Positions 1 to 64,000 of a stretch of DNA of 64,000 nucleotides are shown here, piece after piece. The translations under genes and the position numbers were made by a program. The stretch is from a virus: IMG/VR virus record IMGVR_UViG_3300050821_003907, positions 117,161-181,160 of that record; one strand, given 5' to 3'. The notes under the pieces are model-generated. The model saw nothing but the letters and a program-made list of their open reading frames with translations, did not search any database and had not been told where the DNA came from. The first letter of the stretch is position 1. Every line of letters starts with the position of its first letter.

Positions 1-79
1 TAATTCCGGCCTGCTCAGGATGTGCACGCTGCACGTCCTTCAGCCACGCCTCACTCATGTGCCAGCGCTGCGCGACCAC

Positions 80-250
80 CTAGAGGATGAGCTGGAAAAA
101 GCTGCTGACGAAGGACTCCGTTGGCTGGACGACAGCTTTCGCCACGTAGAATTCAATCTCGTCCTTGGTATACCAGTAAGGCCCAACGTACTTCCGGTAG
201 ACGCAGTTCTTGTCAGCAGCCTTGAATTCCTGGGGCCTGATGCGTGCCAT
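80..250 (-). CDS. hypothetical protein, 56 aa (not in ORF track)
   Basis: Hand-translated MARIRPQEFKAADK...; ATG overlaps the upstream TGA (TGATG coupling). Confidence 0.5.
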   Translation of the reverse strand: MARIRPQEFKAADKNCVYRKYVGPYWYTKDEIEFYVAKAVVQPTESFVSSFFQLIL

Positions 251-561
251 CAGGCGATGTCTCTGTACGTCTTGCCTGTGATGACCTGGCGAATTGAGCT
301 GCGTGACGGCATGTTCGGCTGCTTGGAAATCTGCCAGTCGCTCAGCCCTTGAGAATTCAGCCGCTTGATTTCCCGCACGGTATCATCACTCATCGCACGG
401 TCCTTGCGCGCCTTAATTGGCTTGCTGTGACTAATGCCATTAAGCACGTTGTAGATTGTAGACGGGTTCACGTCATACTCCCTGGCGAGTGCCGTTACCC
501 CGGCAGCTTGTCGCAGGACCTTAATCATTTCGGCGTCATTTGTAGTAAGCTTACGGCTCAT
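250..561 (-). CDS. tandem helix-turn-helix DNA-binding protein
   Basis: Two HTH-like units (VTALAREYDVNPSTIYNVLNG; SDWQISKQPNMPSRSSIRQVITG). Start moved to the ATG at 561, which has an AGGAAGG RBS. Confidence 0.6.
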   Translation of the reverse strand: MSRKLTTNDAEMIKVLRQAAGVTALAREYDVNPSTIYNVLNGISHSKPIKARKDRAMSDDTVREIKRLNSQGLSDWQISKQPNMPSRSSIRQVITGKTYRDIA

Positions 562-616
562 GTCACGAAACCCTTCCTCATCCGCAATAGTTAATTCCCT
601 GTGGTAGGCTTGCGCC

Positions 617-826
617 ATGGATGTAATGCACTTGGTTCAGAACCCTGTGATGGACCCCATTGACCTTTGTGAATACCCCGTGGAAGTGTCGCAGAACATA
701 GGACTCAGGCTTGCGGCTGCTGAAGGACTTACTGAAGCAGAGGCACTAGACGCTTTCATTGAAGCCCTTCCTGACACCGTGACCACCGATAAAGGTGACA
801 TCCGCCTTATGTTCGTGGTGAGCTAG
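617..826 (+). CDS. hypothetical protein
   Basis: Acidic, protein-like ORF followed closely by the next + gene; start uncertain. Confidence 0.5.
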   Translation: MDVMHLVQNPVMDPIDLCEYPVEVSQNIGLRLAAAEGLTEAEALDAFIEALPDTVTTDKGDIRLMFVVS

Positions 827-833
827 GAGCGAC

Positions 834-1145
834 ATGAGCGATACTCTTGACGACAATCCCGGTGGCGCAACTAAGTTCACGCTGCCGTACATAGAAAAGG
901 TGCTAGGGAAGTTCCCGTTCATCGGAGTCAGTGAGCGTGACCAGATTCTGGCTAACCTCAAGGATGGTAAGCAAGTGCTCATGCACCTGGAGGGACGTCC
1001 TGACAAGGAATGCTTCCTGATGATTGTCAAGGTAGGTGACGGGCTTTACGGCGCTAAGACGATGCCTCATGACATCGGGCAAGCACTACTTGCAGCCAAC
1101 GAAATCCTGTTTTCCCTAGAGCAACCTGATGAGCCTGAAGAGTAA
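834..1145 (+). CDS. hypothetical protein
   Basis: AGGAG RBS directly upstream; 103 aa with protein-like composition. Confidence 0.65.
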   Translation: MSDTLDDNPGGATKFTLPYIEKVLGKFPFIGVSERDQILANLKDGKQVLMHLEGRPDKECFLMIVKVGDGLYGAKTMPHDIGQALLAANEILFSLEQPDEPEE

Positions 1146-1340
1146 TTCACAGGGACGCGTATCCACTTTCCGTAGAGCCTCACATGCCAGCAACGATTCT
1201 CAACTCAGTCAGTTCATCCTGCTCAGCAAAGCAGGTGGCACCGAACTAACGAGGAAAACCTTCACCGATACTTTCCCTACCCGAAGCAAGTGGCTGTTGT
1301 AAGCGGCGAAAGGAGGAAGACCGCCCGCGCCCCTGTGAAT
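1145..1340 (-). ncRNA. candidate structured ncRNA (~196 nt)
   Basis: 15-bp terminal inverted repeat (1145-1159 / 1326-1340) and nested stems. Two mismatches become G-U pairs only on the minus strand. Confidence 0.4.
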
Positions 1341-1354
1341 ATTAACCCAGCTTG

Positions 1355-1732
1355 TTAGCTGGAAGCATCGCGACGGTAAACTAGCGTCGGCTTATGGACT
1401 TCAAAAAACTTCTCGATGGGACGAGCTCCGACTACAGCGGGCACGGAACTGTAGGTAACCGAGCAAGACGTGAAGCACTCAATGACAAATCCATCACAAC
1501 TAGCCCACGCCTTGCGCACGTACCAGTCAATGCCTCCGCTGCCGCGCCAGACATCGCCTACCTTGACCTCAGGCTGGACTTTATCCATCATGGCGTAAGG
1601 CAGAAACGCTTGGCGAGGCGCAGTTTCGGAATGGGAAACAGTAACCCAGGCACCGGTACTGCCAGGCATGTCAATCTTAGTGCGAAACTCCTTGATGACG
1701 ACCTCGTCACCTTCGCTGAATGCGTCTGTCAT
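1355..1732 (-). CDS. hypothetical protein
   Basis: Start moved to MTDAFSEG at 1732 (ATGA overlap with the upstream gene). Confidence 0.6.
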   Translation of the reverse strand: MTDAFSEGDEVVIKEFRTKIDMPGSTGAWVTVSHSETAPRQAFLPYAMMDKVQPEVKVGDVWRGSGGIDWYVRKAWASCDGFVIECFTSCSVTYSSVPAVVGARPIEKFFEVHKPTLVYRRDASS

Positions 1733-1974
1733 GATTGCTCCCCTTCTAGCATTACTTCCCCATCCGCGCCAAATCGCTTGACCAGGACCCTCTCGCCACC
1801 GTACAACGCGAAGATGACCTGGCTTATTCCGGCGTTCTTGGCTAGCATCTGCGCGTCCCTGAGGGCCTGCGTGACGCCCTTGAGCGTGCCGGGGTATATC
1901 GTGACGCTCGGCCATGGACAGGGCTTCTCCGTGCCGCTACGACGCATGTATCGGTCAGGCTTAGACTCCGACAC
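1729..1974 (-). CDS. hypothetical protein
   Basis: In the coupled minus-strand run. Confidence 0.6.
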   Translation of the reverse strand: MSESKPDRYMRRSGTEKPCPWPSVTIYPGTLKGVTQALRDAQMLAKNAGISQVIFALYGGERVLVKRFGADGEVMLEGEQS

Positions 1975-2341
1975 GCGCCAGCTCGTCCGGTACTAGCTCT
2001 CCGTCACGGAAGCGCCAGTTCTGCCCGTAGTAATTGGCGTACTTCTCAGGACCCTCATTATCCAGCATCTCTTCAATAGCTAGCATCACCTCTAGGGCCT
2101 CTTCAACGATGAAGCCCATGACCGATACCTGCCACAACTCATGCTCTAGGCCGCCAGCACGGTTCCAGCGCTTGCTGCTGGAATGGATGAACACCGTTGG
2201 ACCGCCCCAGATATTGTTGGATATGTCTGCCGCGTAATCGTAGGAAACTTCTGCCGTGCGCACGTTAATAGCTTGCAGGTGCCCAGTGCATGAGTCCCAT
2301 AGGCTGGAAAGAACAGGTGCACGGAACATGCGTTCAGTCAT
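1961..2341 (-). CDS. hypothetical protein
   Basis: TAATG coupling with the upstream gene. Confidence 0.65.
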   Translation of the reverse strand: MTERMFRAPVLSSLWDSCTGHLQAINVRTAEVSYDYAADISNNIWGGPTVFIHSSSKRWNRAGGLEHELWQVSVMGFIVEEALEVMLAIEEMLDNEGPEKYANYYGQNWRFRDGELVPDELARVGV

Positions 2342-2583
2342 TAAAACGGATATCCAATCGGGAATACCTTCTTGAAAAGCTCTCGTGCTTCGGTAATAGG
2401 CTCAGGCGCGTGAGTGTGAGGATTGAATGTACGGTCTGAACGAATCAGATTGTCGGCTACACACATGTCGTATGCCTTAGCTAGTTCGTGCAATCGCCTA
2501 CGGATAAGTGCGGCATCATTGCCTGCGCTACGGTTACCGTGTGGCTTTACGCGAATAATGATGTAGCACTCTTCGTTAGTCAC
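2341..2583 (-). CDS. hypothetical protein
   Basis: AAGGAG RBS, GTG start overlapping the upstream TGA. Confidence 0.6.
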   Translation of the reverse strand: MTNEECYIIIRVKPHGNRSAGNDAALIRRRLHELAKAYDMCVADNLIRSDRTFNPHTHAPEPITEARELFKKVFPIGYPF

Positions 2584-2747
2584 GGTAGCTCCTTAATGCC
2601 CAATGCCGCTACCCAGCCATCAAACTCCCTGTGCCACGAGGGTGCGTTGGACCGGGAGCTGAACTCAGCACTGATGTCAATATAGTCTTCTCTTGCCTGC
2701 GCAAGCAATCTCGCAAGAGCTTCTTTGTCAACGCTAACGCGACTCAT
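2580..2747 (-). CDS. hypothetical protein, 55 aa (not in ORF track)
   Basis: Hand-translated MSRVSVDKEALARLLAQAREDY...; fills the gap, GAGGAG RBS. Confidence 0.55.
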   Translation of the reverse strand: MSRVSVDKEALARLLAQAREDYIDISAEFSSRSNAPSWHREFDGWVAALGIKELP

Positions 2748-2976
2748 TTGCACTCCTCAGTCGCTTGGTAAGTTCTTCTTGCATGTACTCGTAGCCTCGT
2801 GGCAGTGGACGCGTCAGGCTGTGTTCCTTTAGCATGTGCACGCACAGCTCTACTTCACAGTCAGCATCACTTTGAAAACGTCCGCACTGCCAGTCCCAGT
2901 CACACTGCTGTATACCGTTATCATCTTCACTAAGGTCACAGTAGGCTTCATACGCGGTGTAAGGCTCAACAGGCAT
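2734..2976 (-). CDS. hypothetical protein
   Basis: AGGAG RBS; Cys/acidic small protein. Confidence 0.6.
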   Translation of the reverse strand: MPVEPYTAYEAYCDLSEDDNGIQQCDWDWQCGRFQSDADCEVELCVHMLKEHSLTRPLPRGYEYMQEELTKRLRSANESR

Positions 2977-2983
2977 GATTCTC

Positions 2984-3463
2984 CTAATTACAGTACTTGT
3001 AGCCCGACACTTCCACCAGGAAACCGCCTTGGACAGCGCGCTCCATCAGGTAGTCCACCGTGCCAGCTTCTGAATACTCGTCCAGGCCAGCAGGGATTCG
3101 CAGGTTACGGCTAGTGGTGCTGTTGACAATGCCCGGCGCGGAGAACGCTACGTTGATTGTCTTGACGTTCTCAGTGAGAGACAACGGCTCATCACATCCG
3201 CAATTCTGACAGGTGAAACCCTCAGGTGGCAGGTAAAAGCACTTATGGCACGATGCCTTGACTTCCCACTCACGTACATCAAAGGCGCTAGCGATGGCTG
3301 CCAGCGGCGGCGGGTAGCGCGTGCCCTTTTCCATGCGCAGGATGTGGCTCTTGTGCACGCCACCTAGCAGCATTCCTACAGCCGCCAGTGACATCTTGTT
3401 CTCAGTGCGCAGACGCCGCAGGGAACGACGTGCCAGCTCTTGGTCTTGCTGAAGCTTATCCAT
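2984..3463 (-). CDS. XRE-family HTH regulator with CxxC-CxxC zinc ribbon
   Basis: LRRLRTENKMSLAAVGMLLGGVHKSHILRMEKG is Cro/C1-type HTH; CHKC...CQNC follows. Confidence 0.75.
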   Translation of the reverse strand: MDKLQQDQELARRSLRRLRTENKMSLAAVGMLLGGVHKSHILRMEKGTRYPPPLAAIASAFDVREWEVKASCHKCFYLPPEGFTCQNCGCDEPLSLTENVKTINVAFSAPGIVNSTTSRNLRIPAGLDEYSEAGTVDYLMERAVQGGFLVEVSGYKYCN

Positions 3464-3474
3464 AGTGGTCCTTA

Positions 3475-3792
3475 TTACATGCCGTGAGTGAGTCCGTCTG
3501 CGGTTCTTACAGTAAGCTTCAAACCCGACGGCATCGTTTTTAGCTCTATGAGGGTAAAGTCTCCGTAATCCATCACGAGGTCTAGGTAGGCTAGTAGACT
3601 GCTGACTTTTTGTCGAATTTCCAGGTCGTAACTGTACCAGTCATACGCCACGAATTCCGTGTCAGGCAAGTCATCGTCACCATGCACGGGACTGAAAAGT
3701 ACCGCAGCGCCTTGAGGTGCATTATGCGAGATGCCGTTATCGTCTACACCCCCAACATGGAACCCGAACTGGTATTTCACCAGCTCTATCAT
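3475..3792 (-). CDS. hypothetical protein
   Basis: Coupled ORF, GGAG RBS. Confidence 0.6.
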   Translation of the reverse strand: MIELVKYQFGFHVGGVDDNGISHNAPQGAAVLFSPVHGDDDLPDTEFVAYDWYSYDLEIRQKVSSLLAYLDLVMDYGDFTLIELKTMPSGLKLTVRTADGLTHGM

Positions 3793-3974
3793 TCGAACTT
3801 CTCCACTCCGAGGAACAACGGGCCTAGCTCAATGTGAAGCCAGTACACCGAACTGTTAAAGCTGATGTAGAGGTGGACCCAGTCGCGCCAGCTTCTGTTA
3901 CGAACAGGACTCGTAGCCAGAGGTGACCAGTACGCGTAAGAGTGCCCTTTAGTGAGGACAATTTCAGGTTTCAC
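3789..3974 (-). CDS. hypothetical protein
   Basis: GTGA overlap. Confidence 0.5.
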   Translation of the reverse strand: MKPEIVLTKGHSYAYWSPLATSPVRNRSWRDWVHLYISFNSSVYWLHIELGPLFLGVEKFE

Positions 3975-4195
3975 GTTAGCGCTTTCCTTCCCTCAGTGCC
4001 CAGCACCGCTATCTCCACGAGCCGCATGGTGTAGACGTGCTCCAGGGCACCGCGCATAGTGCGCTTCCAGTAATCACTCACGCCGTACTGGTTGCACTCA
4101 GGGTTAACGCAGAACCACTCCCAGCGCATTCCCGGCTTGTACCGTTCACCCCGGCGCTTGCGCACATGACAGTGGTGCTCGTGGTCCCAGTGCAT
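3971..4195 (-). CDS. hypothetical His/Cys-rich protein
   Basis: TAATG coupling; H/C motif may bind metal. Confidence 0.55.
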   Translation of the reverse strand: MHWDHEHHCHVRKRRGERYKPGMRWEWFCVNPECNQYGVSDYWKRTMRGALEHVYTMRLVEIAVLGTEGRKALT

Positions 4196-4632
4196 TACTG
4201 CACATCCCAGGGTAGCTCTTCCTGGTTCTCCAGGAGCCGCTTGATGGCAGGTTCTGCGGGCATGTAATTCGGGCCCTTGAGAATCTTGCCGTCATCGCGC
4301 AGGAGAGGCTGGCAGTCTGGCCCAATCTTAGACATGTTCGACAGGTGGACTAGCCGCAGGACTTCATCCAGGTTAATGCCGTAAGTAATCGCAGTCCCGT
4401 AGGCTACGTACACGACGTCAGCTAGTTCCTTGGCAATAGCCACGAGTTCATCTGACTCAAGAGCCTCAACAAGCTCACGCGTTTCCTCCCACTGAAGAGA
4501 TGAACGCAGGCTTATCTCCTGGTTGTCAATGTTTGCGGGCTGCGCGGGCGTGTTGCGCATGGGCAGGTCGAACATCGCGTGGAAGTTAGCGACTTCCCAG
4601 GCCACATCGGACACACCATCTGGTGTAGGCAT
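4195..4632 (-). CDS. MazG-like NTP pyrophosphohydrolase
   Basis: EETRELVEA...KELADVVYVAYG...LDEVLRLVHLSNMSK...RDDGKILKGPNY matches the all-alpha NTP-PPase pattern. Confidence 0.88.
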   Translation of the reverse strand: MPTPDGVSDVAWEVANFHAMFDLPMRNTPAQPANIDNQEISLRSSLQWEETRELVEALESDELVAIAKELADVVYVAYGTAITYGINLDEVLRLVHLSNMSKIGPDCQPLLRDDGKILKGPNYMPAEPAIKRLLENQEELPWDVQ

Positions 4633-5702
4633 TAGTATCCTCCTTCTATGTCAAGGGCGTGCTTAAGTGCTTTTGCAACACATGTAGCGAGCGTCGGCGG
4701 CACGGCATTACCGATTAGCCGGTAGGCTGAGCTGGCAGGGACCGCGTTCCACGGCAGGTCCACCGGAAAGGTCTGCAACGCAGCAGCTTCCTGCGCGGTA
4801 ATCCTGCGGTGAACATAACCACTGTCTCCGCGATAAGGACGGGCACCATCTACGAGAAAGGGGTGGTACCACTCTACCCACGGAGATACACTACCACCCG
4901 AGTTCAAGCTGAGAGAATCAATGAACGGAGTCTTGTTACCTCCCATTATTGCTGGAAGGGTATAAGCAGGTGCGTCTAGGTTCAGCGGTCGTGCTCCGTT
5001 GAATAGCATTCCACTGTACGGACTACTGCGAAGCACAGGATTGCGGGCGAATGTAATCTTTGCGTTCGACTTAATGTCGTTGCCCAGCGCTCCGTAAACA
5101 GGCATTTCCGATAGGACACTGCGAACTGTGCCGCCCCGCATGCGCTGGTCAAACATAGCACACGTAAACGGTATGGAAATGCTGGAATTCTTGGGGAATC
5201 CTGCCAGGAACAAGCGCTCGCGGTGCTGGGGCACGCCGTATTCTGCGGCATCAACCACTAGCGCGCACAAGTCGTAAGACTCCCGGAGGAAACTTTTCAG
5301 GCGCTGAAAAGCTGAAGCATGCCGGGAACTTGTAAGGTCCTTTACGTTCTCCATGAGGAATGCACGAGGCTTCTTTGCATACACCACTGCTGAAAATGCG
5401 AATATCATCTGGCTTCGAGGGTCGTCAGGGTCTTGATTGCCTGCCCTGCTGAATCCCTGGCACGGCGGCCCACCGATGATTACGTCGGAGTCAGGGATTT
5501 CCTCTTCCCAGTTAGCGTGCATGATGTTGCCGGTAGAAAAATGAGAATCACGCTGGGACATGTAGTTACGTTGCATGGCAGCATCGTGAATCACCTTGGC
5601 GTGAGGGTCGGTATCGTTAGCCCACTGCACATCGAACCCGGCATTCGTAAAGCCAATGTCAAGTCCGCCTGCTCCAGAGAACAAGCTTGTAACGGTAGTC
5701 AT
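4632..5702 (-). CDS. DNA (cytosine-5)-methyltransferase
   Basis: Motifs I (SLFSGAGG), IV (GGPPCQGFS), VI (ENV), VIII (QHRERLF), IX/X (RRIT...QTFP, IGNAVPP). Confidence 0.96.
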   Translation of the reverse strand: MTTVTSLFSGAGGLDIGFTNAGFDVQWANDTDPHAKVIHDAAMQRNYMSQRDSHFSTGNIMHANWEEEIPDSDVIIGGPPCQGFSRAGNQDPDDPRSQMIFAFSAVVYAKKPRAFLMENVKDLTSSRHASAFQRLKSFLRESYDLCALVVDAAEYGVPQHRERLFLAGFPKNSSISIPFTCAMFDQRMRGGTVRSVLSEMPVYGALGNDIKSNAKITFARNPVLRSSPYSGMLFNGARPLNLDAPAYTLPAIMGGNKTPFIDSLSLNSGGSVSPWVEWYHPFLVDGARPYRGDSGYVHRRITAQEAAALQTFPVDLPWNAVPASSAYRLIGNAVPPTLATCVAKALKHALDIEGGY

Positions 5703-5986
5703 CAGGTGTCCACCCCCTTTTCCTTACTGCCCGCCAGGTGCGACGTATGAAGCCTGCCAAGTATCCACTCTTCACCTTGGCGCATTGCTTTCTTGCGGAA
5801 TTTCTCGCACCCTATCAGCATTCCAGACTGAGACTGGACAATCCAGCCTCGAACAGGCCCACGGCTGACGGCAGCAAGCTTCTCGTATCTTCCCCCGGAC
5901 TTCCTGAGCATGAGAATCCTTGAGCCGTCAGCCTCATGTTCCCAGAACATCGAGCTCTCACCGGGGTTTAGCTTAACGCGGCGCAC
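5702..5986 (-). CDS. hypothetical protein
   Basis: TGATG coupling to the MTase. Confidence 0.55.
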   Translation of the reverse strand: MRRVKLNPGESSMFWEHEADGSRILMLRKSGGRYEKLAAVSRGPVRGWIVQSQSGMLIGCEKFRKKAMRQGEEWILGRLHTSHLAGSKEKGVDT

Positions 5987-6320
5987 TGGCTTGCCAGATG
6001 AGCGTTAGTGCTCCGGTAGCACAGCTACGTGAGTACTGGCCAACGTCTCCGAACCTGCGAAGCGGAGTGCTAGTGTTAGTTTTACAGTCACTGGTGGCCT
6101 GCCAGACCACACCTGCGTCATCGCGGTAGATAGCCCCCGGAATAAGCGTGTCAGGAATGCGCACTACCATCGTGATGTGAGCCGGGTGAACGTAGGATGA
6201 TGTGTTAGCGACACCTCCCCTGACTTCAAAGCCATTTGCGTCTGACCGCGTAACGCGACCCCGGATTGTAACCTCTACAAGCTCATCATCACGAGGGTAA
6301 ATGAATGCGTTGTTAGACAT
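5973..6320 (-). CDS. hypothetical protein
   Basis: AGGAG RBS; overlapping run. Confidence 0.6.
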   Translation of the reverse strand: MSNNAFIYPRDDELVEVTIRGRVTRSDANGFEVRGGVANTSSYVHPAHITMVVRIPDTLIPGAIYRDDAGVVWQATSDCKTNTSTPLRRFGDVGQYSRSCATGALTLIWQASAPR

Positions 6321-6498
6321 CTTTACGAGACTCCTGTCGTGCTCGCTCGATTACCTTGAGGGACAGTTCCGGGAACAGTTTGTCACCCTTGTGGAACAGT
6401 TCCATGTCAAGGTAACGTTCGAATGCTTTAAGCGCATTACGGTAGAGGACCGGATTAGCGTCCCCTGCTGACTGGTTCTTGCTCATCCGGTCCTCCAC
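6313..6498 (-). CDS. hypothetical protein
   Basis: Small coupled ORF. Confidence 0.55.
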   Translation of the reverse strand: MEDRMSKNQSAGDANPVLYRNALKAFERYLDMELFHKGDKLFPELSLKVIERARQESRKDV

Positions 6499-6508
6499 GT
6501 ATGTGCTG

Positions 6509-7441
6509 CTACTTACTGGGAATTACGATTCCGCTGCTGCTACCTGGCCAGCAAGAGAACCCGGCAGGCGGGTTAAGCTGACCATCAGAGATGGCGTTCA
6601 TGCACTGCTGCACTAGCACCAGCGGGTTATTGGCGACAGACTGCTCGATGATGTTGTTCGCCTTGGCTTGCGCCTGGGCAGTCTTCTCTGACTGCTGTGC
6701 GACATCAGTCTTAGCCGTCTGGGCCAGCACTGTGTTGATGCGATTCCGGACGGTCTGGTCGTACGTCAGCGGCTCAACGATGAGCGTGTCAATATGCACA
6801 TCATTGCCGATGCGGGCAGTCAGCGCGCTGGCAACCTCAGCCGATAGCTGAGCCGTGCTCGGGTTGCCGGGCGTTCCCGGTGCCGCATTGGTGGCGAGCA
6901 GCTTAATGGGGTCGTACCCATCATAGACGCTGTTCATCGCGACGTTCAGTTCCGGCTGAACCAAAGCCGTAGCCACGTTAGCGGTGTTGCCCTTGTACGC
7001 ACGGAACAGGGTGTCCGTCGCGCTCGGGACTAGCTGCCAGCGGAGCTTGACGTCTGCCTGAGCAGTCTGCTGCCCGGCAACGCGGACAGTAAGCGTGTAG
7101 TTCATGTTCTGGACGCTCTCGTCCATTAGTGACATGTTCTCCCACGGGGCAATCCAGTGAGGACCAGGGCCGTCGTAGCTAAGTACCTTCCCGAAGGAAG
7201 TTGTCACGCCGATATCGTAGGTTCCCACTGCATTGAACGAGCTGACAGCCAGCATGATGGCCGCCATGACACCAGCGAACGCGCCGATGCCTGTAGCCCA
7301 GTAGCCGATGAAGCGCATGTCTTGCGCATCAGTCGGATGCGTGTTGGGAGAAGCTGCGCCCTTCCGCAAGAGGACGGTTGTGATTACCATCGCAACCAGG
7401 AGTGCTGCGAAGAGAATCGCAAGGATGAAAGTGACAGGCAC
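6509..7441 (-). CDS. SPFH (band 7/prohibitin) domain membrane protein
   Basis: Two N-terminal TMs, IGVTTSFGKV...GPHWIAPWE, and a C-terminal coiled coil (AQQSEKTAQAQAKANNII). Confidence 0.85.
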   Translation of the reverse strand: MPVTFILAILFAALLVAMVITTVLLRKGAASPNTHPTDAQDMRFIGYWATGIGAFAGVMAAIMLAVSSFNAVGTYDIGVTTSFGKVLSYDGPGPHWIAPWENMSLMDESVQNMNYTLTVRVAGQQTAQADVKLRWQLVPSATDTLFRAYKGNTANVATALVQPELNVAMNSVYDGYDPIKLLATNAAPGTPGNPSTAQLSAEVASALTARIGNDVHIDTLIVEPLTYDQTVRNRINTVLAQTAKTDVAQQSEKTAQAQAKANNIIEQSVANNPLVLVQQCMNAISDGQLNPPAGFSCWPGSSSGIVIPSK

Positions 7442-8098
7442 TTAAGATTCCTTAGGCCGGGACGGGTTCGCGGGCAGGCTCGGGAGCAGCAGGCTCAGTG
7501 ACAGGAGTCTCCGCTGGCTCTTCCAGCGGCTCCAGTTCAATCTTGCGGAGAGGTCGCCCTATGTCTCCGTTGCGTGGTGTGGGTACCATGTCTACCTCCG
7601 TAGTATCGTACGGTGTAACAAGTTGCCAAGGGCACGTATTCCCTAGGCTGGCGCGTGAGGCGGCCCTGGCTGGGAGAAGTCAGCGTAAGGAAGTCGTTCC
7701 TCACAGCCGTTTTGTCCCCGCCACATCTGGTAATCGTACTTGACCTTAGGCAGGTAACCATCTTTGTCACATGCCCTTGCAATCCAGATGACATCACACG
7801 TCGGGCAGTGCAGCATGTAGTTAAGCGCCTCGTAGCGCTCTCCGTTATTGCCGCAAAGCCAGCAGGTAAGGAGGCATTCCCCAGTGCCAGTAGCAGGACC
7901 CACGGGGAACACCTCCTTAGTAGTGGTGAGGCTAGGCACTCTGGAACCGTCGCACGGGTGGTGCGAAGAATGCGCCAGGCGTGTACTCATCCTCAATGTC
8001 CAGCAAGAAGCCCTGCGTTTGTATCCAGTCTTGCAGGGTCCTGTTGCTAAGACCATCACACGGGAACTCTTCATCGAACGTCGAGTCGTCCATGTCGT

Positions 8099-8431
8099 CT
8101 ACTTAGGTTCGTAGACAGTGACGGTCTTAGGCTTTGCCTGTACCTCTTCAAAGGTACCGTCCCAGTCGTAGCCGTAGTGAGAAGCGTAGTAACCTTCCTT
8201 GCGGAATAGCTGGTCACCGATGCGAATAACCATCCAGGCTTCCGACCCCAGGTCAGTGCCGCCGTAGTTCTCTTCACCCTTAAGGCGAACTTCCTTACCC
8301 CGCAAGGTGATGGTGTACTGATTACGACTGCCGTAGCTGCTGTACAGGTCGGAGTTCAGCTCGCCCCAGCCAACATCGTCAAGGATTTCCTGAAGAGCTT
8401 CCAGTACTTCCGCGCGTGTGTAGTCAGTCAT
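8099..8431 (-). CDS. hypothetical protein, paralog of 8441..8770
   Basis: AGGAG RBS; shares LF(R/K)KEG..S.YG..W.G...EV and YEPK. Confidence 0.75.
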   Translation of the reverse strand: MTDYTRAEVLEALQEILDDVGWGELNSDLYSSYGSRNQYTITLRGKEVRLKGEENYGGTDLGSEAWMVIRIGDQLFRKEGYYASHYGYDWDGTFEEVQAKPKTVTVYEPK

Positions 8432-8440
8432 CAGCTTCTC

Positions 8441-8770
8441 CTAGTCGCTCTTAGGCTCGTAGACGGTGGTGTACTTCTTGGATGCCTTTACCTCAGTAAC
8501 GTCACCCTCCCATTCAGAGTCTCCATAAGAGTCAGCCCAGCCCTCCTTCTTGAAGAGCTGATTGCCCACCTCGAAGATTACGAAGTTCTCTTGCGAGTCC
8601 TGCTCGTAACCATCATAGGAACTCCCTAGCTTGGTTTCCACGATAGTGAAGGTAACAGGCTCATCGTGCAGCCAGATAGCACCGAGGTATCCGACGCCAC
8701 GCCGTGCCACCTGCTCCCAGTTGATGACTTCAGCGGCGTCCTTGACTTCAGTCAGGGAATAACTAGTCAT
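8441..8770 (-). CDS. hypothetical protein, paralog of 8099..8431
   Basis: Same motifs as its neighbour. Confidence 0.75.
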   Translation of the reverse strand: MTSYSLTEVKDAAEVINWEQVARRGVGYLGAIWLHDEPVTFTIVETKLGSSYDGYEQDSQENFVIFEVGNQLFKKEGWADSYGDSEWEGDVTEVKASKKYTTVYEPKSD

Positions 8771-9545
8771 TGACCTCTCCCGTTAGTTGCAGCTTGTGCT
8801 TGTTCTCCAGGTGCCTGCTCACGTAAGCACAGTCTGGCTTCATCAGCAAGTCCAGGTTCCGCATCAAGAACAGCGCCCATTCCCCTTTAAACAGGCTGGT
8901 AGCCGTGCGCCGTAGCGCCCAGTGGTAGGCCGCCCGTGGCGACCCCCGGTACTGCTGAGGAATCAGGATGCGCTCCAGCGCGGTCGTGTAGATTTCCTCG
9001 CGTACCAGCTTAACCTGAGTCTCGAAGTTCATCGACCAGAACTTGGTGTTGTCCACGAGTACGTCAGAGCCGTCCTGCAAGATGGCCTCGTACAGCGGGC
9101 GCTCGCCGTAGGCGACAGAATCGTGGACTGAGTCATGAACGTACTTGCGCACTACAGCGTCCGCAAAGAACTTATCAGAAGACTGGTTAAGGTTTGTTGA
9201 GTGTTTCTTGTAGTGGTCTTTCCAGACCGGCAAGACGATGTCGTACAGCTCACGGATAAACGTGCAGTTCTTACGAGACAGGAAGATGATATCGTAAGCG
9301 TGCTTGTCCCAGTCTTGCGGGCCGTTGATTTCCCAGAAGCCATGAGAAATTTTAAGCGTGTACAGTTCGTCAGGCGTAGCGATGTTACTCCACGGCCATT
9401 GTCCCAGGCGCTTATCCCAGAAGCAGTCATTGCGTCGTGCATCGAAGTTTACAGGGTAAGGACTTAGCCAGTCCCAGTCTCCGTTAGGCTCTCGGGCATC
9501 GGGAAACCAGTGCTTCAGCGCACGTGAACCTGTCAAGGTCGCCAT
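8763..9545 (-). CDS. nucleotidyltransferase-like protein (Pol-beta-type GS/DxD N-terminus)
   Basis: LTGSRAL...DWDW at the N-terminus; function inferred from the motif only. Confidence 0.55.
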   Translation of the reverse strand: MATLTGSRALKHWFPDAREPNGDWDWLSPYPVNFDARRNDCFWDKRLGQWPWSNIATPDELYTLKISHGFWEINGPQDWDKHAYDIIFLSRKNCTFIRELYDIVLPVWKDHYKKHSTNLNQSSDKFFADAVVRKYVHDSVHDSVAYGERPLYEAILQDGSDVLVDNTKFWSMNFETQVKLVREEIYTTALERILIPQQYRGSPRAAYHWALRRTATSLFKGEWALFLMRNLDLLMKPDCAYVSRHLENKHKLQLTGEVND

Positions 9546-9725
9546 CAGGCGAGTCTCCTATTTCTCGGCTACATTAACGATGAAGGTCTGCGTGTTGCGA
9601 AGCTTTACCTCAAACTGAAAGACATTTCCTACCTGTCCCAGGAAGTAAGTAGCCTTAACCACTGTCAATTGCTCAACCGCTGCTGCCATTACAGCGGCCA
9701 TGTCTCTTTCAGACCACTGAGCCAT

Positions 9726-10025
9726 CTATCCCCCGATTTGCTCTATGAGATGCTTGATTAGGGTGCGCGCTGACTCTGATGACGCAGTTTGATGGAGTAC
9801 GAAAGGCTGTTGCGGGCCTACCACAGAAGCGCACACTTCCCAGACACCACGTGTGACGTTCTCCCTGAAGAACAAGCGGGCAATGTGGTCTACGCCGATG
9901 AAACTACCGTCAAGTGCGGGGATGAACTTCATGACCGGGACAACGCTGTCCCGGTCATGAGTATTCCCTAGTGTCCTAGCGCGTGAGACGCCGGGCCCCA
10001 TCATAGCCGGATTTCTTTGCCCCAC
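9726..10025 (-). CDS. hypothetical protein
   Basis: Coupled ORF; start probably later than the track's start. Confidence 0.5.
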   Translation of the reverse strand: MGQRNPAMMGPGVSRARTLGNTHDRDSVVPVMKFIPALDGSFIGVDHIARLFFRENVTRGVWEVCASVVGPQQPFVLHQTASSESARTLIKHLIEQIGG

Positions 10026-10294
10026 TTAAGTTCCGCTAGGCGGAACTGAGATTGGGGCCACTCATTAGGGTGCACACGGTAAGGAACTATAGCTATGTGA
10101 TTTTCCTGCACAAGGTCATCCACGATGCCCCACGCATTGAAGTCTTCAGGAAAGAGCATAGGATAAGCCTCTACTGTGTCTTCAGCTAGACCACTCATTG
10201 CTCCCTCCTCGTATACAGGGGTGTTCTGAGCAACATAAATAACAACGGCACTCCGTCGTGCCAGTTGCAAAGTGTTTTCCCGAATGTCATCCAT
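10001..10294 (-). CDS. hypothetical protein
   Basis: GAGAGG RBS, overlapping run. Confidence 0.6.
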   Translation of the reverse strand: MDDIRENTLQLARRSAVVIYVAQNTPVYEEGAMSGLAEDTVEAYPMLFPEDFNAWGIVDDLVQENHIAIVPYRVHPNEWPQSQFRLAELKWGKEIRL

Positions 10295-10964
10295 GATTAG
10301 CCGCCTCTCGTTTAGCTGCGATTTCTTCTTGCAACATCAGCACCGTTTCCGTAAACTTGTCTAGGTCATCTACGACAAACCACTCCGAAACGCGCATCTT
10401 ATGCGGGAAAAGATTGGGTACACCTAGGAGCGCTAGGCTGCTCTGGATATAGGCTTCTTCGGCCTGAGAAGCACCCCGCATCATGAGTACGCTCTTCGCT
10501 CCCGTGAGCCGTTCAGGATAACCGTTGCGTTTAGCTACATCTCTAGCCGATGAAGGTGTATCACGCCAACGACCGGTTGAGTAGCCTACTTTAGCTACGC
10601 CTTGTTCGGGAAATACAATCACGTATACAACGGCACCTGAAGAGTCTTCTATGTCGATAGAGGAATCCCACATAGCATTGCCGACACCTGGTTGGCCTCC
10701 AGGCTTTCGTCGCCTAGTAACATCCCGGAGGCTTCCACAACTACGGATATTTCCGGACTTAAATTCTTTAGCGACTACTGTAAATGCCGATTTTAGGCCA
10801 TTACATTCCGGGCAATTACAGACAACTTCTACACAATTACGGGAAACTTCGCCCCGCGAAGTCATAACTACACCTTTAAAGGTGTCACTAGCAGCCTCTA
10901 GGTACCCGTCAGGCTGACGGGTACCTCGGCTAATTACTATCCGGTCGCCCTTGGCGTTACTCAC
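10287..10964 (-). CDS. GIY-YIG (T5orf172-like) endonuclease with N-terminal Cys module
   Basis: VVYVI...AKVGYS plus EWF; N-terminal VCNC.EC...KSGNIRSCG. Start tentatively the GTG at 10964. Confidence 0.65.
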   Translation of the reverse strand: MSNAKGDRIVISRGTRQPDGYLEAASDTFKGVVMTSRGEVSRNCVEVVCNCPECNGLKSAFTVVAKEFKSGNIRSCGSLRDVTRRRKPGGQPGVGNAMWDSSIDIEDSSGAVVYVIVFPEQGVAKVGYSTGRWRDTPSSARDVAKRNGYPERLTGAKSVLMMRGASQAEEAYIQSSLALLGVPNLFPHKMRVSEWFVVDDLDKFTETVLMLQEEIAAKREAANHG

Positions 10965-10999
10965 ACCACGAATAACGCCTGACTGACCGCCTGTATTCC

Positions 11000-11887
11000 T
11001 TAGTGACCTAGGACATGTGTGGCGGGTCCGCCGCCATAATTCAACCAAATTCCGAAGCCCAGCAGGAACGTGAGCACCGGGATGGCGATGAACAGCACGA
11101 CCTTCAGGACCTTGCTCTGGTTAGCCACGCGAAGCGCAGCTTCCTGCTGGTCGGTGTACTTGTCCTCAAGGTAGTCGTAACGGTGCCTGTAGTTCGGCGG
11201 GAACCACTTAGGCGGCGGGGACTTGCGGGCAAGTCGCTTCTCCGCTTGCATGGTCTGGAACGTGCCGAACACCGGAGCCAGAATTTTGTGGGCAGGAATA
11301 CCAGCGGCGATACCAATGATGGTTAGCTGCCACGAACCCTTGTTCACCCAGTCAGCAACCCACGGGTTACCGCTCTTGGTGCCCCAGTGCTCAGCGAACG
11401 CAAGCCCATGAGACAGCAGGACAATCATGACGGCAGCGACAGCAGCCGAAGCCAGGAACGCAAGGACAAGGTGTCCCAGCATCTGATGCCACTTAAGCTT
11501 CTTAACGTACTTGAAGCCCACCATGATGCCCAGCACGAGCAAAGTACCCAGGAAACCGATAAGCACATGTCGTGCGTCGTGCCGAGCAGTAACCCACCAC
11601 AACGGAGCCGACTGGCTGTGCAGCCCGAACGCCTGGTGTGCATGACCCAGGTACTTGTTGTGCAGGAGGTTCTGAACGTGAACAGGGAGACGGTCCCACG
11701 TGTCCTTCAGGCCGATGAAGGTAGTAGTAGTGTTACCATACTTAGTCTGGTACGCGACCTGCGTGACCAGGAAGTAGATGGCCGAGCCAATAGGCACAGC
11801 CACCTGCGACAGCAAGGCTCCCCACATCAGCAGCAAGCCACGGTCAGTGACCCTGAGCTTGTGCTTCTTCAGCAGTGCATCAGACAT
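11000..11887 (-). CDS. multi-pass membrane protein
   Basis: About 5-6 hydrophobic segments; AAGGAG RBS. Confidence 0.75.
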   Translation of the reverse strand: MSDALLKKHKLRVTDRGLLLMWGALLSQVAVPIGSAIYFLVTQVAYQTKYGNTTTTFIGLKDTWDRLPVHVQNLLHNKYLGHAHQAFGLHSQSAPLWWVTARHDARHVLIGFLGTLLVLGIMVGFKYVKKLKWHQMLGHLVLAFLASAAVAAVMIVLLSHGLAFAEHWGTKSGNPWVADWVNKGSWQLTIIGIAAGIPAHKILAPVFGTFQTMQAEKRLARKSPPPKWFPPNYRHRYDYLEDKYTDQQEAALRVANQSKVLKVVLFIAIPVLTFLLGFGIWLNYGGGPATHVLGH

Positions 11888-12042
11888 GCTAACTCCTTAC
11901 CAGATAATGTAACTACGTGAACCGAACCGAAAACACAGGCCGTAATTGTCTACGGAAAAAGAGATGCCGAATGCGTAATGGTTAAGCACCGACAACTGCA
12001 ATCGTTTGCGCCTAGCCCGCAGGTCACTGGCCAGTACTTTCA

Positions 12043-12471
12043 TTACCCCCTCACAATCTTGCTACCAGTAAGCGCAGCGAACCCTAGCACGTCAGCAGGA
12101 CTGACGCTAGCCGTAGAACAGGTCCAGCCGTCTAGCCGGATGCCGCCTTGCGCGTCAAGAGTGAATCCCTTGCCGGGGTAGCAGGTCCACTTAGTGCCGT
12201 CCAGGTCAGCCACGATATAAGGAGTACCCTGCGCATCAACCTTGATGACAGGACTCAGCCCGTCCGTGCGGAACACGGACATCAGGACACCGGGCTTTAC
12301 TGGCTTAGGCTGGGGGTGAACCTTCGGGTGCTGCTGGGTTGTCGTCTTCGTGGCCGTAGGGGTCGTCGTCGGAGAAGGAATCGAGTGATGCCAGCCAGGA
12401 ACGGAACAACCGGCCAAACACGCTATAGCTCCAATCGGGATGAGAGGATAGATGAGGTTACGCAGCTTCAT
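12043..12471 (-). CDS. lipoprotein with Pro/Thr-rich linker
   Basis: MKLRNL...IACLAG|C lipobox; start moved to 12471 (TAATG coupling). Confidence 0.7.
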   Translation of the reverse strand: MKLRNLIYPLIPIGAIACLAGCSVPGWHHSIPSPTTTPTATKTTTQQHPKVHPQPKPVKPGVLMSVFRTDGLSPVIKVDAQGTPYIVADLDGTKWTCYPGKGFTLDAQGGIRLDGWTCSTASVSPADVLGFAALTGSKIVRG

Positions 12472-12743
12472 TAAGACTCCTTCCAGGTGTAGTGTCCTTG
12501 CCTGTCGCACTTCCTGCACCTAACGAGTCCATACTTCAACCCGCTGAGGCAGTAGTCACATACGAACATGAACTTCACGTGACCGCACTCGCACTTGAAC
12601 ATCACCCGGCAGGAAGCAAATTCTCGGCAGTCAAGGTAAGCACGTTCATCGTCGTACATGATGGTTCGTTGCATTTGACATGGTGGTGCGCTGTCGAGGG
12701 ACGGAAGCTCAAGCCTCTCAACTTCAGCTATGCTTACGCTCAC
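12471..12743 (-). CDS. Cys-rich putative zinc-binding protein
   Basis: GGGGAGG RBS and GTG at 12743; CEC, CDYC, CRKC; resembles 19468..19734. Confidence 0.65.
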   Translation of the reverse strand: MSVSIAEVERLELPSLDSAPPCQMQRTIMYDDERAYLDCREFASCRVMFKCECGHVKFMFVCDYCLSGLKYGLVRCRKCDRQGHYTWKES

Positions 12744-12754
12744 GTATCCTCCCC

Positions 12755-15115
12755 TTAAGGCTTCATTCCACGGTGTCGTCGCAGGATTCGCTTGACCATC
12801 ATCAGGCACTGCAATGCGGTCAGCACAGCCAGGATTCGCCATCCTGTGAGGAGGGTGTAGTCCTGCCACGCACCGGGAAGGTGTTGCCATGCAGTGACGA
12901 TTCCGTAGATGAACCCAATGATGAGCAGCGAGAATCCGAAAATCTTAGGACCGAAGCCCATTGACTTACCGGATTCTGCCTTCTTCTGCGCAGCCCAGCC
13001 ATCACTGCCCGTGCCTGTAAGGACCTTGAACGTCGCAACGGTCATGGACGTTGCCCGGAAGATAAGGTAAAGCTCTACCGGAACCAGCGTTGCTGCTGAT
13101 ACGACATCCAGCGGAGTCCTGTTAGGCATGCGCATTGTCTGCCGTATGTTAAGCAAGATTGCCAACGCTGGCGGAATCAGCCAGTACCAGGACCAGTCGA
13201 ACTTGTGCACGGACAACGACGCGGTTAGCATGACGGCGAACATCAGGCGCATGAACCCGTTGAATAGCAGTCCCGCTACCTGAGTAGCCAGGGTTGCCGT
13301 CCACTTGTTCAGCCCCGATGTCATGATGAGACGCGCGATGCCCTGGTCCCACTTCTGGCGCTGTGCCCAGAGGGACTTGAGGTTGTGCATGGCACCGGGG
13401 TACGCACGCGCCTCAGGGTTAACCGTGGTCTTGTAGCCAAGCCCTCGCAGGTCACCGGTGAGCTGCATGTCCTCGACCTGGCTGGAGGTGTCCCACGGGA
13501 CGCCCATGCGCTTCTCTGCCACCTTCAGCAGCGCGCTGGCACGGAACAGGCTGAGCTGACCGCCAAGGACGTAGGTGTTGCGCTTGTTGTGCAATAGCGA
13601 GTCAGTCCAGTCACTGAACTCCACCCGCTGCATGCGGACAAGCATTCCCCCCTCTTGGTGGAACGTGTAGCGTGCCATGACGCCCCCGACGTTCCGGTCC
13701 TCGCGCAGTTCCGTCTCCAGGTGCTGCAACGCATCTGGCTCAAGAACGGTGTCAGCATCGACACCCGCAATGTACTCGAAGCCTTTGTGGTGGTGTTCCC
13801 ATCCCTGGTTAAGAGCGCCGGTCTTCTTGTCGCGGTTGCCGACAGTCTCCATCACAGTCGCGCCATACTGGCGTGCGATGCCAGCGGTGTTGTCCCCGCA
13901 GTTTCCTGTGAGGATTCCCCCGGAAAGTGTGAATTCGTGTTGTTCGGGAACAACGGCACAGCCTACGGTGAGGTAGGCTTCCGTGTCTCTAACATCAGTG
14001 ACCATCCATTTGATATTCTCTGCCTTCTTCAGAGAAGCGCGGTAGGCTGTAGTTTCTTTTCCGTCACTGTAGTTTCGCACGTAAGTTTCCTCCCATCGTC
14101 CTATCACCATTAGCCCACCGAAGGGAGCGTAATCTTCTAGCCAGTCAATGATGTCTGACCTCATCGACGCAGGGTGATTAGACCCGGTGCGCTTGTTCAC
14201 GTAACCATCGGCCGCTAGATACCCGTGAGTAAATCCTGCTGCGTAGTTAGCCGTAGGGCTGATTGGTAGGTCCTTAAGATTAGCGGTGTCCTTTACGTAT
14301 AGAGTTCCTCGGTACTGCGGCGTAGCTTCAGCTTGCGACTTCACTTGACGAACTTCTTCTTCAAAGAAATCCGCCATGCGAATCTTGTCTGCGTAAAAAG
14401 AGACTCGATAAGTACGGACATTGTCTAGGTTGTGGTAAGTCTGAGTACCGTCTCCAAAAATAAACCCATGTCGAACGCCTGCACGATAATCCTCACTAGC
14501 AGTGTCGGCTGACACATCGGTAGACGTGGGAATTACATCGCCCTTCGTGATGTCAGTAACAACACCTCTTTCGGTAATCCAGCGGTGGTCGGGCGTAACT
14601 CGCACTGTCCTACGATAAGTCGTACGAGAAGGTACTCGCCATCCTTGCTTTCCGTTACGATAAGTGACGGATTGCGCGGGACCTAGTTCGACTTCTTGAA
14701 TCCTCTGAACGCCGAACTTTTTAATTTCCGCCTTTTGCCACCCACTGCTTGTTAGGATTTCTTGAACCGTACCTGCGGTTTCCCGGAAAGACTTGATGCC
14801 TTCACGAGTAAGGTACCTTTCGTCCAGAGCGAAACAGTTGTCAGCAATGACTACGATGCGGTCTGGCGTTCGCGTCTGCCGCTTAAGTGCGGTGATGGTG
14901 ATGCCGATGGAATCCTGCTCGTCGTGAGCGGGAATCATCACCAGCACGCGGCCGGTCTTGACAGCCTTAACCGGGTCACGATAGCGAATCTTGTCTACCG
15001 CACGGGAGACTTCGCCTACTAGAATGCGGGCAGACTGCTTTAGCTTCTCAGCCGGGCGAAGCCGTGGCGCTCTGGCTGCCGGGGGCTGCCACAACATTAC
15101 ATCTGTCCCTGGCAT
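12755..15115 (-). CDS. processive GT2 glycosyltransferase (PgaC/IcaA-like polysaccharide synthase), intein-containing
   Basis: IPAHDE, VIADN|C, KTGALN, DADT (DxD), VEDMQL (TED-like), QRQKW (QxxRW-like), C-terminal TM helices. Confidence 0.92.
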   Translation of the reverse strand: MPGTDVMLWQPPAARAPRLRPAEKLKQSARILVGEVSRAVDKIRYRDPVKAVKTGRVLVMIPAHDEQDSIGITITALKRQTRTPDRIVVIADNCFALDERYLTREGIKSFRETAGTVQEILTSSGWQKAEIKKFGVQRIQEVELGPAQSVTYRNGKQGWRVPSRTTYRRTVRVTPDHRWITERGVVTDITKGDVIPTSTDVSADTASEDYRAGVRHGFIFGDGTQTYHNLDNVRTYRVSFYADKIRMADFFEEEVRQVKSQAEATPQYRGTLYVKDTANLKDLPISPTANYAAGFTHGYLAADGYVNKRTGSNHPASMRSDIIDWLEDYAPFGGLMVIGRWEETYVRNYSDGKETTAYRASLKKAENIKWMVTDVRDTEAYLTVGCAVVPEQHEFTLSGGILTGNCGDNTAGIARQYGATVMETVGNRDKKTGALNQGWEHHHKGFEYIAGVDADTVLEPDALQHLETELREDRNVGGVMARYTFHQEGGMLVRMQRVEFSDWTDSLLHNKRNTYVLGGQLSLFRASALLKVAEKRMGVPWDTSSQVEDMQLTGDLRGLGYKTTVNPEARAYPGAMHNLKSLWAQRQKWDQGIARLIMTSGLNKWTATLATQVAGLLFNGFMRLMFAVMLTASLSVHKFDWSWYWLIPPALAILLNIRQTMRMPNRTPLDVVSAATLVPVELYLIFRATSMTVATFKVLTGTGSDGWAAQKKAESGKSMGFGPKIFGFSLLIIGFIYGIVTAWQHLPGAWQDYTLLTGWRILAVLTALQCLMMVKRILRRHRGMKP
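13901..14836 (-). mobile_element. intein (312 aa) with LAGLIDADG homing endonuclease
   Basis: Starts C1 FALDERYLTREG, ends ...LTGN with C+1; HGFIFGDG and HGYLAADG motifs. Removing it restores GT2 ADNCGDNT. Confidence 0.92.
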
Positions 15116-15138
15116 CTTATTTACCTTTCGCCTTATTG

Positions 15139-16752
15139 TTACGGGTTGAGGGTACCGAACCAGGACTGAAGGTCCTGGCCCGCACCTTGAGTGGGACCAT
15201 CTGGGAGAACGCAGGAGTATGTTCCCGCATCATAACTGTTAGCCGTGGCAGGACCGCTATTGTCCTGGTTCAGGATTCCAGCGCCGTTAACGTCACCCGT
15301 GCCAAGCGTCCAGGCAAGCAAACCTATTCCCTCATCTTGCAAGTAGCGCAAGTACGCGGGCACTGAAGCAGGGGCATCACCCCAGCACTCACCCACATCA
15401 CCGAGAGAACCAGGGTTGCCGCTGGTAACTGTCCTGTTAGTCCACTCTCCGTCAACTACAGGTGCTTGCAGGTGCTTGACGAGCTGCCCGAATTCAGCAT
15501 CCCAGTTAGCAGTAGTGCGAGCCACACCATCTACAGTTGGGTGATGGAACTCATACACTGTAAGCTTGTCCGGGTCCGTAACGTGCCACGAGCTAAAGTT
15601 AGACGCAACACGGCCAAGCCCCAGCTCACCCATGACTCCGGGGAATTGCGGTGTCTCGTCCCACAGCATGTTCGTGTAACCGTTAGCGCGAAGCGTTACC
15701 GTTAGCTGGTTCATGCCGATGTAGGTGGTGTCGCCTGAGTATCCGCCGTTAAGCCACAAGCTCCACATGGAGTTATCAGTCATGGAATCATCCGAACGCG
15801 GCTCGTTAAACGGGTCAATGATTACAGACTTGTCACCTGCTATAGTAGGGGCTAGTGCTTTCCACACGTTGACTGTAGTTTGCGTGGGCAGCGGCTGATT
15901 GTCGTGAGCAATAGGGTCGGGTTCTGTTTGGTCAACAATGACCACCATAAGCCCGTCAGACTGAGCATGGCTGATAACTTGCTGTAGACCGGAAAGGTAA
16001 GCGGAGTCCACATCTCCGGTAGCAGGGTCAACAAGCGTATCCTGGCTGATGAAGATGCGAACGGTGTTGGCGTGCCACGAACTAGCGCTAACATCTTCCT
16101 GGTCTTCTGCCTGGCTAATCCATGAGTCATACTGCGGCTGCCCAGAACCATCCAGGTACCACTTGTTGTCAGGCTCGCCGGGGTCAGTGCCGTACGGGTA
16201 CTGCGTGCCGTTGAGGTTCATTCCCAGCGGCAGGTACAGCTTGCCGCCCACGACCATGTTCACGCCGCTTAGAGAAACGTCACCGCGTGCATTGCTGAAG
16301 CCGGGGAACGCCACGCCGTTCATTACCCAGTGCCCGTGAAAGCCCGCACCTGCGGTCTTAGCCGTGATGATGCCGGGAAGCGCATAGCTCCAGTGCTGTG
16401 CGTTATCCTCGTTACACTGCCACATCTGGCCTTTAATGGGGTTACGGTTTCCTGCGTTGTCCAGGCAGTAAGCACCACCGCTAGCCCGCATGGTGAGAGT
16501 CCCGTCCAGGGACATGTTCCACTGCTGCTCGTTAGTGCCGTTACAGGTTTTGCCTGCCACTGCAACGCCGTCCTTTGGCGTCCCTGTAAGGCACTTCCCA
16601 CCGCTGGTGATGGTACCCCAAGGCATGGAGTTGACAGGCTTGTAGTGCAGCGGGGGACGGTGCTTAGACGGGGAACTGTACGCTGGCGTGGCAGCGCATG
16701 CTGACAGCAATATGCTAGGCAGCAAAGCCGCTGCTAGCCAGCGCATCTTCAT
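15139..16752 (-). CDS. lipoprotein: ricin-B (CBM13) lectin + GH5 glycoside hydrolase
   Basis: LSA|C lipobox; CLT...C...QQW / CLD...C...QHW; GH5 NTVRI, FNEP (acid/base), YEFH, DGEW (nucleophile), LAW. Confidence 0.88.
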   Translation of the reverse strand: MKMRWLAAALLPSILLSACAATPAYSSPSKHRPPLHYKPVNSMPWGTITSGGKCLTGTPKDGVAVAGKTCNGTNEQQWNMSLDGTLTMRASGGAYCLDNAGNRNPIKGQMWQCNEDNAQHWSYALPGIITAKTAGAGFHGHWVMNGVAFPGFSNARGDVSLSGVNMVVGGKLYLPLGMNLNGTQYPYGTDPGEPDNKWYLDGSGQPQYDSWISQAEDQEDVSASSWHANTVRIFISQDTLVDPATGDVDSAYLSGLQQVISHAQSDGLMVVIVDQTEPDPIAHDNQPLPTQTTVNVWKALAPTIAGDKSVIIDPFNEPRSDDSMTDNSMWSLWLNGGYSGDTTYIGMNQLTVTLRANGYTNMLWDETPQFPGVMGELGLGRVASNFSSWHVTDPDKLTVYEFHHPTVDGVARTTANWDAEFGQLVKHLQAPVVDGEWTNRTVTSGNPGSLGDVGECWGDAPASVPAYLRYLQDEGIGLLAWTLGTGDVNGAGILNQDNSGPATANSYDAGTYSCVLPDGPTQGAGQDLQSWFGTLNP

Positions 16753-17450
16753 TACATGAACTCCTTCAGTTTCTCTACGTCGTCTACGATGGGCACGCCC
16801 GGAGCAATTTCGCTAACTAGCCGGGTTAGTTCTTCAACTACCTCTGTGCTTGTCTTGCCGAGAAACCGCTGAACGGTAGTGTCAAATACAGGGTGCGGTT
16901 GCGGTTCCACCACAGCGATAGCGAGCATTCGCATCTTCTGGGAACGGAAGCCCTTCTCACCGATGATGGTGCGGCCAGCTCCCTCACCGACTCCCCGAAG
17001 GTGAGCCTTAACCCAAGCGGGCTTGTCACGCAGCGAGAACTCTGCCCAGTAACCATCCAAGGTAAACGCGGGGTAGCTGAAATCTACCGGACCCCTTACG
17101 TGGTTGCTCTTTGACTGCTCCCAGAAAGCCCAGAAACCACACCCGCACTGCTCTGTGGGAATTTCAGAAAGAGGATGCCAGAATTTGACGCCTCCGGGCA
17201 ACATTGCCACCTCTGATTCGTGCAGCTTAGCCATCGTCTCAGAAATATCGCAGCGTGCGACTTGCCAGTCGCTGCCGTGCCACTGACCACCCCAGTGTCC
17301 CATGAGATGCTTATCAGGCACGAGTGGCAGTTCCGGCATCTTACGAGAGAATTTAAGCTGCCATTCCCGGTAGCCCTTTACTGTTCCGGCCGCGAATTCC
17401 CACTCACCTTGCTCACTGAAACCATCCATGCCAGAAACGCGTGCGGACAC
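16752..17450 (-). CDS. hypothetical protein, paralog family A (copy 1)
   Basis: KGYREW...CGCGFWAFW...GRTIIGEKGFRSQK. Confidence 0.8.
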   Translation of the reverse strand: MSARVSGMDGFSEQGEWEFAAGTVKGYREWQLKFSRKMPELPLVPDKHLMGHWGGQWHGSDWQVARCDISETMAKLHESEVAMLPGGVKFWHPLSEIPTEQCGCGFWAFWEQSKSNHVRGPVDFSYPAFTLDGYWAEFSLRDKPAWVKAHLRGVGEGAGRTIIGEKGFRSQKMRMLAIAVVEPQPHPVFDTTVQRFLGKTSTEVVEELTRLVSEIAPGVPIVDDVEKLKEFM

Positions 17451-17458
17451 AGTATCTC

Positions 17459-17974
17459 CTAGAAGAATGAAACCAGCGCCAGCACTCTGGGTCCTGGCTG
17501 CTCAGCAGGGTCGAACTCCAGTTGCATGAGCGCGATGGCGCGCTTGAGGATTGAGTCGTAAGAATGCAGGGTAGCGGGGTCGAACCATGCCCTGTCGATT
17601 TCCAGGATGTCGTAACCCGAGCCGAGTTTTACTCCAAAGGCCCACTGGTCATAATCGTATGATGCGCCCCGGCTATCGAAAACCAGCCTGTCCAGGCCGA
17701 CTGCCTGCTCGGCTGCTTTCTTGCGCGTGAAATAACCACTGTCTGATGAATCGTCCCACTCTTCCGTGAAGCCTGCCATCTCCCGTAGAAGATATTCGTC
17801 TGCCTGGTGAGCAAAGCCCTCATCCTCAGAATCGTCTGGGTAACCCTCGTCGTTCAGCTTTACCCAGGACGGCCACGCCGTCTCGTACTTACCAGCCTTG
17901 TTGAACTTCCAGCCGTCTTCCGGCCCGCCAAGGTCGTAGCCATACAGAATCGTCACGTCCAGGGAGCGCCCCAT
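17459..17974 (-). CDS. hypothetical acidic protein
   Basis: GAGAGG RBS; 171 aa. Confidence 0.7.
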   Translation of the reverse strand: MGRSLDVTILYGYDLGGPEDGWKFNKAGKYETAWPSWVKLNDEGYPDDSEDEGFAHQADEYLLREMAGFTEEWDDSSDSGYFTRKKAAEQAVGLDRLVFDSRGASYDYDQWAFGVKLGSGYDILEIDRAWFDPATLHSYDSILKRAIALMQLEFDPAEQPGPRVLALVSFF

Positions 17975-18365
17975 GTCAGTCCTCTCGTAGTCTCGACCGA
18001 TGCCAACACCCTGTCAGTCCGGGTTATTCCCGTAGTTGTACACGACGTAGTCAAGTACTTCCTTAATCGCTACGAGCGCACCGCAGTTGTAGGCTGTAGT
18101 CACTTCGTCTTCAGCAGCACGGGCAGCGGGCAGTTCATTCGCGTAGCGGTTCTTCGCTTGCTCTAGAAAATCAATAAGGTACTGGTTCATTACAGGTCCT
18201 TAACATCGGTCATGTCATCCGGGTAAATTTCCCCGAAGACGTACGGAGGTAGCTGGTTAGCCAGGTCTTCTAGCGTGCCGAGCCCAATCTGGCTATTGTC
18301 CGGGTCTGCGGTAAACCCTGAGCACATCACGCTGATGAACTTAGCCGTGACATTCTTCATGTCAC

Positions 18366-18395
18366 AATCCTCCCCTAAAAACGCTATCAGTCAAC
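18366..18395. repeat. duplicated intergenic motif, copy 1 (minus: GTTGACTGATAGCGTTTTTAGGGGAGGATT)
   Basis: Near-identical to 18789-18817; includes the RBS. Confidence 0.75.
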
Positions 18396-18787
18396 TAGTT
18401 GTCATTGAACTTGTCTAGCAGGTCCCTAGGGAAGTACACGAACAGGTCGTCCAGGTAGTTCTCGTGGAACCGCCAGCCTACTGGGTAAACTGCTTCCACA
18501 CCTAGCAGGTCTCGCAAGACCTGAACTCCTAGTTCACGGTTTTCTGTGCGTTCTCCCAGGAACACAACCTGAACCTTGCCATCTTCTGTGAAGTGCCCGT
18601 ACGGGTTGTACTCACAACTCCACTCGTTCCAGCGCTCACAAGAGAACCGCGTGACGATTCCTTGCTTCCACAGGGCCTTGAGCAGCTTTACCATGCCGCT
18701 GTCCACGCGAATGCGCTTGTATGGCGACCACGACGGAGCTGCGACTCTTGACTGCTCGTGTTGCCAGCCATTAATTGCTAGTGACAT
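18395..18787 (-). CDS. hypothetical protein
   Basis: GGGGAGG RBS; flanked by the duplicated motif. Confidence 0.7.
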   Translation of the reverse strand: MSLAINGWQHEQSRVAAPSWSPYKRIRVDSGMVKLLKALWKQGIVTRFSCERWNEWSCEYNPYGHFTEDGKVQVVFLGERTENRELGVQVLRDLLGVEAVYPVGWRFHENYLDDLFVYFPRDLLDKFNDN

Positions 18788-18788
18788 G

Positions 18789-18827
18789 AATCCTCCCCTA
18801 AAGCGCTATTAGTCAACAAGTGAACAG
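18789..18827. repeat. duplicated intergenic motif, copy 2; 18808-18827 is identical to 63185-63204
   Basis: ATTAGTCAACAAGTGAACAG is an exact 20-mer at both loci. Confidence 0.75.
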
Positions 18828-18971
18828 ATTAGGGTCGCCGTATCTCGATAACAAGGCGAGCCATGGGAATAATCAGCAGCAGGAACCACGGGCTGTGCGT
18901 CATGACGACCATCGTGACCATAGTCGCGTACAGGGCTACCATGAGAATCGCGCAAGCCCAGGGCTTGGTAA

Positions 18972-19214
18972 TCACATGACCTCCAGCATCATGCTCGCGA
19001 TGTCATCGCTAGACATTTTCAGCAGCATCGCCGCTACCTGCATGAGCACGCCGCTGACTGTAAGGGTTCCTCTCAGCATTTCAATGACGCGTTCAGGGTC
19101 CTCTATGAACGTGGCCAGCTTATCCCTGACGGCGCTATCGTCGTCATTGGCTATCATCAGGATAAGGCCGAGCGCTTCGCGGTCTACGGCGTCCTGGTGC
19201 TCATCATCACTCAT
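18972..19214 (-). CDS. hypothetical helical protein
   Basis: TAATG coupling. Confidence 0.6.
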   Translation of the reverse strand: MSDDEHQDAVDREALGLILMIANDDDSAVRDKLATFIEDPERVIEMLRGTLTVSGVLMQVAAMLLKMSSDDIASMMLEVM

Positions 19215-19483
19215 TAGCCCTCCAGTATCGTGAAAGAGCTACGGCGCACGTAGAGTAGCGCATTATCGCGCAACCCGAACTTACGCTCCATGCCGTCTGG
19301 CCACAGTTCGTAAGCAACGCCATCGGGCCAGTGCTCTTCGATATGAGAATCGGTCAGGTCGTATCGCTGGTGAGGGTCACAGTAACCCGAAACACGGTAA
19401 TCACCATGCGCATAGCCGATGCTGCCGTGGTAACGAACCAGTGTCTCCAGGGGGACGCGTTCTGTCATTACAAGTACTCCCAT
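19214..19483 (-). CDS. hypothetical protein
   Basis: Coupled ORF. Confidence 0.6.
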   Translation of the reverse strand: MGVLVMTERVPLETLVRYHGSIGYAHGDYRVSGYCDPHQRYDLTDSHIEEHWPDGVAYELWPDGMERKFGLRDNALLYVRRSSFTILEG

Positions 19484-19734
19484 GTGATTAGAAGGCCCTT
19501 AATACCTGACCCATGGCGCGGGCACCAGACTTTACCGTCTAGCAGTTTAGCGTGGCAGTCATCGCAAAGGAACTTAGCGGTAAGCCAGCCACAATCCGCG
19601 CATCTAGGACGAACATGATAGGTACTAGGTTTTCCGCATATCCCATCCGTCAATAGCCGAACCGGCAGATTGCAAGGCGGGACCCTGTCAAGGTCAATGC
19701 CCTCGATTGCGATTTCTTCTACAGTTGCTGTCAT
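19468..19734 (-). CDS. Cys-rich putative zinc-binding protein
   Basis: PPC...C...CADC...LCDDC...CPRH. Confidence 0.65.
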   Translation of the reverse strand: MTATVEEIAIEGIDLDRVPPCNLPVRLLTDGICGKPSTYHVRPRCADCGWLTAKFLCDDCHAKLLDGKVWCPRHGSGIKGLLITWEYL

Positions 19735-20513
19735 CAGAATCCCGTAATTGCCCTAACTGCCTTCCGCCATGACGGGTCATTAACGCGCCATTTAGGCCCG
19801 TACATAGGGTCAGGCTCAGTATTTCGCTTGATTAGGTCATGGACAGGGTTAGTGAATGGCCGGTGCGGGTCCGCTACCAGAACGGGAATACTGAATGTTT
19901 TTTCCAGCTCGTCAGTAACGTCCTTGGGCGTATCATGCACCACGAACAGGTGAGTTAGCGTGGCCTTTTCACACCGGAAGCCCTTTTCACCGATTACCAC
20001 GCGCTCGCTGCCTTCAACGCGCCCGGCGACAGGCCAGTATACGGTGCTATAGTCCCTGTCCATGTTGAAGTCAGAGTCTGTGGGCAACTGCCAGTAAGCC
20101 CAGATACCACAACCGCACGCATCAGGGTTGTCCAGTACTCGCTCACAGTTAATCATCGATGCCAAGCGAGGAGTCAGCATCATCCTGTAGTTAGGCCACG
20201 CCGAGTCATCACGCGCGCACTGAGCTTTCGTGACGGTAGAGTGCCATTTCTGGCCCCACTTTCCGTACAGCCCGTAAGAGCAGTAGCAGCCTGTTGACGG
20301 GGTATAGTCGTAACCTAGCTGCTTCAGCAACGCGTAAGAACTGTACTCCCCCATGGTGTAATGTGGGTTAATGGCGATTGGATTGGCTTTACGCGTGAGC
20401 GCACAGGACTTGCCGTGACGGCGGAAAGTCCAGGCTCGGTAGCCGATTACCTTGCCTAGTCCCATGTCCCAGTCTTCAGGCTCATGCTTCTCAGTGAAGC
20501 CGTCTAGCGGCAT
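19734..20513 (-). CDS. hypothetical protein, paralog family A (copy 2)
   Basis: IGYRAW...CGCGIWAYW...ERVVIGEKGFRCEKA. Confidence 0.8.
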   Translation of the reverse strand: MPLDGFTEKHEPEDWDMGLGKVIGYRAWTFRRHGKSCALTRKANPIAINPHYTMGEYSSYALLKQLGYDYTPSTGCYCSYGLYGKWGQKWHSTVTKAQCARDDSAWPNYRMMLTPRLASMINCERVLDNPDACGCGIWAYWQLPTDSDFNMDRDYSTVYWPVAGRVEGSERVVIGEKGFRCEKATLTHLFVVHDTPKDVTDELEKTFSIPVLVADPHRPFTNPVHDLIKRNTEPDPMYGPKWRVNDPSWRKAVRAITGF

Positions 20514-20530
20514 TACTCCCCCTCTTCGAG

Positions 20531-20968
20531 TTACTTAGCGAAAGCCTTGCAGAACTGCTTGCCAGCAGCATCGCTCAGCGCGTTGTCGGAGTACACAGTA
20601 ACCGTGTAGCCCTTGGCCGAGGTAGCCGAGCATACCGACTTGTAAGCAGTCGGGATATCGGTTACCTGCGTGACCGTGACGTGCTTCTGGCGCGTGGCAG
20701 CCTTGGTCAGCTCGTGGCACTGGGAACTAGCCGTAAGGCCGTCTACGGTGCCGTGGAAGTCCAGGTAGGCGGTAATGCCCTTGGCGGTCAGGCTCACAGC
20801 ACAGTCAGCGGCGGGAACCGTCCCGCCAGCAACGCCCACGTTGCCTAGTGTGACCTTGTGCGCCGGGCTAGCGCTGTAGCCATTGTGCTTAGCAGGACCG
20901 CACGCAGTAAGCGAGATAGCCGCGATTCCCGCGACAACGAATCCACCGATGGCAATCTTGCGGTTCAC
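20531..20968 (-). CDS. lipoprotein
   Basis: MNRK + hydrophobic stretch + LTA|C lipobox. Confidence 0.75.
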   Translation of the reverse strand: MNRKIAIGGFVVAGIAAISLTACGPAKHNGYSASPAHKVTLGNVGVAGGTVPAADCAVSLTAKGITAYLDFHGTVDGLTASSQCHELTKAATRQKHVTVTQVTDIPTAYKSVCSATSAKGYTVTVYSDNALSDAAGKQFCKAFAK

Positions 20969-21184
20969 TTCTGTCCCCTAAGCTTGTTAAGGCGCTCAAT
21001 GCGCGCCGCTCTAATCTTGTCACGACGGTACTTAGTGTGCAGTACTGATATGTCGAGTCGGCCCAGTGCAAGGTGAAACAGGTAAATCTCGCTCCAGAAG
21101 CCGAGGTAAAACCAGCCCTTGTCAATCTTTACCGGTTTCATGTCCCCTCTCGAAGCGTTAACAACATGTTGCGCCGAGTTATTC

Positions 21185-21589
21185 CTACCGGTCTGGTACA
21201 GGCGGTCCCGGTGGCACGTCACGCGACAACCACGCGTCTGAGCCGTCAGCGCCACGTCGCCAGGTCTCGCGCCCTAGCTGAGGGTCTGTGCCCTGCGGTG
21301 AAGGACCGGTAGCACGGTGCTTGCCGCTGCTGTCCACGTCTACCCACGGTTCCTCTAGGCTTTCGAGATGAGGGTCACGCCGGAACGGTCGCGGCTCAAC
21401 GTCAGCCAGGCCACGGCTGGCGTCCCTGTAATTGAGCTGGTGATGGGTAATAGCCGCAGAATCTGGCAAGAGCAAGCCAGCCTCACGCAGGGCAATTACA
21501 ATTTCTTCTGCCACCGCTTGCACGCCAGTAACGTCCATCTCCCGAAGAGTGTCACGGACAATCGCCTTGGCGATTAGGTCAATGTTCAC
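21185..21589 (-). CDS. hypothetical protein
   Basis: GTGA overlap. Confidence 0.5.
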   Translation of the reverse strand: MNIDLIAKAIVRDTLREMDVTGVQAVAEEIVIALREAGLLLPDSAAITHHQLNYRDASRGLADVEPRPFRRDPHLESLEEPWVDVDSSGKHRATGPSPQGTDPQLGRETWRRGADGSDAWLSRDVPPGPPVPDR

Positions 21590-21768
21590 GCTATCACCTT
21601 AAAATCGTGGATGAGGGTAATAGGGATGCCTACTGTGTTTTCCTTATTTCGCTCCATAATCCGGATGAGCAGGAATCCGTTGCTGAGATTCCATGAGACC
21701 ACGTTCTTGTACACGGCAGCCGCGTTGTTAGGCGGCTTAGGGAGGGGCATTACCTTAATCGTGTTCAT
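21586..21768 (-). CDS. hypothetical protein
   Basis: TAATG coupling. Confidence 0.55.
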   Translation of the reverse strand: MNTIKVMPLPKPPNNAAAVYKNVVSWNLSNGFLLIRIMERNKENTVGIPITLIHDFKVIA

Positions 21769-22529
21769 TAAACCCCTTTGTACGATTCGTACGCACTATT
21801 CAGTTCTTCGCGGGAATCAAAGAGCGGGATGTCAATCCCGGCTTGCGTAAGACCGTGAGCAGCAAGAACTCGCAGGCTAATACCTGTTAGTTTCTCAATT
21901 TCTGCCCTGATTTTTTCTTGCTGGTTCGTGCCGCCTATACGAGGCAGTACAAGAGGATTATCATCTACGAGAATGAGATTCTTGATGATTGCTTTCTCGC
22001 AGCGAAATCCCTTTTCGCCGATAATGGTGCGGCCGAATCCTTGGATGATGCCCTCTACCGGAATTTCAACTGCCAGAATAGGGCACCTGTACCAAGCAGC
22101 ATTAAGGGCTCGCACCCACTCTTCGTCACTGTAATTAGCTTTACCTGTCTCAAGACTGAGATATTCGTCACTGAGCTGGCGATGCGGGTAAATATACCAG
22201 GCTACGGAGGGTGATTCCCAGTAAGCCCAGAAACCGCACCCGCACTTTTCATCAGGGATTATCACGTCACCGTTTTCGTGCAGTACGGGAATACTTCTGG
22301 CAAGTCCGGCGGCGTTAAGAAAGTCCGAGTTGCGACTGTACTTGCACTCAGCTTGCTGGGTTCCGGAAGTCCAATTACCTCCCCAGTTACCTGTTAGCTT
22401 GAAGGTGCTTTGGTCCAGCTCGGGACTGGGATTACTCATTTCAAGTGTCCAGGAGCGGTAACCGTAAACGCTTCCCGCTGCGAAGTCCCACTCGCCATTC
22501 TCACTAAACCCGTTCATTCCGGTTGTCAC
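21768..22529 (-). CDS. hypothetical protein, paralog family A (copy 3)
   Basis: YGYRSW...CGCGFWAYW...GRTIIGEKGFRCEKA. Confidence 0.8.
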   Translation of the reverse strand: MTTGMNGFSENGEWDFAAGSVYGYRSWTLEMSNPSPELDQSTFKLTGNWGGNWTSGTQQAECKYSRNSDFLNAAGLARSIPVLHENGDVIIPDEKCGCGFWAYWESPSVAWYIYPHRQLSDEYLSLETGKANYSDEEWVRALNAAWYRCPILAVEIPVEGIIQGFGRTIIGEKGFRCEKAIIKNLILVDDNPLVLPRIGGTNQQEKIRAEIEKLTGISLRVLAAHGLTQAGIDIPLFDSREELNSAYESYKGV

Positions 22530-23432
22530 GGCAGTACCCGCTCTCCGTCTTGTCGCAGCTCGAACTGACCACCCGGATACCGGAGGGTATAGGCACCTCC
22601 CTTAGCCGTGAAGTCGATTGCGTCGATTGGCTGCCAGGTCTCCAGGAGGTCCAGCATTTCGTATACCACGTCTTCCGGAACTTGCAGAAGCGCTTTCAGG
22701 TACTCGTACATTGCAGCGTATTCCACTAGTCACCACCTGCCTTACGGTGTGCTTTCAGTTGCTCCAGCAGTTCCTTGCGCCAGGCGAACAAGATGACTTC
22801 ACAGTCTTCCAGCGCGTACAACTTGTCGTAGTAATCGTCTATAGCCGCAGAACGAGCCAGGTAGTGTTGAATGAGCTTGCCTATTAGCAGGCGCGTAGCC
22901 TCATCGTCCAGTCCTCGGGCCAAGTTAAGCAACGAGGTAGTCACGATGTCTGCATCGTCCACGGTCTGGAAAGTCTCACGCATTGGCCGGTAGCGCTCAT
23001 TCATTTACAGGACTTCCTCCAGCATGATGCCCGTAACTCGGTAGCGCTTGGCATTGCCGTAACTGTCCAGCACCTGGCGAACTCCACCTTCAAGGCGCTC
23101 GTAGACTGTCCACTCGCCGTTAGGGCCTGCGAGCCACATGAAGCCGTCTTCCTCACGACTGTCACCGGGCTTGAAAGCGCCACCGGAAAGGACTGCGTTC
23201 TTGGGGGGTGTCATTTCTGCTCCTGTATGTACTCGATGTGGGAACGCCTTAGGTAACGAGTGCAGCCATCTCGGATGACGAACTCATTACCGTAGTCAGC
23301 ACGCTCAAGGATACCCTCATAAACAAGGGCAACACGAACGCGCTTACCTTCGTAGTGCTTCAGTTCTTCGAGTGGGATGGCAGACAGGTCGTTGCACGGG
23401 CCACCCCGCTCTCGAATCCAGAATTGAGTCAC
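22526..23432 (-). other. run of four small hypothetical CDS (22526-22726, 22726-23004, 23005-23214, 23211-23432)
   Basis: Abutting or overlapping starts and stops with GGAG-type RBS. Confidence 0.6.
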
Positions 23433-23536
23433 TACACCTCCTTGCTCTTGTTCTTACTGCACTCGGCGGATAGCCAGTGAGCTTCAAGGAACATAGTGCT
23501 AATTCCACAGAAGCAGCAAATTCTCGTGGACAGCAT

Positions 23537-24367
23537 TTAGGCGACACTCTTCCGGCGAGACTTAGGCTTGCTCTCGTTCTTGGCATCGATGGTCTGCTGG
23601 ATTGCAGTCATCATGTCGGTGAACGCAGCAACGCCCTGGTCCGGAACCGCCGCATCAGCAGTAACATGCGTGGGACCGTCCTGAATCTTGGCCATGACCA
23701 GCTTCTCAAGGCGCTCAGCACTTTCGTCCTTGTGCTGCGAGAAATCAAACTCGTCATCAGACAGAGTCTCGATAAGCTGGTCAGCCAGCGAGTTTTCCTT
23801 GTCCGAGAACGTAGCGCTGGGGGCCTCAAAATCTGGCCGCGTCACGTCATTGCCCCAATGGAGCTGGGACAGAACCAGGTAGCCCTCCGCGTCCGGCGAC
23901 AGGATGGCCAGGTGAACGCTGTCGCGCATCGCGAAGCGAAGCACCCCGACCTTTCCAGCGCGCTTCAGCGCGGCGTGCAGCAGGGCGTAGCCCTTGTCAC
24001 CGCCATCACCGGGCTTGACGTGATAGGACTTGTCGATAGCCTGAGCGGGAATGTCAGACGCCTTGGCGAACGTTACTATTTCCCCGCAGTGCCGCTCATC
24101 CCCCTTGATTTCCTCTAGTTCCGAGTCCGTGAGCAGGACGTTGCCACCGGGAATCTCGAAGCCACGCCCGATGTCCTCCCAGCGAACCTCGTTAAGGTCG
24201 CCCTTCTCCCGGTCAGCCTTGGCAACACGCACGTACTCGATACGAGAGCCGTCAGACTTCCGCAGCATGTGCAGGCCGCCGTTCTTGTTGCTCGGGACTA
24301 CAGAGCCAAGCCGGACGGGCAGGGAGAAGGGACCGAAGGAAAAAACACCCTTGAATGCGGTATGCAT
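23537..24367 (-). CDS. ku: Ku DNA-end-binding protein (NHEJ)
   Basis: FKGVFSFGPFSLPVRL...GSRIEYVRV...VRWEDIGRGFE...IDKSYHVKP...YALLHAAL...RFAMRD...LHWGNDV...F...KDES. Confidence 0.95.
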   Translation of the reverse strand: MHTAFKGVFSFGPFSLPVRLGSVVPSNKNGGLHMLRKSDGSRIEYVRVAKADREKGDLNEVRWEDIGRGFEIPGGNVLLTDSELEEIKGDERHCGEIVTFAKASDIPAQAIDKSYHVKPGDGGDKGYALLHAALKRAGKVGVLRFAMRDSVHLAILSPDAEGYLVLSQLHWGNDVTRPDFEAPSATFSDKENSLADQLIETLSDDEFDFSQHKDESAERLEKLVMAKIQDGPTHVTADAAVPDQGVAAFTDMMTAIQQTIDAKNESKPKSRRKSVA

Positions 24368-24389
24368 TTAAGCTCCTTTATCTGATTAC

Positions 24390-26393
24390 TTAGTTAGCCA
24401 GTCGCATGCCGAGCGTTCGCAGCTCGCTAATCGGGTAACGGTACTCGTAACGGCCGGGGCTTCGCCTGTCGTTCTCAGCGTAGAAACTGACCATGGGGTT
24501 ACGAGCCGTGCCATTCCAGTCAACGTTAGTGACGTGGTAGCGCATGGAACCGTTGAACTGGATGATGTTCCCGATTACGGGAATCCAGGTGTTGTTAACA
24601 ACGCGCTGGTGAATCACCAGCCCCGCAGCTCCCAGCTCCGGAACTGTGCGCTCGAACTGGTAGCCCGTCCCATTCTGGACACGGAATCGCACTTCCCTGT
24701 CCCTGCCGTAAGTGCTCTCACTCGTGCCTGTCACCTCGAAAACCGTGTCGGAGTTAAGCAGGTTATCGATAACCTGCATTGCACGCGTGCACCGGAAAGT
24801 GTCTCCTGCCTCAAGAGGCGCGTCTGCGGACACCTCAGGCGCGGGCGGCGGGGCAACGTCTTCCCGGTCAGTCGGTCGCATGCCGATGCTTCGCAGTCGC
24901 GCAACACGGCGCGTCCACGAGCTGTCAGGCGCGGCAGCCGACGTAAGGCGGATGTTGGGGTTGGGCCGTCCATCGCCATCGAACACGGTAGTCTCTGGCG
25001 TGACGTGGTTCACCGTGAACACGGTGATGTCGGTCGGGTCGTTACCGGTGATGCCGTTAGGCAACTCGATAACGTCACCCTCACGCGGGGTGTAGAACTG
25101 CGGAAGCATTTGCAGTTCCTCATCAGTCGCCTTGGCAAGGCCGTTAAGGCGCATCCACCCTAGGCTACGCTCGTAAGACATTCCACCCTGCTCGGAGAAC
25201 AGGACACTAGCGTGCTCAAGGCTACTCGGCGTGCCAGAGCTGGGAACAACCTGCACGATGCGGCACGGAAGCGACGAGATGCTTTGCACCATCACGTAGT
25301 CCTCCACAGCAGGCACATATTCAGTGCTAGCGGCAACAGCTTCCGCGAATGCAAGCTCACGCTCTTCCCGCTGCGCTTCAGAGCGCTCGTTCATGATTCG
25401 GGTAGTCTCAGCCGCCAGGTTACGCGACTGCCGGACCATGTTCGTGAAGATAGCGGGAGCAGGGTTGATTGAACGCGCAGCGCGAGACAGGTTCTCTCGC
25501 ACGCCCCGGACAATGTACTTGCAGTCTTCAATAGTAGTCGTGGTGATTTCCTCTTCCCGCAGGTAGCCAGCGGCCTCCCGGAGGGAGTTAAGCGCCCGGT
25601 CCATCTGGGTGATTGCAGAGTCAACCTGCTGACGCACTTCGCGCTTACGGTCGTCAAGGTCAATCTTAAGTCGCTCGACAAGGGTTGGCTGAACGGCAAG
25701 ACGGGGCATCTCATTTCCTTCCGGGTAGTAGTTGACATCCCACGACAGGTTAAGTCGGGTACTAGGCGTAATTGCTGTTGTGTTGCTACTGTACGCGTTT
25801 ATGTAGGGAGCGCAGTCAACGCGACCGATTGGGGCTGGAACGTGGTCGTCACCGGAATGGTCCCGGTAAACCGTACCCCCGCTATTGCGGAGACGGCCAC
25901 CCCGAAACATAGGACGAGGCTGAATGTACGAATAGCGGTTAGGGTCTGGAGGGGGAGGATAGTCGTTGTTTCCAGTAACGTCGTTACTGGAAACGCGCCA
26001 TTCAGGGTTGCAGTTACTAAAACTCCACGAATTGGCACTCCCTATTGGCTCAGACTGGTTACGACCTGTAGTAGGAAGCCCTAGCCTTTCCCGTACTTCG
26101 TCAATGCTGTGCAGGCTAGGGCTATCCGGGATACTGATATTGAGCAGGCGGTCCCGCAGTTCAATCTGCTCCGGAGTTAGCGGCAGCACATCAGTAGGGG
26201 AAAGTGGCGGGTATTCCCCTTGCGGGATAAAGTCATTGAAGTTCCACTCCTGCGGAGACGGTCCAGGCTCAACGGGTTCAATGAGCTCGTCAGCGTTAAG
26301 ACGCTCTCGCAGGTTATTCAGTGCTTCAAGCGTCTCCTGGTAGCGCTCATCGTTTTCATCGAAAAGGAACTCTCTGCTAGAGTTATTCGGCAT
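24390..26393 (-). CDS. 667-aa orphan protein: Pro-rich N-terminus, coiled coil, four C-terminal repeat modules
   Basis: Long ORF with GGAGG RBS; repeats P-x-x-G-D-x-(V/I)...(L/W)R-x-x-G-(L/M). Confidence 0.8.
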   Translation of the reverse strand: MPNNSSREFLFDENDERYQETLEALNNLRERLNADELIEPVEPGPSPQEWNFNDFIPQGEYPPLSPTDVLPLTPEQIELRDRLLNISIPDSPSLHSIDEVRERLGLPTTGRNQSEPIGSANSWSFSNCNPEWRVSSNDVTGNNDYPPPPDPNRYSYIQPRPMFRGGRLRNSGGTVYRDHSGDDHVPAPIGRVDCAPYINAYSSNTTAITPSTRLNLSWDVNYYPEGNEMPRLAVQPTLVERLKIDLDDRKREVRQQVDSAITQMDRALNSLREAAGYLREEEITTTTIEDCKYIVRGVRENLSRAARSINPAPAIFTNMVRQSRNLAAETTRIMNERSEAQREERELAFAEAVAASTEYVPAVEDYVMVQSISSLPCRIVQVVPSSGTPSSLEHASVLFSEQGGMSYERSLGWMRLNGLAKATDEELQMLPQFYTPREGDVIELPNGITGNDPTDITVFTVNHVTPETTVFDGDGRPNPNIRLTSAAAPDSSWTRRVARLRSIGMRPTDREDVAPPPAPEVSADAPLEAGDTFRCTRAMQVIDNLLNSDTVFEVTGTSESTYGRDREVRFRVQNGTGYQFERTVPELGAAGLVIHQRVVNNTWIPVIGNIIQFNGSMRYHVTNVDWNGTARNPMVSFYAENDRRSPGRYEYRYPISELRTLGMRLAN

Positions 26394-26555
26394 CGCTCAC
26401 CTCCAGGTCAAATTTCTCGTCGCGACCGCACGTGACGCACGCGCCAATCAAGTACTCCTTGAATCCCGCACTGCCCGCATTACGAACGTCCTTGCCCATT
26501 GACGCCCATGCGTGGCGCCTTTCCTTCTTGGGCAGGTCACTACGGTTACCGCAGG

Positions 26556-27011
26556 TTACGGGTGCCGGTTGCGAAAGCGGGAAGTGATTGAGGTCCACCA
26601 TGATGAACGAGGCTTTTCGCTTGCTGATGGCACTTCTCCTTCCGGCTCAGGTTCTGGTTGCGGCTCGGGGTCTGGATACTCGCGATGACTAGCGATAATT
26701 TCCACGGCTCCGTCATAACGGTTCTTGCCGACAAGAAATACAGGTGCCTCTACAGGAATGCCCAGCAGGTTCAAGAACTCTGCCTTGCTGAATTCCCATG
26801 TCTCGTGGGAATTAGCTTGTATCTCCCGGCCCCAGGCATCCTTGGTCTTATTGGTCTTCACGTTGACGTGAACGATGAACTTCTGCGCGCAAGACTGCCA
26901 GGTCACGTCAAAGAAAGGCGTTCCAGCAGGCATGCCCAGTCGCTTGACAAAATCCTGATTGGAGAACGTCCACTTATCATGCGCCCACTTATTGACCTTG
27001 TGCTCAGGCAC
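26556..27011 (-). CDS. hypothetical protein with internal duplication
   Basis: KWTFSNQDFVKRLGMP vs TWEFSKAEFLNLLGIP. Confidence 0.65.
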   Translation of the reverse strand: MPEHKVNKWAHDKWTFSNQDFVKRLGMPAGTPFFDVTWQSCAQKFIVHVNVKTNKTKDAWGREIQANSHETWEFSKAEFLNLLGIPVEAPVFLVGKNRYDGAVEIIASHREYPDPEPQPEPEPEGEVPSASEKPRSSWWTSITSRFRNRHP

Positions 27012-27225
27012 TGCTATTCCTGTTCACGAATTCTTCGACCTTACCAACTAGCGCGAAGTCCTCGATATTGAACAGGTCAGGTCCCATCGTCCCTGGCGGT
27101 CCCATCACATTCACGAGTAGCTGTCCGAGCCGCATTGCAGGCTGCTTTTTCCACGCCAGTTCCAGCCTGCGCATTGCTCGCTCTTTGTCACGTTCTGTTG
27201 CGGCACGCTGGTATATGTACGGCAT
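27004..27225 (-). CDS. small conserved phage protein
   Basis: AWKKQPAMRLGQLL...DLFNIED pattern; GGAGG RBS. Confidence 0.65.
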   Translation of the reverse strand: MPYIYQRAATERDKERAMRRLELAWKKQPAMRLGQLLVNVMGPPGTMGPDLFNIEDFALVGKVEEFVNRNSSA

Positions 27226-27332
27226 TTAATCCTCCATGCGAAGAAGGTGAGCAAGGAAACCTCGCTGGGTTCCAGAGAACTCACTGTTCTCGTCTGCCTG
27301 TTGCAGTGCGGCGTCCAGCTCTTCGTCATTCA

Positions 27333-30204
27333 TCAGATGCCCTCGCGGCTCTCGTCCCAGCCGATGTCACTGTTAAGCAGGTTCACCACAGCCTTGGCGC
27401 GTGACTCATCCTCCAGGCGGATTACGAGCCGCTTGTCACCCTCCGGGGTGATGCCAACGACATCGTGAGAATCCGTCAGGGTACTGTAAGTGCACTCGTA
27501 GTGGGTGTAACCGTGCTCGCGTCCTAGTTCGCTCAAAGCAGCTAGTTCCTTAAGTTTGCCCATCACTGACCCCATCTGTAGTCCTCGTCCCTCATCCTTG
27601 TCAACAAGTGCCCCGCCCCGGTTATTCCCGCACCCAGTCTCGCGTGAACGCATCCAGCGGCTTCGGGACCGCGCAAGGGTCACTGAGTACCTGGTGGTAC
27701 CAGGCGGCGAGAGCTTTGAGCAGGAAATTACTCTTGGCGTTGTAATCCAGCTTGCGGTACCAGTCTTCGTCTTTAACTATGCTGTCGATACGGTTTTTGA
27801 AGTAATAGATAGAGTCTTCTGAAAATGATTCCAGTTGCTCTTCTATGAAGGTGCTCATCGCGCCCATTCCTCTACGAAATGCCGGATGTGAATCCGTGGT
27901 ACCTGACCTTCAGTCTTTTGCCTGTCCATGTCTTCGAACATGGCTTGCAGGGCCTTGTCCACTGCACGAAACTTAGCTTCGGGGTCCATGAGCACAAACC
28001 ATTCGTGCTTCTCAAGCACGGATTCGACTTTCGTTAGCAAGTGCCGGTTGAACGCCGTCTTCTCCATTACCCCATTCGATTCCGAAAGAAAGATTGTCCT
28101 TGTCAAACACAATTTCTGTGTCCTTAAGAACAGCGATGCCTGTCATCATTGCCTGACCGACTGCGATTACCGCAACGTCCCGGTTGAACTTCCGGGTTAG
28201 CAGGGTTACCGCGTAATCAAAGTTTCCGACGTGCATTTACCACTCCGGGTCTGGTGCGTTTTCACTCCACTGCTTACCGTCTGTGCCTTTCTTCAGCTCC
28301 TTGAGCAGCAGGCTTCCTAGTGCCGAGGCAACCTCGGTCTCCACGTCGTAAATCATGGAGCCGTCGTAAGCACGGTAAGCGAATTCCGTGCCGTTAATAG
28401 TCAGGTTGTAGCCGCTATAGCCGTCGCCAGAAATACCAAGGATGATACTGAACGTGCGTGCCACTATTCTCCCTCGTACTCACTATTAGGGGAAACGTTT
28501 ACCTGGAAAACGCTCTCGTCAAATTCACGACCGAAACTATTCGGGTTCGAAGGAAAGCCAACCAGCACTCTCCCTGGCAAGTCGGGTGTAGCCATGCGAG
28601 TCGCTATCTTAAAAAGCCAAGCGAGTCCTTGAAGGTCCAGCAGAATATCGCCTGGTTGGATAACAGCGCCAGTCACGTCACGAGCTATAAGGCGAGGTGT
28701 GTACGCCATTACTCTCCTAACCTAGTTCTACAGTAACCTTAAGCACCCGGTATTCCTGGTCAGTAATGAACTCATTCCACTGCCAGGTTTTCTTGAATGC
28801 CTCGTCGCGCTTGTCTTCGGGGAAACGCGCATAGCCAATAGGTCGCCATGCTTGCCCGTACTCTTTAGCGCGACACTGAATGACGTAGAAGACTTCCCCC
28901 GGCTCTCCGGAGATGCAGTACTCAGGAGTTGCCATCATTTCCCCTCTAGCGAACTACCTCTAGGCAGCAATCAGGAACGCATGTCTCCTGGTCGTGGAAT
29001 ATAATCCACCAGCTTGCGCCTGAACCGCTTGTCCTAATGAGCTCATAAACGTGGTCAGTAGTTGTTTCCCAGTAGCGAGCGTACATCTCACGAAACCTGA
29101 CCTTCGTCCGCAGGTAATCCTCCATTGTCCCTCTTAGCGTAGTCGCGCTCTATACTGCCAATGCAATCGTAAAAGCGCTTGTACAAAGGCTCAAGTCCCG
29201 GATTAAGGCGTGACCACCTGTTTAGCTGGTTGATGCAGTCACGCAGTTCATGGAGGGGAGTCAGCTCGCCTTTGAGCTGTTCCCCGTGACCATATGACAT
29301 CTACTTGCTTTTCTTCTTGTTGTAGCGCTTGTAAGCGAACTTAAGGGCAAGGAACGCCAAGCGCAGTGCCAGGATTCGCATTTCCTTCAGGTCCTCATCT
29401 TCGTCTTTACGAGCCAGGAACATGATTAGTGGTCGCTTCCCTGAAGCTTGTTCTCGTTGGCCAGTGACGGGTGCTGGTGCGGCTCGAAGCCGAACGCGCG
29501 ACCGTGATGCCCGCAAAGGCTCAGTGAGCCACCCTCCGGGAGCTTGTCCGTGGGAGGCAGGCAGACCTCAATGAGAGCCACAACAGCAGGACCGCAGCCG
29601 TCGCAAGTGTGGTCGGTAACCGTGTCAAGCATGGTGAAAACCGGTTGGGTGGTGACTTCCGGCTTCTCGGCGGGCAGGTCAAGAGTGGTAACTTCAGTCA
29701 TCATGGTCTCCTGTCTGGGTACTGCTGTTGTCGCTAGTTTACCGCGTGTTACGTGTACAGAACGCTCTTAAGGCCGTTTTCCAGCTTGAGCAGGGTGTCC
29801 TTAGTGCCATCGGCCACCAGGGCGGCAATCAGAGGAACTACTGTGCGATTTCGGTGCAGGGCAGTCTTGAGCCGGAAAGCCTCCTCTTCAGTGAGGACGA
29901 TTGTGATTGTCTTCTGTGTCTTTGCGCCGATTTCCATTTATCCTCCTAGTTGGTGAGCGCCCTCTTCAATGAGAGCCATTACCATTGTCGAAGCATTCGT
30001 TTCCCGGTACTCACCTAGTAGCCATCGCTTGAGCATTCCCTCGCTCGTACGCTCAGGGTCATACGGTGCCAGGTCGTAAAAGCGAATAATGAAAATAGCC
30101 AGCACTTCTGCTGTGCTCTCAGCCTCTGGCCCCTTGCATGAATTCACCTGCTCTTGCGCAACCTGAAAAGAATCTACCAGATAACGGTTACGGTGGAACG
30201 TCAC
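27333..30204 (-). other. run of ~12 small hypothetical CDS (e.g. 27622-27867, 27855-28112, 28012-28236, 28237-28464, 28464-28709, 28717-28938, 29088-29300, 29749-29937, 29938-30204)
   Basis: Co-oriented, tightly packed, RBS present. Confidence 0.6.
29426..29704 (-). CDS. small CxxC...CGHH zinc-binding protein
   Basis: TCDGC...LSLCGHH; GGAG RBS. Confidence 0.6.
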   Translation of the reverse strand: MMTEVTTLDLPAEKPEVTTQPVFTMLDTVTDHTCDGCGPAVVALIEVCLPPTDKLPEGGSLSLCGHHGRAFGFEPHQHPSLANENKLQGSDH

Positions 30205-30662
30205 AGCGTGTCCCCTTCACCCAGAAGTGCCGTCAGGCCCTCGTCAAGGTTCAGGTACTCCAGTTCCTCGCCAGCGGGCACTAGCTTGTAGATGTCGTTG
30301 ATGAAAGCGTCAACTAGCTTCTCGTTCATGACGAACTGGGCAACGCCGTAAGGCGAAGTTAGCGTCATGGAAATGAGCTTTCCTGCACCAGTCAGCGAGA
30401 ACAGTGCGCTCTTGTCCTGAATCAGGCCAGCCGGTGATATCTTAACGTCCCCATCACCACTGGGCTTAGTCAGGCCGTCCCTGAGCAGGTCACGCGAGAA
30501 CGTCCACACGACAGGGCCATCCATACCGGTGTTGAAAGTGACTTCCACGGCATGGGGGTCGGCAGTGGTGTAAACGAAATGCGCGCTGAGGACAACAGCA
30601 GCCTCATTCATGAGGAGGCGAACAGGAACATCCTTGCGCACGACCACAGGACTACTCATCAT
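30201..30662 (-). CDS. ssgB: SsgA-like protein (SsgB-type sporulation septation regulator)
   Basis: YTTADPHAVEVTFNTG...VWTFSRDLLRDGL..PSGDGDV...LTSPYG.A...VPAGEE...LDEGL follows the SsgB pattern over its full length. Confidence 0.92.
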   Translation of the reverse strand: MMSSPVVVRKDVPVRLLMNEAAVVLSAHFVYTTADPHAVEVTFNTGMDGPVVWTFSRDLLRDGLTKPSGDGDVKISPAGLIQDKSALFSLTGAGKLISMTLTSPYGVAQFVMNEKLVDAFINDIYKLVPAGEELEYLNLDEGLTALLGEGDTL

Positions 30663-30990
30663 AAGTTTCCTCTTCTCCTAGTTCCGGCGAGCTACCCGAC
30701 AGTGAAAGGATAAGCTTCCGGAATTCCCAGGGGGTGATTCCTGCCTCTTGCAGGCAAGCCTCGGGGACTACCGCGTTCACCAGCTCAGCAAAGCCAAGCC
30801 ATGTCATCGCGAACAACCCGCCCTCTGAGAAGTCCAGGTGAACGCGAGTAGCGGTTGTTCCCACGGCAAGCTCAACATTCGGGCAGCGTGAAGTAGCGCG
30901 GTTGTTCTTCCTGCTTAGCTTTCGTGTTCCCTTAATTATTACCATCGCGTCTTCCGCTCTCACGACTCTCTGCAACCAGGATTGACGCAC
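30652..30990 (-). CDS. hypothetical protein
   Basis: Overlaps the ssgB start; exact start uncertain. Confidence 0.5.
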   Translation of the reverse strand: MRQSWLQRVVRAEDAMVIIKGTRKLSRKNNRATSRCPNVELAVGTTATRVHLDFSEGGLFAMTWLGFAELVNAVVPEACLQEAGITPWEFRKLILSLSGSSPELGEEETYDE

Positions 30991-31095
30991 GAATGCGCGC
31001 TATGCGCTCGAAGTCACTACGCTCATTAGCGGACATCTTGGCCATGCGCTCTTCCAGCGTTCCGAGCTTGGCGTTAAGGTACTCGCGTAGTGTCA

Positions 31096-31530
31096 TTACC
31101 TAACCTCATTATCACAGTCGTACCAGGGTGGGTCAGGTTGCAGCAAGCGAAGGTTTGCGTTTACCTTGGCCAGTTCCAGTTCAGCATTCTTGATGTCGTC
31201 GTTAAGCTTGTCCAGCCTTTCATTCTTGCGAGCAGCCTTGCGCTCAGCGCGCGGCATTGGCTTGGTGTTGAACCAGCGTCCTAGTCCGGTGCCGATAATG
31301 GTGTTCTTGATGCCAAGAACCGCGAGTGTAGGAGGTGCGCATATCGGCCACGTAAGCGCGAAAAGCGCAACGGGAATCCATGCCTCCTCAAGGTCAGCTA
31401 GGTCCTCCATGCAGTAATCGCCGTTAATAAACCACCAGCCGACACGCTTAACTGAAACACCAGCACCGACGATGTACGCGACAACAGAGAATACCCACCA
31501 GAAGATTGTAAGCGTCACACCCTGCTCCAT
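31096..31530 (-). CDS. membrane protein with C-terminal coiled coil
   Basis: Two TM segments, then a heptad region. Confidence 0.65.
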   Translation of the reverse strand: MEQGVTLTIFWWVFSVVAYIVGAGVSVKRVGWWFINGDYCMEDLADLEEAWIPVALFALTWPICAPPTLAVLGIKNTIIGTGLGRWFNTKPMPRAERKAARKNERLDKLNDDIKNAELELAKVNANLRLLQPDPPWYDCDNEVR

Positions 31531-31715
31531 TCTTGAATAGGCTCAATGGTCACCAGGAACTTGCCGCCATCAACGGTCTGGAGAATGAGCTTGTGACTGT
31601 TGCCCGTAACGAAATTTTGTCCCGGATGCGCATCGCGAATGCGAGAGAACCTATGGTCAGACGACAGGGCGTGCTTGATGTTATTACTTATGTTCTTAAC
31701 GCTCCATGCAGTCAT
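31515..31715 (-). CDS. hypothetical protein
   Basis: ATGA overlap. Confidence 0.55.
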   Translation of the reverse strand: MTAWSVKNISNNIKHALSSDHRFSRIRDAHPGQNFVTGNSHKLILQTVDGGKFLVTIEPIQEWSRV

Positions 31716-32254
31716 TCGCTTACCCTCCTGCCGTTAGGTGCATGCTTGTTAGCATTTTGCTCGGCTTGAGTGGCCCAGCGAACATTACCCGGTTCGTAGT
31801 TACCGTTGTTGTCCAGGCGGTCTAGTGTATGACCTTTAGGTCTAGGCCCTAGATTAGCCTCTAGCCACGTTACGAACGCTAGCGCATCTTCACGCCATTC
31901 CTCACACACCTGAATACCGCGTCCGCCATAGTGCTTATAGTTGTGCGCACCGACATCGTAACAACGCCTGCGCATGTTAAGCCATGTTTTGTAGAGAGGA
32001 TGCTTACTGCTAAGCCCATGTGCTTCACCGAAGCCTTTGAAGCTGAGAAGTTCCCCGTCCACATAATCTTCTTTCCAGCAACCGCAACTCTTAGAGTGCC
32101 CGTTATTTAGCTGGAAAGCTAGAATGTCGCGTTCAGTTCCGCATTTACACCTACACGGTACCCAGCGGCGGAAGTGCCCCCGCTTATCAGGGAGCGTGTA
32201 ACTATCACCGATGACAGTCCATCTATTGAACTCATCACCAATAAGCGGGGGCAT
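31712..32254 (-). CDS. HNH homing endonuclease
   Basis: CRCKCG...SKSCGC, then YKTWLNMRRRC...YGGRGIQVCEEW...TLDRLDNNGNYEPGNVRWAT. Confidence 0.9.
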   Translation of the reverse strand: MPPLIGDEFNRWTVIGDSYTLPDKRGHFRRWVPCRCKCGTERDILAFQLNNGHSKSCGCWKEDYVDGELLSFKGFGEAHGLSSKHPLYKTWLNMRRRCYDVGAHNYKHYGGRGIQVCEEWREDALAFVTWLEANLGPRPKGHTLDRLDNNGNYEPGNVRWATQAEQNANKHAPNGRRVSE

Positions 32255-32271
32255 ATCCCCTACCTAACTAC

Positions 32272-32862
32272 TCAGGTACCGGGGCAGCCGTCTGCTTGCC
32301 AAGCGCCACCACCGGAGTTGGCGTAAATCTGGCCCGCAACCTGCTCCTGCTGAGCAAGGCTGTCACCCGAAACGTTATACCCACTCGCCGGGATGATGCC
32401 GAACACGTTACCGCCAGCGGCGGGGTTAGTGCCGTTCGTGGACTCGCGGTAGGCGATGCAGTTCGCCATGGACGAGGACATGCCGGGGATGTTGTAGCCA
32501 CCCGAGCCACCGCTAGAGCTACCGCCAGACGACGAGCCGTCGCTAGGCGCGGGAGCGCTGCTCTGGGAGCTGCCCGATGAGGACGAGTCTCCCGAGACGA
32601 TGGCCGACGAATCACCGGAGGTGTCCGTGCTCACCGACGACGGGGACGGGGAAGACTCAGCAGGCGCGCTAGCGCTGCCACCGCCTGAAAGGTTAATCGA
32701 CTCGCCGATGTAAATGAGATTGGGATTGCCAATCTGAGGATTGGCCGCTTCGAGCTGGCTCAGCGAGACGCCGTTGCTAGCAGCGATGCCGCTTAGCGTG
32801 TTGCCCGACTGAGTCGTGTAGACAGAAGCAGCAAGTGCGAGTGCATGAAACATGAAAAGCAT
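32272..32862 (-). CDS. rpf: LysM + resuscitation-promoting factor (Rpf)-like muralytic protein
   Basis: YTTQSGNTLSGIA...LEAANPQIGNPNLIYIGESI (LysM); Ser/Gly linker; CIAYRES...FGI...LAQQEQVAGQIYANSGGGAW...C. Confidence 0.85.
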   Translation of the reverse strand: MLFMFHALALAASVYTTQSGNTLSGIAASNGVSLSQLEAANPQIGNPNLIYIGESINLSGGGSASAPAESSPSPSSVSTDTSGDSSAIVSGDSSSSGSSQSSAPAPSDGSSSGGSSSGGSGGYNIPGMSSSMANCIAYRESTNGTNPAAGGNVFGIIPASGYNVSGDSLAQQEQVAGQIYANSGGGAWQADGCPGT

Positions 32863-32951
32863 TCCTATCTTTAGGGTATGTAGGTACTGCGCTGTCGAAT
32901 AGGCGTATCACCTCCCTTAAGGCCCCTGGCTTCCCCTGCCGTCAACAGGGC

Positions 32952-33233
32952 TTACAGCACGCGCCGGTAGGCGGCAAGATTCGAAAGGGCTTTATCTAGG
33001 CGTGGGACAGCCGTGTGTATTTCCCGCATTGCCTCGTTCAGGATGTTTTCCATTCGCTGAATGTCGTCAGCAGTAGTGTTGCGGATGCCGAAAGCAATCT
33101 CTTCTAGCGCTTCGCAGGCTTGCGCGATAACGAAATTAGCTTTGCTAGTGTGCTCACTAGCCTCATCGAGAGGGTTATAAGCTTCCATTCCCAGCCGGAT
33201 TTGCTCTTTCCAGTTATCATTCATTTCAGTCAT
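32952..33233 (-). CDS. hypothetical helical protein
   Basis: Overlaps the RNA ligase stop. Confidence 0.6.
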   Translation of the reverse strand: MTEMNDNWKEQIRLGMEAYNPLDEASEHTSKANFVIAQACEALEEIAFGIRNTTADDIQRMENILNEAMREIHTAVPRLDKALSNLAAYRRVL

Positions 33234-33921
33234 TTCGTTGCGCCTTTACAGGTACGTCGCGAGTCTTCAGCTTCATCACAAGGCGCTCACCGCCGCGCGT
33301 GAAGAGCGGAACAGCAGGCGTGCCCACTACTCCCTCAATCACAACGCCGCGCTTGTGCCAGTACGACAGGAACGTGCCGCTCTTGATGGCTTCCCACGCT
33401 TCTACCGGAGAATATATCCAGTAAATTTCGGGAACCAGGCCGATTTCGAAGTAACGCGCTACGTCCTTAACGTCTTCAGGGGTGAGCCACCACTTACCGA
33501 CGCGCACGTCGAACAGGATGAAGCTAACGTTATCCCGGTACAAGCCACCGCCCTTCTGAATTCGTGGCCCGTAGCCCTCACCGTAAAGCGTGACAGACGG
33601 CTTCTCGCCGTCAGTGAACAGGAATTTCTTCTCCCACTTACTGGCGTCAAGCAGGCCCAGGTTGCGGATTGCTTCTGTCAGGTGCGCGGGCATCTGCGCG
33701 TTGTCGGTTCGTCCACCGAGAACTACGCTCTCGCCGTTCCAGTAAAGACGGGTGTTCGTGCCGTCAATTTTCTCTGTCCAGCGCCAGGGGCGGTCCTTCA
33801 GGTACGCGAATTCCGGCAGGGACCAGTCCCATTCAATGATGGGGTTGTTCTTGGCGTCGGTGTCCCGCTTGAACGCTGTGTGGATTTTGTGGTATGGAGG
33901 ACCAAAGGGCGAATCCGTCAT
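33226..33921 (-). CDS. ATP-dependent RNA ligase (Rnl2-like)
   Basis: Motif I EKIDGTN, III LYGEGYG, IIIa FILFDV, IV EGVV, V KLKT. Confidence 0.88.
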   Translation of the reverse strand: MTDSPFGPPYHKIHTAFKRDTDAKNNPIIEWDWSLPEFAYLKDRPWRWTEKIDGTNTRLYWNGESVVLGGRTDNAQMPAHLTEAIRNLGLLDASKWEKKFLFTDGEKPSVTLYGEGYGPRIQKGGGLYRDNVSFILFDVRVGKWWLTPEDVKDVARYFEIGLVPEIYWIYSPVEAWEAIKSGTFLSYWHKRGVVIEGVVGTPAVPLFTRGGERLVMKLKTRDVPVKAQRND

Positions 33922-34146
33922 GGCAATCTCCTGTCTTTCTTGTCCTTGCGGTAGCGGAAGTACAGCCTGGTGAGCGCGTAAGCCGTCAGGGCCAGTCCTA
34001 CCCAGAACAACGGAGTCACTTGCGGTTATTCCCGCTCTCTCGTTTCTTGCGAGCTTTCTCAGCTCGCTCTCGCCACAGCCACAGGCTGAACATTGCCGCC
34101 CAGAAGGACACGAACGCTACCCAGAAAAGCACATCGAAGACTAGCA

Positions 34147-34353
34147 TCACGTCTCATAGTCAGGATAGAACTCCAGGACCTCTTCGTACAAGCGCCTAGA
34201 GGCAACAGGCAACAGCTCTCGCAATGCCCATACAACGCTGTCCACTGCTTCAACGGGCTGACTGGGATTGCCATCAATCGCTGAATCAGATTCCTTCTGC
34301 TTGACCTCGCGCAGCTTGGCGATTAGCAGGTCAACGTCGATGGTGGTATCCAT
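34147..34353 (-). CDS. hypothetical protein
   Basis: GGAG RBS. Confidence 0.55.
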   Translation of the reverse strand: MDTTIDVDLLIAKLREVKQKESDSAIDGNPSQPVEAVDSVVWALRELLPVASRRLYEEVLEFYPDYET

Positions 34354-34355
34354 TT

Positions 34356-34739
34356 TTACACTCCCAAAGATGCAGCGAAGTTAAGCAGGTCAGTACCGCT
34401 GTCAGCGTTAACCACAAGAAAGCCCTGCGAGCAGTTAACTGAAATCTTACCGCTGTCGTGCAGCGTGGTGATGGCTTGCCTGAATCCGCTCTCGCCCGCG
34501 CATCCCTGGCTAGCCCATTCCGCGCGGCCAGCGACGTTAAGGCCGATGTCTGATGCAGAGTTGTTGCTGATGCCGGGTGCTTGCGAGTACCCGTCGTGCT
34601 GAAGCTTCTGGAGTGGCGTGGCAGGCGGCTTGGGTGAGCTACCGCTCAGCAGCAGGGCTGAGATGCCCGCGATAGCGCCTATCAGGATGATGATTATCCC
34701 GATTGCGATGGCCTTGGCCGGGTGCTTGAAGATGCTCAT
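34356..34739 (-). CDS. membrane-anchored/secreted protein
   Basis: N-terminal TM, extracellular Cys pair. Confidence 0.65.
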   Translation of the reverse strand: MSIFKHPAKAIAIGIIIILIGAIAGISALLLSGSSPKPPATPLQKLQHDGYSQAPGISNNSASDIGLNVAGRAEWASQGCAGESGFRQAITTLHDSGKISVNCSQGFLVVNADSGTDLLNFAASLGV

Positions 34740-35060
34740 TGTTTCGTCCTTACAGGCTCAGGGTAAGAACCTACGTAGTTACTGCTCGAAGTTATGGCAC
34801 TTGTCAGGGTAAAGGCATTCACCACGAGCAAGGCAAGCGCAGTGCGCATACCAGGCTTGGTGACAGTTCTTGCACTTGTCTACGGGATGCGGCAATGTAT
34901 TACCTCCGGTTTGAGTCTAGCCATATGCCGAATGTGGTGCATGCACCGCCGCATGCCAGCCCTATCAGAATCGCAGCGAAATCTGAATGCACGTGAGCAA
35001 AGGCAGTTATCAGCACGGCTGATACGATGCCTGTTATGATGCCGATGAACGTGAACGGCA

Positions 35061-35357
35061 TTAGCCTCCCTTCCTGATTTCGAGAAGCTCGTACTCACCA
35101 ACGCGCGCTTCCTTGAACAGGGCCATAGCCTCATCAAAGGACTCAACGTCGATTAGCGTGTGGAATGGTGTCTGCGCACTGTGCGCCTTGTACTTAATGG
35201 CGTAAGTGTTCTTCGCAAGCCTGTTGTTAGCTGCTGATGGCGTAAGCCCCTCTAGCCGCAGCTCAAGGAAACGGGTTAGCTTCTCCATCGCCAGCTTGGA
35301 AGGGTTTTGCTCTCGCAGCGTCTTAAGCGCTATCTCGTCTGTCCATACGTACGTCAT
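35061..35357 (-). CDS. hypothetical protein (paralog of 49448..49603)
   Basis: YVWTDEIAL...RLEGL shared with the small ORF at 49.5 kb. Confidence 0.65.
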   Translation of the reverse strand: MTYVWTDEIALKTLREQNPSKLAMEKLTRFLELRLEGLTPSAANNRLAKNTYAIKYKAHSAQTPFHTLIDVESFDEAMALFKEARVGEYELLEIRKGG

Positions 35358-35510
35358 GTTAATATCCTTCTGGTCCGGGGAAAACGAAACTCGCGATTAT
35401 TATGAGGATGGCCGGGATGAACAGCGGTGCGAACCACCAGCTGTGCAGGCCAATCTCCACGTACAAGCCCGCGCCCATGCAGGCAAGCGCGAACAGCCCG
35501 AACATGGCCA

Positions 35511-36092
35511 CTACAGGCCCCTCGCACGGAGCTTAGCGGCCATGTCCAGTGCTCCCGCCGCGTGCATGCGCATCTGCGCGCTCTCGCGGGCGAGAACAGC
35601 CTGCTTGCTAACGACAGGTGCCGGACGGGCACTGACCTTAGCCGCGCTCTTGCTCTTGCCGGTAGCCGACTCAACGCCCTTAGCGAGTGCCCAGATGCCG
35701 AATGCCATCCCGATGACCAGCACGAACCAGGCAGCGCCATGCGACTCAGGGTAGGGACGCGCGATAGCGAAGGTCACCAGCGACAGGATGATAGCGCCGA
35801 CGCCACCAAAGATGCCAGTCAGGCCAGGGTGAGTCTGAGCAGGGCTTCCGCCCCACTTCTCTTCCTCCTTGTTGATGTACCAGGCAGCGCCCATGACGCC
35901 AGCGGCGGCAACAGCCTCACTAGCGGCCATGCCAGCGCCACCAGCGCGCATGATGGGACCAGCGAGGTTGGGACCGCCCCCGCCTAGGCCCTTGGTGATG
36001 ACGGCGTTCATGGCGTTGCCAGCGGTGCCCATGGCACGAGTCTGGCCCCGCATGACGTAACGCGCTGCGAACAGCGGCCAGATGCGAATCAT
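35511..36092 (-). CDS. Gly/Ala-rich membrane protein
   Basis: Three hydrophobic segments. Confidence 0.6.
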   Translation of the reverse strand: MIRIWPLFAARYVMRGQTRAMGTAGNAMNAVITKGLGGGGPNLAGPIMRAGGAGMAASEAVAAAGVMGAAWYINKEEEKWGGSPAQTHPGLTGIFGGVGAIILSLVTFAIARPYPESHGAAWFVLVIGMAFGIWALAKGVESATGKSKSAAKVSARPAPVVSKQAVLARESAQMRMHAAGALDMAAKLRARGL

Positions 36093-38281
36093 AAGGATAG
36101 TCTCCGTTCTCGGTGCCCGTCAGGATGCAGGATGTAAACCCAGTCTTGAATACCGCCCTGCCCGCCACTAGAGCGTGACGGCTGGTACTCTTCCAGCTCA
36201 TTCAGTCTAGCGCTAGCCGCTGCCTTGGCTTCTGCGTACGTGGGATAGGACGCCTTATAGGGCCGGGTGCTGATGTAGTAAAACTCCCCGTCGAACCGGT
36301 CCATGCCCATCAAGCGGTATTCCATATGCCCTCCATCTGCGTAAGGAACCGAAAATCTGCGTAATGTGCGTAAGGAATCAGGACTCGCCTACAGCGATAG
36401 CCCAGATAACAGACCCGATTACGGAGATGAACAGGGGAATCAGGAACACGAATCCAACCTGCCCGTTCTGGTGAACAGCCTGATGCAGGGAAAATGACGC
36501 GTGTTGGTGCTGACCGTCCTCAATCATGAACTTAACAGCCATGTAGGTAGACCAGATAAACCAGAGACCGATAATCTCGCCGGTAAACCACATGCCGAAC
36601 TTCTCCACAGACCCACTCCTGGTAATCGCTGTTAAAGGTTCAGCCCGCAAGCTGAGCTTGGATGCCCCGCAGGCATGCTACAACGCGCTCACGCGCCGCC
36701 TGATTCCCCGCAGGGAAGACTTAAGCAGTCAGGATGATGGTCTGGAGGGTAAGGGTCTAGCGGGTCAGGACAGCACCACGGGTCACCGGAGTCTAGCGGA
36801 GCAAACCACTGACCGGTCCTGTCACGCACCACGTACTTGCCGCAGCCCGCGCACGTTTCCCAGTCGGTGAGCCAGTAGTCAAGGAAATGCGTCATCACTG
36901 CCCCGTTGTAGGGTCGTCGTCAGGCGCAACGGAAGACTCACCCGGTAGTGTCCCGGCAGGGTTGCCCGCGAACGGCCAAGTGGCATTCCACGGGTTAACC
37001 TGAAGCTTCTGGCGCTCCTTCTCCTTGTCAAACTGCTCCCAGTATTCCTCATCAAACATATCGTCCATTACATGTCCTTAAGGAGTGTCCTGATGGTTTC
37101 CAGGCGCGTTAGCGCGTGACGCAAGTACATGTTTTCCATGGCATCAAGCTTAATTCGCACGCCACTGTAGTCATTCTGGTTCGATAGCGCGTAAATGCTA
37201 TCGGCTTGCATGGCAGTCCCGTCAAGCAAGTCACGGAATTCCCCGGTAAGCTTCTGCACGCGAGTGCGCTTATGGTCAAGCACTGTAACCTCAATGCGCT
37301 CAACCGCGCCTTTGATGTAGTTGTCGCTGCGAATCGTCGTCCTGACCAGTTCCTCTAGCTCACTGAGCAAAGGCAGCTCGAACATTCCGAAAATCAGGTC
37401 GGACAAAGCCGCACGGTAATTGTCACGCTCAGCAGCCGGGGCCATTGAGGAATCGAATTCGGCGTTAAGGTTACGCGCGTTCTGAAGCGCCTTTACAAGC
37501 AGGTCCTTGTCAATCAAAGCTCTAGCCCTTCTCCTGCCGAGAGACCCGCGTCATAGCCGTCGCTATAACCATCGTCGTAACCGCTATAGGCTTCCGCAGC
37601 CTCATCGTAAGCGTTCTGGCTACCAGCGTCGTACCCGGTTTGATACGCAATCTCGCGTACCTCTTCCACGAGCGCCCACATGGCAAGCTGCCGGTCTACC
37701 ACAAGCAGGTCAGGGTCAGTGATGTCGGCAATGGCAACGGCAATAGCCGTGCTATCAAGCTTTCCCCACCGGTCTGTCAGGTTCCTCACTTGCTGTTCCT
37801 CCATCGCCATGCGTCTATTTCAGCCCCCAAGATTGCCCCTACAAGCAAGCCCACGCCTGAAAAGAGAATTCCCCAGAATGCTGATAGTGCCACGCTAGCG
37901 TGCGACGATGATGCTAGCCACACACCGCACAAGCTTCCGCCAATCCAGCCATACAGCGCGAACATTACATAATGCAGAAAGAAGTTCCTAATCCTTTTCA
38001 TTAGCATCCTCTTTCGGCTCAGGCTTGACAGGCACCTTTCGGCCTAGCGTCCCGTGAAAGGGATTACGCCCGTACTCAGTTATTGGGCACCACCAGTTTC
38101 CGTTGCCCCCACGATTAGCAGGCTTGCTGTAGTCGCTACTCTTGGCCATTAACGGAAGAACCTTCTCACGTTGCGGATTAGGACTCGGGTGGTGAAGAGG
38201 ACCGTTACGATAACGGTCCCCTCCACGCTCATTATCAGCAGGTCCATTACAGGACCTTGCGAAGCACCCGCCGTAGGGCAA
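36089..38281 (-). other. run of small hypothetical CDS (36089-36325, ~36378-36600 membrane, 36689-36898 Cys-rich, 37068-37517, 37514-37810, 37786-38007 membrane)
   Basis: Co-oriented with overlapping stops and starts. Confidence 0.55.
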
Positions 38282-38328
38282 AGCCCACGACCATGCCGAG
38301 AACCACGCGGATTAGCATGCGCATCTTG

Positions 38329-39663
38329 TTACCTCCCCATCATCTTGTTCAGGCGGTCCTGCGCAGTCTCCTGACTGGCAGGTTCAGGAACGGGTTTAGC
38401 CGGTCCCGGCTCTGTAACGGGCTCAGACGGCTTGGACACCTCAGCCTTGGGCGTGGCCGCGCGTGAGCGCTTCAGCCCGTCAGCGTTGGCCTTGGGGTCG
38501 TCTGCAAGCCCTAGCTCAATCTCCCACTGCTCAGGCTCATCGCTGGTAACCTCTGGCTCGGGATACTTTGCCTTGAGCAGCGCGTTCGCAGCGGGAACGA
38601 CATCATCACGGAATCGCACGCGCACGGTCTTGCCCTGGCTGCCGTCCCACTTGGGAGTGGAGTCACAGTCAGCCGCGCGGTGCATCAGGTCAACCAGTCC
38701 CTTGCTCGTCAGCCCGTCGTAGACCTCACCAGCGTGCGGCATGGTCAGCAGCCCGTCAAACAGGGTCTTGACTGGCAGGTGCTTCGCGCCCTTGTTAGCC
38801 CGGAACACATCGGCCATGTCCAGTAGCGCCTGCTCACGCGGGGTGAGCACCGGACGGTCAGACTCATCTAGCGCCAGTTCCTCGAACGCCATGAGGCACC
38901 GAACCGGCCACTCGCCGCCAGCAGCAGCGGCAACGGCAAAGAGAGGCATGAACACCTCAGCCTTACGGTTGACCAGCTTGGGGTGCATGCGACGGCTAGG
39001 CGTGTTACGCGCCCAGTTCTTAAGGTCGTCCTTAGTGGACCGCACCCAACGGTGCAGAGACTTACTGTACGCCTCACCAAGTACGATAGTGTCATCCGCT
39101 CCCGTGGGGCGAAGGTCCATTGAACCAGGCTTAGGGTCCATGTCGATGACGATGCACCGCGAGAGAAGGTCACTGGGAACAGCGTTACCCAGTCCCGCGA
39201 GGAAACACATGCCGTAAATGCTCACTAGGTTAGCGTTATGGCCAGAACTGAACAGGTGGGTTGCGTTATTCCGGTAACCACGCAAGAACGGGTCATACAG
39301 CGGATGCGATTGACCACCAAGACCATTACGGCCAAAGATGTGGTGAATCTCATCCTTAACGACGGACAGTGCAGGCTTACCGTCATTGTTGATGTACGCA
39401 CTCGACAGACCGGGAGTAGTGCCAGAGCCATCAAGGGGGTTGCCCGCTAGAAGCTTGGCGATGTCTAGCGCCGTAGTCTTACCACTCTGAGCCGAACGCC
39501 CACGGAACATAACACGGGGAACCGCCGTGAACGCATCGCACGCATGGCTAACAGCCAACGCAAGCGTAAAGGCGTCCAACTTAGCCGGGGAAGCGTAAAG
39601 AATTTCTGACACGAAACCGTGAACTTCGTCCAGAACAGTGCTATCAAAAGTAACGTCCGTCAT
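38329..39663 (-). CDS. P-loop ATPase, DUF3631-like (primase-associated type)
   Basis: Walker A GRSAQSGKTT, Walker B VVKDE, LLSRCIVIDM, NRKAEVFMPLFAVA...GGEWP. Confidence 0.72.
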   Translation of the reverse strand: MTDVTFDSTVLDEVHGFVSEILYASPAKLDAFTLALAVSHACDAFTAVPRVMFRGRSAQSGKTTALDIAKLLAGNPLDGSGTTPGLSSAYINNDGKPALSVVKDEIHHIFGRNGLGGQSHPLYDPFLRGYRNNATHLFSSGHNANLVSIYGMCFLAGLGNAVPSDLLSRCIVIDMDPKPGSMDLRPTGADDTIVLGEAYSKSLHRWVRSTKDDLKNWARNTPSRRMHPKLVNRKAEVFMPLFAVAAAAGGEWPVRCLMAFEELALDESDRPVLTPREQALLDMADVFRANKGAKHLPVKTLFDGLLTMPHAGEVYDGLTSKGLVDLMHRAADCDSTPKWDGSQGKTVRVRFRDDVVPAANALLKAKYPEPEVTSDEPEQWEIELGLADDPKANADGLKRSRAATPKAEVSKPSEPVTEPGPAKPVPEPASQETAQDRLNKMMGR

Positions 39664-39688
39664 TTCAGCTCCAACCTAATCGACGGGT

Positions 39689-40294
39689 TTAACGAAAGTG
39701 CGCCAATGGGCGACTAGCTAGGTACGCCTCCAACAGCGGGATGCGCATTGCAATGCTTACCCTGATTCGTTCGTACTCCGGTAGGAATCGGAGATTGCAG
39801 GCTTCGCAAGTGAATCCCCTGAAACATTTAACGCACCCCCTATTGTCATGGTTGCATTCGTTAATATGTGCGTGGTCTAGGTGCACACCTCTATAAGAGA
39901 ACCAGTCAACCGACTCAGCACACACTGCGCACACTGAACCGCTTTCGGCAAAGGCTGCGTAGATGCCTAGCTCATCTTTATTCGTCATGTTGAGTGCTTT
40001 ACGCGCTGAGAAACAGCGCATGCAAAACGGGTGGTATTGGTCGCGCAATCCATCTTTAGACTTCTGACGAAAAGCAACCGGTGTTATCTCGCACTCTAGG
40101 CAAAGGTGGTTAGCTTGACGAGTAATGCGGGTGGCTCCCCAACACACTTTGCATTGAGAAACTTCACCTTTAAGGAACTTATAGTACCCTACCGCTTTTT
40201 CATCTCCGCAATCACACCGCGTGAGAATCATTTTCTGTGGGCGCTTACCCGTGTGGATGAGGTAGGGTTCGCCAATAGCAACGCGATTACCCAT
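39689..40294 (-). CDS. endonuclease VII-like (His-Me finger) nuclease
   Basis: CAVC...VHLDHAH...C...RGFTCEACN; N-terminal RCDCG module. Confidence 0.8.
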   Translation of the reverse strand: MGNRVAIGEPYLIHTGKRPQKMILTRCDCGDEKAVGYYKFLKGEVSQCKVCWGATRITRQANHLCLECEITPVAFRQKSKDGLRDQYHPFCMRCFSARKALNMTNKDELGIYAAFAESGSVCAVCAESVDWFSYRGVHLDHAHINECNHDNRGCVKCFRGFTCEACNLRFLPEYERIRVSIAMRIPLLEAYLASRPLAHFR

Positions 40295-40321
40295 CTGTAA
40301 CCTCCAACCTCACGGACGCGC

Positions 40322-40474
40322 TTATCGTTGGCGCGTTGTCCTGTACATCATGTACAGGCAAAGCATTTCCGGTAGCAAGAACGCTACCGACCATGCGTGA
40401 ATGAACGGTGCACTGGCAATAAGCGCGACCATGGACACAGCCAGGCCGACGAACCACCATACGGGTGCTTTCAT
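40322..40474 (-). CDS. small membrane protein, 50 aa (not in ORF track)
   Basis: Hand-translated MKAPVWWFVG...FLLPEMLCL; paralog of its neighbour. Confidence 0.55.
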   Translation of the reverse strand: MKAPVWWFVGLAVSMVALIASAPFIHAWSVAFLLPEMLCLYMMYRTTRQR

Positions 40475-40635
40475 TGGCACTTCCTCATTACCATGCTGTA
40501 ACGGGCAAGGCAGAAGAACTCAGGCACGAGGAAAGGCGTGCCCCAGATATGGGGATGGAAAGCAAAGTCCACGGCAAAGATTCCGGCAATGCAGAGCATC
40601 GCGCCTGCAAACCAGAACATGGCTTCCCTGCTCAT
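40471..40635 (-). CDS. small membrane protein, 54 aa (not in ORF track)
   Basis: Hand-translated MSREAMFWFAG...FLVPEFFCL; GAGGGG RBS. Confidence 0.55.
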   Translation of the reverse strand: MSREAMFWFAGAMLCIAGIFAVDFAFHPHIWGTPFLVPEFFCLARYSMVMRKCQ

Positions 40636-40799
40636 CAACGTCCCCCTCTTAAAGTCTATTGGCCGCAGGCCGGGGCGGCGTTGTCGCCGCTCCCAGCCTG
40701 CAATTTGCTTATTCAGTTGTTTCTGAGTGCAGAGTGTTTGCTAACCGCATCAAGTACGGAGTCAACTCTAACTGCATCTATTTGTTTTATGCGAGACTA

Positions 40800-41003
40800 C
40801 TAGTCCCTGTTCCTGATGGTCTTAACCGGGTAGGTCCCCCGGCCATCGTTGCGGAAGCGTCGGACGGCGGTCACGACGATGGGAGTGTCCTCGCCAGCGG
40901 CAGCCTGAGCAGCGGCGGCAGCGCTGAAAGCGCCGTCAGCCTCAACCTCAACGGTGTCGGTGGAAAGAACCTTGAAATCAACCTCGTAGCGGTTGGCAGC
41001 CAT
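40800..41003 (-). CDS. hypothetical protein
   Basis: Start moved to MAANRY at 41003 (GAAAGG RBS). Confidence 0.6.
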   Translation of the reverse strand: MAANRYEVDFKVLSTDTVEVEADGAFSAAAAAQAAAGEDTPIVVTAVRRFRNDGRGTYPVKTIRNRD

Positions 41004-41094
41004 TTTACGGCCTTTCTGTTTGGGTACATGAACGTTCACGTCTGCTTATTCCGTTATTATTCACTTGTACTACTCCCGCTTCCCAGCGGGAAGC

Positions 41095-41307
41095 CTATCC
41101 GCTGAAGCCAGCGGACTCCATGAAACGCTCACGGTCGAACGAGTCATTATCGAAAGCGAAGTACGCAGCGAAGTCCTCAGCAACCCGCTTGAGCGCTACC
41201 GCGCCGCGCGTGTCAAAGGTCGTGTGACCCACGATGTCGCGTTGCTCCCGCTCAACCTGCGTTCGCAGGATGCGCGCCACGTCCTGAAACTGCTTTCTCG
41301 TATACAT
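41095..41307 (-). CDS. small conserved phage protein
   Basis: MYTRKQFQDVA...DNDSFDRERFMES pattern. Confidence 0.65.
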   Translation of the reverse strand: MYTRKQFQDVARILRTQVEREQRDIVGHTTFDTRGAVALKRVAEDFAAYFAFDNDSFDRERFMESAGFSG

Positions 41308-41464
41308 TTAAGTGACCTTCCAGTCGTCATAGTGAATCCAGAAGTCCAGTACGCAACCGCGTACCCGAACCCAGCCGATTTCGTTGGTCTCTGGCTCATC
41401 ATCTGACAGGCACACTCTCGTCCCTCCATCTGTTACAACCACGCGGGGCACCGGGGTATTCCGG

Positions 41465-43159
41465 CTAGCCGCGCTTGCTGTAGTCGTTACCGTCAGCGCG
41501 AGCCAGGACTTCCGACGCGATGTCGTCGGCAATCTGCTCAAGCTCGTCTTGGGTCATCGGCTTGTCACTGCCACGACGGTTACCGGGGTAAGGCAGGTCA
41601 GGCATGGGCTTGGCAGGCCGCATCACGAGCTTGATACCGGCTCGCCGCCAGTTGGCTAGACTGTCACTGGTGATGCTTCCCTTACCTTCACTCTGAAGGG
41701 ACACGCGGTCACCCTCAACCACGATGACAGTGCTAACGCCCTTTGGCCACTCCCGGATGTCCAGCCTTACGCGGTCTCCCACCATAGGCTCATACACGTT
41801 CGGAAGTACCTCAACCGTAAACGTGATGTCGTCATCAGGCAGGCAACCAGACTCACCGCACCAGGACTGGCACGCGCAACCCCACGATTCCCCGCACGTA
41901 AGCTCAAGGAACTCGCCATACGACAATTCTCCTGCCTTGAATGCGGCGTGAGCAGCCTCCTTTTCATCCGGTGAGCAAATCGCGGGCGAGTACGCGGCGT
42001 TACTGTCGTCATCCTCAACGCGGTCCAGTAGCGCGCGGTCCTGCGCTAGCATGCGTCGCATCCATTCCGGCTGCCATCCGCCATCGTCATCATCGTAGTT
42101 ACGCGCGGGAACCTTGCTACCAGCAGGAGTGAAGCACGAGCATTCAGAAGCGGTCATGTAGCAGTCCTGGCAGGAGTCGCACGCGGCGCACAGCAGCGTA
42201 ACGATGTCTACCCTAGGCTGACCGCAAAGGCAGCAAATGACGTTCTCGCGCTCTGACGCGCCCTCTTCAGCATCACGGAACTGCGTGCCAAGGCCGCACG
42301 TGTCAGGCGCACCAGACGCCCAACTGCCCTCATTAGACGACCACGTGCCATCTTCCTTTCGCGTCCACTCACCACTCTGGTAATCCCACGTAGCGCCGGT
42401 GTAGGCACTACGACGGGGCACGATGTAGCCGGTGTTGCTGTGCCATGCCCCGTCACGGGTCCAGATACCCGCATCCTCGTTGTAAATCTTGTACTCCCAC
42501 GGCGCACCGGCAGCACGAGCAGCAGGCGACATCGCGTCAGGATTCACGGTGATGATGGCGACCTTGTTGCCACCGCCAAGGTAACTCTCGATTTTCCTGG
42601 TTCCGCGCTTGGACCACAAGCTAGCAGGCTGATGAAACTTCGCCTTGATAAGGTCACTCGGGTCAGTGACCTTCACGATTCCCTTGAGGATATCCGGCAT
42701 TAGCACTTCCGCGAAGATTCGCGTGTCACTACGCCAGTCACCCGCGTGCGGCGAGAAAAAGACACCGTTATGACCTAGAACAGTCTTGGGGTCAGCGCCC
42801 GCACCGCTCCAGTTCACGTCAAACGGGTGACACCCGCGCGTGTCCTCAACACCGCCAGTAGCGAAACGGCTGTGGAACATAGCCGGGCCAGTCGGGTTTT
42901 CCTTCCGCAAGGCGCAAAAGCGCAGCGCAAGGTCGTAACAGGCATCGACATTAATCACGGTCTGCATGTAATGCGTGCCGGGCGTTGCCTTAGACTCGCG
43001 CTTTTCCTGCTCCTTGACGCCAATGGCCTTTTCAACCACAAGCGTGCCATCATCAAGGACTAGCGCGAATCCGCAACCATCGGGGTTCGACTGAATTCCT
43101 TCCGAAAGCTCATCGTAATCAGGCTGGACATTCGGCGGGAAAAAACTCAAAAGGCACGT
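41465..43159 (-). CDS. class II (Ntn) glutamine amidotransferase with Cys-rich and repeat C-terminus; probable ACG start
   Basis: In-frame ACG-TGC gives (M)CLLSFFP...NPDGCGF...MFHSRFAT.G...HPF...LGHNG...SDTRIF; AAGGAG lies 10 nt upstream of the ACG. Confidence 0.88.
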   Translation of the reverse strand, partial: TCLLSFFPPNVQPDYDELSEGIQSNPDGCGFALVLDDGTLVVEKAIGVKEQEKRESKATPGTHYMQTVINVDACYDLALRFCALRKENPTGPAMFHSRFATGGVEDTRGCHPFDVNWSGAGADPKTVLGHNGVFFSPHAGDWRSDTRIFAEVLMPDILKGIVKVTDPSDLIKAKFHQPASLWSKRGTRKIESYLGGGNKVAIITVNPDAMSPAARAAGAPWEYKIYNEDAGIWTRDGAWHSNTGYIVPRRSAYTGATWDYQSGEWTRKEDGTWSSNEGSWASGAPDTCGLGTQFRDAEEGASERENVICCLCGQPRVDIVTLLCAACDSCQDCYMTASECSCFTPAGSKVPARNYDDDDGGWQPEWMRRMLAQDRALLDRVEDDDSNAAYSPAICSPDEKEAAHAAFKAGELSYGEFLELTCGESWGCACQSWCGESGCLPDDDITFTVEVLPNVYEPMVGDRVRLDIREWPKGVSTVIVVEGDRVSLQSEGKGSITSDSLANWRRAGIKLVMRPAKPMPDLPYPGNRRGSDKPMTQDELEQIADDIASEVLARADGNDYSKRG

Positions 43160-43396
43160 AGCTACTGCTCTCCTTAATCGGACAAGAGGTTTCCCTCAAT
43201 GTCGTAAACTTTAGCGTCAGGCCCGTACAACTTCAGACCTCTTAAGTAGGAATTGCGGCGCACAGTAGCGCTCACGCGAACCGGCAGGACGCACACGGGG
43301 TCAGCAGCGGGGTCTAGGCTGCCGTGCGGGGGACGGTTGCGTCCCGTGTGCGTCCTGCCAGGTACTCTGTAACGACCCCAACGGGCGGGTTATTCC

Positions 43397-45733
43397 CTAG
43401 AACAGCTCACCCTCAAAGACACCGCTGGCATCCTCAAAGTCCGACATCTCCTGAGAGCTATCGTGCCGTTCGATGAACTCTGCAAACGACATTAGCTCGT
43501 CACTGGTCAACCACTCACGGCGTAGCCGACGACGTTCCTCGCCCTGAACCTCCCGCTTGGTCTCTACCTTCTCTTCCTCCAGTACGACCTTCTCCAGTTC
43601 TGCCAGGTCCGGGTAGGTCTCCCGGTTCTCCAGCAGCCACGCGCGGAACGCCGACCAGTCCCAGCCACCAGCGGCAACGGCCTTAGCCGTGAGCTGACGA
43701 GTGTACTCGACGCTAGCCGCGACGAACCCAACGCGCGCCTTGAACAGGCTAGCCGAGGTAGTAGACGCGAAGATTCGCACCTCCAGGGTACGGCGGTTGC
43801 ACGTGTTGATGGCTGAGTAACGACTGGCTGTCGTGTCGTCAGACTCAAGGTCCGCACGACTACGGTAGCGCTCACCACGCGACTCACGCTCAGCACGAAC
43901 ACGCTGTTTCATCTGGTTAAGCGCGTGCGCCTTTTGCGTCTCACGGTGCCCCTCACGGAATCCCGCCCACTGGTCAGAACTACGACCGGCGATTCGCTCG
44001 GCATGCGCCTGGTTACGGTAGACGAACTTCATCCACCTGAACAGGTGAGCCTCACTGGAGAAACCGTCACGGCTGACGTGAACGTGAATGCCGTTCTCAC
44101 GCTCGCTAACCGACGCGCCCTCTTCCGTAAGCTTCTCGACAATATCGAACGGGAATTCCGCCATTGCCCACGCCCATGTCATGGGGTGAGTGTTCAGCTC
44201 GAATCCCGCGACACTGCCGTCGCTCTTGGGGTAGATAAGTTCCTCGTTCCTCCCAAGGTCCTTAATGACGTCCATCTCTTCAGGAGAGCAATCGGATGTC
44301 ATCTCGACTTCGATGCCGTAGAAGGTGCTCGGCTGAGGGTCATCACTCGCCTTGTAAAAGACGGGCGACGGCTTGTAGTCCCACGAGTGCAGCCCGGCAG
44401 AGTCGGAAGAGTCGTCGTAACGGCTATCGCCGTAACGGTCTGTCCCGTCCTCATCATAGCCATCTGAGTCGTAACCATCAACGTCGAAACCCTCGTCGTT
44501 GTAGCCGTCGCGGTTATAGCCCTCATCGTCGTAGCCAGAGGAGTTGTAGCCATCCTCATCGTAACCCTCGTAATTGAATCCGTACGGGTCGTAACCGTTG
44601 TCGTCGTAACCGATGCCCTCATCGAGGCTATTCCCGTCGTACACCCCTTGGGTGTCAACGAGAGTGAAGTCCCAGCGGTAACGACTGGCACGGCAGTTGA
44701 TGACCAGGACCAGGCCATCGCGCAAGTGCATCAGGGCGCGACCAGAACGCGCGTTCTGGCGCGCCTCTTCCTGCACGCGGGAAAGAATGGCGTAGCCATA
44801 CGTGCCCGCACCATAGAAAGCACGGTCGTACCAGTGACAGATTTGGTCCGCGCGCTCCCCGGTGATGATGTACTGACTGCCCTCCGGGATTACCACGTCA
44901 GGCGGGTCAGGCACAACCGGGCTTTCCTCGCTGGCGGATGACGCAAGCCGCAATCCGCGCTCTTGCCAGCGCGCAAGGTGGTGGTCATGCACAACGCCGT
45001 CACCGTTGCGGACGGTGACAACGGTGCGGTTCTCGTAATCATAGCTAGAAGGGCAACGGTTGCACGCCGTGATTGACTCGATGACCAGCGGCGGCGTGCC
45101 GTAGTAACGATTGTAGCGGTCGTTAACGGTAACGACATCACCAACAACGGGTTCGTAAGGCATTGGTGTCTCCTGTACCTGGTCCGATTCGAGAAAGTCG
45201 CCGAATGATACGCGCGTTCGCGGCTCATGGCCGCGCTCTGATTCTGGCTCAAATGCTATTCGCGTCACGGGCTCGTCAACCACTTGGTAACCGTAGTCAG
45301 TGAGCAGCGTTCGCCAGTACTCTTGGCTAACCTGGCGGTCCACCGGACTAGTCTCGTGCGATTCGAAATGCACCACACCGTGGGCTTCGTCACCAGCCGG
45401 GTAAAGAACGCTGCTACTGGTGCGCGTGACCGTGAACGGCCCGCGACCGTAAGCGGACATAGAGGCAAGCCGGAATTGCATGCCCGATAGCGGACGTTGC
45501 GGAACGTCCGCAGGGCGGAGACCGTAACAGCGCCAGTAATGGAGCTGGTCGCTGAATTCCTCAACCTCACCCGCAGAGTTTCGCCCGCGCAAGGTAACGC
45601 GGACCTGCTCAGGATTAGCAGGGCGCATGCCAACGCTCGTGACGGTGGCGACGCCATTAGGCACGAAACCGGGGCTAACCTCTACCAGGTCACCCACAAC
45701 AGGGGTGTAGGAATTATCACTAACGCGGGGCAT
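43397..45733 (-). CDS. putative amidoligase (COOH-NH2 ligase, GS/GCS-like) with N-terminal repeats
   Basis: FYGIEVEM, KSDGSV.GFELNTHP, GIHVHVS, RYSAIN, TLEVRIF. Confidence 0.88.
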   Translation of the reverse strand: MPRVSDNSYTPVVGDLVEVSPGFVPNGVATVTSVGMRPANPEQVRVTLRGRNSAGEVEEFSDQLHYWRCYGLRPADVPQRPLSGMQFRLASMSAYGRGPFTVTRTSSSVLYPAGDEAHGVVHFESHETSPVDRQVSQEYWRTLLTDYGYQVVDEPVTRIAFEPESERGHEPRTRVSFGDFLESDQVQETPMPYEPVVGDVVTVNDRYNRYYGTPPLVIESITACNRCPSSYDYENRTVVTVRNGDGVVHDHHLARWQERGLRLASSASEESPVVPDPPDVVIPEGSQYIITGERADQICHWYDRAFYGAGTYGYAILSRVQEEARQNARSGRALMHLRDGLVLVINCRASRYRWDFTLVDTQGVYDGNSLDEGIGYDDNGYDPYGFNYEGYDEDGYNSSGYDDEGYNRDGYNDEGFDVDGYDSDGYDEDGTDRYGDSRYDDSSDSAGLHSWDYKPSPVFYKASDDPQPSTFYGIEVEMTSDCSPEEMDVIKDLGRNEELIYPKSDGSVAGFELNTHPMTWAWAMAEFPFDIVEKLTEEGASVSERENGIHVHVSRDGFSSEAHLFRWMKFVYRNQAHAERIAGRSSDQWAGFREGHRETQKAHALNQMKQRVRAERESRGERYRSRADLESDDTTASRYSAINTCNRRTLEVRIFASTTSASLFKARVGFVAASVEYTRQLTAKAVAAGGWDWSAFRAWLLENRETYPDLAELEKVVLEEEKVETKREVQGEERRRLRREWLTSDELMSFAEFIERHDSSQEMSDFEDASGVFEGELF
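44411..44645 (-). repeat. acidic pentapeptide repeat G-[YF]-[DN]-x-[DE] (~12 units) inside the amidoligase
   Basis: GYDDN GYDPY GFNYE GYDED GYNSS GYDDE GYNRD GYNDE GFDVD GYDSD GYDED GTDRY. Confidence 0.9.
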
Positions 45734-46183
45734 CTAGCTTTCCCTCCAGGGAGACGTGTACTTGACGTAATCGCCGTGGTCAATCTTGTTAAAGCCAAAG
45801 TCCTTGTATGGCCGAACGAGGTTTTCGTTGGAGACGTAGCACCATGCATCAACGATGTCCCCGTTACCGGCAGCCTGCACCTTAACCCCACGTCGCCAGT
45901 AAGCGCAACGTGATTCGAAATTGGGGTGGTAACCCTCGTACTGGTCAAGGTAGCGAAGCGCGATGCCGATGTCAGATTCGTGAAAGGAAACCAGGTCACC
46001 AGTAATGGTGCCCGCGTGCCCGTCCTGCACGGGCAGGACGTAGGGAATCCAGCCGCGCTCCCACATTTCGTATCCGTCTAGGTACGCAGTGCCCGTGAAC
46101 AGGCCACGCAAGCCCGTGATGGACCTGCCAGCGCCACCGTGCTGCCTGAGCGTACCGTAAACCCAAAGATGTGTAGTGCGCAT
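45734..46183 (-). CDS. gamma-glutamylcyclotransferase (GGCT/AIG2-like)
   Basis: LWVYGTLR...YLDGY...ITGDLV...LDQYEG...YWRR.V.V...AWCY. Confidence 0.92.
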   Translation of the reverse strand: MRTTHLWVYGTLRQHGGAGRSITGLRGLFTGTAYLDGYEMWERGWIPYVLPVQDGHAGTITGDLVSFHESDIGIALRYLDQYEGYHPNFESRCAYWRRGVKVQAAGNGDIVDAWCYVSNENLVRPYKDFGFNKIDHGDYVKYTSPWRES

Positions 46184-46209
46184 GCTTGGATTCCCCCCCG
46201 TCCGTGATG

Positions 46210-46632
46210 TTACTTAGATGACCTTCGCGTCGTTGTTGCCGTTCGGGTACTGCCAGCCTTAGCAGGCTTGTCTTCCGCAGTAGGCTCTGTAACGCTCTCA
46301 GCGCCATCCTCAGCAGTGCTGTCCTCACCCGTAGGCTCGTCAGCAGCATCGCCGTCCGGCGACTCCACAGGCACCTGCTCAAGCGGCTTGACGATGGCCT
46401 TGGCACGGATGATTACATCACCCTCCGGGGACAGCCCGGTCTTGACCTTAACGCCGTAGCGCCGTCCGGCAGCCTGAATAGACACGCGCTTGGAGTTGGG
46501 GTCACCGGTGAAGTCCACGCCCCTTTCGAGGATGTGCGGCTCACCATTGAACAGCAGCTCGTAATCGTGCTTCTCGTTCTGGCCCTTGCGGGAAATCATG
46601 TCGCTGAATTCGGCGTCAGAAATGGTACGCAT
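46210..46632 (-). CDS. hypothetical protein, possibly DNA-binding
   Basis: HILERGVDF...SIQAAGRRYGVKV plus an acidic/basic low-complexity tail. Confidence 0.65.
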   Translation of the reverse strand: MRTISDAEFSDMISRKGQNEKHDYELLFNGEPHILERGVDFTGDPNSKRVSIQAAGRRYGVKVKTGLSPEGDVIIRAKAIVKPLEQVPVESPDGDAADEPTGEDSTAEDGAESVTEPTAEDKPAKAGSTRTATTTRRSSK

Positions 46633-47113
46633 CGTTAATGCCTTTCGCTCGTTGCTTACTTGGAATTGCGCGGCTTAGTCCAGCCATTACGGCCCCATAC
46701 AGCGCCGCAGCTTTCACATGTGGGAGGGAATTCACGGTAAGAGCGAATTGGGTGCACCCACACTTTATGGAAGTAGAACAATACGCTCTTGGGAACGTGC
46801 TTAGCCACGTTCATATCGCACCCTCCTAATTGCCTCAATCGCTTTCGGCGGCCAATGGTAAAGCCAGCGCAATGCGACCGCGGCATCCCATCTTAGTGAC
46901 GGGCCTGCAAATGGGTCCTTTAGCGCTTCTATCGCCTCATCTTCTGTCAATTAAGTACCTCCTAAAGCTTCCGGGATTTAATGCAGCGAATTCCCTCATT
47001 AGCCACGGGGAAGAACGTGAGGATATTGTGCACAGGCCATGGCAGCCATTTAAACACCGGCTCACGGGTAATGAGGATGTCACCCTCGGAGGGGTATTCC
47101 ACCAGGTGAATTC

Positions 47114-47335
47114 TCACGCGAATTCCCCGCGCGCTACCACGATGGCCAGGTGCGGCCATCCAAGGTCAGCGAGAACCTTGCAGGCGTCATCCCTCATGAT
47201 TTGGCTTGAGTTGCAGTCTTGCAGCACGCGAACAGCGAGCCATTCCGCCGCGTTGTATGACTGCACGTTTTGCTCAAGGTTAGTGGCACTGTCACCGTTC
47301 AGGGCATCACAGTAAGCGGACCATCCAACAGGCAT
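47114..47335 (-). CDS. hypothetical protein
   Basis: TAATG coupling. Confidence 0.55.
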   Translation of the reverse strand: MPVGWSAYCDALNGDSATNLEQNVQSYNAAEWLAVRVLQDCNSSQIMRDDACKVLADLGWPHLAIVVARGEFA

Positions 47336-47694
47336 TACGCAACCAACCTCAGATAGGTGTTAGTACTTGGCTTGGGATTCGCCTTAGTAGGCTTTGGCTT
47401 TACCTTCACTAGCTCTAGCTTTCCTAGGCCCACCAGTTCGGTAATGGTGTACTGCCAGGTTTTCGCCGCCCACTTACGACCGTCTGGTGGTGATGCGTGA
47501 TTAGACGCGAGATTAGCCGCTAGGTCAAGCGGTGCCCACTTCTCGCGGGTAGAGGCTAGAAGTGCCAGAATAGTCGCTCTACGGTCCTCGTTGTGCATCA
47601 TGTACCGCTCAGTTTTAGCCTGGTCACGCTCGTCCAGAACTTGAGTAAGTTCCTCGCGCACTACGCGCCGTAGTAGTTCCTCAGTCAGGTCCAC
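47335..47694 (-). CDS. putative winged-helix DNA-binding protein
   Basis: ILALL...DLAANL...TITELVGLGKL...YLRL layout; directly downstream of the GGTGTGC array. Confidence 0.5.
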   Translation of the reverse strand: MDLTEELLRRVVREELTQVLDERDQAKTERYMMHNEDRRATILALLASTREKWAPLDLAANLASNHASPPDGRKWAAKTWQYTITELVGLGKLELVKVKPKPTKANPKPSTNTYLRLVA

Positions 47695-47697
47695 AGG

Positions 47698-47817
47698 GGT
47701 GTGCTCCTAGGTGTGCCGGAAGGTGTGCTAAGGGGTGTGCTAACGTGCCAAGAGGTGTGCTAAACCTAGGTGTGTCACGGTAAAACCGCAGGTCAGGGGG
47801 TGTGCTAAGGGGTGTGC
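47698..47817. repeat. iteron-like GGTGTGC array (7 exact copies + variants)
   Basis: Copies at 47698, 47710, 47722, 47734, 47754, 47799, 47811; variants at ~47742 and 47769. Confidence 0.85.
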
Positions 47818-47896
47818 CAAACTGGAATAGCACAGTGAGGGTCCAGAAAGCGCTACAACCACTTCTACGTAAGGACTTTAGCTGTGCCAGTACATT

Positions 47897-48661
47897 TCAT
47901 TTGGTAACGTGTGGTAGGCTGTGTCGAGAGCTAGCCGGGGCAAGCCACGGCGGAACGCTCAAGACACAGACCACACACCAACACCCTAAAAGAATAACAC
48001 AGCACACCTGTAACAGGTAGAGACCAGTCTGGAAGGTGCTACCCGAATGAGGCTTGGCACCTAGCAGTTCCTTGCAGGCAGCAAGCTCACGGGTGACCGT
48101 TCCAAGCTGGTCCGCTAGCTGGGACACGATGGTCTCAAGGTCGGACTCTGCGGTGCTGCCGTCTGGCAGCTTGACGGTAATGGGGTAGCTCATGGCACTA
48201 GATTCCTTCCTGCTCATTCCATGCCCATCCTGGCACTGTCCGGCGTGAATTCAGTTCGCTCTTGCGCTGCCTGTCCTCAAGCCTTTCGACCTTTCGCCTG
48301 AGACCGGCAATCAGGTTCACGTAATAGATGGCGCTTCCCGCGAGTATGGCAATAGCAACATCGTCAGAGACATGCACGCCAAAGAAATGACGCATTAGCC
48401 AGAATCCGAACCACAGAATTCCGTACACGATGAGAAATGGAAAGCCTAGCATTAGCGGTCCCTTACCTCTCTGCTGGAATTCGAGCGCATTGGAGGAATG
48501 AGCGGGCGGTAATTAGTATTCATCCGGGTAATGAACATTTCCTCTGGCTCATCATCCCACTGAATTACCAGCTTGCCCTTCCACATTCGCATTTCGAAAC
48601 TCTGCATTACCGCCCGCTCCCTTTCTAGTAAGGCAGCTGGCAGTGTGGCAGCCGATAGCAA
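47897..48661 (-). other. three small CDS (47897-48193, 48198-48452 membrane, 48452-48661)
   Basis: Coupled ORFs, hydrophobic segments. Confidence 0.55.
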
Positions 48662-48782
48662 ATAGCGTGCTGGTTAGCCAGCAGGTGAGCGTAATCGTGG
48701 CCAATGGTAATTGCGAGCAAGACGCTGATGAGTATCAACGCGAAGCACATGAACCATGTGCTAAGAGCGAAGTTGTCAGCCA

Positions 48783-49334
48783 CTAGCTAACCCGCTCACT
48801 GACGGGCCGGTGGCCGTCGCGCTGAGCGCGCAGCGTGAACACGCTGGCAAGCCAGTCCGTGTCATGAGCATACTCGCGCATCATCTTCTGCGCAGTGGCA
48901 TGGTTGAAGTTGAACCGCGCGGCGAACGCTTCCACGGTAGCCTCTGGCACGACGAAACCAGCCGCTACGCCCCGGTAGGCTCGCTGAGCGGGGATAAGCG
49001 CGTCCGGCGCTAGCCCGCGAAGGAAACGGTTCATGATGCCGGACCACGTACGGTACTCAGCGATGACAGACCGCGCACGGGTAACCGTGTCGCTTTCCTC
49101 GTTGTCAGCGAACCGGCGCATGGCAGTGACGTACGTGCACGGCACGCCATACAGGTCCATTAGCTTTTCCATGTCAGCGCCGGGGATGTGGCTGGAACCA
49201 GGCGCACCGTACTCAAGATTGAGCTGACGACCCACCTTCCAGTAAATCTCAGCGCGCTGAGCGCGATTGCGGTTAAGCGTGTCCGCAAGAGACTGGTGAA
49301 CGTCAAGGTTAAGGACAGTCATGAGGTTTGGCAT
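48783..49334 (-). CDS. hypothetical protein, N-terminus resembling DUF1016/YhcG N-domain
   Basis: AEIYWKVGRQL...YG...MRRFA; weak similarity judged by eye. Confidence 0.5.
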   Translation of the reverse strand: MPNLMTVLNLDVHQSLADTLNRNRAQRAEIYWKVGRQLNLEYGAPGSSHIPGADMEKLMDLYGVPCTYVTAMRRFADNEESDTVTRARSVIAEYRTWSGIMNRFLRGLAPDALIPAQRAYRGVAAGFVVPEATVEAFAARFNFNHATAQKMMREYAHDTDWLASVFTLRAQRDGHRPVSERVS

Positions 49335-49447
49335 TGGTGTTACCCCTTAGAGCAGCGCGATGGAGATGACTAGAGTGATGAACCAGGTATTCCACGGGTG
49401 AACGGGAGGATTGTGGTGCGCCCACCAGATGATGAGCCACAGCAGAA

Positions 49448-49603
49448 TCACGCGGGCACCTCCTGATTGCACTTACGATTGGATTCCGCGCGGTTCAGAC
49501 CTGACAGGCGCGCACGAATGTAAGCCTCCGCACTAGCCGCGCGCCTGTTGTCGTATTTCATCTGCCATAGCGCGTCATTATCGGTCCAGTTCCACGTAGC
49601 CAT
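49448..49603 (-). CDS. hypothetical protein, 51 aa (not in ORF track), paralog of 35061..35357
   Basis: Hand-translated MATWNWTDNDALWQMK...YIRARLSGLNRAESN; TAATG coupling. Confidence 0.6.
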   Translation of the reverse strand: MATWNWTDNDALWQMKYDNRRAASAEAYIRARLSGLNRAESNRKCNQEVPA

Positions 49604-49962
49604 TAGCGCATCACCTTGATTGAGTACTCTCGCGTGTTGTTACCGCGCCGGATGTAGTCAAGCGCATCACCCACCATGTTGTAACCCGCAACGGGATGGT
49701 CTACACCTTCACGGTGCACGTGATAGGCAAAGCGGTCCCACGGGTCCGTGGTGGTTACTTCCGTGACGCGATGCGCGAACGTGTAGATGGGTGCTTCCCA
49801 CCCGTCCACCGAAACGTCGTATGAGCTGTACTCGTAATCGGTATCGTTGCGGCGCACACTGACGATGGTTCCCTCTTTGCCCACAAGCGCCATGCCTGGT
49901 GTCATGGGTGAGGTAACGAACCTGACGCGCGTCCCTGCCATTAGCAGCTTGCGAGTAGTCAT
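49603..49962 (-). CDS. hypothetical protein (SH3/KOW-like N-terminus)
   Basis: GTRVRFV...GKEGTIV...YDVSVDG. Confidence 0.6.
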   Translation of the reverse strand: MTTRKLLMAGTRVRFVTSPMTPGMALVGKEGTIVSVRRNDTDYEYSSYDVSVDGWEAPIYTFAHRVTEVTTTDPWDRFAYHVHREGVDHPVAGYNMVGDALDYIRRGNNTREYSIKVMR

Positions 49963-49964
49963 GA

Positions 49965-50231
49965 TTACCCTTCCGTAGGGTCCTTACCCGCCGCGAGGAT
50001 AACTCGCGCTAGCAGGTTATTCTGAAGCGCTTTCTTACCGCGCTCGGTTATCTCGCACACGGAATTGTCACCTCGGCCCGTGACCTTGATTAGCCCGCGT
50101 GCGGCTAGCATTGTCACGCTAGGGGAACCGCGTCCCCACGGATGTGCGGCGCGGCACAGCTGTGGCCTGCTCATTGGCCCGTCCTCTTCCAGTGCTGCCA
50201 GCGCGGCGCACTGTTTACTTCCTAGCCTCAT
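49965..50231 (-). CDS. winged-helix (MarR-like) protein
   Basis: ALAALEEDGPMSRPQL...LAARGLIKV...EITERG. Confidence 0.6.
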   Translation of the reverse strand: MRLGSKQCAALAALEEDGPMSRPQLCRAAHPWGRGSPSVTMLAARGLIKVTGRGDNSVCEITERGKKALQNNLLARVILAAGKDPTEG

Positions 50232-52061
50232 CCGTACCCTTCCCTAAGTCGGCGTGAGAGGTACTTGCGCGCGCTTTCCTTGCGCCACCGTGCAGTAGTG
50301 GAAGACTCCAGAGTGGAGAGTGCCTGACAGTCCGTCCAGTCCGGCTCAGGTGCTTCCGACACAGTGACGACTACAGGCCGCCCGGAATGGTTCTCGACGT
50401 AGATATATGGCGCGCTTCTCGAATCGAGAGATGAGCCATACGACGGGAGATTGTCATCCTTAACGAGTAGCAGGTTGCGCTTCTCATTGGGGTCGTACGT
50501 GCGTTGCTGAATAAAGTCAGGCACGATAGCGTCAGCGGACATTAGTCCCCCAATACGAATTCGATTCCGGCATCGCTTAGTGCGACCTGAATATCTACGC
50601 GATTAGCGGGCACGACGAACATTGGTTCCATGGCGGCCTTTAGCGCGTCCAGCTCGCACGTGATGTCATCGGCGTGACCCGAGATATCCTCGCCGCACTT
50701 GACGATTGACAATGCCAGTTCATTGCAGTAACCGATATCGGTATCGCCGGTTATGATTGCCTCTATGTTGTCGGCTATCTGCACAGCGTTCTCCGCGTGC
50801 TTGCGGATAGTGCGCAGGTTGCCCTGAATGGACTTTTGCAGTCCCGCAGCGTTCATGTCAGGCATCCGCCCACCGCCAATCGATTTCGGCGTCGTTAAGA
50901 GCGCTCACTACATCGTCCCTGCCAACAGGCACGATGACAGGACCGAGCACCTTTGCGCGCAGTTCGTCAACATGGCCAATGAGCTCATCACCCATAGATT
51001 CGATGCGGTTGCCAAAGGTCATCAGGTCGCGCGACCATGACTCAGCGGCTTCTACCTGAGTGAGGTTCATAGCCTCATGCGGGATGGATAGCTGATAGCG
51101 CAACTGCGCTACACGTGCCTGCACGTTGGCCGCATCGTTCTCAGCGCTCATCAGGTCCCGGAGTATCTTCTGTCGCAAGTCCATGTGTCCCCCTGTACGG
51201 CTCAGAATCGGCGCGTTACGCGCGGGCAGGTAGTTCCGGTGTGATGTGACGTAGCTGTTTCGGAACGCTGTTAGCGTTCGGCTACGGGACTGGCTAGTAC
51301 TTGAACGTGTAGTGCTGGCTTACCTTGAGTCCCATGTTCGTGCCCACTTGTAGAAGTGCATCGTTGTAAGCCTGCTTGTACAAGTTAGAGTGCTCGGCTG
51401 ACTGTGAGACGTCGTTGCTTAGTTCCGCTAGCGTGCTTGCCAGCGCTTCTAGCTGGTAATCAGCTGTGTCAGCGATGCTCATGTGTCCGTCCTAGCCTTT
51501 ACGTATAGCGCGGGAAGATTCCGGTAGCACTAAGCGCGACGACTCCGCATCTCAGCGGAGCTAGGCACGCGCTGAGCAGCGAGCTCAGCACGGGTGAGCG
51601 GTCCCTTGTAGCCGTTAGCGCGGCGGTCAACAGGCTTAGGCTGGGAGGGCACGCGCGGCTTGAACACATCACGCGGGGAAGGAATGACAGGCTTGGCAGC
51701 GGCCTTGACGAAACGTCCGGTCTTAGGGTCACGAATAGCCATTGTGATGTCCTTTCGGGTTACTTGATTCGGATTGCCAGCGCGTTAGGGTCCGGTGCCA
51801 CCATTACCCCATGTCGTCAGTAGCGTCAGCCATTAGCGCGGGTGTGCGCTTGTGAGTTTGCACCGTGAACAGCGTGGTACCGTCTGGCGCAATGGAGTGA
51901 AACGCAATCTCCGTAATGCCATTCTTGGTATTGATGAACGCATGTCCCTCATTGACCGCGCGGGTAATCGCGCCGCTGATGTCTCCCTTGTCGATAGCGA
52001 AGCGATACAGCGATTCTCGCAGAATGGTCTGTGTCCACATGCCAACGGGATACACGGTCAT
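50228..52061 (-). other. run of small CDS (50228-50542, 50542-50865 and 50858-51184 tandem paralogs, 51294-51482, 51530-51742, 51804-52061)
   Basis: Coupled ORFs; the paralogs share V(V)P..R.D...ALxDA.I. Confidence 0.6.
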
Positions 52062-52222
52062 TGACTAAGCCTCCGAAATGAGAAGTGAAACGACCCATGA
52101 CTTACTGCCGTCTTCTGTGGTTACCTCTAGGTTGCCATCCTCGCGGGTTTCAACCACGTACGGGAGTTGCCACGAATGCGAGTAGTCTGTTAGCAGGTCT
52201 TGAATGCGCTCTTGCAATTTGT

Positions 52223-52546
52223 TCATGCGCTCACCTTCACCTTGTCATCGGGGTTAAGAGTCGGCTCGTGATACTCGCCGGTGTAAGCGCGCATTAGCGC
52301 GGTGCCGTCCGGCGTGTAGCTGTCACTGTAGGACGGCTGCTTAATGCCGCGCTTGCGCGCGTAGTGAATGGCGTGGTCCAGTAGCTGAGTACCAATGCCC
52401 ATGCGGCGGTATCCGTGAGTGACGTAGACGAGCGTGACGTTGCCGTCCGCTTTCCACTCGATAAAGGCGACGGCATAGTCATCTTCCATCGCGAATACCT
52501 GGTGACGTTCACCATACGGCACGTACTCGAATTGCAGCCCGTCCAT
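52223..52546 (-). CDS. GNAT acetyltransferase
   Basis: VYVTHGYRRMGIGTQLL (acetyl-CoA-binding motif A); AAGGAG RBS. Confidence 0.8.
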   Translation of the reverse strand: MDGLQFEYVPYGERHQVFAMEDDYAVAFIEWKADGNVTLVYVTHGYRRMGIGTQLLDHAIHYARKRGIKQPSYSDSYTPDGTALMRAYTGEYHEPTLNPDDKVKVSA

Positions 52547-52554
52547 TGCTCTCC

Positions 52555-52899
52555 TTAAGCGTTGACTAGTTCGGGACTAGCGTGAATGTGGTAATAGGTT
52601 TGACTGTGAACGCGCGTGCGACTGGCTAGCAGGGATTCCGCATCGTGAATAGCAGCCTGCTTGGCAGCGCGTGCCTTAATGGCAGCGGCCTTTACCTTTC
52701 GCAGCGAAGAACGCGCGACGAATACCGTGACGACTGACGTGGTGATGAGACCGAATGCATGCACCCGAATGTCATACGGAATCCAAAGCGCTTGAATGGC
52801 CAGATTAACCCACCAGCCAATTCGTGCCTTGTGGTGACTGATTAGCCATAGGCTAATGCATCCCGAGATTGCAAGGATGAAAGAGATTGCGAGCAGCAC
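52555..52899 (-). CDS. small multi-pass membrane protein
   Basis: Three hydrophobic segments, GWWVNLAIQALWIPY. Confidence 0.65.
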   Translation of the reverse strand: MLLAISFILAISGCISLWLISHHKARIGWWVNLAIQALWIPYDIRVHAFGLITTSVVTVFVARSSLRKVKAAAIKARAAKQAAIHDAESLLASRTRVHSQTYYHIHASPELVNA

Positions 52900-52926
52900 T
52901 AAATTGTTCCCCCAAACGATTGGCTG

Positions 52927-55900
52927 CTAGTCGTCAATGTATTCCATGTCTGCCAGGGCATGGCTGGCACGCCCCATGACGTACTCCAGTGGCATCTCTT
53001 CCACGAACGGAAGCCGCATGCCTAGCGGGTCACAGACAACCTCTACAGGTGTGTCCGGAGTGAAGTTGAATACACCGCACAGGTCGATATGCACGTCGGT
53101 TGCATTGTCGCCATACGTTTCGGCATCATCGCTCACGGTGCCGACGAACACGTTAGTCCTGATTTCAGGCTTGCGCCCCGTACTGGGATGGTATTCGGTA
53201 ATGGTGTCCTGACAGAAGCGCACTACGTGCCCCTTGCGCAGGTTGCGCGCTGGCATGTTAGTACTGACGGCAGTCATCTCATGTGCGAACGGCATTACTT
53301 ACCCTCCTTGCATTCGTGCGTGAACGGGTTAGCCTCATGCCCGCAGTCGGGACAGTGAGAGATTTGCCAGTCAAGCAATTCGCGATAGCTAGCGAAGTTC
53401 ATTGTGCCCCTTAGCTGTGCGGGAACGGGATGTGCTCACCGGGTGAGACCGGATTGCCCACCTGATAGGCGAGGGTTTCGATTTCCTGGTAAAGCCGCAT
53501 GTGCTCGGCTGTTGACCAGTTGCGCTCTAGGAACTGAAACAGGTCTTCTGACATGGCTACCTCTCGGCTAGTGACTTCTCATTGGTGCGCTGCAAGAGAT
53601 AGCGTCCGTCGCCCGCTTCCCACGCGGTGTAACCGTTGCCTATGGCGCGGTGGCCACTTGCAAGGTCTGACGCGAATTGCCACGCGACGTTAGCGGGCAT
53701 GTCGCTCATTAGCCTGAATAGCTCTCGGCTACCGGTGATGGCGGTCATGTCTATGCCTAGCTCTGTCATCTGCGTAAGGTCTCCCGATTCTGAGTAAGGT
53801 GCGTAAGGCTAGACGTTATCGGCCCAACGTCGTTTGGGCTTAGGCGTCCGAGTGCGCGGCGGCGCGGCTAGTCCCTTAGCTCGCAGTTCCGCCAATTCCT
53901 CGCGGCGATTGCGCTCTAGCTCCAATTCTTCTGGAGTGCGCGTCTGCGGAGTGAATTCCCGGAACGTCAGGCCGCTAATGTCTAGCAGGGAATCGGCCGA
54001 CAATGCCAGGTTTTCGATAGTGTCGTTAGCGCGGGCTAGCGAAGCTGCTGTAGGGTTGTCCTTGGTAAGCGCACGATATACACGAACCTGGCCATTGTTA
54101 AGACGTTCGCGCCATGTGATGACGTCTTGGCTCACCTTAACGTGAGTAGCCTCATACTGCTCACGAATTGCATTCGCTAGTGTGCAGCGCGTTTCACTGC
54201 AAGGCTTGCTTAGTTCAATTGCGCGTGCCGTAAGGCGTAGGGTGCGGTTATCGGCCTTAATGTAAGACTTAGGATTGCTCATTTCGTTATCCCCCCGGAT
54301 TGCTTATCGATTATCGGTCATGCCAAGCATGCCAACCGCCCCACACAGCACAGCTAGCGCGTGCGTAGCCGCGTACGGTGGACTTGCAGCGCGGGCATGC
54401 TGCCGTGTCCGCGTCCAGATGGAACGCACCGGCCATCATCCAAACCAGTTCGTTCACGAGACCACCACACCGTAATGATTGGTGAACACGCACACGATGG
54501 CGATGAGCGCAATCGTGAATATGACGAATGCCAGGATGTCAATGTTCTGCACTAACCCCCACTTTCCAGTAGGTGACCGTGCACGGGGCACGCATGGCAA
54601 TACGGCGGGTTATACCCGTGACGCACGCAACAGCACATTGTCAGTCATCTTCCGCGATGACGGTAAGGTCGAACACCTTATCGTAGTACTCACTGGAGAT
54701 GTCGCCCGTACTGACGACTACCTTACCGCTCTTGCCTAGCGAGCTAGCGCGCGTGGCGTTAAGGAATGTGGCACTGTCGCCACGGAAATCGGTCACGACC
54801 TGGCCACGCTTGACGCGCTTGCCGTCACTGTTACGGATTGCGATTAGGGCCATTGTTGATTGCCTCTCAGTTAGAACGGGGGAACGTATGAAACCGCGTG
54901 GTCGTGCATCTGACGCGCGCCTAGCTCGTATGCCTCATTCAAGGCATTCGCGATGCGTTCTGCCTCATAGCGCGGGATGGCATTCTGGCCTAGTGTGTCC
55001 GTACTGACGCCAATGCAATCGACCGTGCGACTGCCGGGCCCGCGTGACGTATGACGCACGCAGAAACCTACACCGCTAGGGTGGCGCTGCACATACCACC
55101 AATGGTCGTGAGTGCTCACGCGATTTCCCCTCGCAGGTAGGCAACGATAGGCAGGAACGTGATAGCGCGCTTGCGACGGCGCACGCGCGGCTTGCTAGCA
55201 CGCTGTGCGGGCATGGGGTAGTGGCCATGGGTGTAGTTCCATGACGTTCCCTCATTCCAGTTTTCGGTTTCCGACACTAGCCGTTGCTCGGCTTCCGTGG
55301 CGTCCGGGGTTTCCCAGATGCTAGCGATAAGCGCGTTCACCTCATCAGGTGACCACGTGCGGCTTACCAGGCCAGTGAACTGCGCATCGACGTGAGTCTT
55401 TTCCATTGTTCCCCCTAGTGAATGTGCCGGACTGCGTGAGCGATTTCCACTAGCGCGATGACGCATGTCATTACGCTAACGATGCCTATGATGCTGCCTA
55501 TAACCGCTAGGCAATACAGGAAAGATATCTGGTTATCGTTCACAGTTACTCGATTCGCTCAATGGTGATTGGCTCACCAGGGCACAGCGCGTCAAGGATG
55601 TCGCCTAGCGCGTGCATTTCCTCGCGCATTTCATCTAGCCCGTACTCGTTTGTGATGACCTGGCCATTGCGCCACTTAGCGGTTTGCCTGAAACGCATTC
55701 GTCCCCCTATTGCGAATTGTCCAGTGCCACGTCTACCGTGCCCGCAATCTGGTCCTTGATGGACATGACTGCTAGCGTTACCGCGTGGTATTGTGCCCAC
55801 GCTATTTCCGGTATTGCGACACGGGAGATTACCTTACCGTTTACCTTTAGCTCGTACATAGCGGCCTTACAGTAGGCACAGAAGAATGAGGAAAAGCAGC

Positions 55901-58900
55901 CCGCACGCGAGAATGCCTGTCCACGTCGCACGGTTAGCGCTCTTTCGCTTGTTGCCTGCGATGCGCGTGCCCCGTGCGTGCATGTCTATAAGCCGTTGCT
56001 GTTGCGGCGTGTAGATGCTGCTCATTGTTCCCCCTAGATGTTCGTAGTGTGGAGTACGCGACTGTCGTCGCAGAGTTGAATGGTGACCGGTTCGGCGAAC
56101 ACTTCTGTGTGGCTAAGCGCGCGGATAGCATCGGTCACGGTAGCGTAATTGTCCCACGCGCGGGTGTAGTCCAGTGGAGCGCTGACGCTAGTCCCGTTCA
56201 CGTGTACTGTATAGGCCATTACCAATGCCCTTCGTTTTCGTCTTCCCACCATATCGCTACGATGTCCTGCCCGGTGCCCGCTAGGTGCGGGTACTCCGCA
56301 CAGTGCCGGAGTTGCGTGCAACCGTAAGAGCGGTACATGGCCCGGCACATTAGCTCACCCGCATCACCTTCTGGAATGCTATCGGCTAGCTCACCTATCA
56401 GGTAGCCAGCATCATCACGGTAGATAGCCAATGGTCACTTACCCTTCCGTGCGGAATGGTACCCACCGATGTACCCATCATCGTACCCGTCTAGGTATGG
56501 CGTCCTGTCGGGATTGTACACCCGCGCGGTATCGTGCTTGCCATCGCGGTAATCATCCCTCCCGTCTGTTTCGCCATCACGGACGCCCTGCTCATACTCT
56601 TCCGCATCGCGGTGTATTTGCTCCGCGTCGATTTCCTCTAGGTACGTGTAGTAGTCATAGCTGTAGTTACTCACTGGAATGTCTCCTAGTCTATTTCGTC
56701 CTTATAGAGTCGCGCTTGGTCCGCGCTGCACACAACGCTGTATGTCATGTCGCCGTTTACAGACCAGATATTGAACGTGCCACCTGTGGCCACCGATGCG
56801 GCTAGCTCACTGGCATTGCGGAGTATCGTAGTGCGGAGGAATTCCCGCATCTGGACAGTGCCCATGACAGGGGTGACCGCGTACCACGAACGTCCGTTCC
56901 ACCAAAAGATGTCACGTTCCATGGTGTCTTCCGCTTGCGTGTTGCGCTTCTCCGGTGCGTTGCACACTGTGCACATTAGCTTTCGTCTCCTGTCATGCAT
57001 GTCATGCACGGACATTGGCAACCCCTACCGGGGCAGTTGCTTGTTTCGTGGTCGCACATGTCTATGCGCCTAGCCGAGTGAGTGTGACTTGCGAAGTAGG
57101 TGACAGGTCGAATGTTCCGGCGTCCGTCTCAACGGTGCCGTGCGTCCATCGCGTCAGAACGCGCGCTGTGTCCCTGCGAGGATTGGGGTACAGTGCCACC
57201 ACGTCACCGGGTAGCAGAGCGCTAGCGTCCATTGTGACGCGCGGGAAGGGCACTCCGTTAGGGATGTCGTTTGGGTGGTCATCATGAGTGCTGTAGGTGA
57301 ACGTGAGCACTGTCATTGCTTCCCCCTAGTCGCGCGTTGCGCTTGCTACATGTGCTGTGTCCGTCCAGTGTGTATACGCGAACACACCGTCTAGGCTGCC
57401 ATAGCCGTCTACCGTCATGTTAGAGAGCATGACGTTGAATGCCTGGTCACTGCCAAGCAACTCCGTTAGTGTCCCGTACAGACGTACGCTCATCATGTTC
57501 CCCCCGAAACTCTTCCCTGGCAGTCTTCCACTGGAAAACGGCTAGGGCTATCGCGTCGATGATTGTGAGTTGCCTAGGCAAAATGCTCCGCAGCGAAATA
57601 CTCCGTAGTCTCCAGCGATTCGATTTCCGCTAGGGTGAATTCGTAGCCGCGTGCGTTAGCGGCGAACATGAGAAGTTCCGGCCACCGTGAACCGGCTTCC
57701 GTAACCGACGCGATGCATTGGCCGTCATCATCGATTAGGTTCACGGTTTCCCCGGTAGGGAACGGCACGCTCACGTAGTTGCGGATAGCGTTTGTGAAGT
57801 AAGGCTCACAGAATTCGATGGTAGGCATGTGATTGTCCCCTATCGGTTGTCTAGCTCTCGGATGATTGCGCGTAGCGCTGTGTCTATGTGCGTGTCGTTG
57901 CAGTACTCATACAGGTAGCATGTCATGAACCTAATGAGGTTCGCGCCGCGCGCTAGGTCCCACCGAAAGCGCTTCTCACTGAAATTCGCGCGGAAGCGAC
58001 TGACATGCTCGGATGATAGCGAATCAAGCGCTAGCGCCATGGCATCACGCATGTATTCGTAGTGCTCTGGCTTAACCTTCACTGTGATTCCCCTTGCATT
58101 GTTGAGTAGCGATACTCAGTAGGGCATTCCCTAGTCTCGGTTAGGCCACGGGGGAATGGCCACTAAGGAATGCCCGGCTCATTATCGCTACGCGAATTCG
58201 CGCTTAAGCGCTAGCACCGCATCGGTGACGCGCGTGCGATTCTCGGGAACGGTGTGCCCGGTCGCTTGGTCAATCGCCTTAACGCTCGATAGCGCTTGCG
58301 CGATGGTAATGATGTGCGTGGCACTCACTAGGTGAGTCTCGCCGTTTTCCAGCGTGACCAGGATGCCATTGAATTCAGATGCGGCGTAGCCATTGGCCAC
58401 CTTAAAGGTGTTGCCGTCATCATCGGTGAACGTGATGTGCTGTGGTGGTATCGTGGGAATGTTCACTAGGCAATGCCCCCCGCCGTGCGTAGCGCTTCCA
58501 TCTGCGTTTCGTGTACCGACATCTCACCTTCCGCAGCGTGACCGATGCGGCTTACCCAACCATCGTTGCTCTTGTACACCCAACCAAGCAAGCCACCATT
58601 GGCTAGCCGCACATCGGTGCAGTCCTTAACTAGTTCTTGGTCGGCCGTTACGGCTATCTGGCTAGCCGTGCCCTCATGACGGTACCCGATGATGACGTGA
58701 GTCATGTGCGCGTCTCCTGACTAAAGGTACGGGTTGTTGAGCATGCGGCGAACGTGAGCGTTGCCGTTGGCAGTCTTGCGCGCGGGCTCAGCGTAACCCT
58801 CTAGGTACGCTTCTGTTTCCGCCGCTAGGTGCTTCTCAGCATCGTACGGGGCACTCACAGCGAACGCTGCCACGGTGCTACTGTCGGCTTCCATCTGAGT

Positions 58901-60706
58901 GAAGTTCTGCGAGATGATGCTGGCGAATTCATCCATGGTGCTCTCCCTATATGCTCGTGATTGCTATGGCCATTACGCCACTGATTAGCGCTAGCAGGAA
59001 CACGTATAGGACAATCATTGTCCCGGTGCTCATTGGCTTAGCGTGCTTTGCAGGAGTGCCTTTCATGCGGTGGCTCATTCGGGAATCACTGCGAGGATAT
59101 CGCAGCCTAGAACCTGTAGGTCTGATGTGTGCGGCTTGACACGCGCATTGAACACACGTTCCACGCACATGTCACCGTGCCGGTTTTCGTAATGCACTAG
59201 CGTGGTAGTGCCCATTGTTCCCCCTAGAGGCTAACCGCGTAAAGGCTAGTGGCAGCCTCAAAGGTGCGCGCACCGTCCACATAGCCGGTGTGCCAGATGG
59301 TGAGGTTCCCTAGCTGCGCTTTGCCGTTGCGTTCTGCCTTGATAAGTGCCTTAACGGCACTGTCCGTGTCCGGTGCAGTGGTGACGATTTCCGATGCTGA
59401 CATCATCTGTGATTGCTTCACTGTGTTCCCCCGTGTTAGCCGTGATATGGCGTGTACAGCGCGCGCCTTATGTAGTGCGCGGGAATGATGGATGGTTGCG
59501 CGTCGGTTTCCGCTTGCGTTTCAGGTCGCCACTGTGCGGACGGCTGGAATTTCGGCTTAGAACCGATGACGATTGGCATTGTCCCTACCCTTACCGTAGT
59601 TTCCGAGTACCCGTAAGAGTGTGGCGCAAGCTAGGTACTGCCTAGCTCGCACCATAAACTGGCGGTTGCCCTAGTCGTCTGCAAACCATCCATGGATGGT
59701 TTCCGTGTCCCGTGTGCGGACCATTCCGCAATCGGTGGGTACTTCCCAGCACGCACCATTCTTGCGCGGCGTAGCGGCAACGCGGTAAACCAGCGTGCCC
59801 ACATTGGCATCCTGCCGTGCGAAGTAGTCACCCGTTTGCAGCAATAGCGCGCTGCACTCTGTCGGATTGCCGTATGCGAATAGTTCCATTACCGTCCCCA
59901 TAGCTGTGCATCGAACGCGCGCTGAGCTCTGCTCAGTGTGAGCGCATTCTGTGCGCGTACCCGTAGATTGTCGTCTGTTGCCGTAGCGATAACGGCTAGC
60001 AATTGCTCATCAGTCATTATCCCGCGCGACCTTCGCGCTTGAATGTGTTGTCATACATGGCGCTGCCACCGTTGCGACGACTGTTCATTGTGTTCGTGCG
60101 GCGCGTTTGGGCGTGCTCGATTGGCACATCGGGCTCTAGTCCAGCAACGGGATTGTAGCTCTCGTATGCGTAGGCGATTCCCTTAGTGCGATGCACGCGC
60201 TTGCGAGTCGATGCTGTGAAGTGCTCACCGTTACCGGCAGTGGTATCCTTGCGCTTACCCATTTTCGACCTCTATCACGATAGAGCCATTGTCACCACTG
60301 TGAGTGTGGTATGACCATTCCGGGTGACTGGTGAGCAGTCGCGTAATCCTGCCTAGGTCATTCTTGGTCGCGATTTCCAGAGTCATCGCGGGTCACCAGA
60401 TTTCCATGTCATTGCCGGTAATGCAAAATGGGTCGTCTCCTACCAAGTGGTAAGAGATGTAGTCGATAATCCTCAGTATAACGCGCATTGCTATTCCCCC
60501 GATTAGCTTGCTTGCGTGTAAAGGATTGCATCTTGCGGATTCATCAGCCTACGCGGCGTTATCACTTGCGTTGCGGCTAGTGTTTCCTTGCGTCCGCCCG
60601 GTTGTGGGTGGTTGCGACCGTGAACGCCATCGGTGCATGCCATGACGACTACGATTGCAGTCATCAGCACGACCATTACCTGTTGCCAATGGCTATAGCT
60701 AGCCAT
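52927..60706 (-). other. early-type region of ~30 very small CDS (e.g. 52927-53295, 53809-54282, 54641-54853, 54871-55119, 55116-55406, 56034-56219, 56219-56431, 56435-56674, 56686-57021, 57062-57316, 57574-57828, 57840-58082, 58188-58466, 58466-58705, 58721-58936, 59224-59421, 59671-59901, 60017-60262, 60503-60706)
   Basis: All on the minus strand, 45-160 aa, most with G-run RBS (GGGGGAA); typical host-takeover region. Confidence 0.65.
58087..58175 (-). promoter_or_regulatory. structured 5' leader with an anti-RBS loop upstream of 57840..58082
   Basis: 9-bp GGGCATTCC/GGAATGCCC stem; inner GGCCA/TGGCC hairpin whose loop TTCCCCCG is complementary to the GGGGAA RBS; TGAGTA/TACTCA hairpin. Confidence 0.45.
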
Positions 60707-61235
60707 GGCGAATCATCACCTTTCTGTAGTAGAGACTTGTTTTCAGCGATTGGCTAGCCGTTAAGGTATCGGCGGTATCTGGAATCAGGCAGCGCGGGCA
60801 TAGCGCAACAGAGCGTTACCCATGTCTTACCCTATCCCGACCATTGGCGATTGACCCTAACGGCTATCGTGAGCATGGCCGATTCCGAATCGGTAGCCCG
60901 CATCCATAGTCCGCTTACATTGCAGTCTGGCTAGATATAGTTCCCGCTTAGGCTTTGCCTACTAGCATTTCACCCAACGAATCGGGTTACTACACGTTTG
61001 GTCATCCCGTGAGTATGAGTCACGTAGTGGATTGCCGTATGCGGATGTTCACTAACCATGTCGCAAAGCGAACGTCATGCGTCCATTGCCATGCCCTTGA
61101 TTGGTTTATCTTCGCATCACCTTACGGTTGTTAACCGATGTGTTCATCGCTTGCTTTCGCGTCATGCCTTAACGTCACCCGCTACGATTTCTAGCGGTCA
61201 AGATAGCTCGTATCCCCCGATTGGCCGTTTGATTG

Positions 61236-61278
61236 CTTCCGTACCGTCTACCCTCCGCTCTTGCGAGCATTAACCGGG
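61236..61278. repeat. 43-bp repeat, copy A
   Basis: 42/43 identical to 62058-62100. Confidence 0.9.
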
Positions 61279-61690
61279 ATTGGTGCTAGCTGACTTAACA
61301 GCGCGCTATCTGGCTATCGTCGCTACGTGCTAGGGCTAGTCGCTCACTTCACACACATTGGCGATGCTATTCGGCTTATTCACTGCGATTACGGCGAACG
61401 CAGCTAGCGCTCACCGTAAAACAGCCCACAGAGAACCGAAACTCTGATTCATAACAGGACTGACATTTCACAACGATTGTTGCTGCCATGTCATTCTGAC
61501 ATCTCGCGTTGCTCCGTTACGCGCTTAACTCCGGTAACCCTTACCGCCGTTATAGCAACTTTCGCTATCCGTATACGACTCGGAATGACGTTCATCAGCT
61601 AGTTTAAGACGTAGCGCCATAGGTACTAGCGTCACTGACTAATTGTCACGACTGTTGACCTTACTTCCACGTTGCCCATTGCTTGCGATA

Positions 61691-61735
61691 CTTCCGTCAA
61701 TTCCCTCCCACACCGTAATGGTGTGCTTAACCGGG
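61691..61735. repeat. variant copy B (different central hairpin)
   Basis: Minus: CCCGGTTAA G CACACC-ATTAC-GGTGTG GGAGGG AATTGACGGAAG. Confidence 0.7.
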
Positions 61736-62057
61736 AGTTGGCTAGATGGATGTGAATCCACCGCGTATCTTACGTGATTTCAGTCCTGTAGTTGTATGTC
61801 CAGTTTCGCACTCCGGTAACATAAGTCCCATCCGGATAACATATGTCCGATATCGCCTATGGCGATTCGTTACCGTCTCGCAAGTATGGAGTTTGGGAAG
61901 CGCTTTGAGTCTTCCACTTACTTATGGTCACTGTCGCTGCCGGTACCCTCCGCGTTCGCTGCCGGTGTGCTGTTGTGACCTTCACTTAGTAAGACGCTAG
62001 CTAGGGGTTGGATGGTTGCTTCGCTGCGAGACTTTCTCTCGTAACTTTGCGTTACCA

Positions 62058-62100
62058 CTTCCGTGCCGTCTACCCTCCGCTCTTGCGAGCATTAACCGGG
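62058..62100. repeat. 43-bp repeat, copy C
   Basis: 42/43 identical to 61236-61278. Confidence 0.9.
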
Positions 62101-62521
62101 GGTGGCCTAGCTACCGCGTGCGTAGCGCGTGGCTTCCGTCCGAAACCCTCTGTGCTGTTGTCCATCTACTAACAACTCTACTCACCTCCAAGAGCGATAC
62201 AATCAGGTTTCCTGTTGACAACGTTAGTCATTTAAAACTTTCTTGGAGACCTTCCGCTAGCGTCGGAAACCCGTGCGTTGCCTAGGTTCTAGCTCTCGGA
62301 ACGATGCCGAATCGACGCTAACGAGCTCGCAGCTACCCGCGCGGGTAACCACTGCTAGATGGGGGTTGCTCGGCTTACAGACTGATTCTGAGCCGTACAG
62401 ACGACTGTCCGGTATGTCCGTTCATCCTGGCCAGGTTTTCAGGAATCGGAATTGCTTCGATTAAACGGACATTTGCGGGCAAATCGGGACATTCCGCTTG
62501 ACATCGTTGTCGTTCGCGGGC

Positions 62522-62553
62522 AAAAGAAAACCGGCTCTGTGTGAGCCGGTTTC
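62522..62553 (-). terminator. intrinsic terminator
   Basis: 10-bp AAACCGGCTC/GAGCCGGTTT stem followed on the minus strand by a T-rich tail (TCTTTTG). Confidence 0.75.
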
Positions 62554-63199
62554 TGTGTGGCGGCTAGCTGATTGCCGGATATGGCGTACCTGCCGTGTGC
62601 GGACCATATGAGACGTTCGTGGTTGCCGCACGGTACGCGGCTAGTGTCCTGTCATGCTCCGCTTGCAGCGATACGTAGCTGAGCTCTGCGATGCTTAGGC
62701 TTCCGATGTAGTTCATGGTGTCTGTCCGTTTCGTCTACAGGTAGCTAGCTGACGAGTTGTAGTCACGGGTGAACGCGATTGCGATTGCTTCACTCATGGT
62801 GTGCGAACCTTCTGTGGTGACCAGGCTGCTGACGTGGCCACTGTAGTCAATCGGCGAACCAGCGTTGTAATCGGTAACGAACGCGATTGCGATTGCTTGG
62901 CTGCTAGTCATTGCTTGGTCACCTACTGTTCATCTCGACTTGTCTATCTACTTCTAATGCTAGTCATTGCACATCGCAGTGCAACTCACAAATCAGACAT
63001 AAACAGCCATTGTGAAAACCAATATCAACTACTTTAAGTGAACAGTCAAACGCCGCAAACCGCACATTGTACATCATCGCTTGCCATGCTTCGCACGCTG
63101 CCAAGTCATCAATAGTTGAAGCCGCACACGTATGCATGACAGTAGACGACCATTGCCGATTCCGAGATTCCCCTCCCGTTTGTCATTAGTCAACAAGTG

Positions 63200-63370
63200 A
63201 ACAGTGTCATGCACAGTACAGTGTTGTTATCAGTTGATACGCACAGTCATGTTTGCACAGTCACAGTTAGCTACAGTCATCAGTGCACAGTCACAGTTAT
63301 CAGTCATCAGTCACAGTTTTCAGTGCACAGTTACTACAGTGTATTGTTAGGTACTGCTGACAGTACCAGT
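63200..63370. repeat. dense (CA)CAGT short-repeat array
   Basis: About 19 CAGT copies in 170 bp, strand-asymmetric, lower GC. Confidence 0.8.
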
Positions 63371-63942
63371 GAGTGCACGACCATGCACTACCATCAACTA
63401 CCGGGCGACTCGTTTAACGAGCTACACGCTATCGGGCAACGGCGATTTGCAACGTTGTCTTAGGTCCGTGAGCGTACCGTGTTGCGGGCCCACGCAACCA
63501 CACCGGAACGCGTGTGAACGCGTGCCAGGATGGTTGGATGGCAGAATCAGTACAAATCAGGCATTGTATAAAAGTAACAGTGAACAGTGCTCACAAGTAT
63601 AAAGTCACAGTGATATCGATGTCATTAGGCACTCCTGTCAGTGCAGATTGTATATTTCATTGAATCATGTATACAACGTGGCAGTGGTCGACCATCTCTA
63701 GTGAGAAACGCCGATTTGGCAAAACAACGTTGTCATCATGGGGGAATTATCTTGCCGTCAAGATTGTTGTTATAGACATGAAAGGCAGAGATGTAAGTTA
63801 CGAGTACACCTATGCACAATGGTTGAGTGTCAAGGATAGTCGTGCATTGTCAAGGAAGGGTCCACAATGCATTATGACTGCTGACGGTGAATGGGAGTGG
63901 GTGAGCTTGGATGAATATGCTCAGTAATGGTAGGATGGTCAT

Positions 63943-63981
63943 GACCATGGTCGACTACGCCCAGCCATGGTCGGTTTTTTT
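63943..63981 (+). terminator. possible terminator or end-proximal signal
   Basis: GACCATGG/CCATGGTC 8-bp stem with a 14-nt loop, then GG and T7. Confidence 0.4.
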
Positions 63982-64000
63982 AGGGGGCATCCACGCGGGA

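What the first reader, a model, noticed from the sequence alone, without database searches (positions are those of the whole stretch)
30201..30662. Phage SsgB-like sporulation/cell-division regulator
Seen: full-length match to the SALP pattern, closest to SsgB. Established: SsgA/SsgB recruit FtsZ to sporulation septa and are confined to morphologically complex actinomycetes. Inference: the phage alters septation, either to compartmentalise infected hyphae, block or hijack sporulation, or ride in spores. It also constrains the host range.
Basis: partly seen in the sequence, partly recalled or inferred. Interest (0 to 1): 0.7.

Follow-up and report, generated by a model that had tools for sequence, protein, structure and literature searches.

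The report
Phage-encoded SsgB-type septation protein
A large uncultured soil phage of actinomycetes carries an intact, selected copy of the SsgA/SsgB protein family that filamentous actinomycetes use to place division septa; such phage genes are already known from Streptomyces phages and their function has never been tested.

Summary
Window 30201-30662 (minus strand) encodes a 153-aa SsgA-like protein (SALP): Pfam SsgA 87 bits against a cut-off of 25, E 4e-20 to the Thermobifida fusca SsgB crystal structure, and a confident model (pLDDT 90.5) that superposes on SsgB structures (TM 0.86-0.91). The carrier is a phage: a 181-kb, about 98% complete virus record with terminase, portal, capsid, tape measure and 34 tRNAs.

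The gene is not a stray. Four related uncultured phages keep it at the same place (43-83% identity). dN/dS against the closest is 0.10, and its GC matches the phage.

It is of the archetypal SsgB/SsgG type, not SsgA or SsgD, but it is not a close relative of Streptomyces SsgB.

Phage SALPs are already on record. Streptomyces phage Dagobah has an annotated one (Hardy et al. 2020), BillNye has one in UniProt, and Stanwilliamsviridae phages have unannotated ones. This scan has also noted them before on at least eight other genomes.

Function is untested. My best guess is mimicry of host SsgB that disturbs FtsZ septum placement, probably to stop infected hyphae escaping into spores. No integrase was found, which weakens the "ride in spores" idea.

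Verdict: a new member of a known kind, of moderate to low interest.

The parts
30201..30662 (-). SALP gene, 153 aa. SsgB-type SsgA-like protein, acidic (pI 4.5).
   Evidence: Pfam PF04686 87 bits. PDB 3CM1 and 6SLC at E 4e-20 and 8e-18. Model pLDDT 90.5 and TM 0.86-0.91 to SsgB structures. dN/dS 0.10 against the 83%-identical orthologue in L002. pI.
30667..30679 (-). Purine-rich ribosome-binding tract AGGAGAAGAGGAA, ending 4 nt before the ATG at 30662.
   Evidence: Read directly from the sequence.
30652..30990 (-). Upstream small gene (up to 112 aa, no family match). Its stop overlaps the SALP start by 11 nt. It is conserved next to the SALP in the related phages.
   Evidence: ORF list. Overlap read. 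Orthologues at 81%, 44% and 41% identity directly upstream of the SALP in L002, L010 and L012. No Pfam or NCBIfam hit.
29938..30204 (-). Downstream small gene (88 aa, no family match). Its GTG start overlaps the SALP stop (GTGA), which suggests translational coupling.
   Evidence: Orthologues at 64%, 33% and 39% identity downstream of the SALP in L002, L010 and L012. No family hit.
30932..31096 (-). 54-aa gene of the conserved block.
   Evidence: Conserved in the same order in L002, L010 and L012 at 59-70% identity.
31096..31530 (-). 144-aa protein of the conserved block. It has two hydrophobic stretches in the N-terminal half and a charged, heptad-like C-terminal tail (read from the sequence). 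It has no family match and is present in two copies in L002.
   Evidence: Translation. Orthologues in L002 (72% and 41%), L010 (38%) and L012 (40%). No Pfam or NCBIfam hit. The protein atlas gave only weak viral hypothetical proteins.
32272..32862 (-). LysM wall-binding protein with a C-terminal 'transglycosylase'-type PHROG domain. It is kept 1.6-1.8 kb upstream of the SALP in all four relatives.
   Evidence: Pfam LysM E 4e-10. PHROG 4602 transglycosylase E 2e-14. Weak full-length match to the aggregation-promoting factor model, 40 bits, below cut-off. Synteny.

Best explanation
The gene makes a small, acidic, correctly folded SsgB-type SALP during infection of an actinomycete that itself uses SALPs.

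The most likely mode of action is mimicry. The phage protein enters the host pathway in which SsgA and SsgB mark the membrane sites where FtsZ assembles for sporulation-type septa, and it misdirects or titrates one of the partners (FtsZ, SsgA, host SsgB or their membrane anchor). The net effect I favour is that infected hyphae cannot complete sporulation septation, and so cannot escape into phage-refractory spores. The opposite sign, forcing extra cross-walls, is possible.

Shown here: family membership, fold, retention of the family's core residues, phage carriage, conserved position, and purifying selection.

Inferred: every step about partners and phenotype.
For: Membership and integrity:
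- establish family and fold.
- All family-invariant or functionally mapped residues of S. coelicolor SsgB are kept: P34, V37, W51, R55, L57, V115, G118 and E120. They correspond to P36, V39, W53, R57, L59, V128, G131 and E133 here (residue roles from PMC8061694).

Selection and retention:
- dN/dS is 0.10 at dS about 1.0 against the closest phage.
- The gene is present at the same place in four diverged relatives, which form a clade: 99/85 support for four of the five sequences and 98/38 with the fifth.
- Gene GC is 56% against 55% for the genome.

The target must be a host protein:
- The phage has no tubulin/FtsZ, FtsK or ParB of its own.

Why a phage would care:
- Sporulation and aerial development contain phage spread in Streptomyces, and early infection represses developmental genes (Luthe et al. 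2023, PMC10117723).
- Phage infection triggers early sporulation, read by the authors as a host escape (Kronheim et al. 2023, PMC10276819).

What the family does:
- SsgB recruits FtsZ, and SALPs set the sites of division or wall change (PMC4255298; PMC8061694).

Against nucleic-acid binding:
- The protein is acidic, with pI 4.5 and net charge about -9.
Against: - There are no experimental data for any phage SALP.
- The FtsZ- and SsgA-binding surfaces of SsgB are not mapped, so conservation of a binding surface could not be checked.
- The host is unidentified, so it is not shown that the host has SALPs.
- The direction of the effect (block or induce septation) is a guess.
- The phage clade evolves fast (43-83% identity), whereas cellular SsgB is nearly invariant within Streptomyces. 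This may mean it has drifted to another partner.
- The conserved neighbours are wall-associated or membrane proteins, which fits the wall-remodelling rival equally well.
Confidence: 0.45

Rival explanations
1. The SALP directs wall remodelling and does not act on FtsZ. Like SsgA, SsgD, SsgE and SsgF, which mark sites of wall synthesis or autolysis, it positions or activates peptidoglycan or glycan enzymes. The candidates are the phage's own LysM protein and ricin-GH5 glycanase. The purpose would be lysis, hyphal-tip or branch remodelling, or altering the surface against superinfection.
For: - The LysM 'transglycosylase' protein is kept 1.6-1.8 kb upstream of the SALP in all relatives.
- In contig L013 the order is LysM, ricin-GH5, SALP, directly adjacent.
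- The window also carries the ricin-GH5 gene and a GT2 glycosyltransferase.
Against: - The adjacency is seen in only one short contig. In the window the GH5 gene lies about 14 kb away.
- The protein scores nearest the SsgB/SsgG type and not the wall-linked SsgD (45 bits, NCBIfam SsgD cut-off not met).
- No physical link between SALPs and hydrolases is documented in the texts read here.
Confidence: 0.25
2. It promotes septation. The phage SALP acts as an active SsgA/SsgB analogue that walls off the infected compartment of a multinucleoid hypha. This would keep turgor and resources until lysis, or fragment the mycelium to spread infected units.
For: - The core residues are intact, so it could be an active recruiter and not a decoy.
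- Established knowledge holds that raised SsgA stimulates septum formation (van Wezel et al. 2000, as cited in PMC7650747) and contributes to mycelial morphology in submerged culture (PMC11302927).
Against: - Nothing in the sequence tells an activator from an inhibitor.
- Extra septa would also shrink the resource pool available to each infection.
Confidence: 0.2
3. It is a passenger with no role for the phage: a recent capture, host contamination, or an assembly chimera.
For: SALP genes are small and could be picked up by chance. The nearest cellular homologues are only 36-46% identical, so no donor can be named.
Against: - dN/dS is 0.10.
- The gene is conserved at one position in five diverged phage contigs from independent samples.
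- Its GC matches the phage and not a high-GC host.
- It overlaps both neighbouring genes, as in a coupled operon.
Confidence: 0.03

Closest known systems
SsgB of Thermobifida fusca (PDB 3CM1) and of Streptomyces coelicolor (PDB 6SLC/6SUJ), the FtsZ-recruiting archetypal SALP
   Same: - Same single-domain size and the same fold: TM 0.86-0.91, E about 1e-13.
- 32-34% identity over nearly the full length.
- The same invariant residues, including the R55/V115/G118/E120 network that fixes helix alpha-3.
   Different: - It is carried by a phage.
- Its loop is about 10 residues longer: 25 residues between P77 and S103, against a mode of 14 in cellular SALPs. The loop has low model confidence.
- It has His at the Y35 position. 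Y35H gives a non-sporulating S. coelicolor, but His occurs in 4 of 146 cellular SALPs and the sister phage has Tyr.
- It evolves fast, whereas SsgB is almost invariant within Streptomyces.
- It does not branch with Streptomyces SsgB.
SsgA-family protein of Streptomyces phage Dagobah (MT711977.1, CDS 20593-21057, QMP84409.1), noted by Hardy et al. 2020 (PMC7650747)
   Same: It is a phage-encoded SALP of about 154 aa, lying in a leftward array of small non-structural genes. It is annotated as an SsgA-family regulator, and its function is untested.
   Different: - It gives only 44 bits and 32% identity over 115 residues to this protein, less than cellular SsgB gives (84 bits).
- Dagobah is a 47-kb phage of S. 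coelicolor, while this is a 181-kb uncultured phage with no close cultured relative.
SALP-like 'hypothetical proteins' of Stanwilliamsviridae Streptomyces phages (Sham gp205, Gilson gp212, BillNye, Circinus and others)
   Same: - They are carried by large phages (about 127-130 kb) of actinomycetes with GC far below their hosts.
- The SALP lies a few kb downstream of an RNA ligase gene, as it does here (RNA ligase at 33226-33921).
   Different: - They are shorter (123-125 aa) and very divergent: 32-36 bits to this protein.
- They form a separate branch in the tree.
- They are flanked by Lsr2, which this phage lacks.

Membership tests
SALP (SsgA-like protein) family, Pfam PF04686 | Match to the SsgA domain model above the curated gathering score | tested here: met
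   87.2 bits against a cut-off of 25, profile positions 2-98 of 98. The own-genome search gave 83 bits.
SALP (SsgA-like protein) family, Pfam PF04686 | Small single-domain protein of about 130-150 aa with no other domain | tested here: met
   153 aa, with SsgA as the only Pfam family. Alignments to SsgB span residues 3-149.
SALP (SsgA-like protein) family, Pfam PF04686 | SsgB ('whirly'-like) alpha+beta fold | tested here: met
   The model has pLDDT 90.5 and pTM 0.83. The top eight Foldseek PDB hits are all SsgB chains, with TMt 0.83-0.91. This is a prediction, not a solved structure.
SALP (SsgA-like protein) family, Pfam PF04686 | Family-invariant residues (S. coelicolor SsgB numbering: P34, W51, R55; near-invariant Y29, D33, V37, L57, V115, G118, E120) | tested here: met
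   All are present in this protein. Only the Y35 position differs, being His.
SALP (SsgA-like protein) family, Pfam PF04686 | Occurrence in actinomycetes that use SALPs (here: the host) | not testable with these tools
   The host is unknown. The terminase is nearest to Arthrobacter, Rhodococcus and Mycobacterium phage terminases at about 33% identity. All near SALP homologues with a name are from Actinomycetota.
SALP (SsgA-like protein) family, Pfam PF04686 | Interaction with FtsZ, SsgA or the membrane anchor, and an effect on septation | not testable with these tools
   Needs experiments or complex modelling.
SsgB orthologue group | Branches with SsgB and not with the Streptomyces-specific paralogues (SsgA, D, E, G) | tested here: inconclusive
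   - The careful tree puts the phage clade in an 86/81 group with T. fusca-type SALPs. It lies outside the 90/88 group that holds Streptomyces SsgA, SsgD and the putative SsgE and SsgG.
- Streptomyces SsgB itself sits in the unresolved backbone.
- Scores against paralogues: putative SsgG 72-76, SsgB 67-68, SsgA 57, SsgD 45.
- The SsgG and SsgE labels rest on chromosome position only. SsgA is confirmed by the upstream IclR gene and SsgD by NCBIfam.
SsgB orthologue group | Very slow evolution (near-invariant within a genus) | tested here: not met
   The five phage sequences are only 39-83% identical to each other.
SsgD (NCBIfam NF052496, equivalog) | Score above the curated cut-off of 185 bits | tested here: not met
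   77.3 bits. True Streptomyces SsgD scores 211-228 bits.

The most novel reading that the evidence does not exclude
The SALP is the core of a conserved phage 'development-sabotage' block: a LysM wall protein, a membrane protein with a coiled-coil-like tail, three small proteins and the SALP. The membrane protein would anchor the phage SALP, as SepG anchors SsgB. The complex would hijack or disable the host's septum-placement machinery, countering sporulation as an anti-phage containment strategy. That would make it the first viral counter-measure against developmental immunity in multicellular bacteria.
Probability: 0.2. Interest if true: 0.7.

Novelty: new member of a known kind. Interest (0 to 1): 0.35.

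Why it matters
Sporulation and aerial development are now seen as a layer of antiviral defence in Streptomyces (PMC10117723). Phages of these bacteria carry several host-like developmental regulators (WhiB, Lsr2, SsgA-like), and the roles of the SsgA-like ones remain untested.

This locus adds a well-conserved, clearly selected SALP lineage in very large soil phages. It comes with orthologues at several divergence levels and a fixed gene neighbourhood, which makes it good material for a first functional test of a phage SALP.

It does not open a new category. The gene class is already annotated in cultured phages, was mentioned in a 2020 paper, and this scan has met it repeatedly.

Tried and rejected
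1. The word-indexed homologue search found only the protein itself and one 83% relative. The exhaustive HMMER search was needed and gave 1684 hits.
2. A megablast of 24 kb of the window against cultured phages found nothing. There is no close cultured relative.
3. The IMG/VR scan with the single protein found nothing. With an alignment it found six further viral contigs carrying divergent SALPs.
4. The genome-contig scan with alignment A1 failed because it had no conserved stretch. I used a Streptomycetaceae SsgB representative instead to obtain labelled Streptomyces genomes.
5. I expected the tree to show several independent phage acquisitions. The viral SALPs do fall in three or four places. 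However, the AU test does not reject a single viral clade (p = 0.37), so I do not make that claim.
6. The idea that the His at the Y35 position marks a built-in dominant-negative was dropped. His occurs in 4 of 146 cellular SALPs and the sister phage has Tyr.
7. The idea that the SALP serves a phage tubulin/FtsZ was dropped, because the genome has none.
8. A nucleic-acid-binding role suggested by the 'whirly'-type fold is disfavoured by the pI of 4.5.
9. The promoter and terminator scan around the gene was no better than shuffled sequence.
10. The flanking small proteins and the 144-aa membrane protein have no Pfam, NCBIfam or protein-atlas assignment.
11. Cluster look-ups of the nearest cellular SALPs gave few names (Streptosporangiaceae, Motilibacteraceae, 'Actinomycetales' MAGs), too scattered to name a donor or a host.
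Full report
**Observation**

Window 30201-30662 on the minus strand is an open frame of 153 codons. It starts at ATG 30662, six bases downstream of a GAGG core within a purine-rich tract, AGGAGAAGAGGAA, at 30667-30679. Its first 11 bases overlap the end of the upstream gene. Its stop overlaps the GTG start of the downstream gene (GTGA), the layout of a translationally coupled array.

The product matches Pfam SsgA (PF04686) at E 7e-25 and 87 bits against a gathering score of 25, over the whole profile. It matches two solved SsgB proteins: T. fusca 3CM1 at E 4e-20, and S. coelicolor 6SLC at E 8e-18. An AlphaFold2 model built on 83 homologues has mean pLDDT 90.5. Its only strong Foldseek hits in the PDB are these SsgB chains, with target-normalised TM 0.83-0.91.

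**The carrier is a phage**

The window is the last 64 kb of a 181,160-bp virus record estimated 98% complete. Elsewhere the genome encodes terminase large subunit, portal, head protease, HK97-type major capsid protein, tape measure, primase and DNA polymerase, plus 34 tRNA genes.

It has no close cultured relative. Megablast against cultured phages found nothing. The terminase is about 33% identical to those of Arthrobacter, Rhodococcus, Mycobacterium and Gordonia phages, so an actinobacterial host is likely but no genus can be named.

The window is a long leftward arm of mostly small genes, with RNA ligase, a DUF3631 protein, a LysM protein, an HNH endonuclease, a GT2 and a ricin-GH5.

**The gene is kept and selected**

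The exhaustive HMMER search gave 1684 family members. The four best all lie on phage-like contigs that are syntenic with this arm:
- P0002, 83% identical, on a 163.5-kb contig;
- P0003, 49%, on a 76.8-kb contig;
- P0004, 47%, on a 52-kb contig;
- P0005, 43%, on a 4.4-kb contig (identities from the pairwise alignments).

Three of the four relatives (L002, L010, L012) keep one block in the same order: LysM protein, a 66-aa gene, a 144-aa membrane-like protein, a 54-aa gene, a gene of about 90 aa, the SALP, then an 88-aa gene. A Ku gene lies farther on. On the 4.4-kb contig the order is LysM, ricin-GH5, SALP.

Against the closest orthologue, dS is about 1.0 and dN/dS is 0.10. Gene GC is 56% against 55% for the genome. 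This excludes contamination or a recent passive capture.

**Which SALP?**

I labelled the paralogues of two complete Streptomyces genomes, which have six SALPs each:
- SsgB, by near-identity to the 6SLC sequence;
- SsgD, by the NCBIfam equivalog model;
- SsgA, by the upstream co-oriented IclR gene, which is the ssgR arrangement;
- SsgG and SsgE, by chromosome position only. These two labels are from memory and are tentative.

The phage protein scores 72-76 bits against the putative SsgG, 67-68 against SsgB, 57 against SsgA and 44-45 against SsgD. It fails the SsgD cut-off, at 77 bits against 185.

In a careful maximum-likelihood tree of 86 rows, four of the five phage sequences form a starred clade (99/85), and the fifth joins them at 98/38. 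This clade sits in a moderately supported group (86/81) with uncultured cellular SALPs. That group includes the T. fusca-SsgB-like set and a Streptosporangiaceae MAG protein. It lies apart from the group holding Streptomyces SsgA, SsgD and the putative SsgE and SsgG (90/88). Streptomyces SsgB lies in the unresolved backbone.

SsgB is the only SALP with orthologues outside Streptomycetaceae (PMC4255298). So 'SsgB-type' is a fair description, but 'SsgB orthologue' is not shown. The fast evolution of the phage clade is also unlike SsgB.

**Sequence details**

All invariant or functionally mapped positions are kept. These include R55, V115, G118 and E120 (S. coelicolor numbering), the network that holds helix alpha-3. 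Substitutions there misplace septa (PMC8061694).

One position stands out. The Tyr whose change to His gives a non-sporulating S. coelicolor is His here. But the sister phage has Tyr, the other three have Cys, Leu and Tyr, and 4 of 146 cellular SALPs have His. I give it no weight.

Four of the five phage proteins have a loop of 22-25 residues between P77 and S103, where most cellular SALPs have 14. It is the least confident part of the model.

The protein is acidic, with pI 4.5. This argues against the nucleic-acid binding that the 'whirly'-like fold might suggest.

**What is already known**

- Hardy et al. 2020 reported an ssgA homologue in Streptomyces phage Dagobah (PMC7650747). The GenBank record annotates it as an SsgA-family regulator. 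It is more distant from this protein (44 bits) than cellular SsgB is (84 bits).
- tblastn and the viral structure library show divergent SALPs in the large Stanwilliamsviridae Streptomyces phages: Sham, Patelgo, Moab, Faust, Gilson, Circinus, BillNye and TunaTartare, and also in Streptomyces phage Ibantik. In the GenBank records I looked at they are labelled hypothetical; BillNye's is named SsgA family in UniProt.
- Six further IMG/VR contigs carry SALPs.
- This scan has noted phage SALPs on at least eight other genomes. Two follow-ups reached the same verdict: known kind, function untested.
- The viral SALPs fall in three or four places in my trees, but a single viral clade is not rejected (AU p = 0.37). 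The number of acquisitions stays open.

**Mechanism**

I found no experiment on a phage SALP in the literature searched. The phage has no tubulin/FtsZ, FtsK, ParB, WhiB or Lsr2, so the partner should be a host protein. It has no detectable integrase, so it is probably virulent.

Host development and sporulation limit phage spread, and infection represses developmental genes early (PMC10117723; PMC10276819). Given this, my best-supported reading is that the phage SALP mimics host SsgB and disturbs FtsZ placement, most plausibly preventing sporulation septation in infected hyphae (confidence 0.45 for interference with the septum-placement pathway; the sign is uncertain).

Two rivals remain:
- Targeting of wall-remodelling enzymes. 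This is supported by the conserved LysM neighbour and the LysM-GH5-SALP adjacency in one contig.
- Active induction of cross-walls.

A functionless passenger is very unlikely.

**Verdict**

The locus is a real, well-conserved, new lineage of an already known kind of phage gene. It is useful material for a first functional test, but not a surprise in itself.

Noticed in passing
window 31712-32254 (-): An HNH homing-type endonuclease (PHROG 374, E 3e-51) sits between the LysM gene and the SALP block. It is also present in the relative L012 but absent at that place from L002 and L010, as expected of a mobile insertion.
   Followed up: partly
window 32272-32862 (-): This LysM protein has a hydrophobic N-terminus and a C-terminal domain that PHROGs calls 'transglycosylase'. 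It gives a weak full-length match to the aggregation-promoting-factor model (40 bits, below cut-off). It is conserved upstream of the SALP in all relatives.
   Followed up: partly
window 23537-24367 (-): This 276-aa protein is the counterpart of genes that carry Pfam Ku (PF02735) in the relatives L002, L010 and L012. It is conserved at 66-90% identity in those relatives, which is better than the SALP.
   Followed up: no
L113 2941-3312 (Sham gp205) and L115 1426-1803 (Gilson gp212): Stanwilliamsviridae Streptomyces phages carry SALP-like genes of about 124 aa annotated 'hypothetical protein'. They lie between an RNA ligase and an Lsr2-like gene. This is an annotation gap in cultured phages.
   Followed up: partly
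L015 7797-8381 (+) and 11308-11733 (-): One 100-kb IMG/VR contig appears to carry two SALP-like ORFs about 3 kb apart. The second is weak, at 24 bits.
   Followed up: no
L114 (MT838510.1) 4502-4936: A 5-kb 'UNVERIFIED Bacteriophage sp.' record from human faecal samples has 70% GC and encodes a SALP (37% identity). It is probably an actinomycete chromosomal or contaminant fragment and not a gut phage.
   Followed up: partly
G000 9332-14058 (locus L004): An array of 34 tRNA genes covers most amino acids. This is typical of large lower-GC phages of high-GC hosts.
   Followed up: no
L002 8638-9120 and 9123-9569: The 144-aa membrane-like protein next to the SALP block is duplicated in tandem in the 163-kb relative, at 72% and 41% identity to the window copy.
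   Followed up: no
window 43397-45733 (-): A 778-aa protein has a C-terminal amidoligase_2 domain (Pfam E 5e-6) and a large N-terminal part with no assignment.
   Followed up: no

Follow-up and report, generated by a model that had tools for sequence, protein, structure and literature searches.

Why should a bacteriophage preserve, close to the right end of its genome, more than a kilobase of DNA in which no reading frame is conserved, and what product or signal could such DNA provide? We address this question for a locus in the final 64 kb of an IMG/VR virus record of 181,160 bp, which is estimated to be 98% complete and is listed as linear, with no repeats at its ends; this 64-kb stretch, the whole of the DNA analyzed in detail, is referred to as the window. 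The genome is of the large siphovirus type, with a tape measure protein of 2843 aa and recognizable terminase, portal, and major head proteins. Its terminase shares ~33% identity with the terminases of phages of Arthrobacter, Rhodococcus, and Mycobacterium, and an SsgA-domain gene (PF04686, 87 bits) points to a sporulating actinomycete as the host.

Genome Organization and Location of the Gene-Free Stretch

Between ~5 and 115 kb of the genome, long ORFs (≥250 aa) are mainly on the plus strand, the exception being a minus-strand block at 72–84 kb. From 117 kb to the right genome end, the minus strand is used throughout, which places the conserved block described below at the head of a leftward arm of ~60 kb, read from one strand and made up largely of small genes. 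The block lies 1.8–3.1 kb from the right end. An array of 34 tRNAs occupies 9.3–14 kb, at the opposite end of the map, and no tRNA or tmRNA was found within the 64-kb window. The 6-kb segments at the two genome ends show no similarity when compared, i.e., there is no terminal repeat. The last kilobase or so, at 62.9–64 kb of the window, carries a separate, strongly strand-biased array of ACAGT repeats.

A pattern scan of IMG/VR with the motif described in a later section found a single relative, IMGVR_UViG_3300021404_000005 (163.5 kb, hereafter G001), in which the motif sits equally far from the right end; the distance of 1.8–3.1 kb between block and contig end is common to both genomes. The features that delimit the locus are as follows (coordinates here and below are those of the window).

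60503 to 60706, minus strand: first downstream protein gene, encoding a hydrophobic product of 67 aa and beginning 165 nt beyond the core; 70% amino acid identity to G001
60870 to 62235, minus strand: conserved ORF-free core of ~1366 nt, candidate RNA gene or leader; 90.7% identity to G001 (blastn over 60869–62031 of the window); no Rfam match
62522 to 62553, minus strand: intrinsic terminator closing the upstream small-gene unit; stem CCGGCTC/GAGCCGG, compensated as CCGGCC/GGCCGG in G001

A preliminary description of this DNA had noted no coding-strand ORF of 60 aa or more from 60.7 kb to the end. No such minus-strand ORF indeed exists above 60706, but small ORFs of 50–58 aa, conserved in G001, occupy 62564–63214, and the truly empty stretch, devoid of any conserved ORF, is 60707–62563. 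The terminator that the same description had placed upstream of the region is present, with its U-tract kept in G001.

No coding signal was found inside the region. Ten spurious ORFs can be drawn within it, none of which occurs in a collection of 15 billion proteins, and no ORF within the region is common to both genomes. Substitutions between the two cores fall evenly over the three codon phases (49/39/42), i.e., without phase bias. Recoding was considered and rejected, since no long frame appears when TAG is translated as Gln. As for the neighbors, the product of the 67-aa downstream gene belongs to no Pfam family, and neighboring proteins of 67 and 114 aa, used as queries for homologues, retrieved only themselves.

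A Gene-Free Block under Purifying Selection

The conservation of the core stands out from its surroundings. Flanking genes are 72–80% identical to those of G001 by blastn and the non-coding flanks only 35–55%, whereas in 50-column windows identity climbs steeply at ~62230 and drops at ~60870, giving sharp edges that are both placed within non-coding DNA. Four-fold degenerate sites of seven shared genes, used as a neutral yardstick, are 56.4% identical (n = 2681); even the terminase, 96.6% identical as a protein, retains only 57.9% identity at these sites. The core contains seven perfectly identical runs of 50–69 nt against 0.42 expected, a number equaled in none of 5000 simulations. Identity of ~91% where four-fold sites stand at 56% indicates, from this two-genome comparison, purifying selection on nearly every position of the 1.37-kb gene-free block.

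The same identity could in principle reflect no function at all, if the block were younger than its surroundings and had recently been exchanged between the two phage lineages. Phage genomes are mosaic, and the blocks of a whole-genome comparison with G001 range from 66 to 93% identity. Yet the boundaries of the block match the gene-free stretch while excluding its own non-coding flanks, and, genome-wide, the only other stretches to reach 90% or more are two in the 34-tRNA array. The differences that do exist are also unevenly spread, which argues against mere recent exchange: they cluster in compensated hairpins, and several of them replace one hairpin by another. We regard a recent exchange without function as scarcely credible; the block is genuine, a non-coding element under strong selection.

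A Repeated Two-Hairpin Module

The most conspicuous feature of the block is a motif, CCCGGTTAA-N8-25-GGAGGG-N3-10-ACGGAAG, which has exactly three matches, all on the minus strand (62058–62100, 61691–61735, and 61236–61278), and none in 100 dinucleotide shuffles; these are the positions given in the preliminary description, and the whole genome holds no further full copy. We denote the copies A, C, and B, in the order of the minus strand. A and B are identical at 42 of 43 positions, and C carries a different hairpin, of 6 bp instead of 4 bp, both as first described. The spacer between GGAGGG and ACGGAAG is N8 in copies A and B and N5 in copy C. Upstream of every copy, we found a second hairpin, unrelated in sequence from one copy to the next; a UAG(C/G)-CA-rich linker joins it to the motif. 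What is repeated is, therefore, a module of ~70 nt with two hairpins, ordered as hairpin, UAGC-linker, CCCGGUUAA, variable hairpin, GGAGGG, N5-8, and ACGGAAG.

62058 to 62126, minus strand: module copy A; hairpin GCTAC-7-GTAGC, linker TAGG.., CCCGGTTAA, hairpin GCTC-GCAA-GAGC, GGAGGG, N8, ACGGAAG
61691 to 61762, minus strand: module copy C; hairpin GGTGGAT-TCAC-ATCCATC, linker TAGCC.., CCCGGTTAA, hairpin CACACC-ATTAC-GGTGTG, GGAGGG, N5, ACGGAAG
61236 to 61302, minus strand: module copy B; hairpin GCTG-TTAAGT-CAGC, linker TAGCA.., CCCGGTTAA, hairpin GCTC-GCAA-GAGC, GGAGGG, N8, ACGGAAG

The modules differ between the two genomes in an informative manner. In G001, the first hairpin of copy C reads GATGGAA-TTCG-TTCCATC, with one compensatory and one wobble change, and the remainder of the copy is identical; copy B is retained with two changes. 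Copy A falls within a stretch of ~70 nt missing from G001, so that the module is present three times here and twice there. The missing stretch has ACGGAAG at both borders and includes 48 nt that match copy B at 94% identity, which together indicate that the module has been gained or lost through recombination between repeats. Since either two or three copies are tolerated, a repeated binding unit fits better than a single rigid fold. The folding energy of the modules is ordinary, with z-scores of +0.7 to −1.8. A putative fourth copy, proposed earlier on the basis of the hairpin ACC-GTAA-GGT, did not hold up: this hairpin is broken in G001, and a competing one, CGGTT-AAC-AACCG, is retained.

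Two readings of the motif that do not involve a structured RNA can be weighed here. The first is a promoter acting at the DNA level, for a phage or host polymerase, which the preliminary description had set against its own RNA reading. CCCGGTTAA and GGAGGG are separated by 13 nt in A and B, as against 18 nt in C, the variable part being the hairpin in each; because the spacing of the conserved halves varies by 5 nt, where a promoter would need it fixed, this function is unlikely. The second is translation. GGAGGG followed after 5–8 nt by ACG resembles a ribosome site with a non-AUG start, and each module might drive synthesis of a small peptide, beginning (M)E(V/A), with GGAGGG as the Shine-Dalgarno sequence and a workable spacing to ACG. 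Downstream of copy A, 48 codons are open, versus 21 after copy C and 14 after copy B; the copy C frame ends at the same codon in both genomes, and that of copy B is identical in both. However, G001 does not retain the copy A frame, each of the three changes in the copy C frame affects the peptide, codon-phase bias is absent, none of the ten ORFs in the block is called as a gene, and peptides of 14–48 residues cannot account for conservation over 1.3 kb. Micro-ORFs are, in our judgment, a very improbable explanation of the block.

Hairpins and Covariation

Outside the modules, the two genomes share a number of local helices, including the following.

61594 to 61639, minus strand: nested three-helix domain of 46 nt with the best covariation; four pairs retained through changes on both sides, no pair broken, three invariant G-U pairs
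61457 to 61497, minus strand: variable patch forming a nested hairpin in both genomes; inner CAAC-AATC-GTTG versus CACTG-TAACG-CAGTG in G001
61389 to 61419, minus strand: 13-bp helix with G-U pairs; −22.0/−19.2 kcal/mol on minus versus −13.6/−9.7 on plus; one G001 change, G-C to G-U
61179 to 61197, minus strand: swapped hairpin; CCGCTA..TAGCGG versus CAGG..CCTG in G001
60879 to 60893, minus strand: hairpin with two compensated pairs, at the 3′ border of the core; CCGAT/ATCGG versus TCGGT/ACCGA in G001

Another patch that folds in both genomes pairs ATCGCC/GGCGAT in one and TCACC/GGTGA in the other. In a joint local fold of the two genomes, optimized on the same alignment from which the pairs were counted, 14 pairs are changed on both sides, 20 are wobble-compatible, and none is broken. 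Stems of at least 5 bp contain 12 compensated pairs, compared to 5.8 ± 2.7 in column shuffles.

Other measures are less favorable. The plus strand has almost as many compensations; z-scores of the minimum free energy in 120-nt windows are ordinary (mean −0.3 on minus and −0.6 on plus); and when pairs predicted from one sequence were tested on the other genome, 37–45 were broken versus about 25–30 kept, alike on both strands. Hairpin counts gave nothing decisive against shuffles. GNRA loops are not enriched, and two hairpins singled out earlier, GTAAC-GCAAA-GTTAC and CGAGA-GAAAG-TCTCG, exist in this genome but have no conserved counterpart in G001. A further hairpin, CGTGA-CTCATAC-TCACG, resembles an anticodon loop, a likeness that we treat as chance. 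As read from two aligned genomes, the support for structure is moderate, not strong. The earlier proposal of RNA-level selection on a new non-coding RNA or RNA array thus stands in part: selection at the nucleotide level (90.7% vs. 56%), the lack of a coding signal, compensated hairpin swaps, and the absence from Rfam all speak for it, but the structural evidence is much thinner than had been assumed.

Probable Transcribed Strand, Candidate Promoter, and Presence in RNA Libraries

Several observations point to the minus strand as the one that would be transcribed. The neighboring genes and the upstream terminator are on this strand, and one-sided changes yield G-U pairs when read on it, as in the 13-bp helix at 61419–61389; a G-U example on the minus strand is ACCCGA-UUCG-UUGGGU versus ACUCAA-UUCG-UUGGGU. 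Hairpins common to both genomes sum to −192.9 kcal/mol on the minus strand versus −154.2 on the plus strand, and a control was asymmetric in the same direction, with helices chosen on plus nearly as stable on minus and those chosen on minus losing 12 kcal/mol on plus. A strand-symmetric tally of G-U versus A-C pairs was uninformative as to strand.

62175 to 62202, minus strand: candidate SigA-type promoter; TTGTAT (62202–62197), 16-nt spacer, TAGAGT (62180–62175)

This is the one site of the form TTGnnn-N16-19-TAnnnT in 62560–62100. In the alignment, the sites of the two genomes coincide; the hexamers are conserved, whereas the spacer varies. Chance alone would supply ~0.45 sites of this kind. 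As a sequence match, it is plausible for actinobacteria and would set the start of transcription near 62168.

No terminator was found in the 165 nt that separate the core from the first gene; a long leader is, therefore, a real alternative. In such a case, the 1.3 kb would be the 5′ untranslated part of a long leftward operon mRNA, and the modules would act in cis on polymerase, on mRNA stability, or on translation. The put RNA of phage HK022 offers a precedent for an effect on polymerase: it brings about processive antitermination in cis through two adjacent stem-loops, ~70 nt in all, that lie just downstream of early promoters; a genome carries more than one copy, the stems differing by compensatory changes. 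The block shares with put the two-hairpin layout below a promoter (here a candidate one), as well as variable stems between fixed flanks, and an arm of small genes extending ~60 kb on one strand would gain from antitermination. On the other hand, the block is ~20 times larger than a put site, and its near-invariance over 1.3 kb would be left unexplained by elements of ~70 nt; no cis-regulatory family of Rfam matches; and the number of modules differs between the genomes. We consider a cis-acting leader unlikely, albeit worth serious attention.

Public data add a limited observation on expression. The stretch is partly present in 17 public soil runs, seven of which are metatranscriptomes; this evidence consists of assembled contigs, which attest to presence but carry no information on level, strand, or ends, and DNA can occur in RNA libraries. 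Contigs of one RNA run (X1) cover nearly all of 57–64 kb. Two others (X4 and X10) cover parts of the core only, X10 with 62560–62745 in addition, and the parts they leave uncovered are not usable as evidence. The X1 contigs end at 61273/61244 and at 62095, inside the 48-nt repeat, so these ends are assembly breaks and not RNA ends. The metatranscriptome contigs are consistent with transcription of the block but do not prove it.

Homology Searches

The Rfam scan called for in the preliminary description returned no family. At gathering score, Rfam 15 has no match anywhere in the window (the collection includes GOLLD, ROOL, OLE, HEARO, raiA, introns, rRNA, tmRNA, and RNase P), and with E-values up to 10, five weak matches appear in 60400–64000, at 15–18 bits versus thresholds of 33–65. 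The motif was then the basis for wider scans. Among viral contigs, G001 was the one relative found. A metagenome scan gave at least 117 stretches and, among the matches listed, all but G001 were chance as judged by blastn. Two matches in Poribacteria DNA from a scan of species genomes were rejected as chance, having no hairpin between the motif halves.

Searches with the block itself were equally negative: blastn against 50,697 phage records gave no match, nor did plasmid collections, and a word-based look-up of a 600-nt part (61200–61800) revealed no look-alike in the other genomes compared. The terminase has a large clade of relatives at ~50% identity. The block was not found in ten long contigs of these relatives (five examined by BLAST and all ten with the covariance model R1), and the contig ends are densely coding in two of the ten. 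A search for antisense targets found 17 complementary 12-mers in the genome, compared to ~15 expected by chance.

Comparison with Known Phage RNAs and DNA Elements

In Cluster A mycobacteriophages, a gene-free region of ~500 nt at the right genome end gives rise to an early non-coding RNA from the promoter Pleft (L5, D29, StarStuff; PMC5712189). In L5, this RNA is the most abundant phage transcript, is processed to species of 100–500 nt, and is toxic to the host (PMC5712189). The parallels with the block are several. Both occur in actinobacterial siphoviruses, in gene-free DNA near the right end, at the head of a leftward early arm, and without a conserved ORF; the host group suggested by the SsgA-domain gene agrees with this precedent. 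The Pleft region lies downstream of an early promoter, and here the candidate promoter at 62202–62175 precedes a first gene at 60706. There are also clear differences. At ~1.3 kb, the block is 2.5 times larger; the Pleft region is notably variable (PMC5712189), whereas the block is the most conserved non-tRNA DNA of its genome; and, unlike L5, a small gene unit with its terminator lies upstream. The Pleft regions of L5 and D29 have no sequence homology to the block, and a direct comparison with L5 (50300–52297) yielded only chance matches of 10–18 nt and no copy of the motif. The closest functional analogue in print would be the Pleft RNA, analogous and not homologous.

In kind, the closest RNAs are GOLLD and ROOL, which measure 600–800 nt and often adjoin tRNA genes. 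Like the block, they are large, phage-borne, without a reading frame, and composed of many conserved local elements. Adjacency to tRNA genes is not seen here, the array being at the opposite map end, and the folding energy of the block is unexceptional. GOLLD and ROOL are large ornate RNAs with Rfam families and known structures (PMC12286853); membership in either fails on the match to their covariance models.

A different comparison is with elements that act as DNA. Phage T5 has an untranslated repeat region of ~1.6 kb, the injection stop signal, near its genome end; it is rich in repeats and palindromes, lies in the long terminal repeat, and acts as DNA. The block could likewise be a replication origin, a partition or packaging site, an injection-stop region, or an array of regulator sites, with hairpins that are incidental or form in single-stranded DNA. 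The T5 precedent, the distance to a contig end common to both genomes, the repeated motifs, and a CTAG density of ~10 per kb, versus 4 per kb genome-wide, are all in keeping with such an element, as are the unexceptional folding energy and the near-equal number of compensations on the plus strand. However, arrays of sites conserve the sites and not runs of 50–69 nt between them, and the spacing of the motif halves is not constant, varying by 5 nt from copy to copy. With a GC content of 0.50–0.54, the block is not AT-rich; the genome lacks the terminal repeat in which the T5 region resides; and the changes here are compensated in an RNA-like fashion, with wobble changes favoring the minus strand. 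For an end-related DNA function, the ACAGT array at 62.9–64 kb is the better candidate. An element acting as DNA is, on this evidence, improbable.

A Model for the Conserved Block

Conservation as tight as that of tRNA genes, in DNA free of genes, is most likely to reflect a large non-coding RNA of an uncatalogued family. The reading we favor, with somewhat better than even confidence, is a new large phage RNA: a leftward-transcribed RNA of ~1.3 kb, or RNAs processed from it, with a candidate promoter of its own; its chief competitors are a leader acting in cis and an element acting as DNA. The transcript would be read leftward from the promoter near 62.2 kb, just past the terminator of a small pre-early gene unit. 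By analogy with the Pleft RNA, the primary transcript probably either persists as a stable non-coding RNA or is cleaved into several. Such an RNA would be built of many short conserved hairpins linked by invariant single-stranded stretches, in which the purine-rich tracts of the modules may offer a single factor, from host or phage, a series of sites to bind. Acting in trans on this binding partner, the RNA might serve as a decoy or scaffold during takeover of the host.

A more ambitious version of this model can be offered only tentatively. The block may represent the first known case of a new family of very large phage non-coding RNAs (~1.3 kb, i.e., larger than GOLLD), whose copy-variable modules would engage a host factor in multivalent fashion, as a decoy or scaffold, in the early takeover of sporulating actinomycetes.

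Biological Significance

To our knowledge, large bacterial or phage RNAs without known function are few (GOLLD, ROOL, OLE, raiA, and the Pleft RNA of L5), and each has opened new RNA biology. If the model is true, this locus would be among the largest such RNAs. The selection signal is unusually clean, with ~91% identity where neutral sites are near saturation, and the change in module copy number between two phages provides a direct handle for pull-down and deletion tests. The locus further suggests that a gene-free stretch encoding an abundant RNA at the head of the early arm may recur as a design of actinobacterial phages.

Conservation between the two genomes and features of the non-coding core

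When the whole genome of this soil siphovirus was compared with that of its relative IMGVR_UViG_3300021404_000005 (G001), the only blocks with at least 90% identity were the ORF-free core, a candidate large non-coding RNA, and two stretches of the tRNA gene array near the left end. Within the core, CTAGC is an enriched word. The tetranucleotide CTAG occurs 8–12 times per kb throughout the small-gene region and the core (window 53800–62000) versus a genome mean of 4 per kb, i.e., a two- to three-fold excess. The core also contains a hairpin, CGTGA-CTCATAC-TCACG, retained in G001 with a U-G wobble. Its loop is laid out like the anticodon loop of tRNA-Met (CAU), a likeness that may be due to chance.

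Genome 9332–14058, plus strand, outside the window: array of 34 tRNA genes (locus L002)
Window 61006–61026: hairpin CGTGA-CTCATAC-TCACG with a 7-nt loop

Elements upstream of the core

The interval that separates the terminator from the candidate promoter includes a small conserved island. This island holds a perfect palindrome, TACCCGCGCGGGTA, a possible operator or RNA hairpin; in G001, its 5-bp arms are retained, and the center is altered from GCGC to ATGC. Farther upstream, a 58-aa ORF (71% amino acid identity in G001) carries a direct repeat that duplicates the peptide (Q/E)AIAIAF..DYN.

Window 62334–62347: 14-bp palindrome TACCCGCGCGGGTA
Window 62756–62790 and 62864–62898: 35-nt direct repeat within the 58-aa ORF at 62735–62911

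The genome's right end

Between the start of the leftward genes and the rightmost plus-strand ORF lies an array of ACAGT-containing repeats, spaced ~20–30 nt apart and strongly strand-biased. The array is also found in G001 (16 versus 1 by strand) despite a sequence identity of only ~72%, and is a candidate operator array, iteron array, or end-related DNA site. The plus-strand ORF matches G001 only over its first 23 residues (74%) and is followed on its 3′ side by a hairpin and then a T-run at the contig end.

Window 62900–64000: ACAGT repeat array, 18 plus versus 1 minus, densest at 63243–63334
Window 63667–63927, plus strand: 86-aa ORF, the only plus-strand ORF of the right end

Terminase homologues in the soil phage clade

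At ~50% terminase identity, the soil phage clade comprises numerous contigs of 100–235 kb. Domains of the LAGLIDADG/Hint type (PF14528, PF05204) occur in seven terminase homologues of 880–960 aa (P0005, P0030, P0033, P0044, P0053, P0064, and P0087); their presence suggests that the large terminase of this clade contains inteins.
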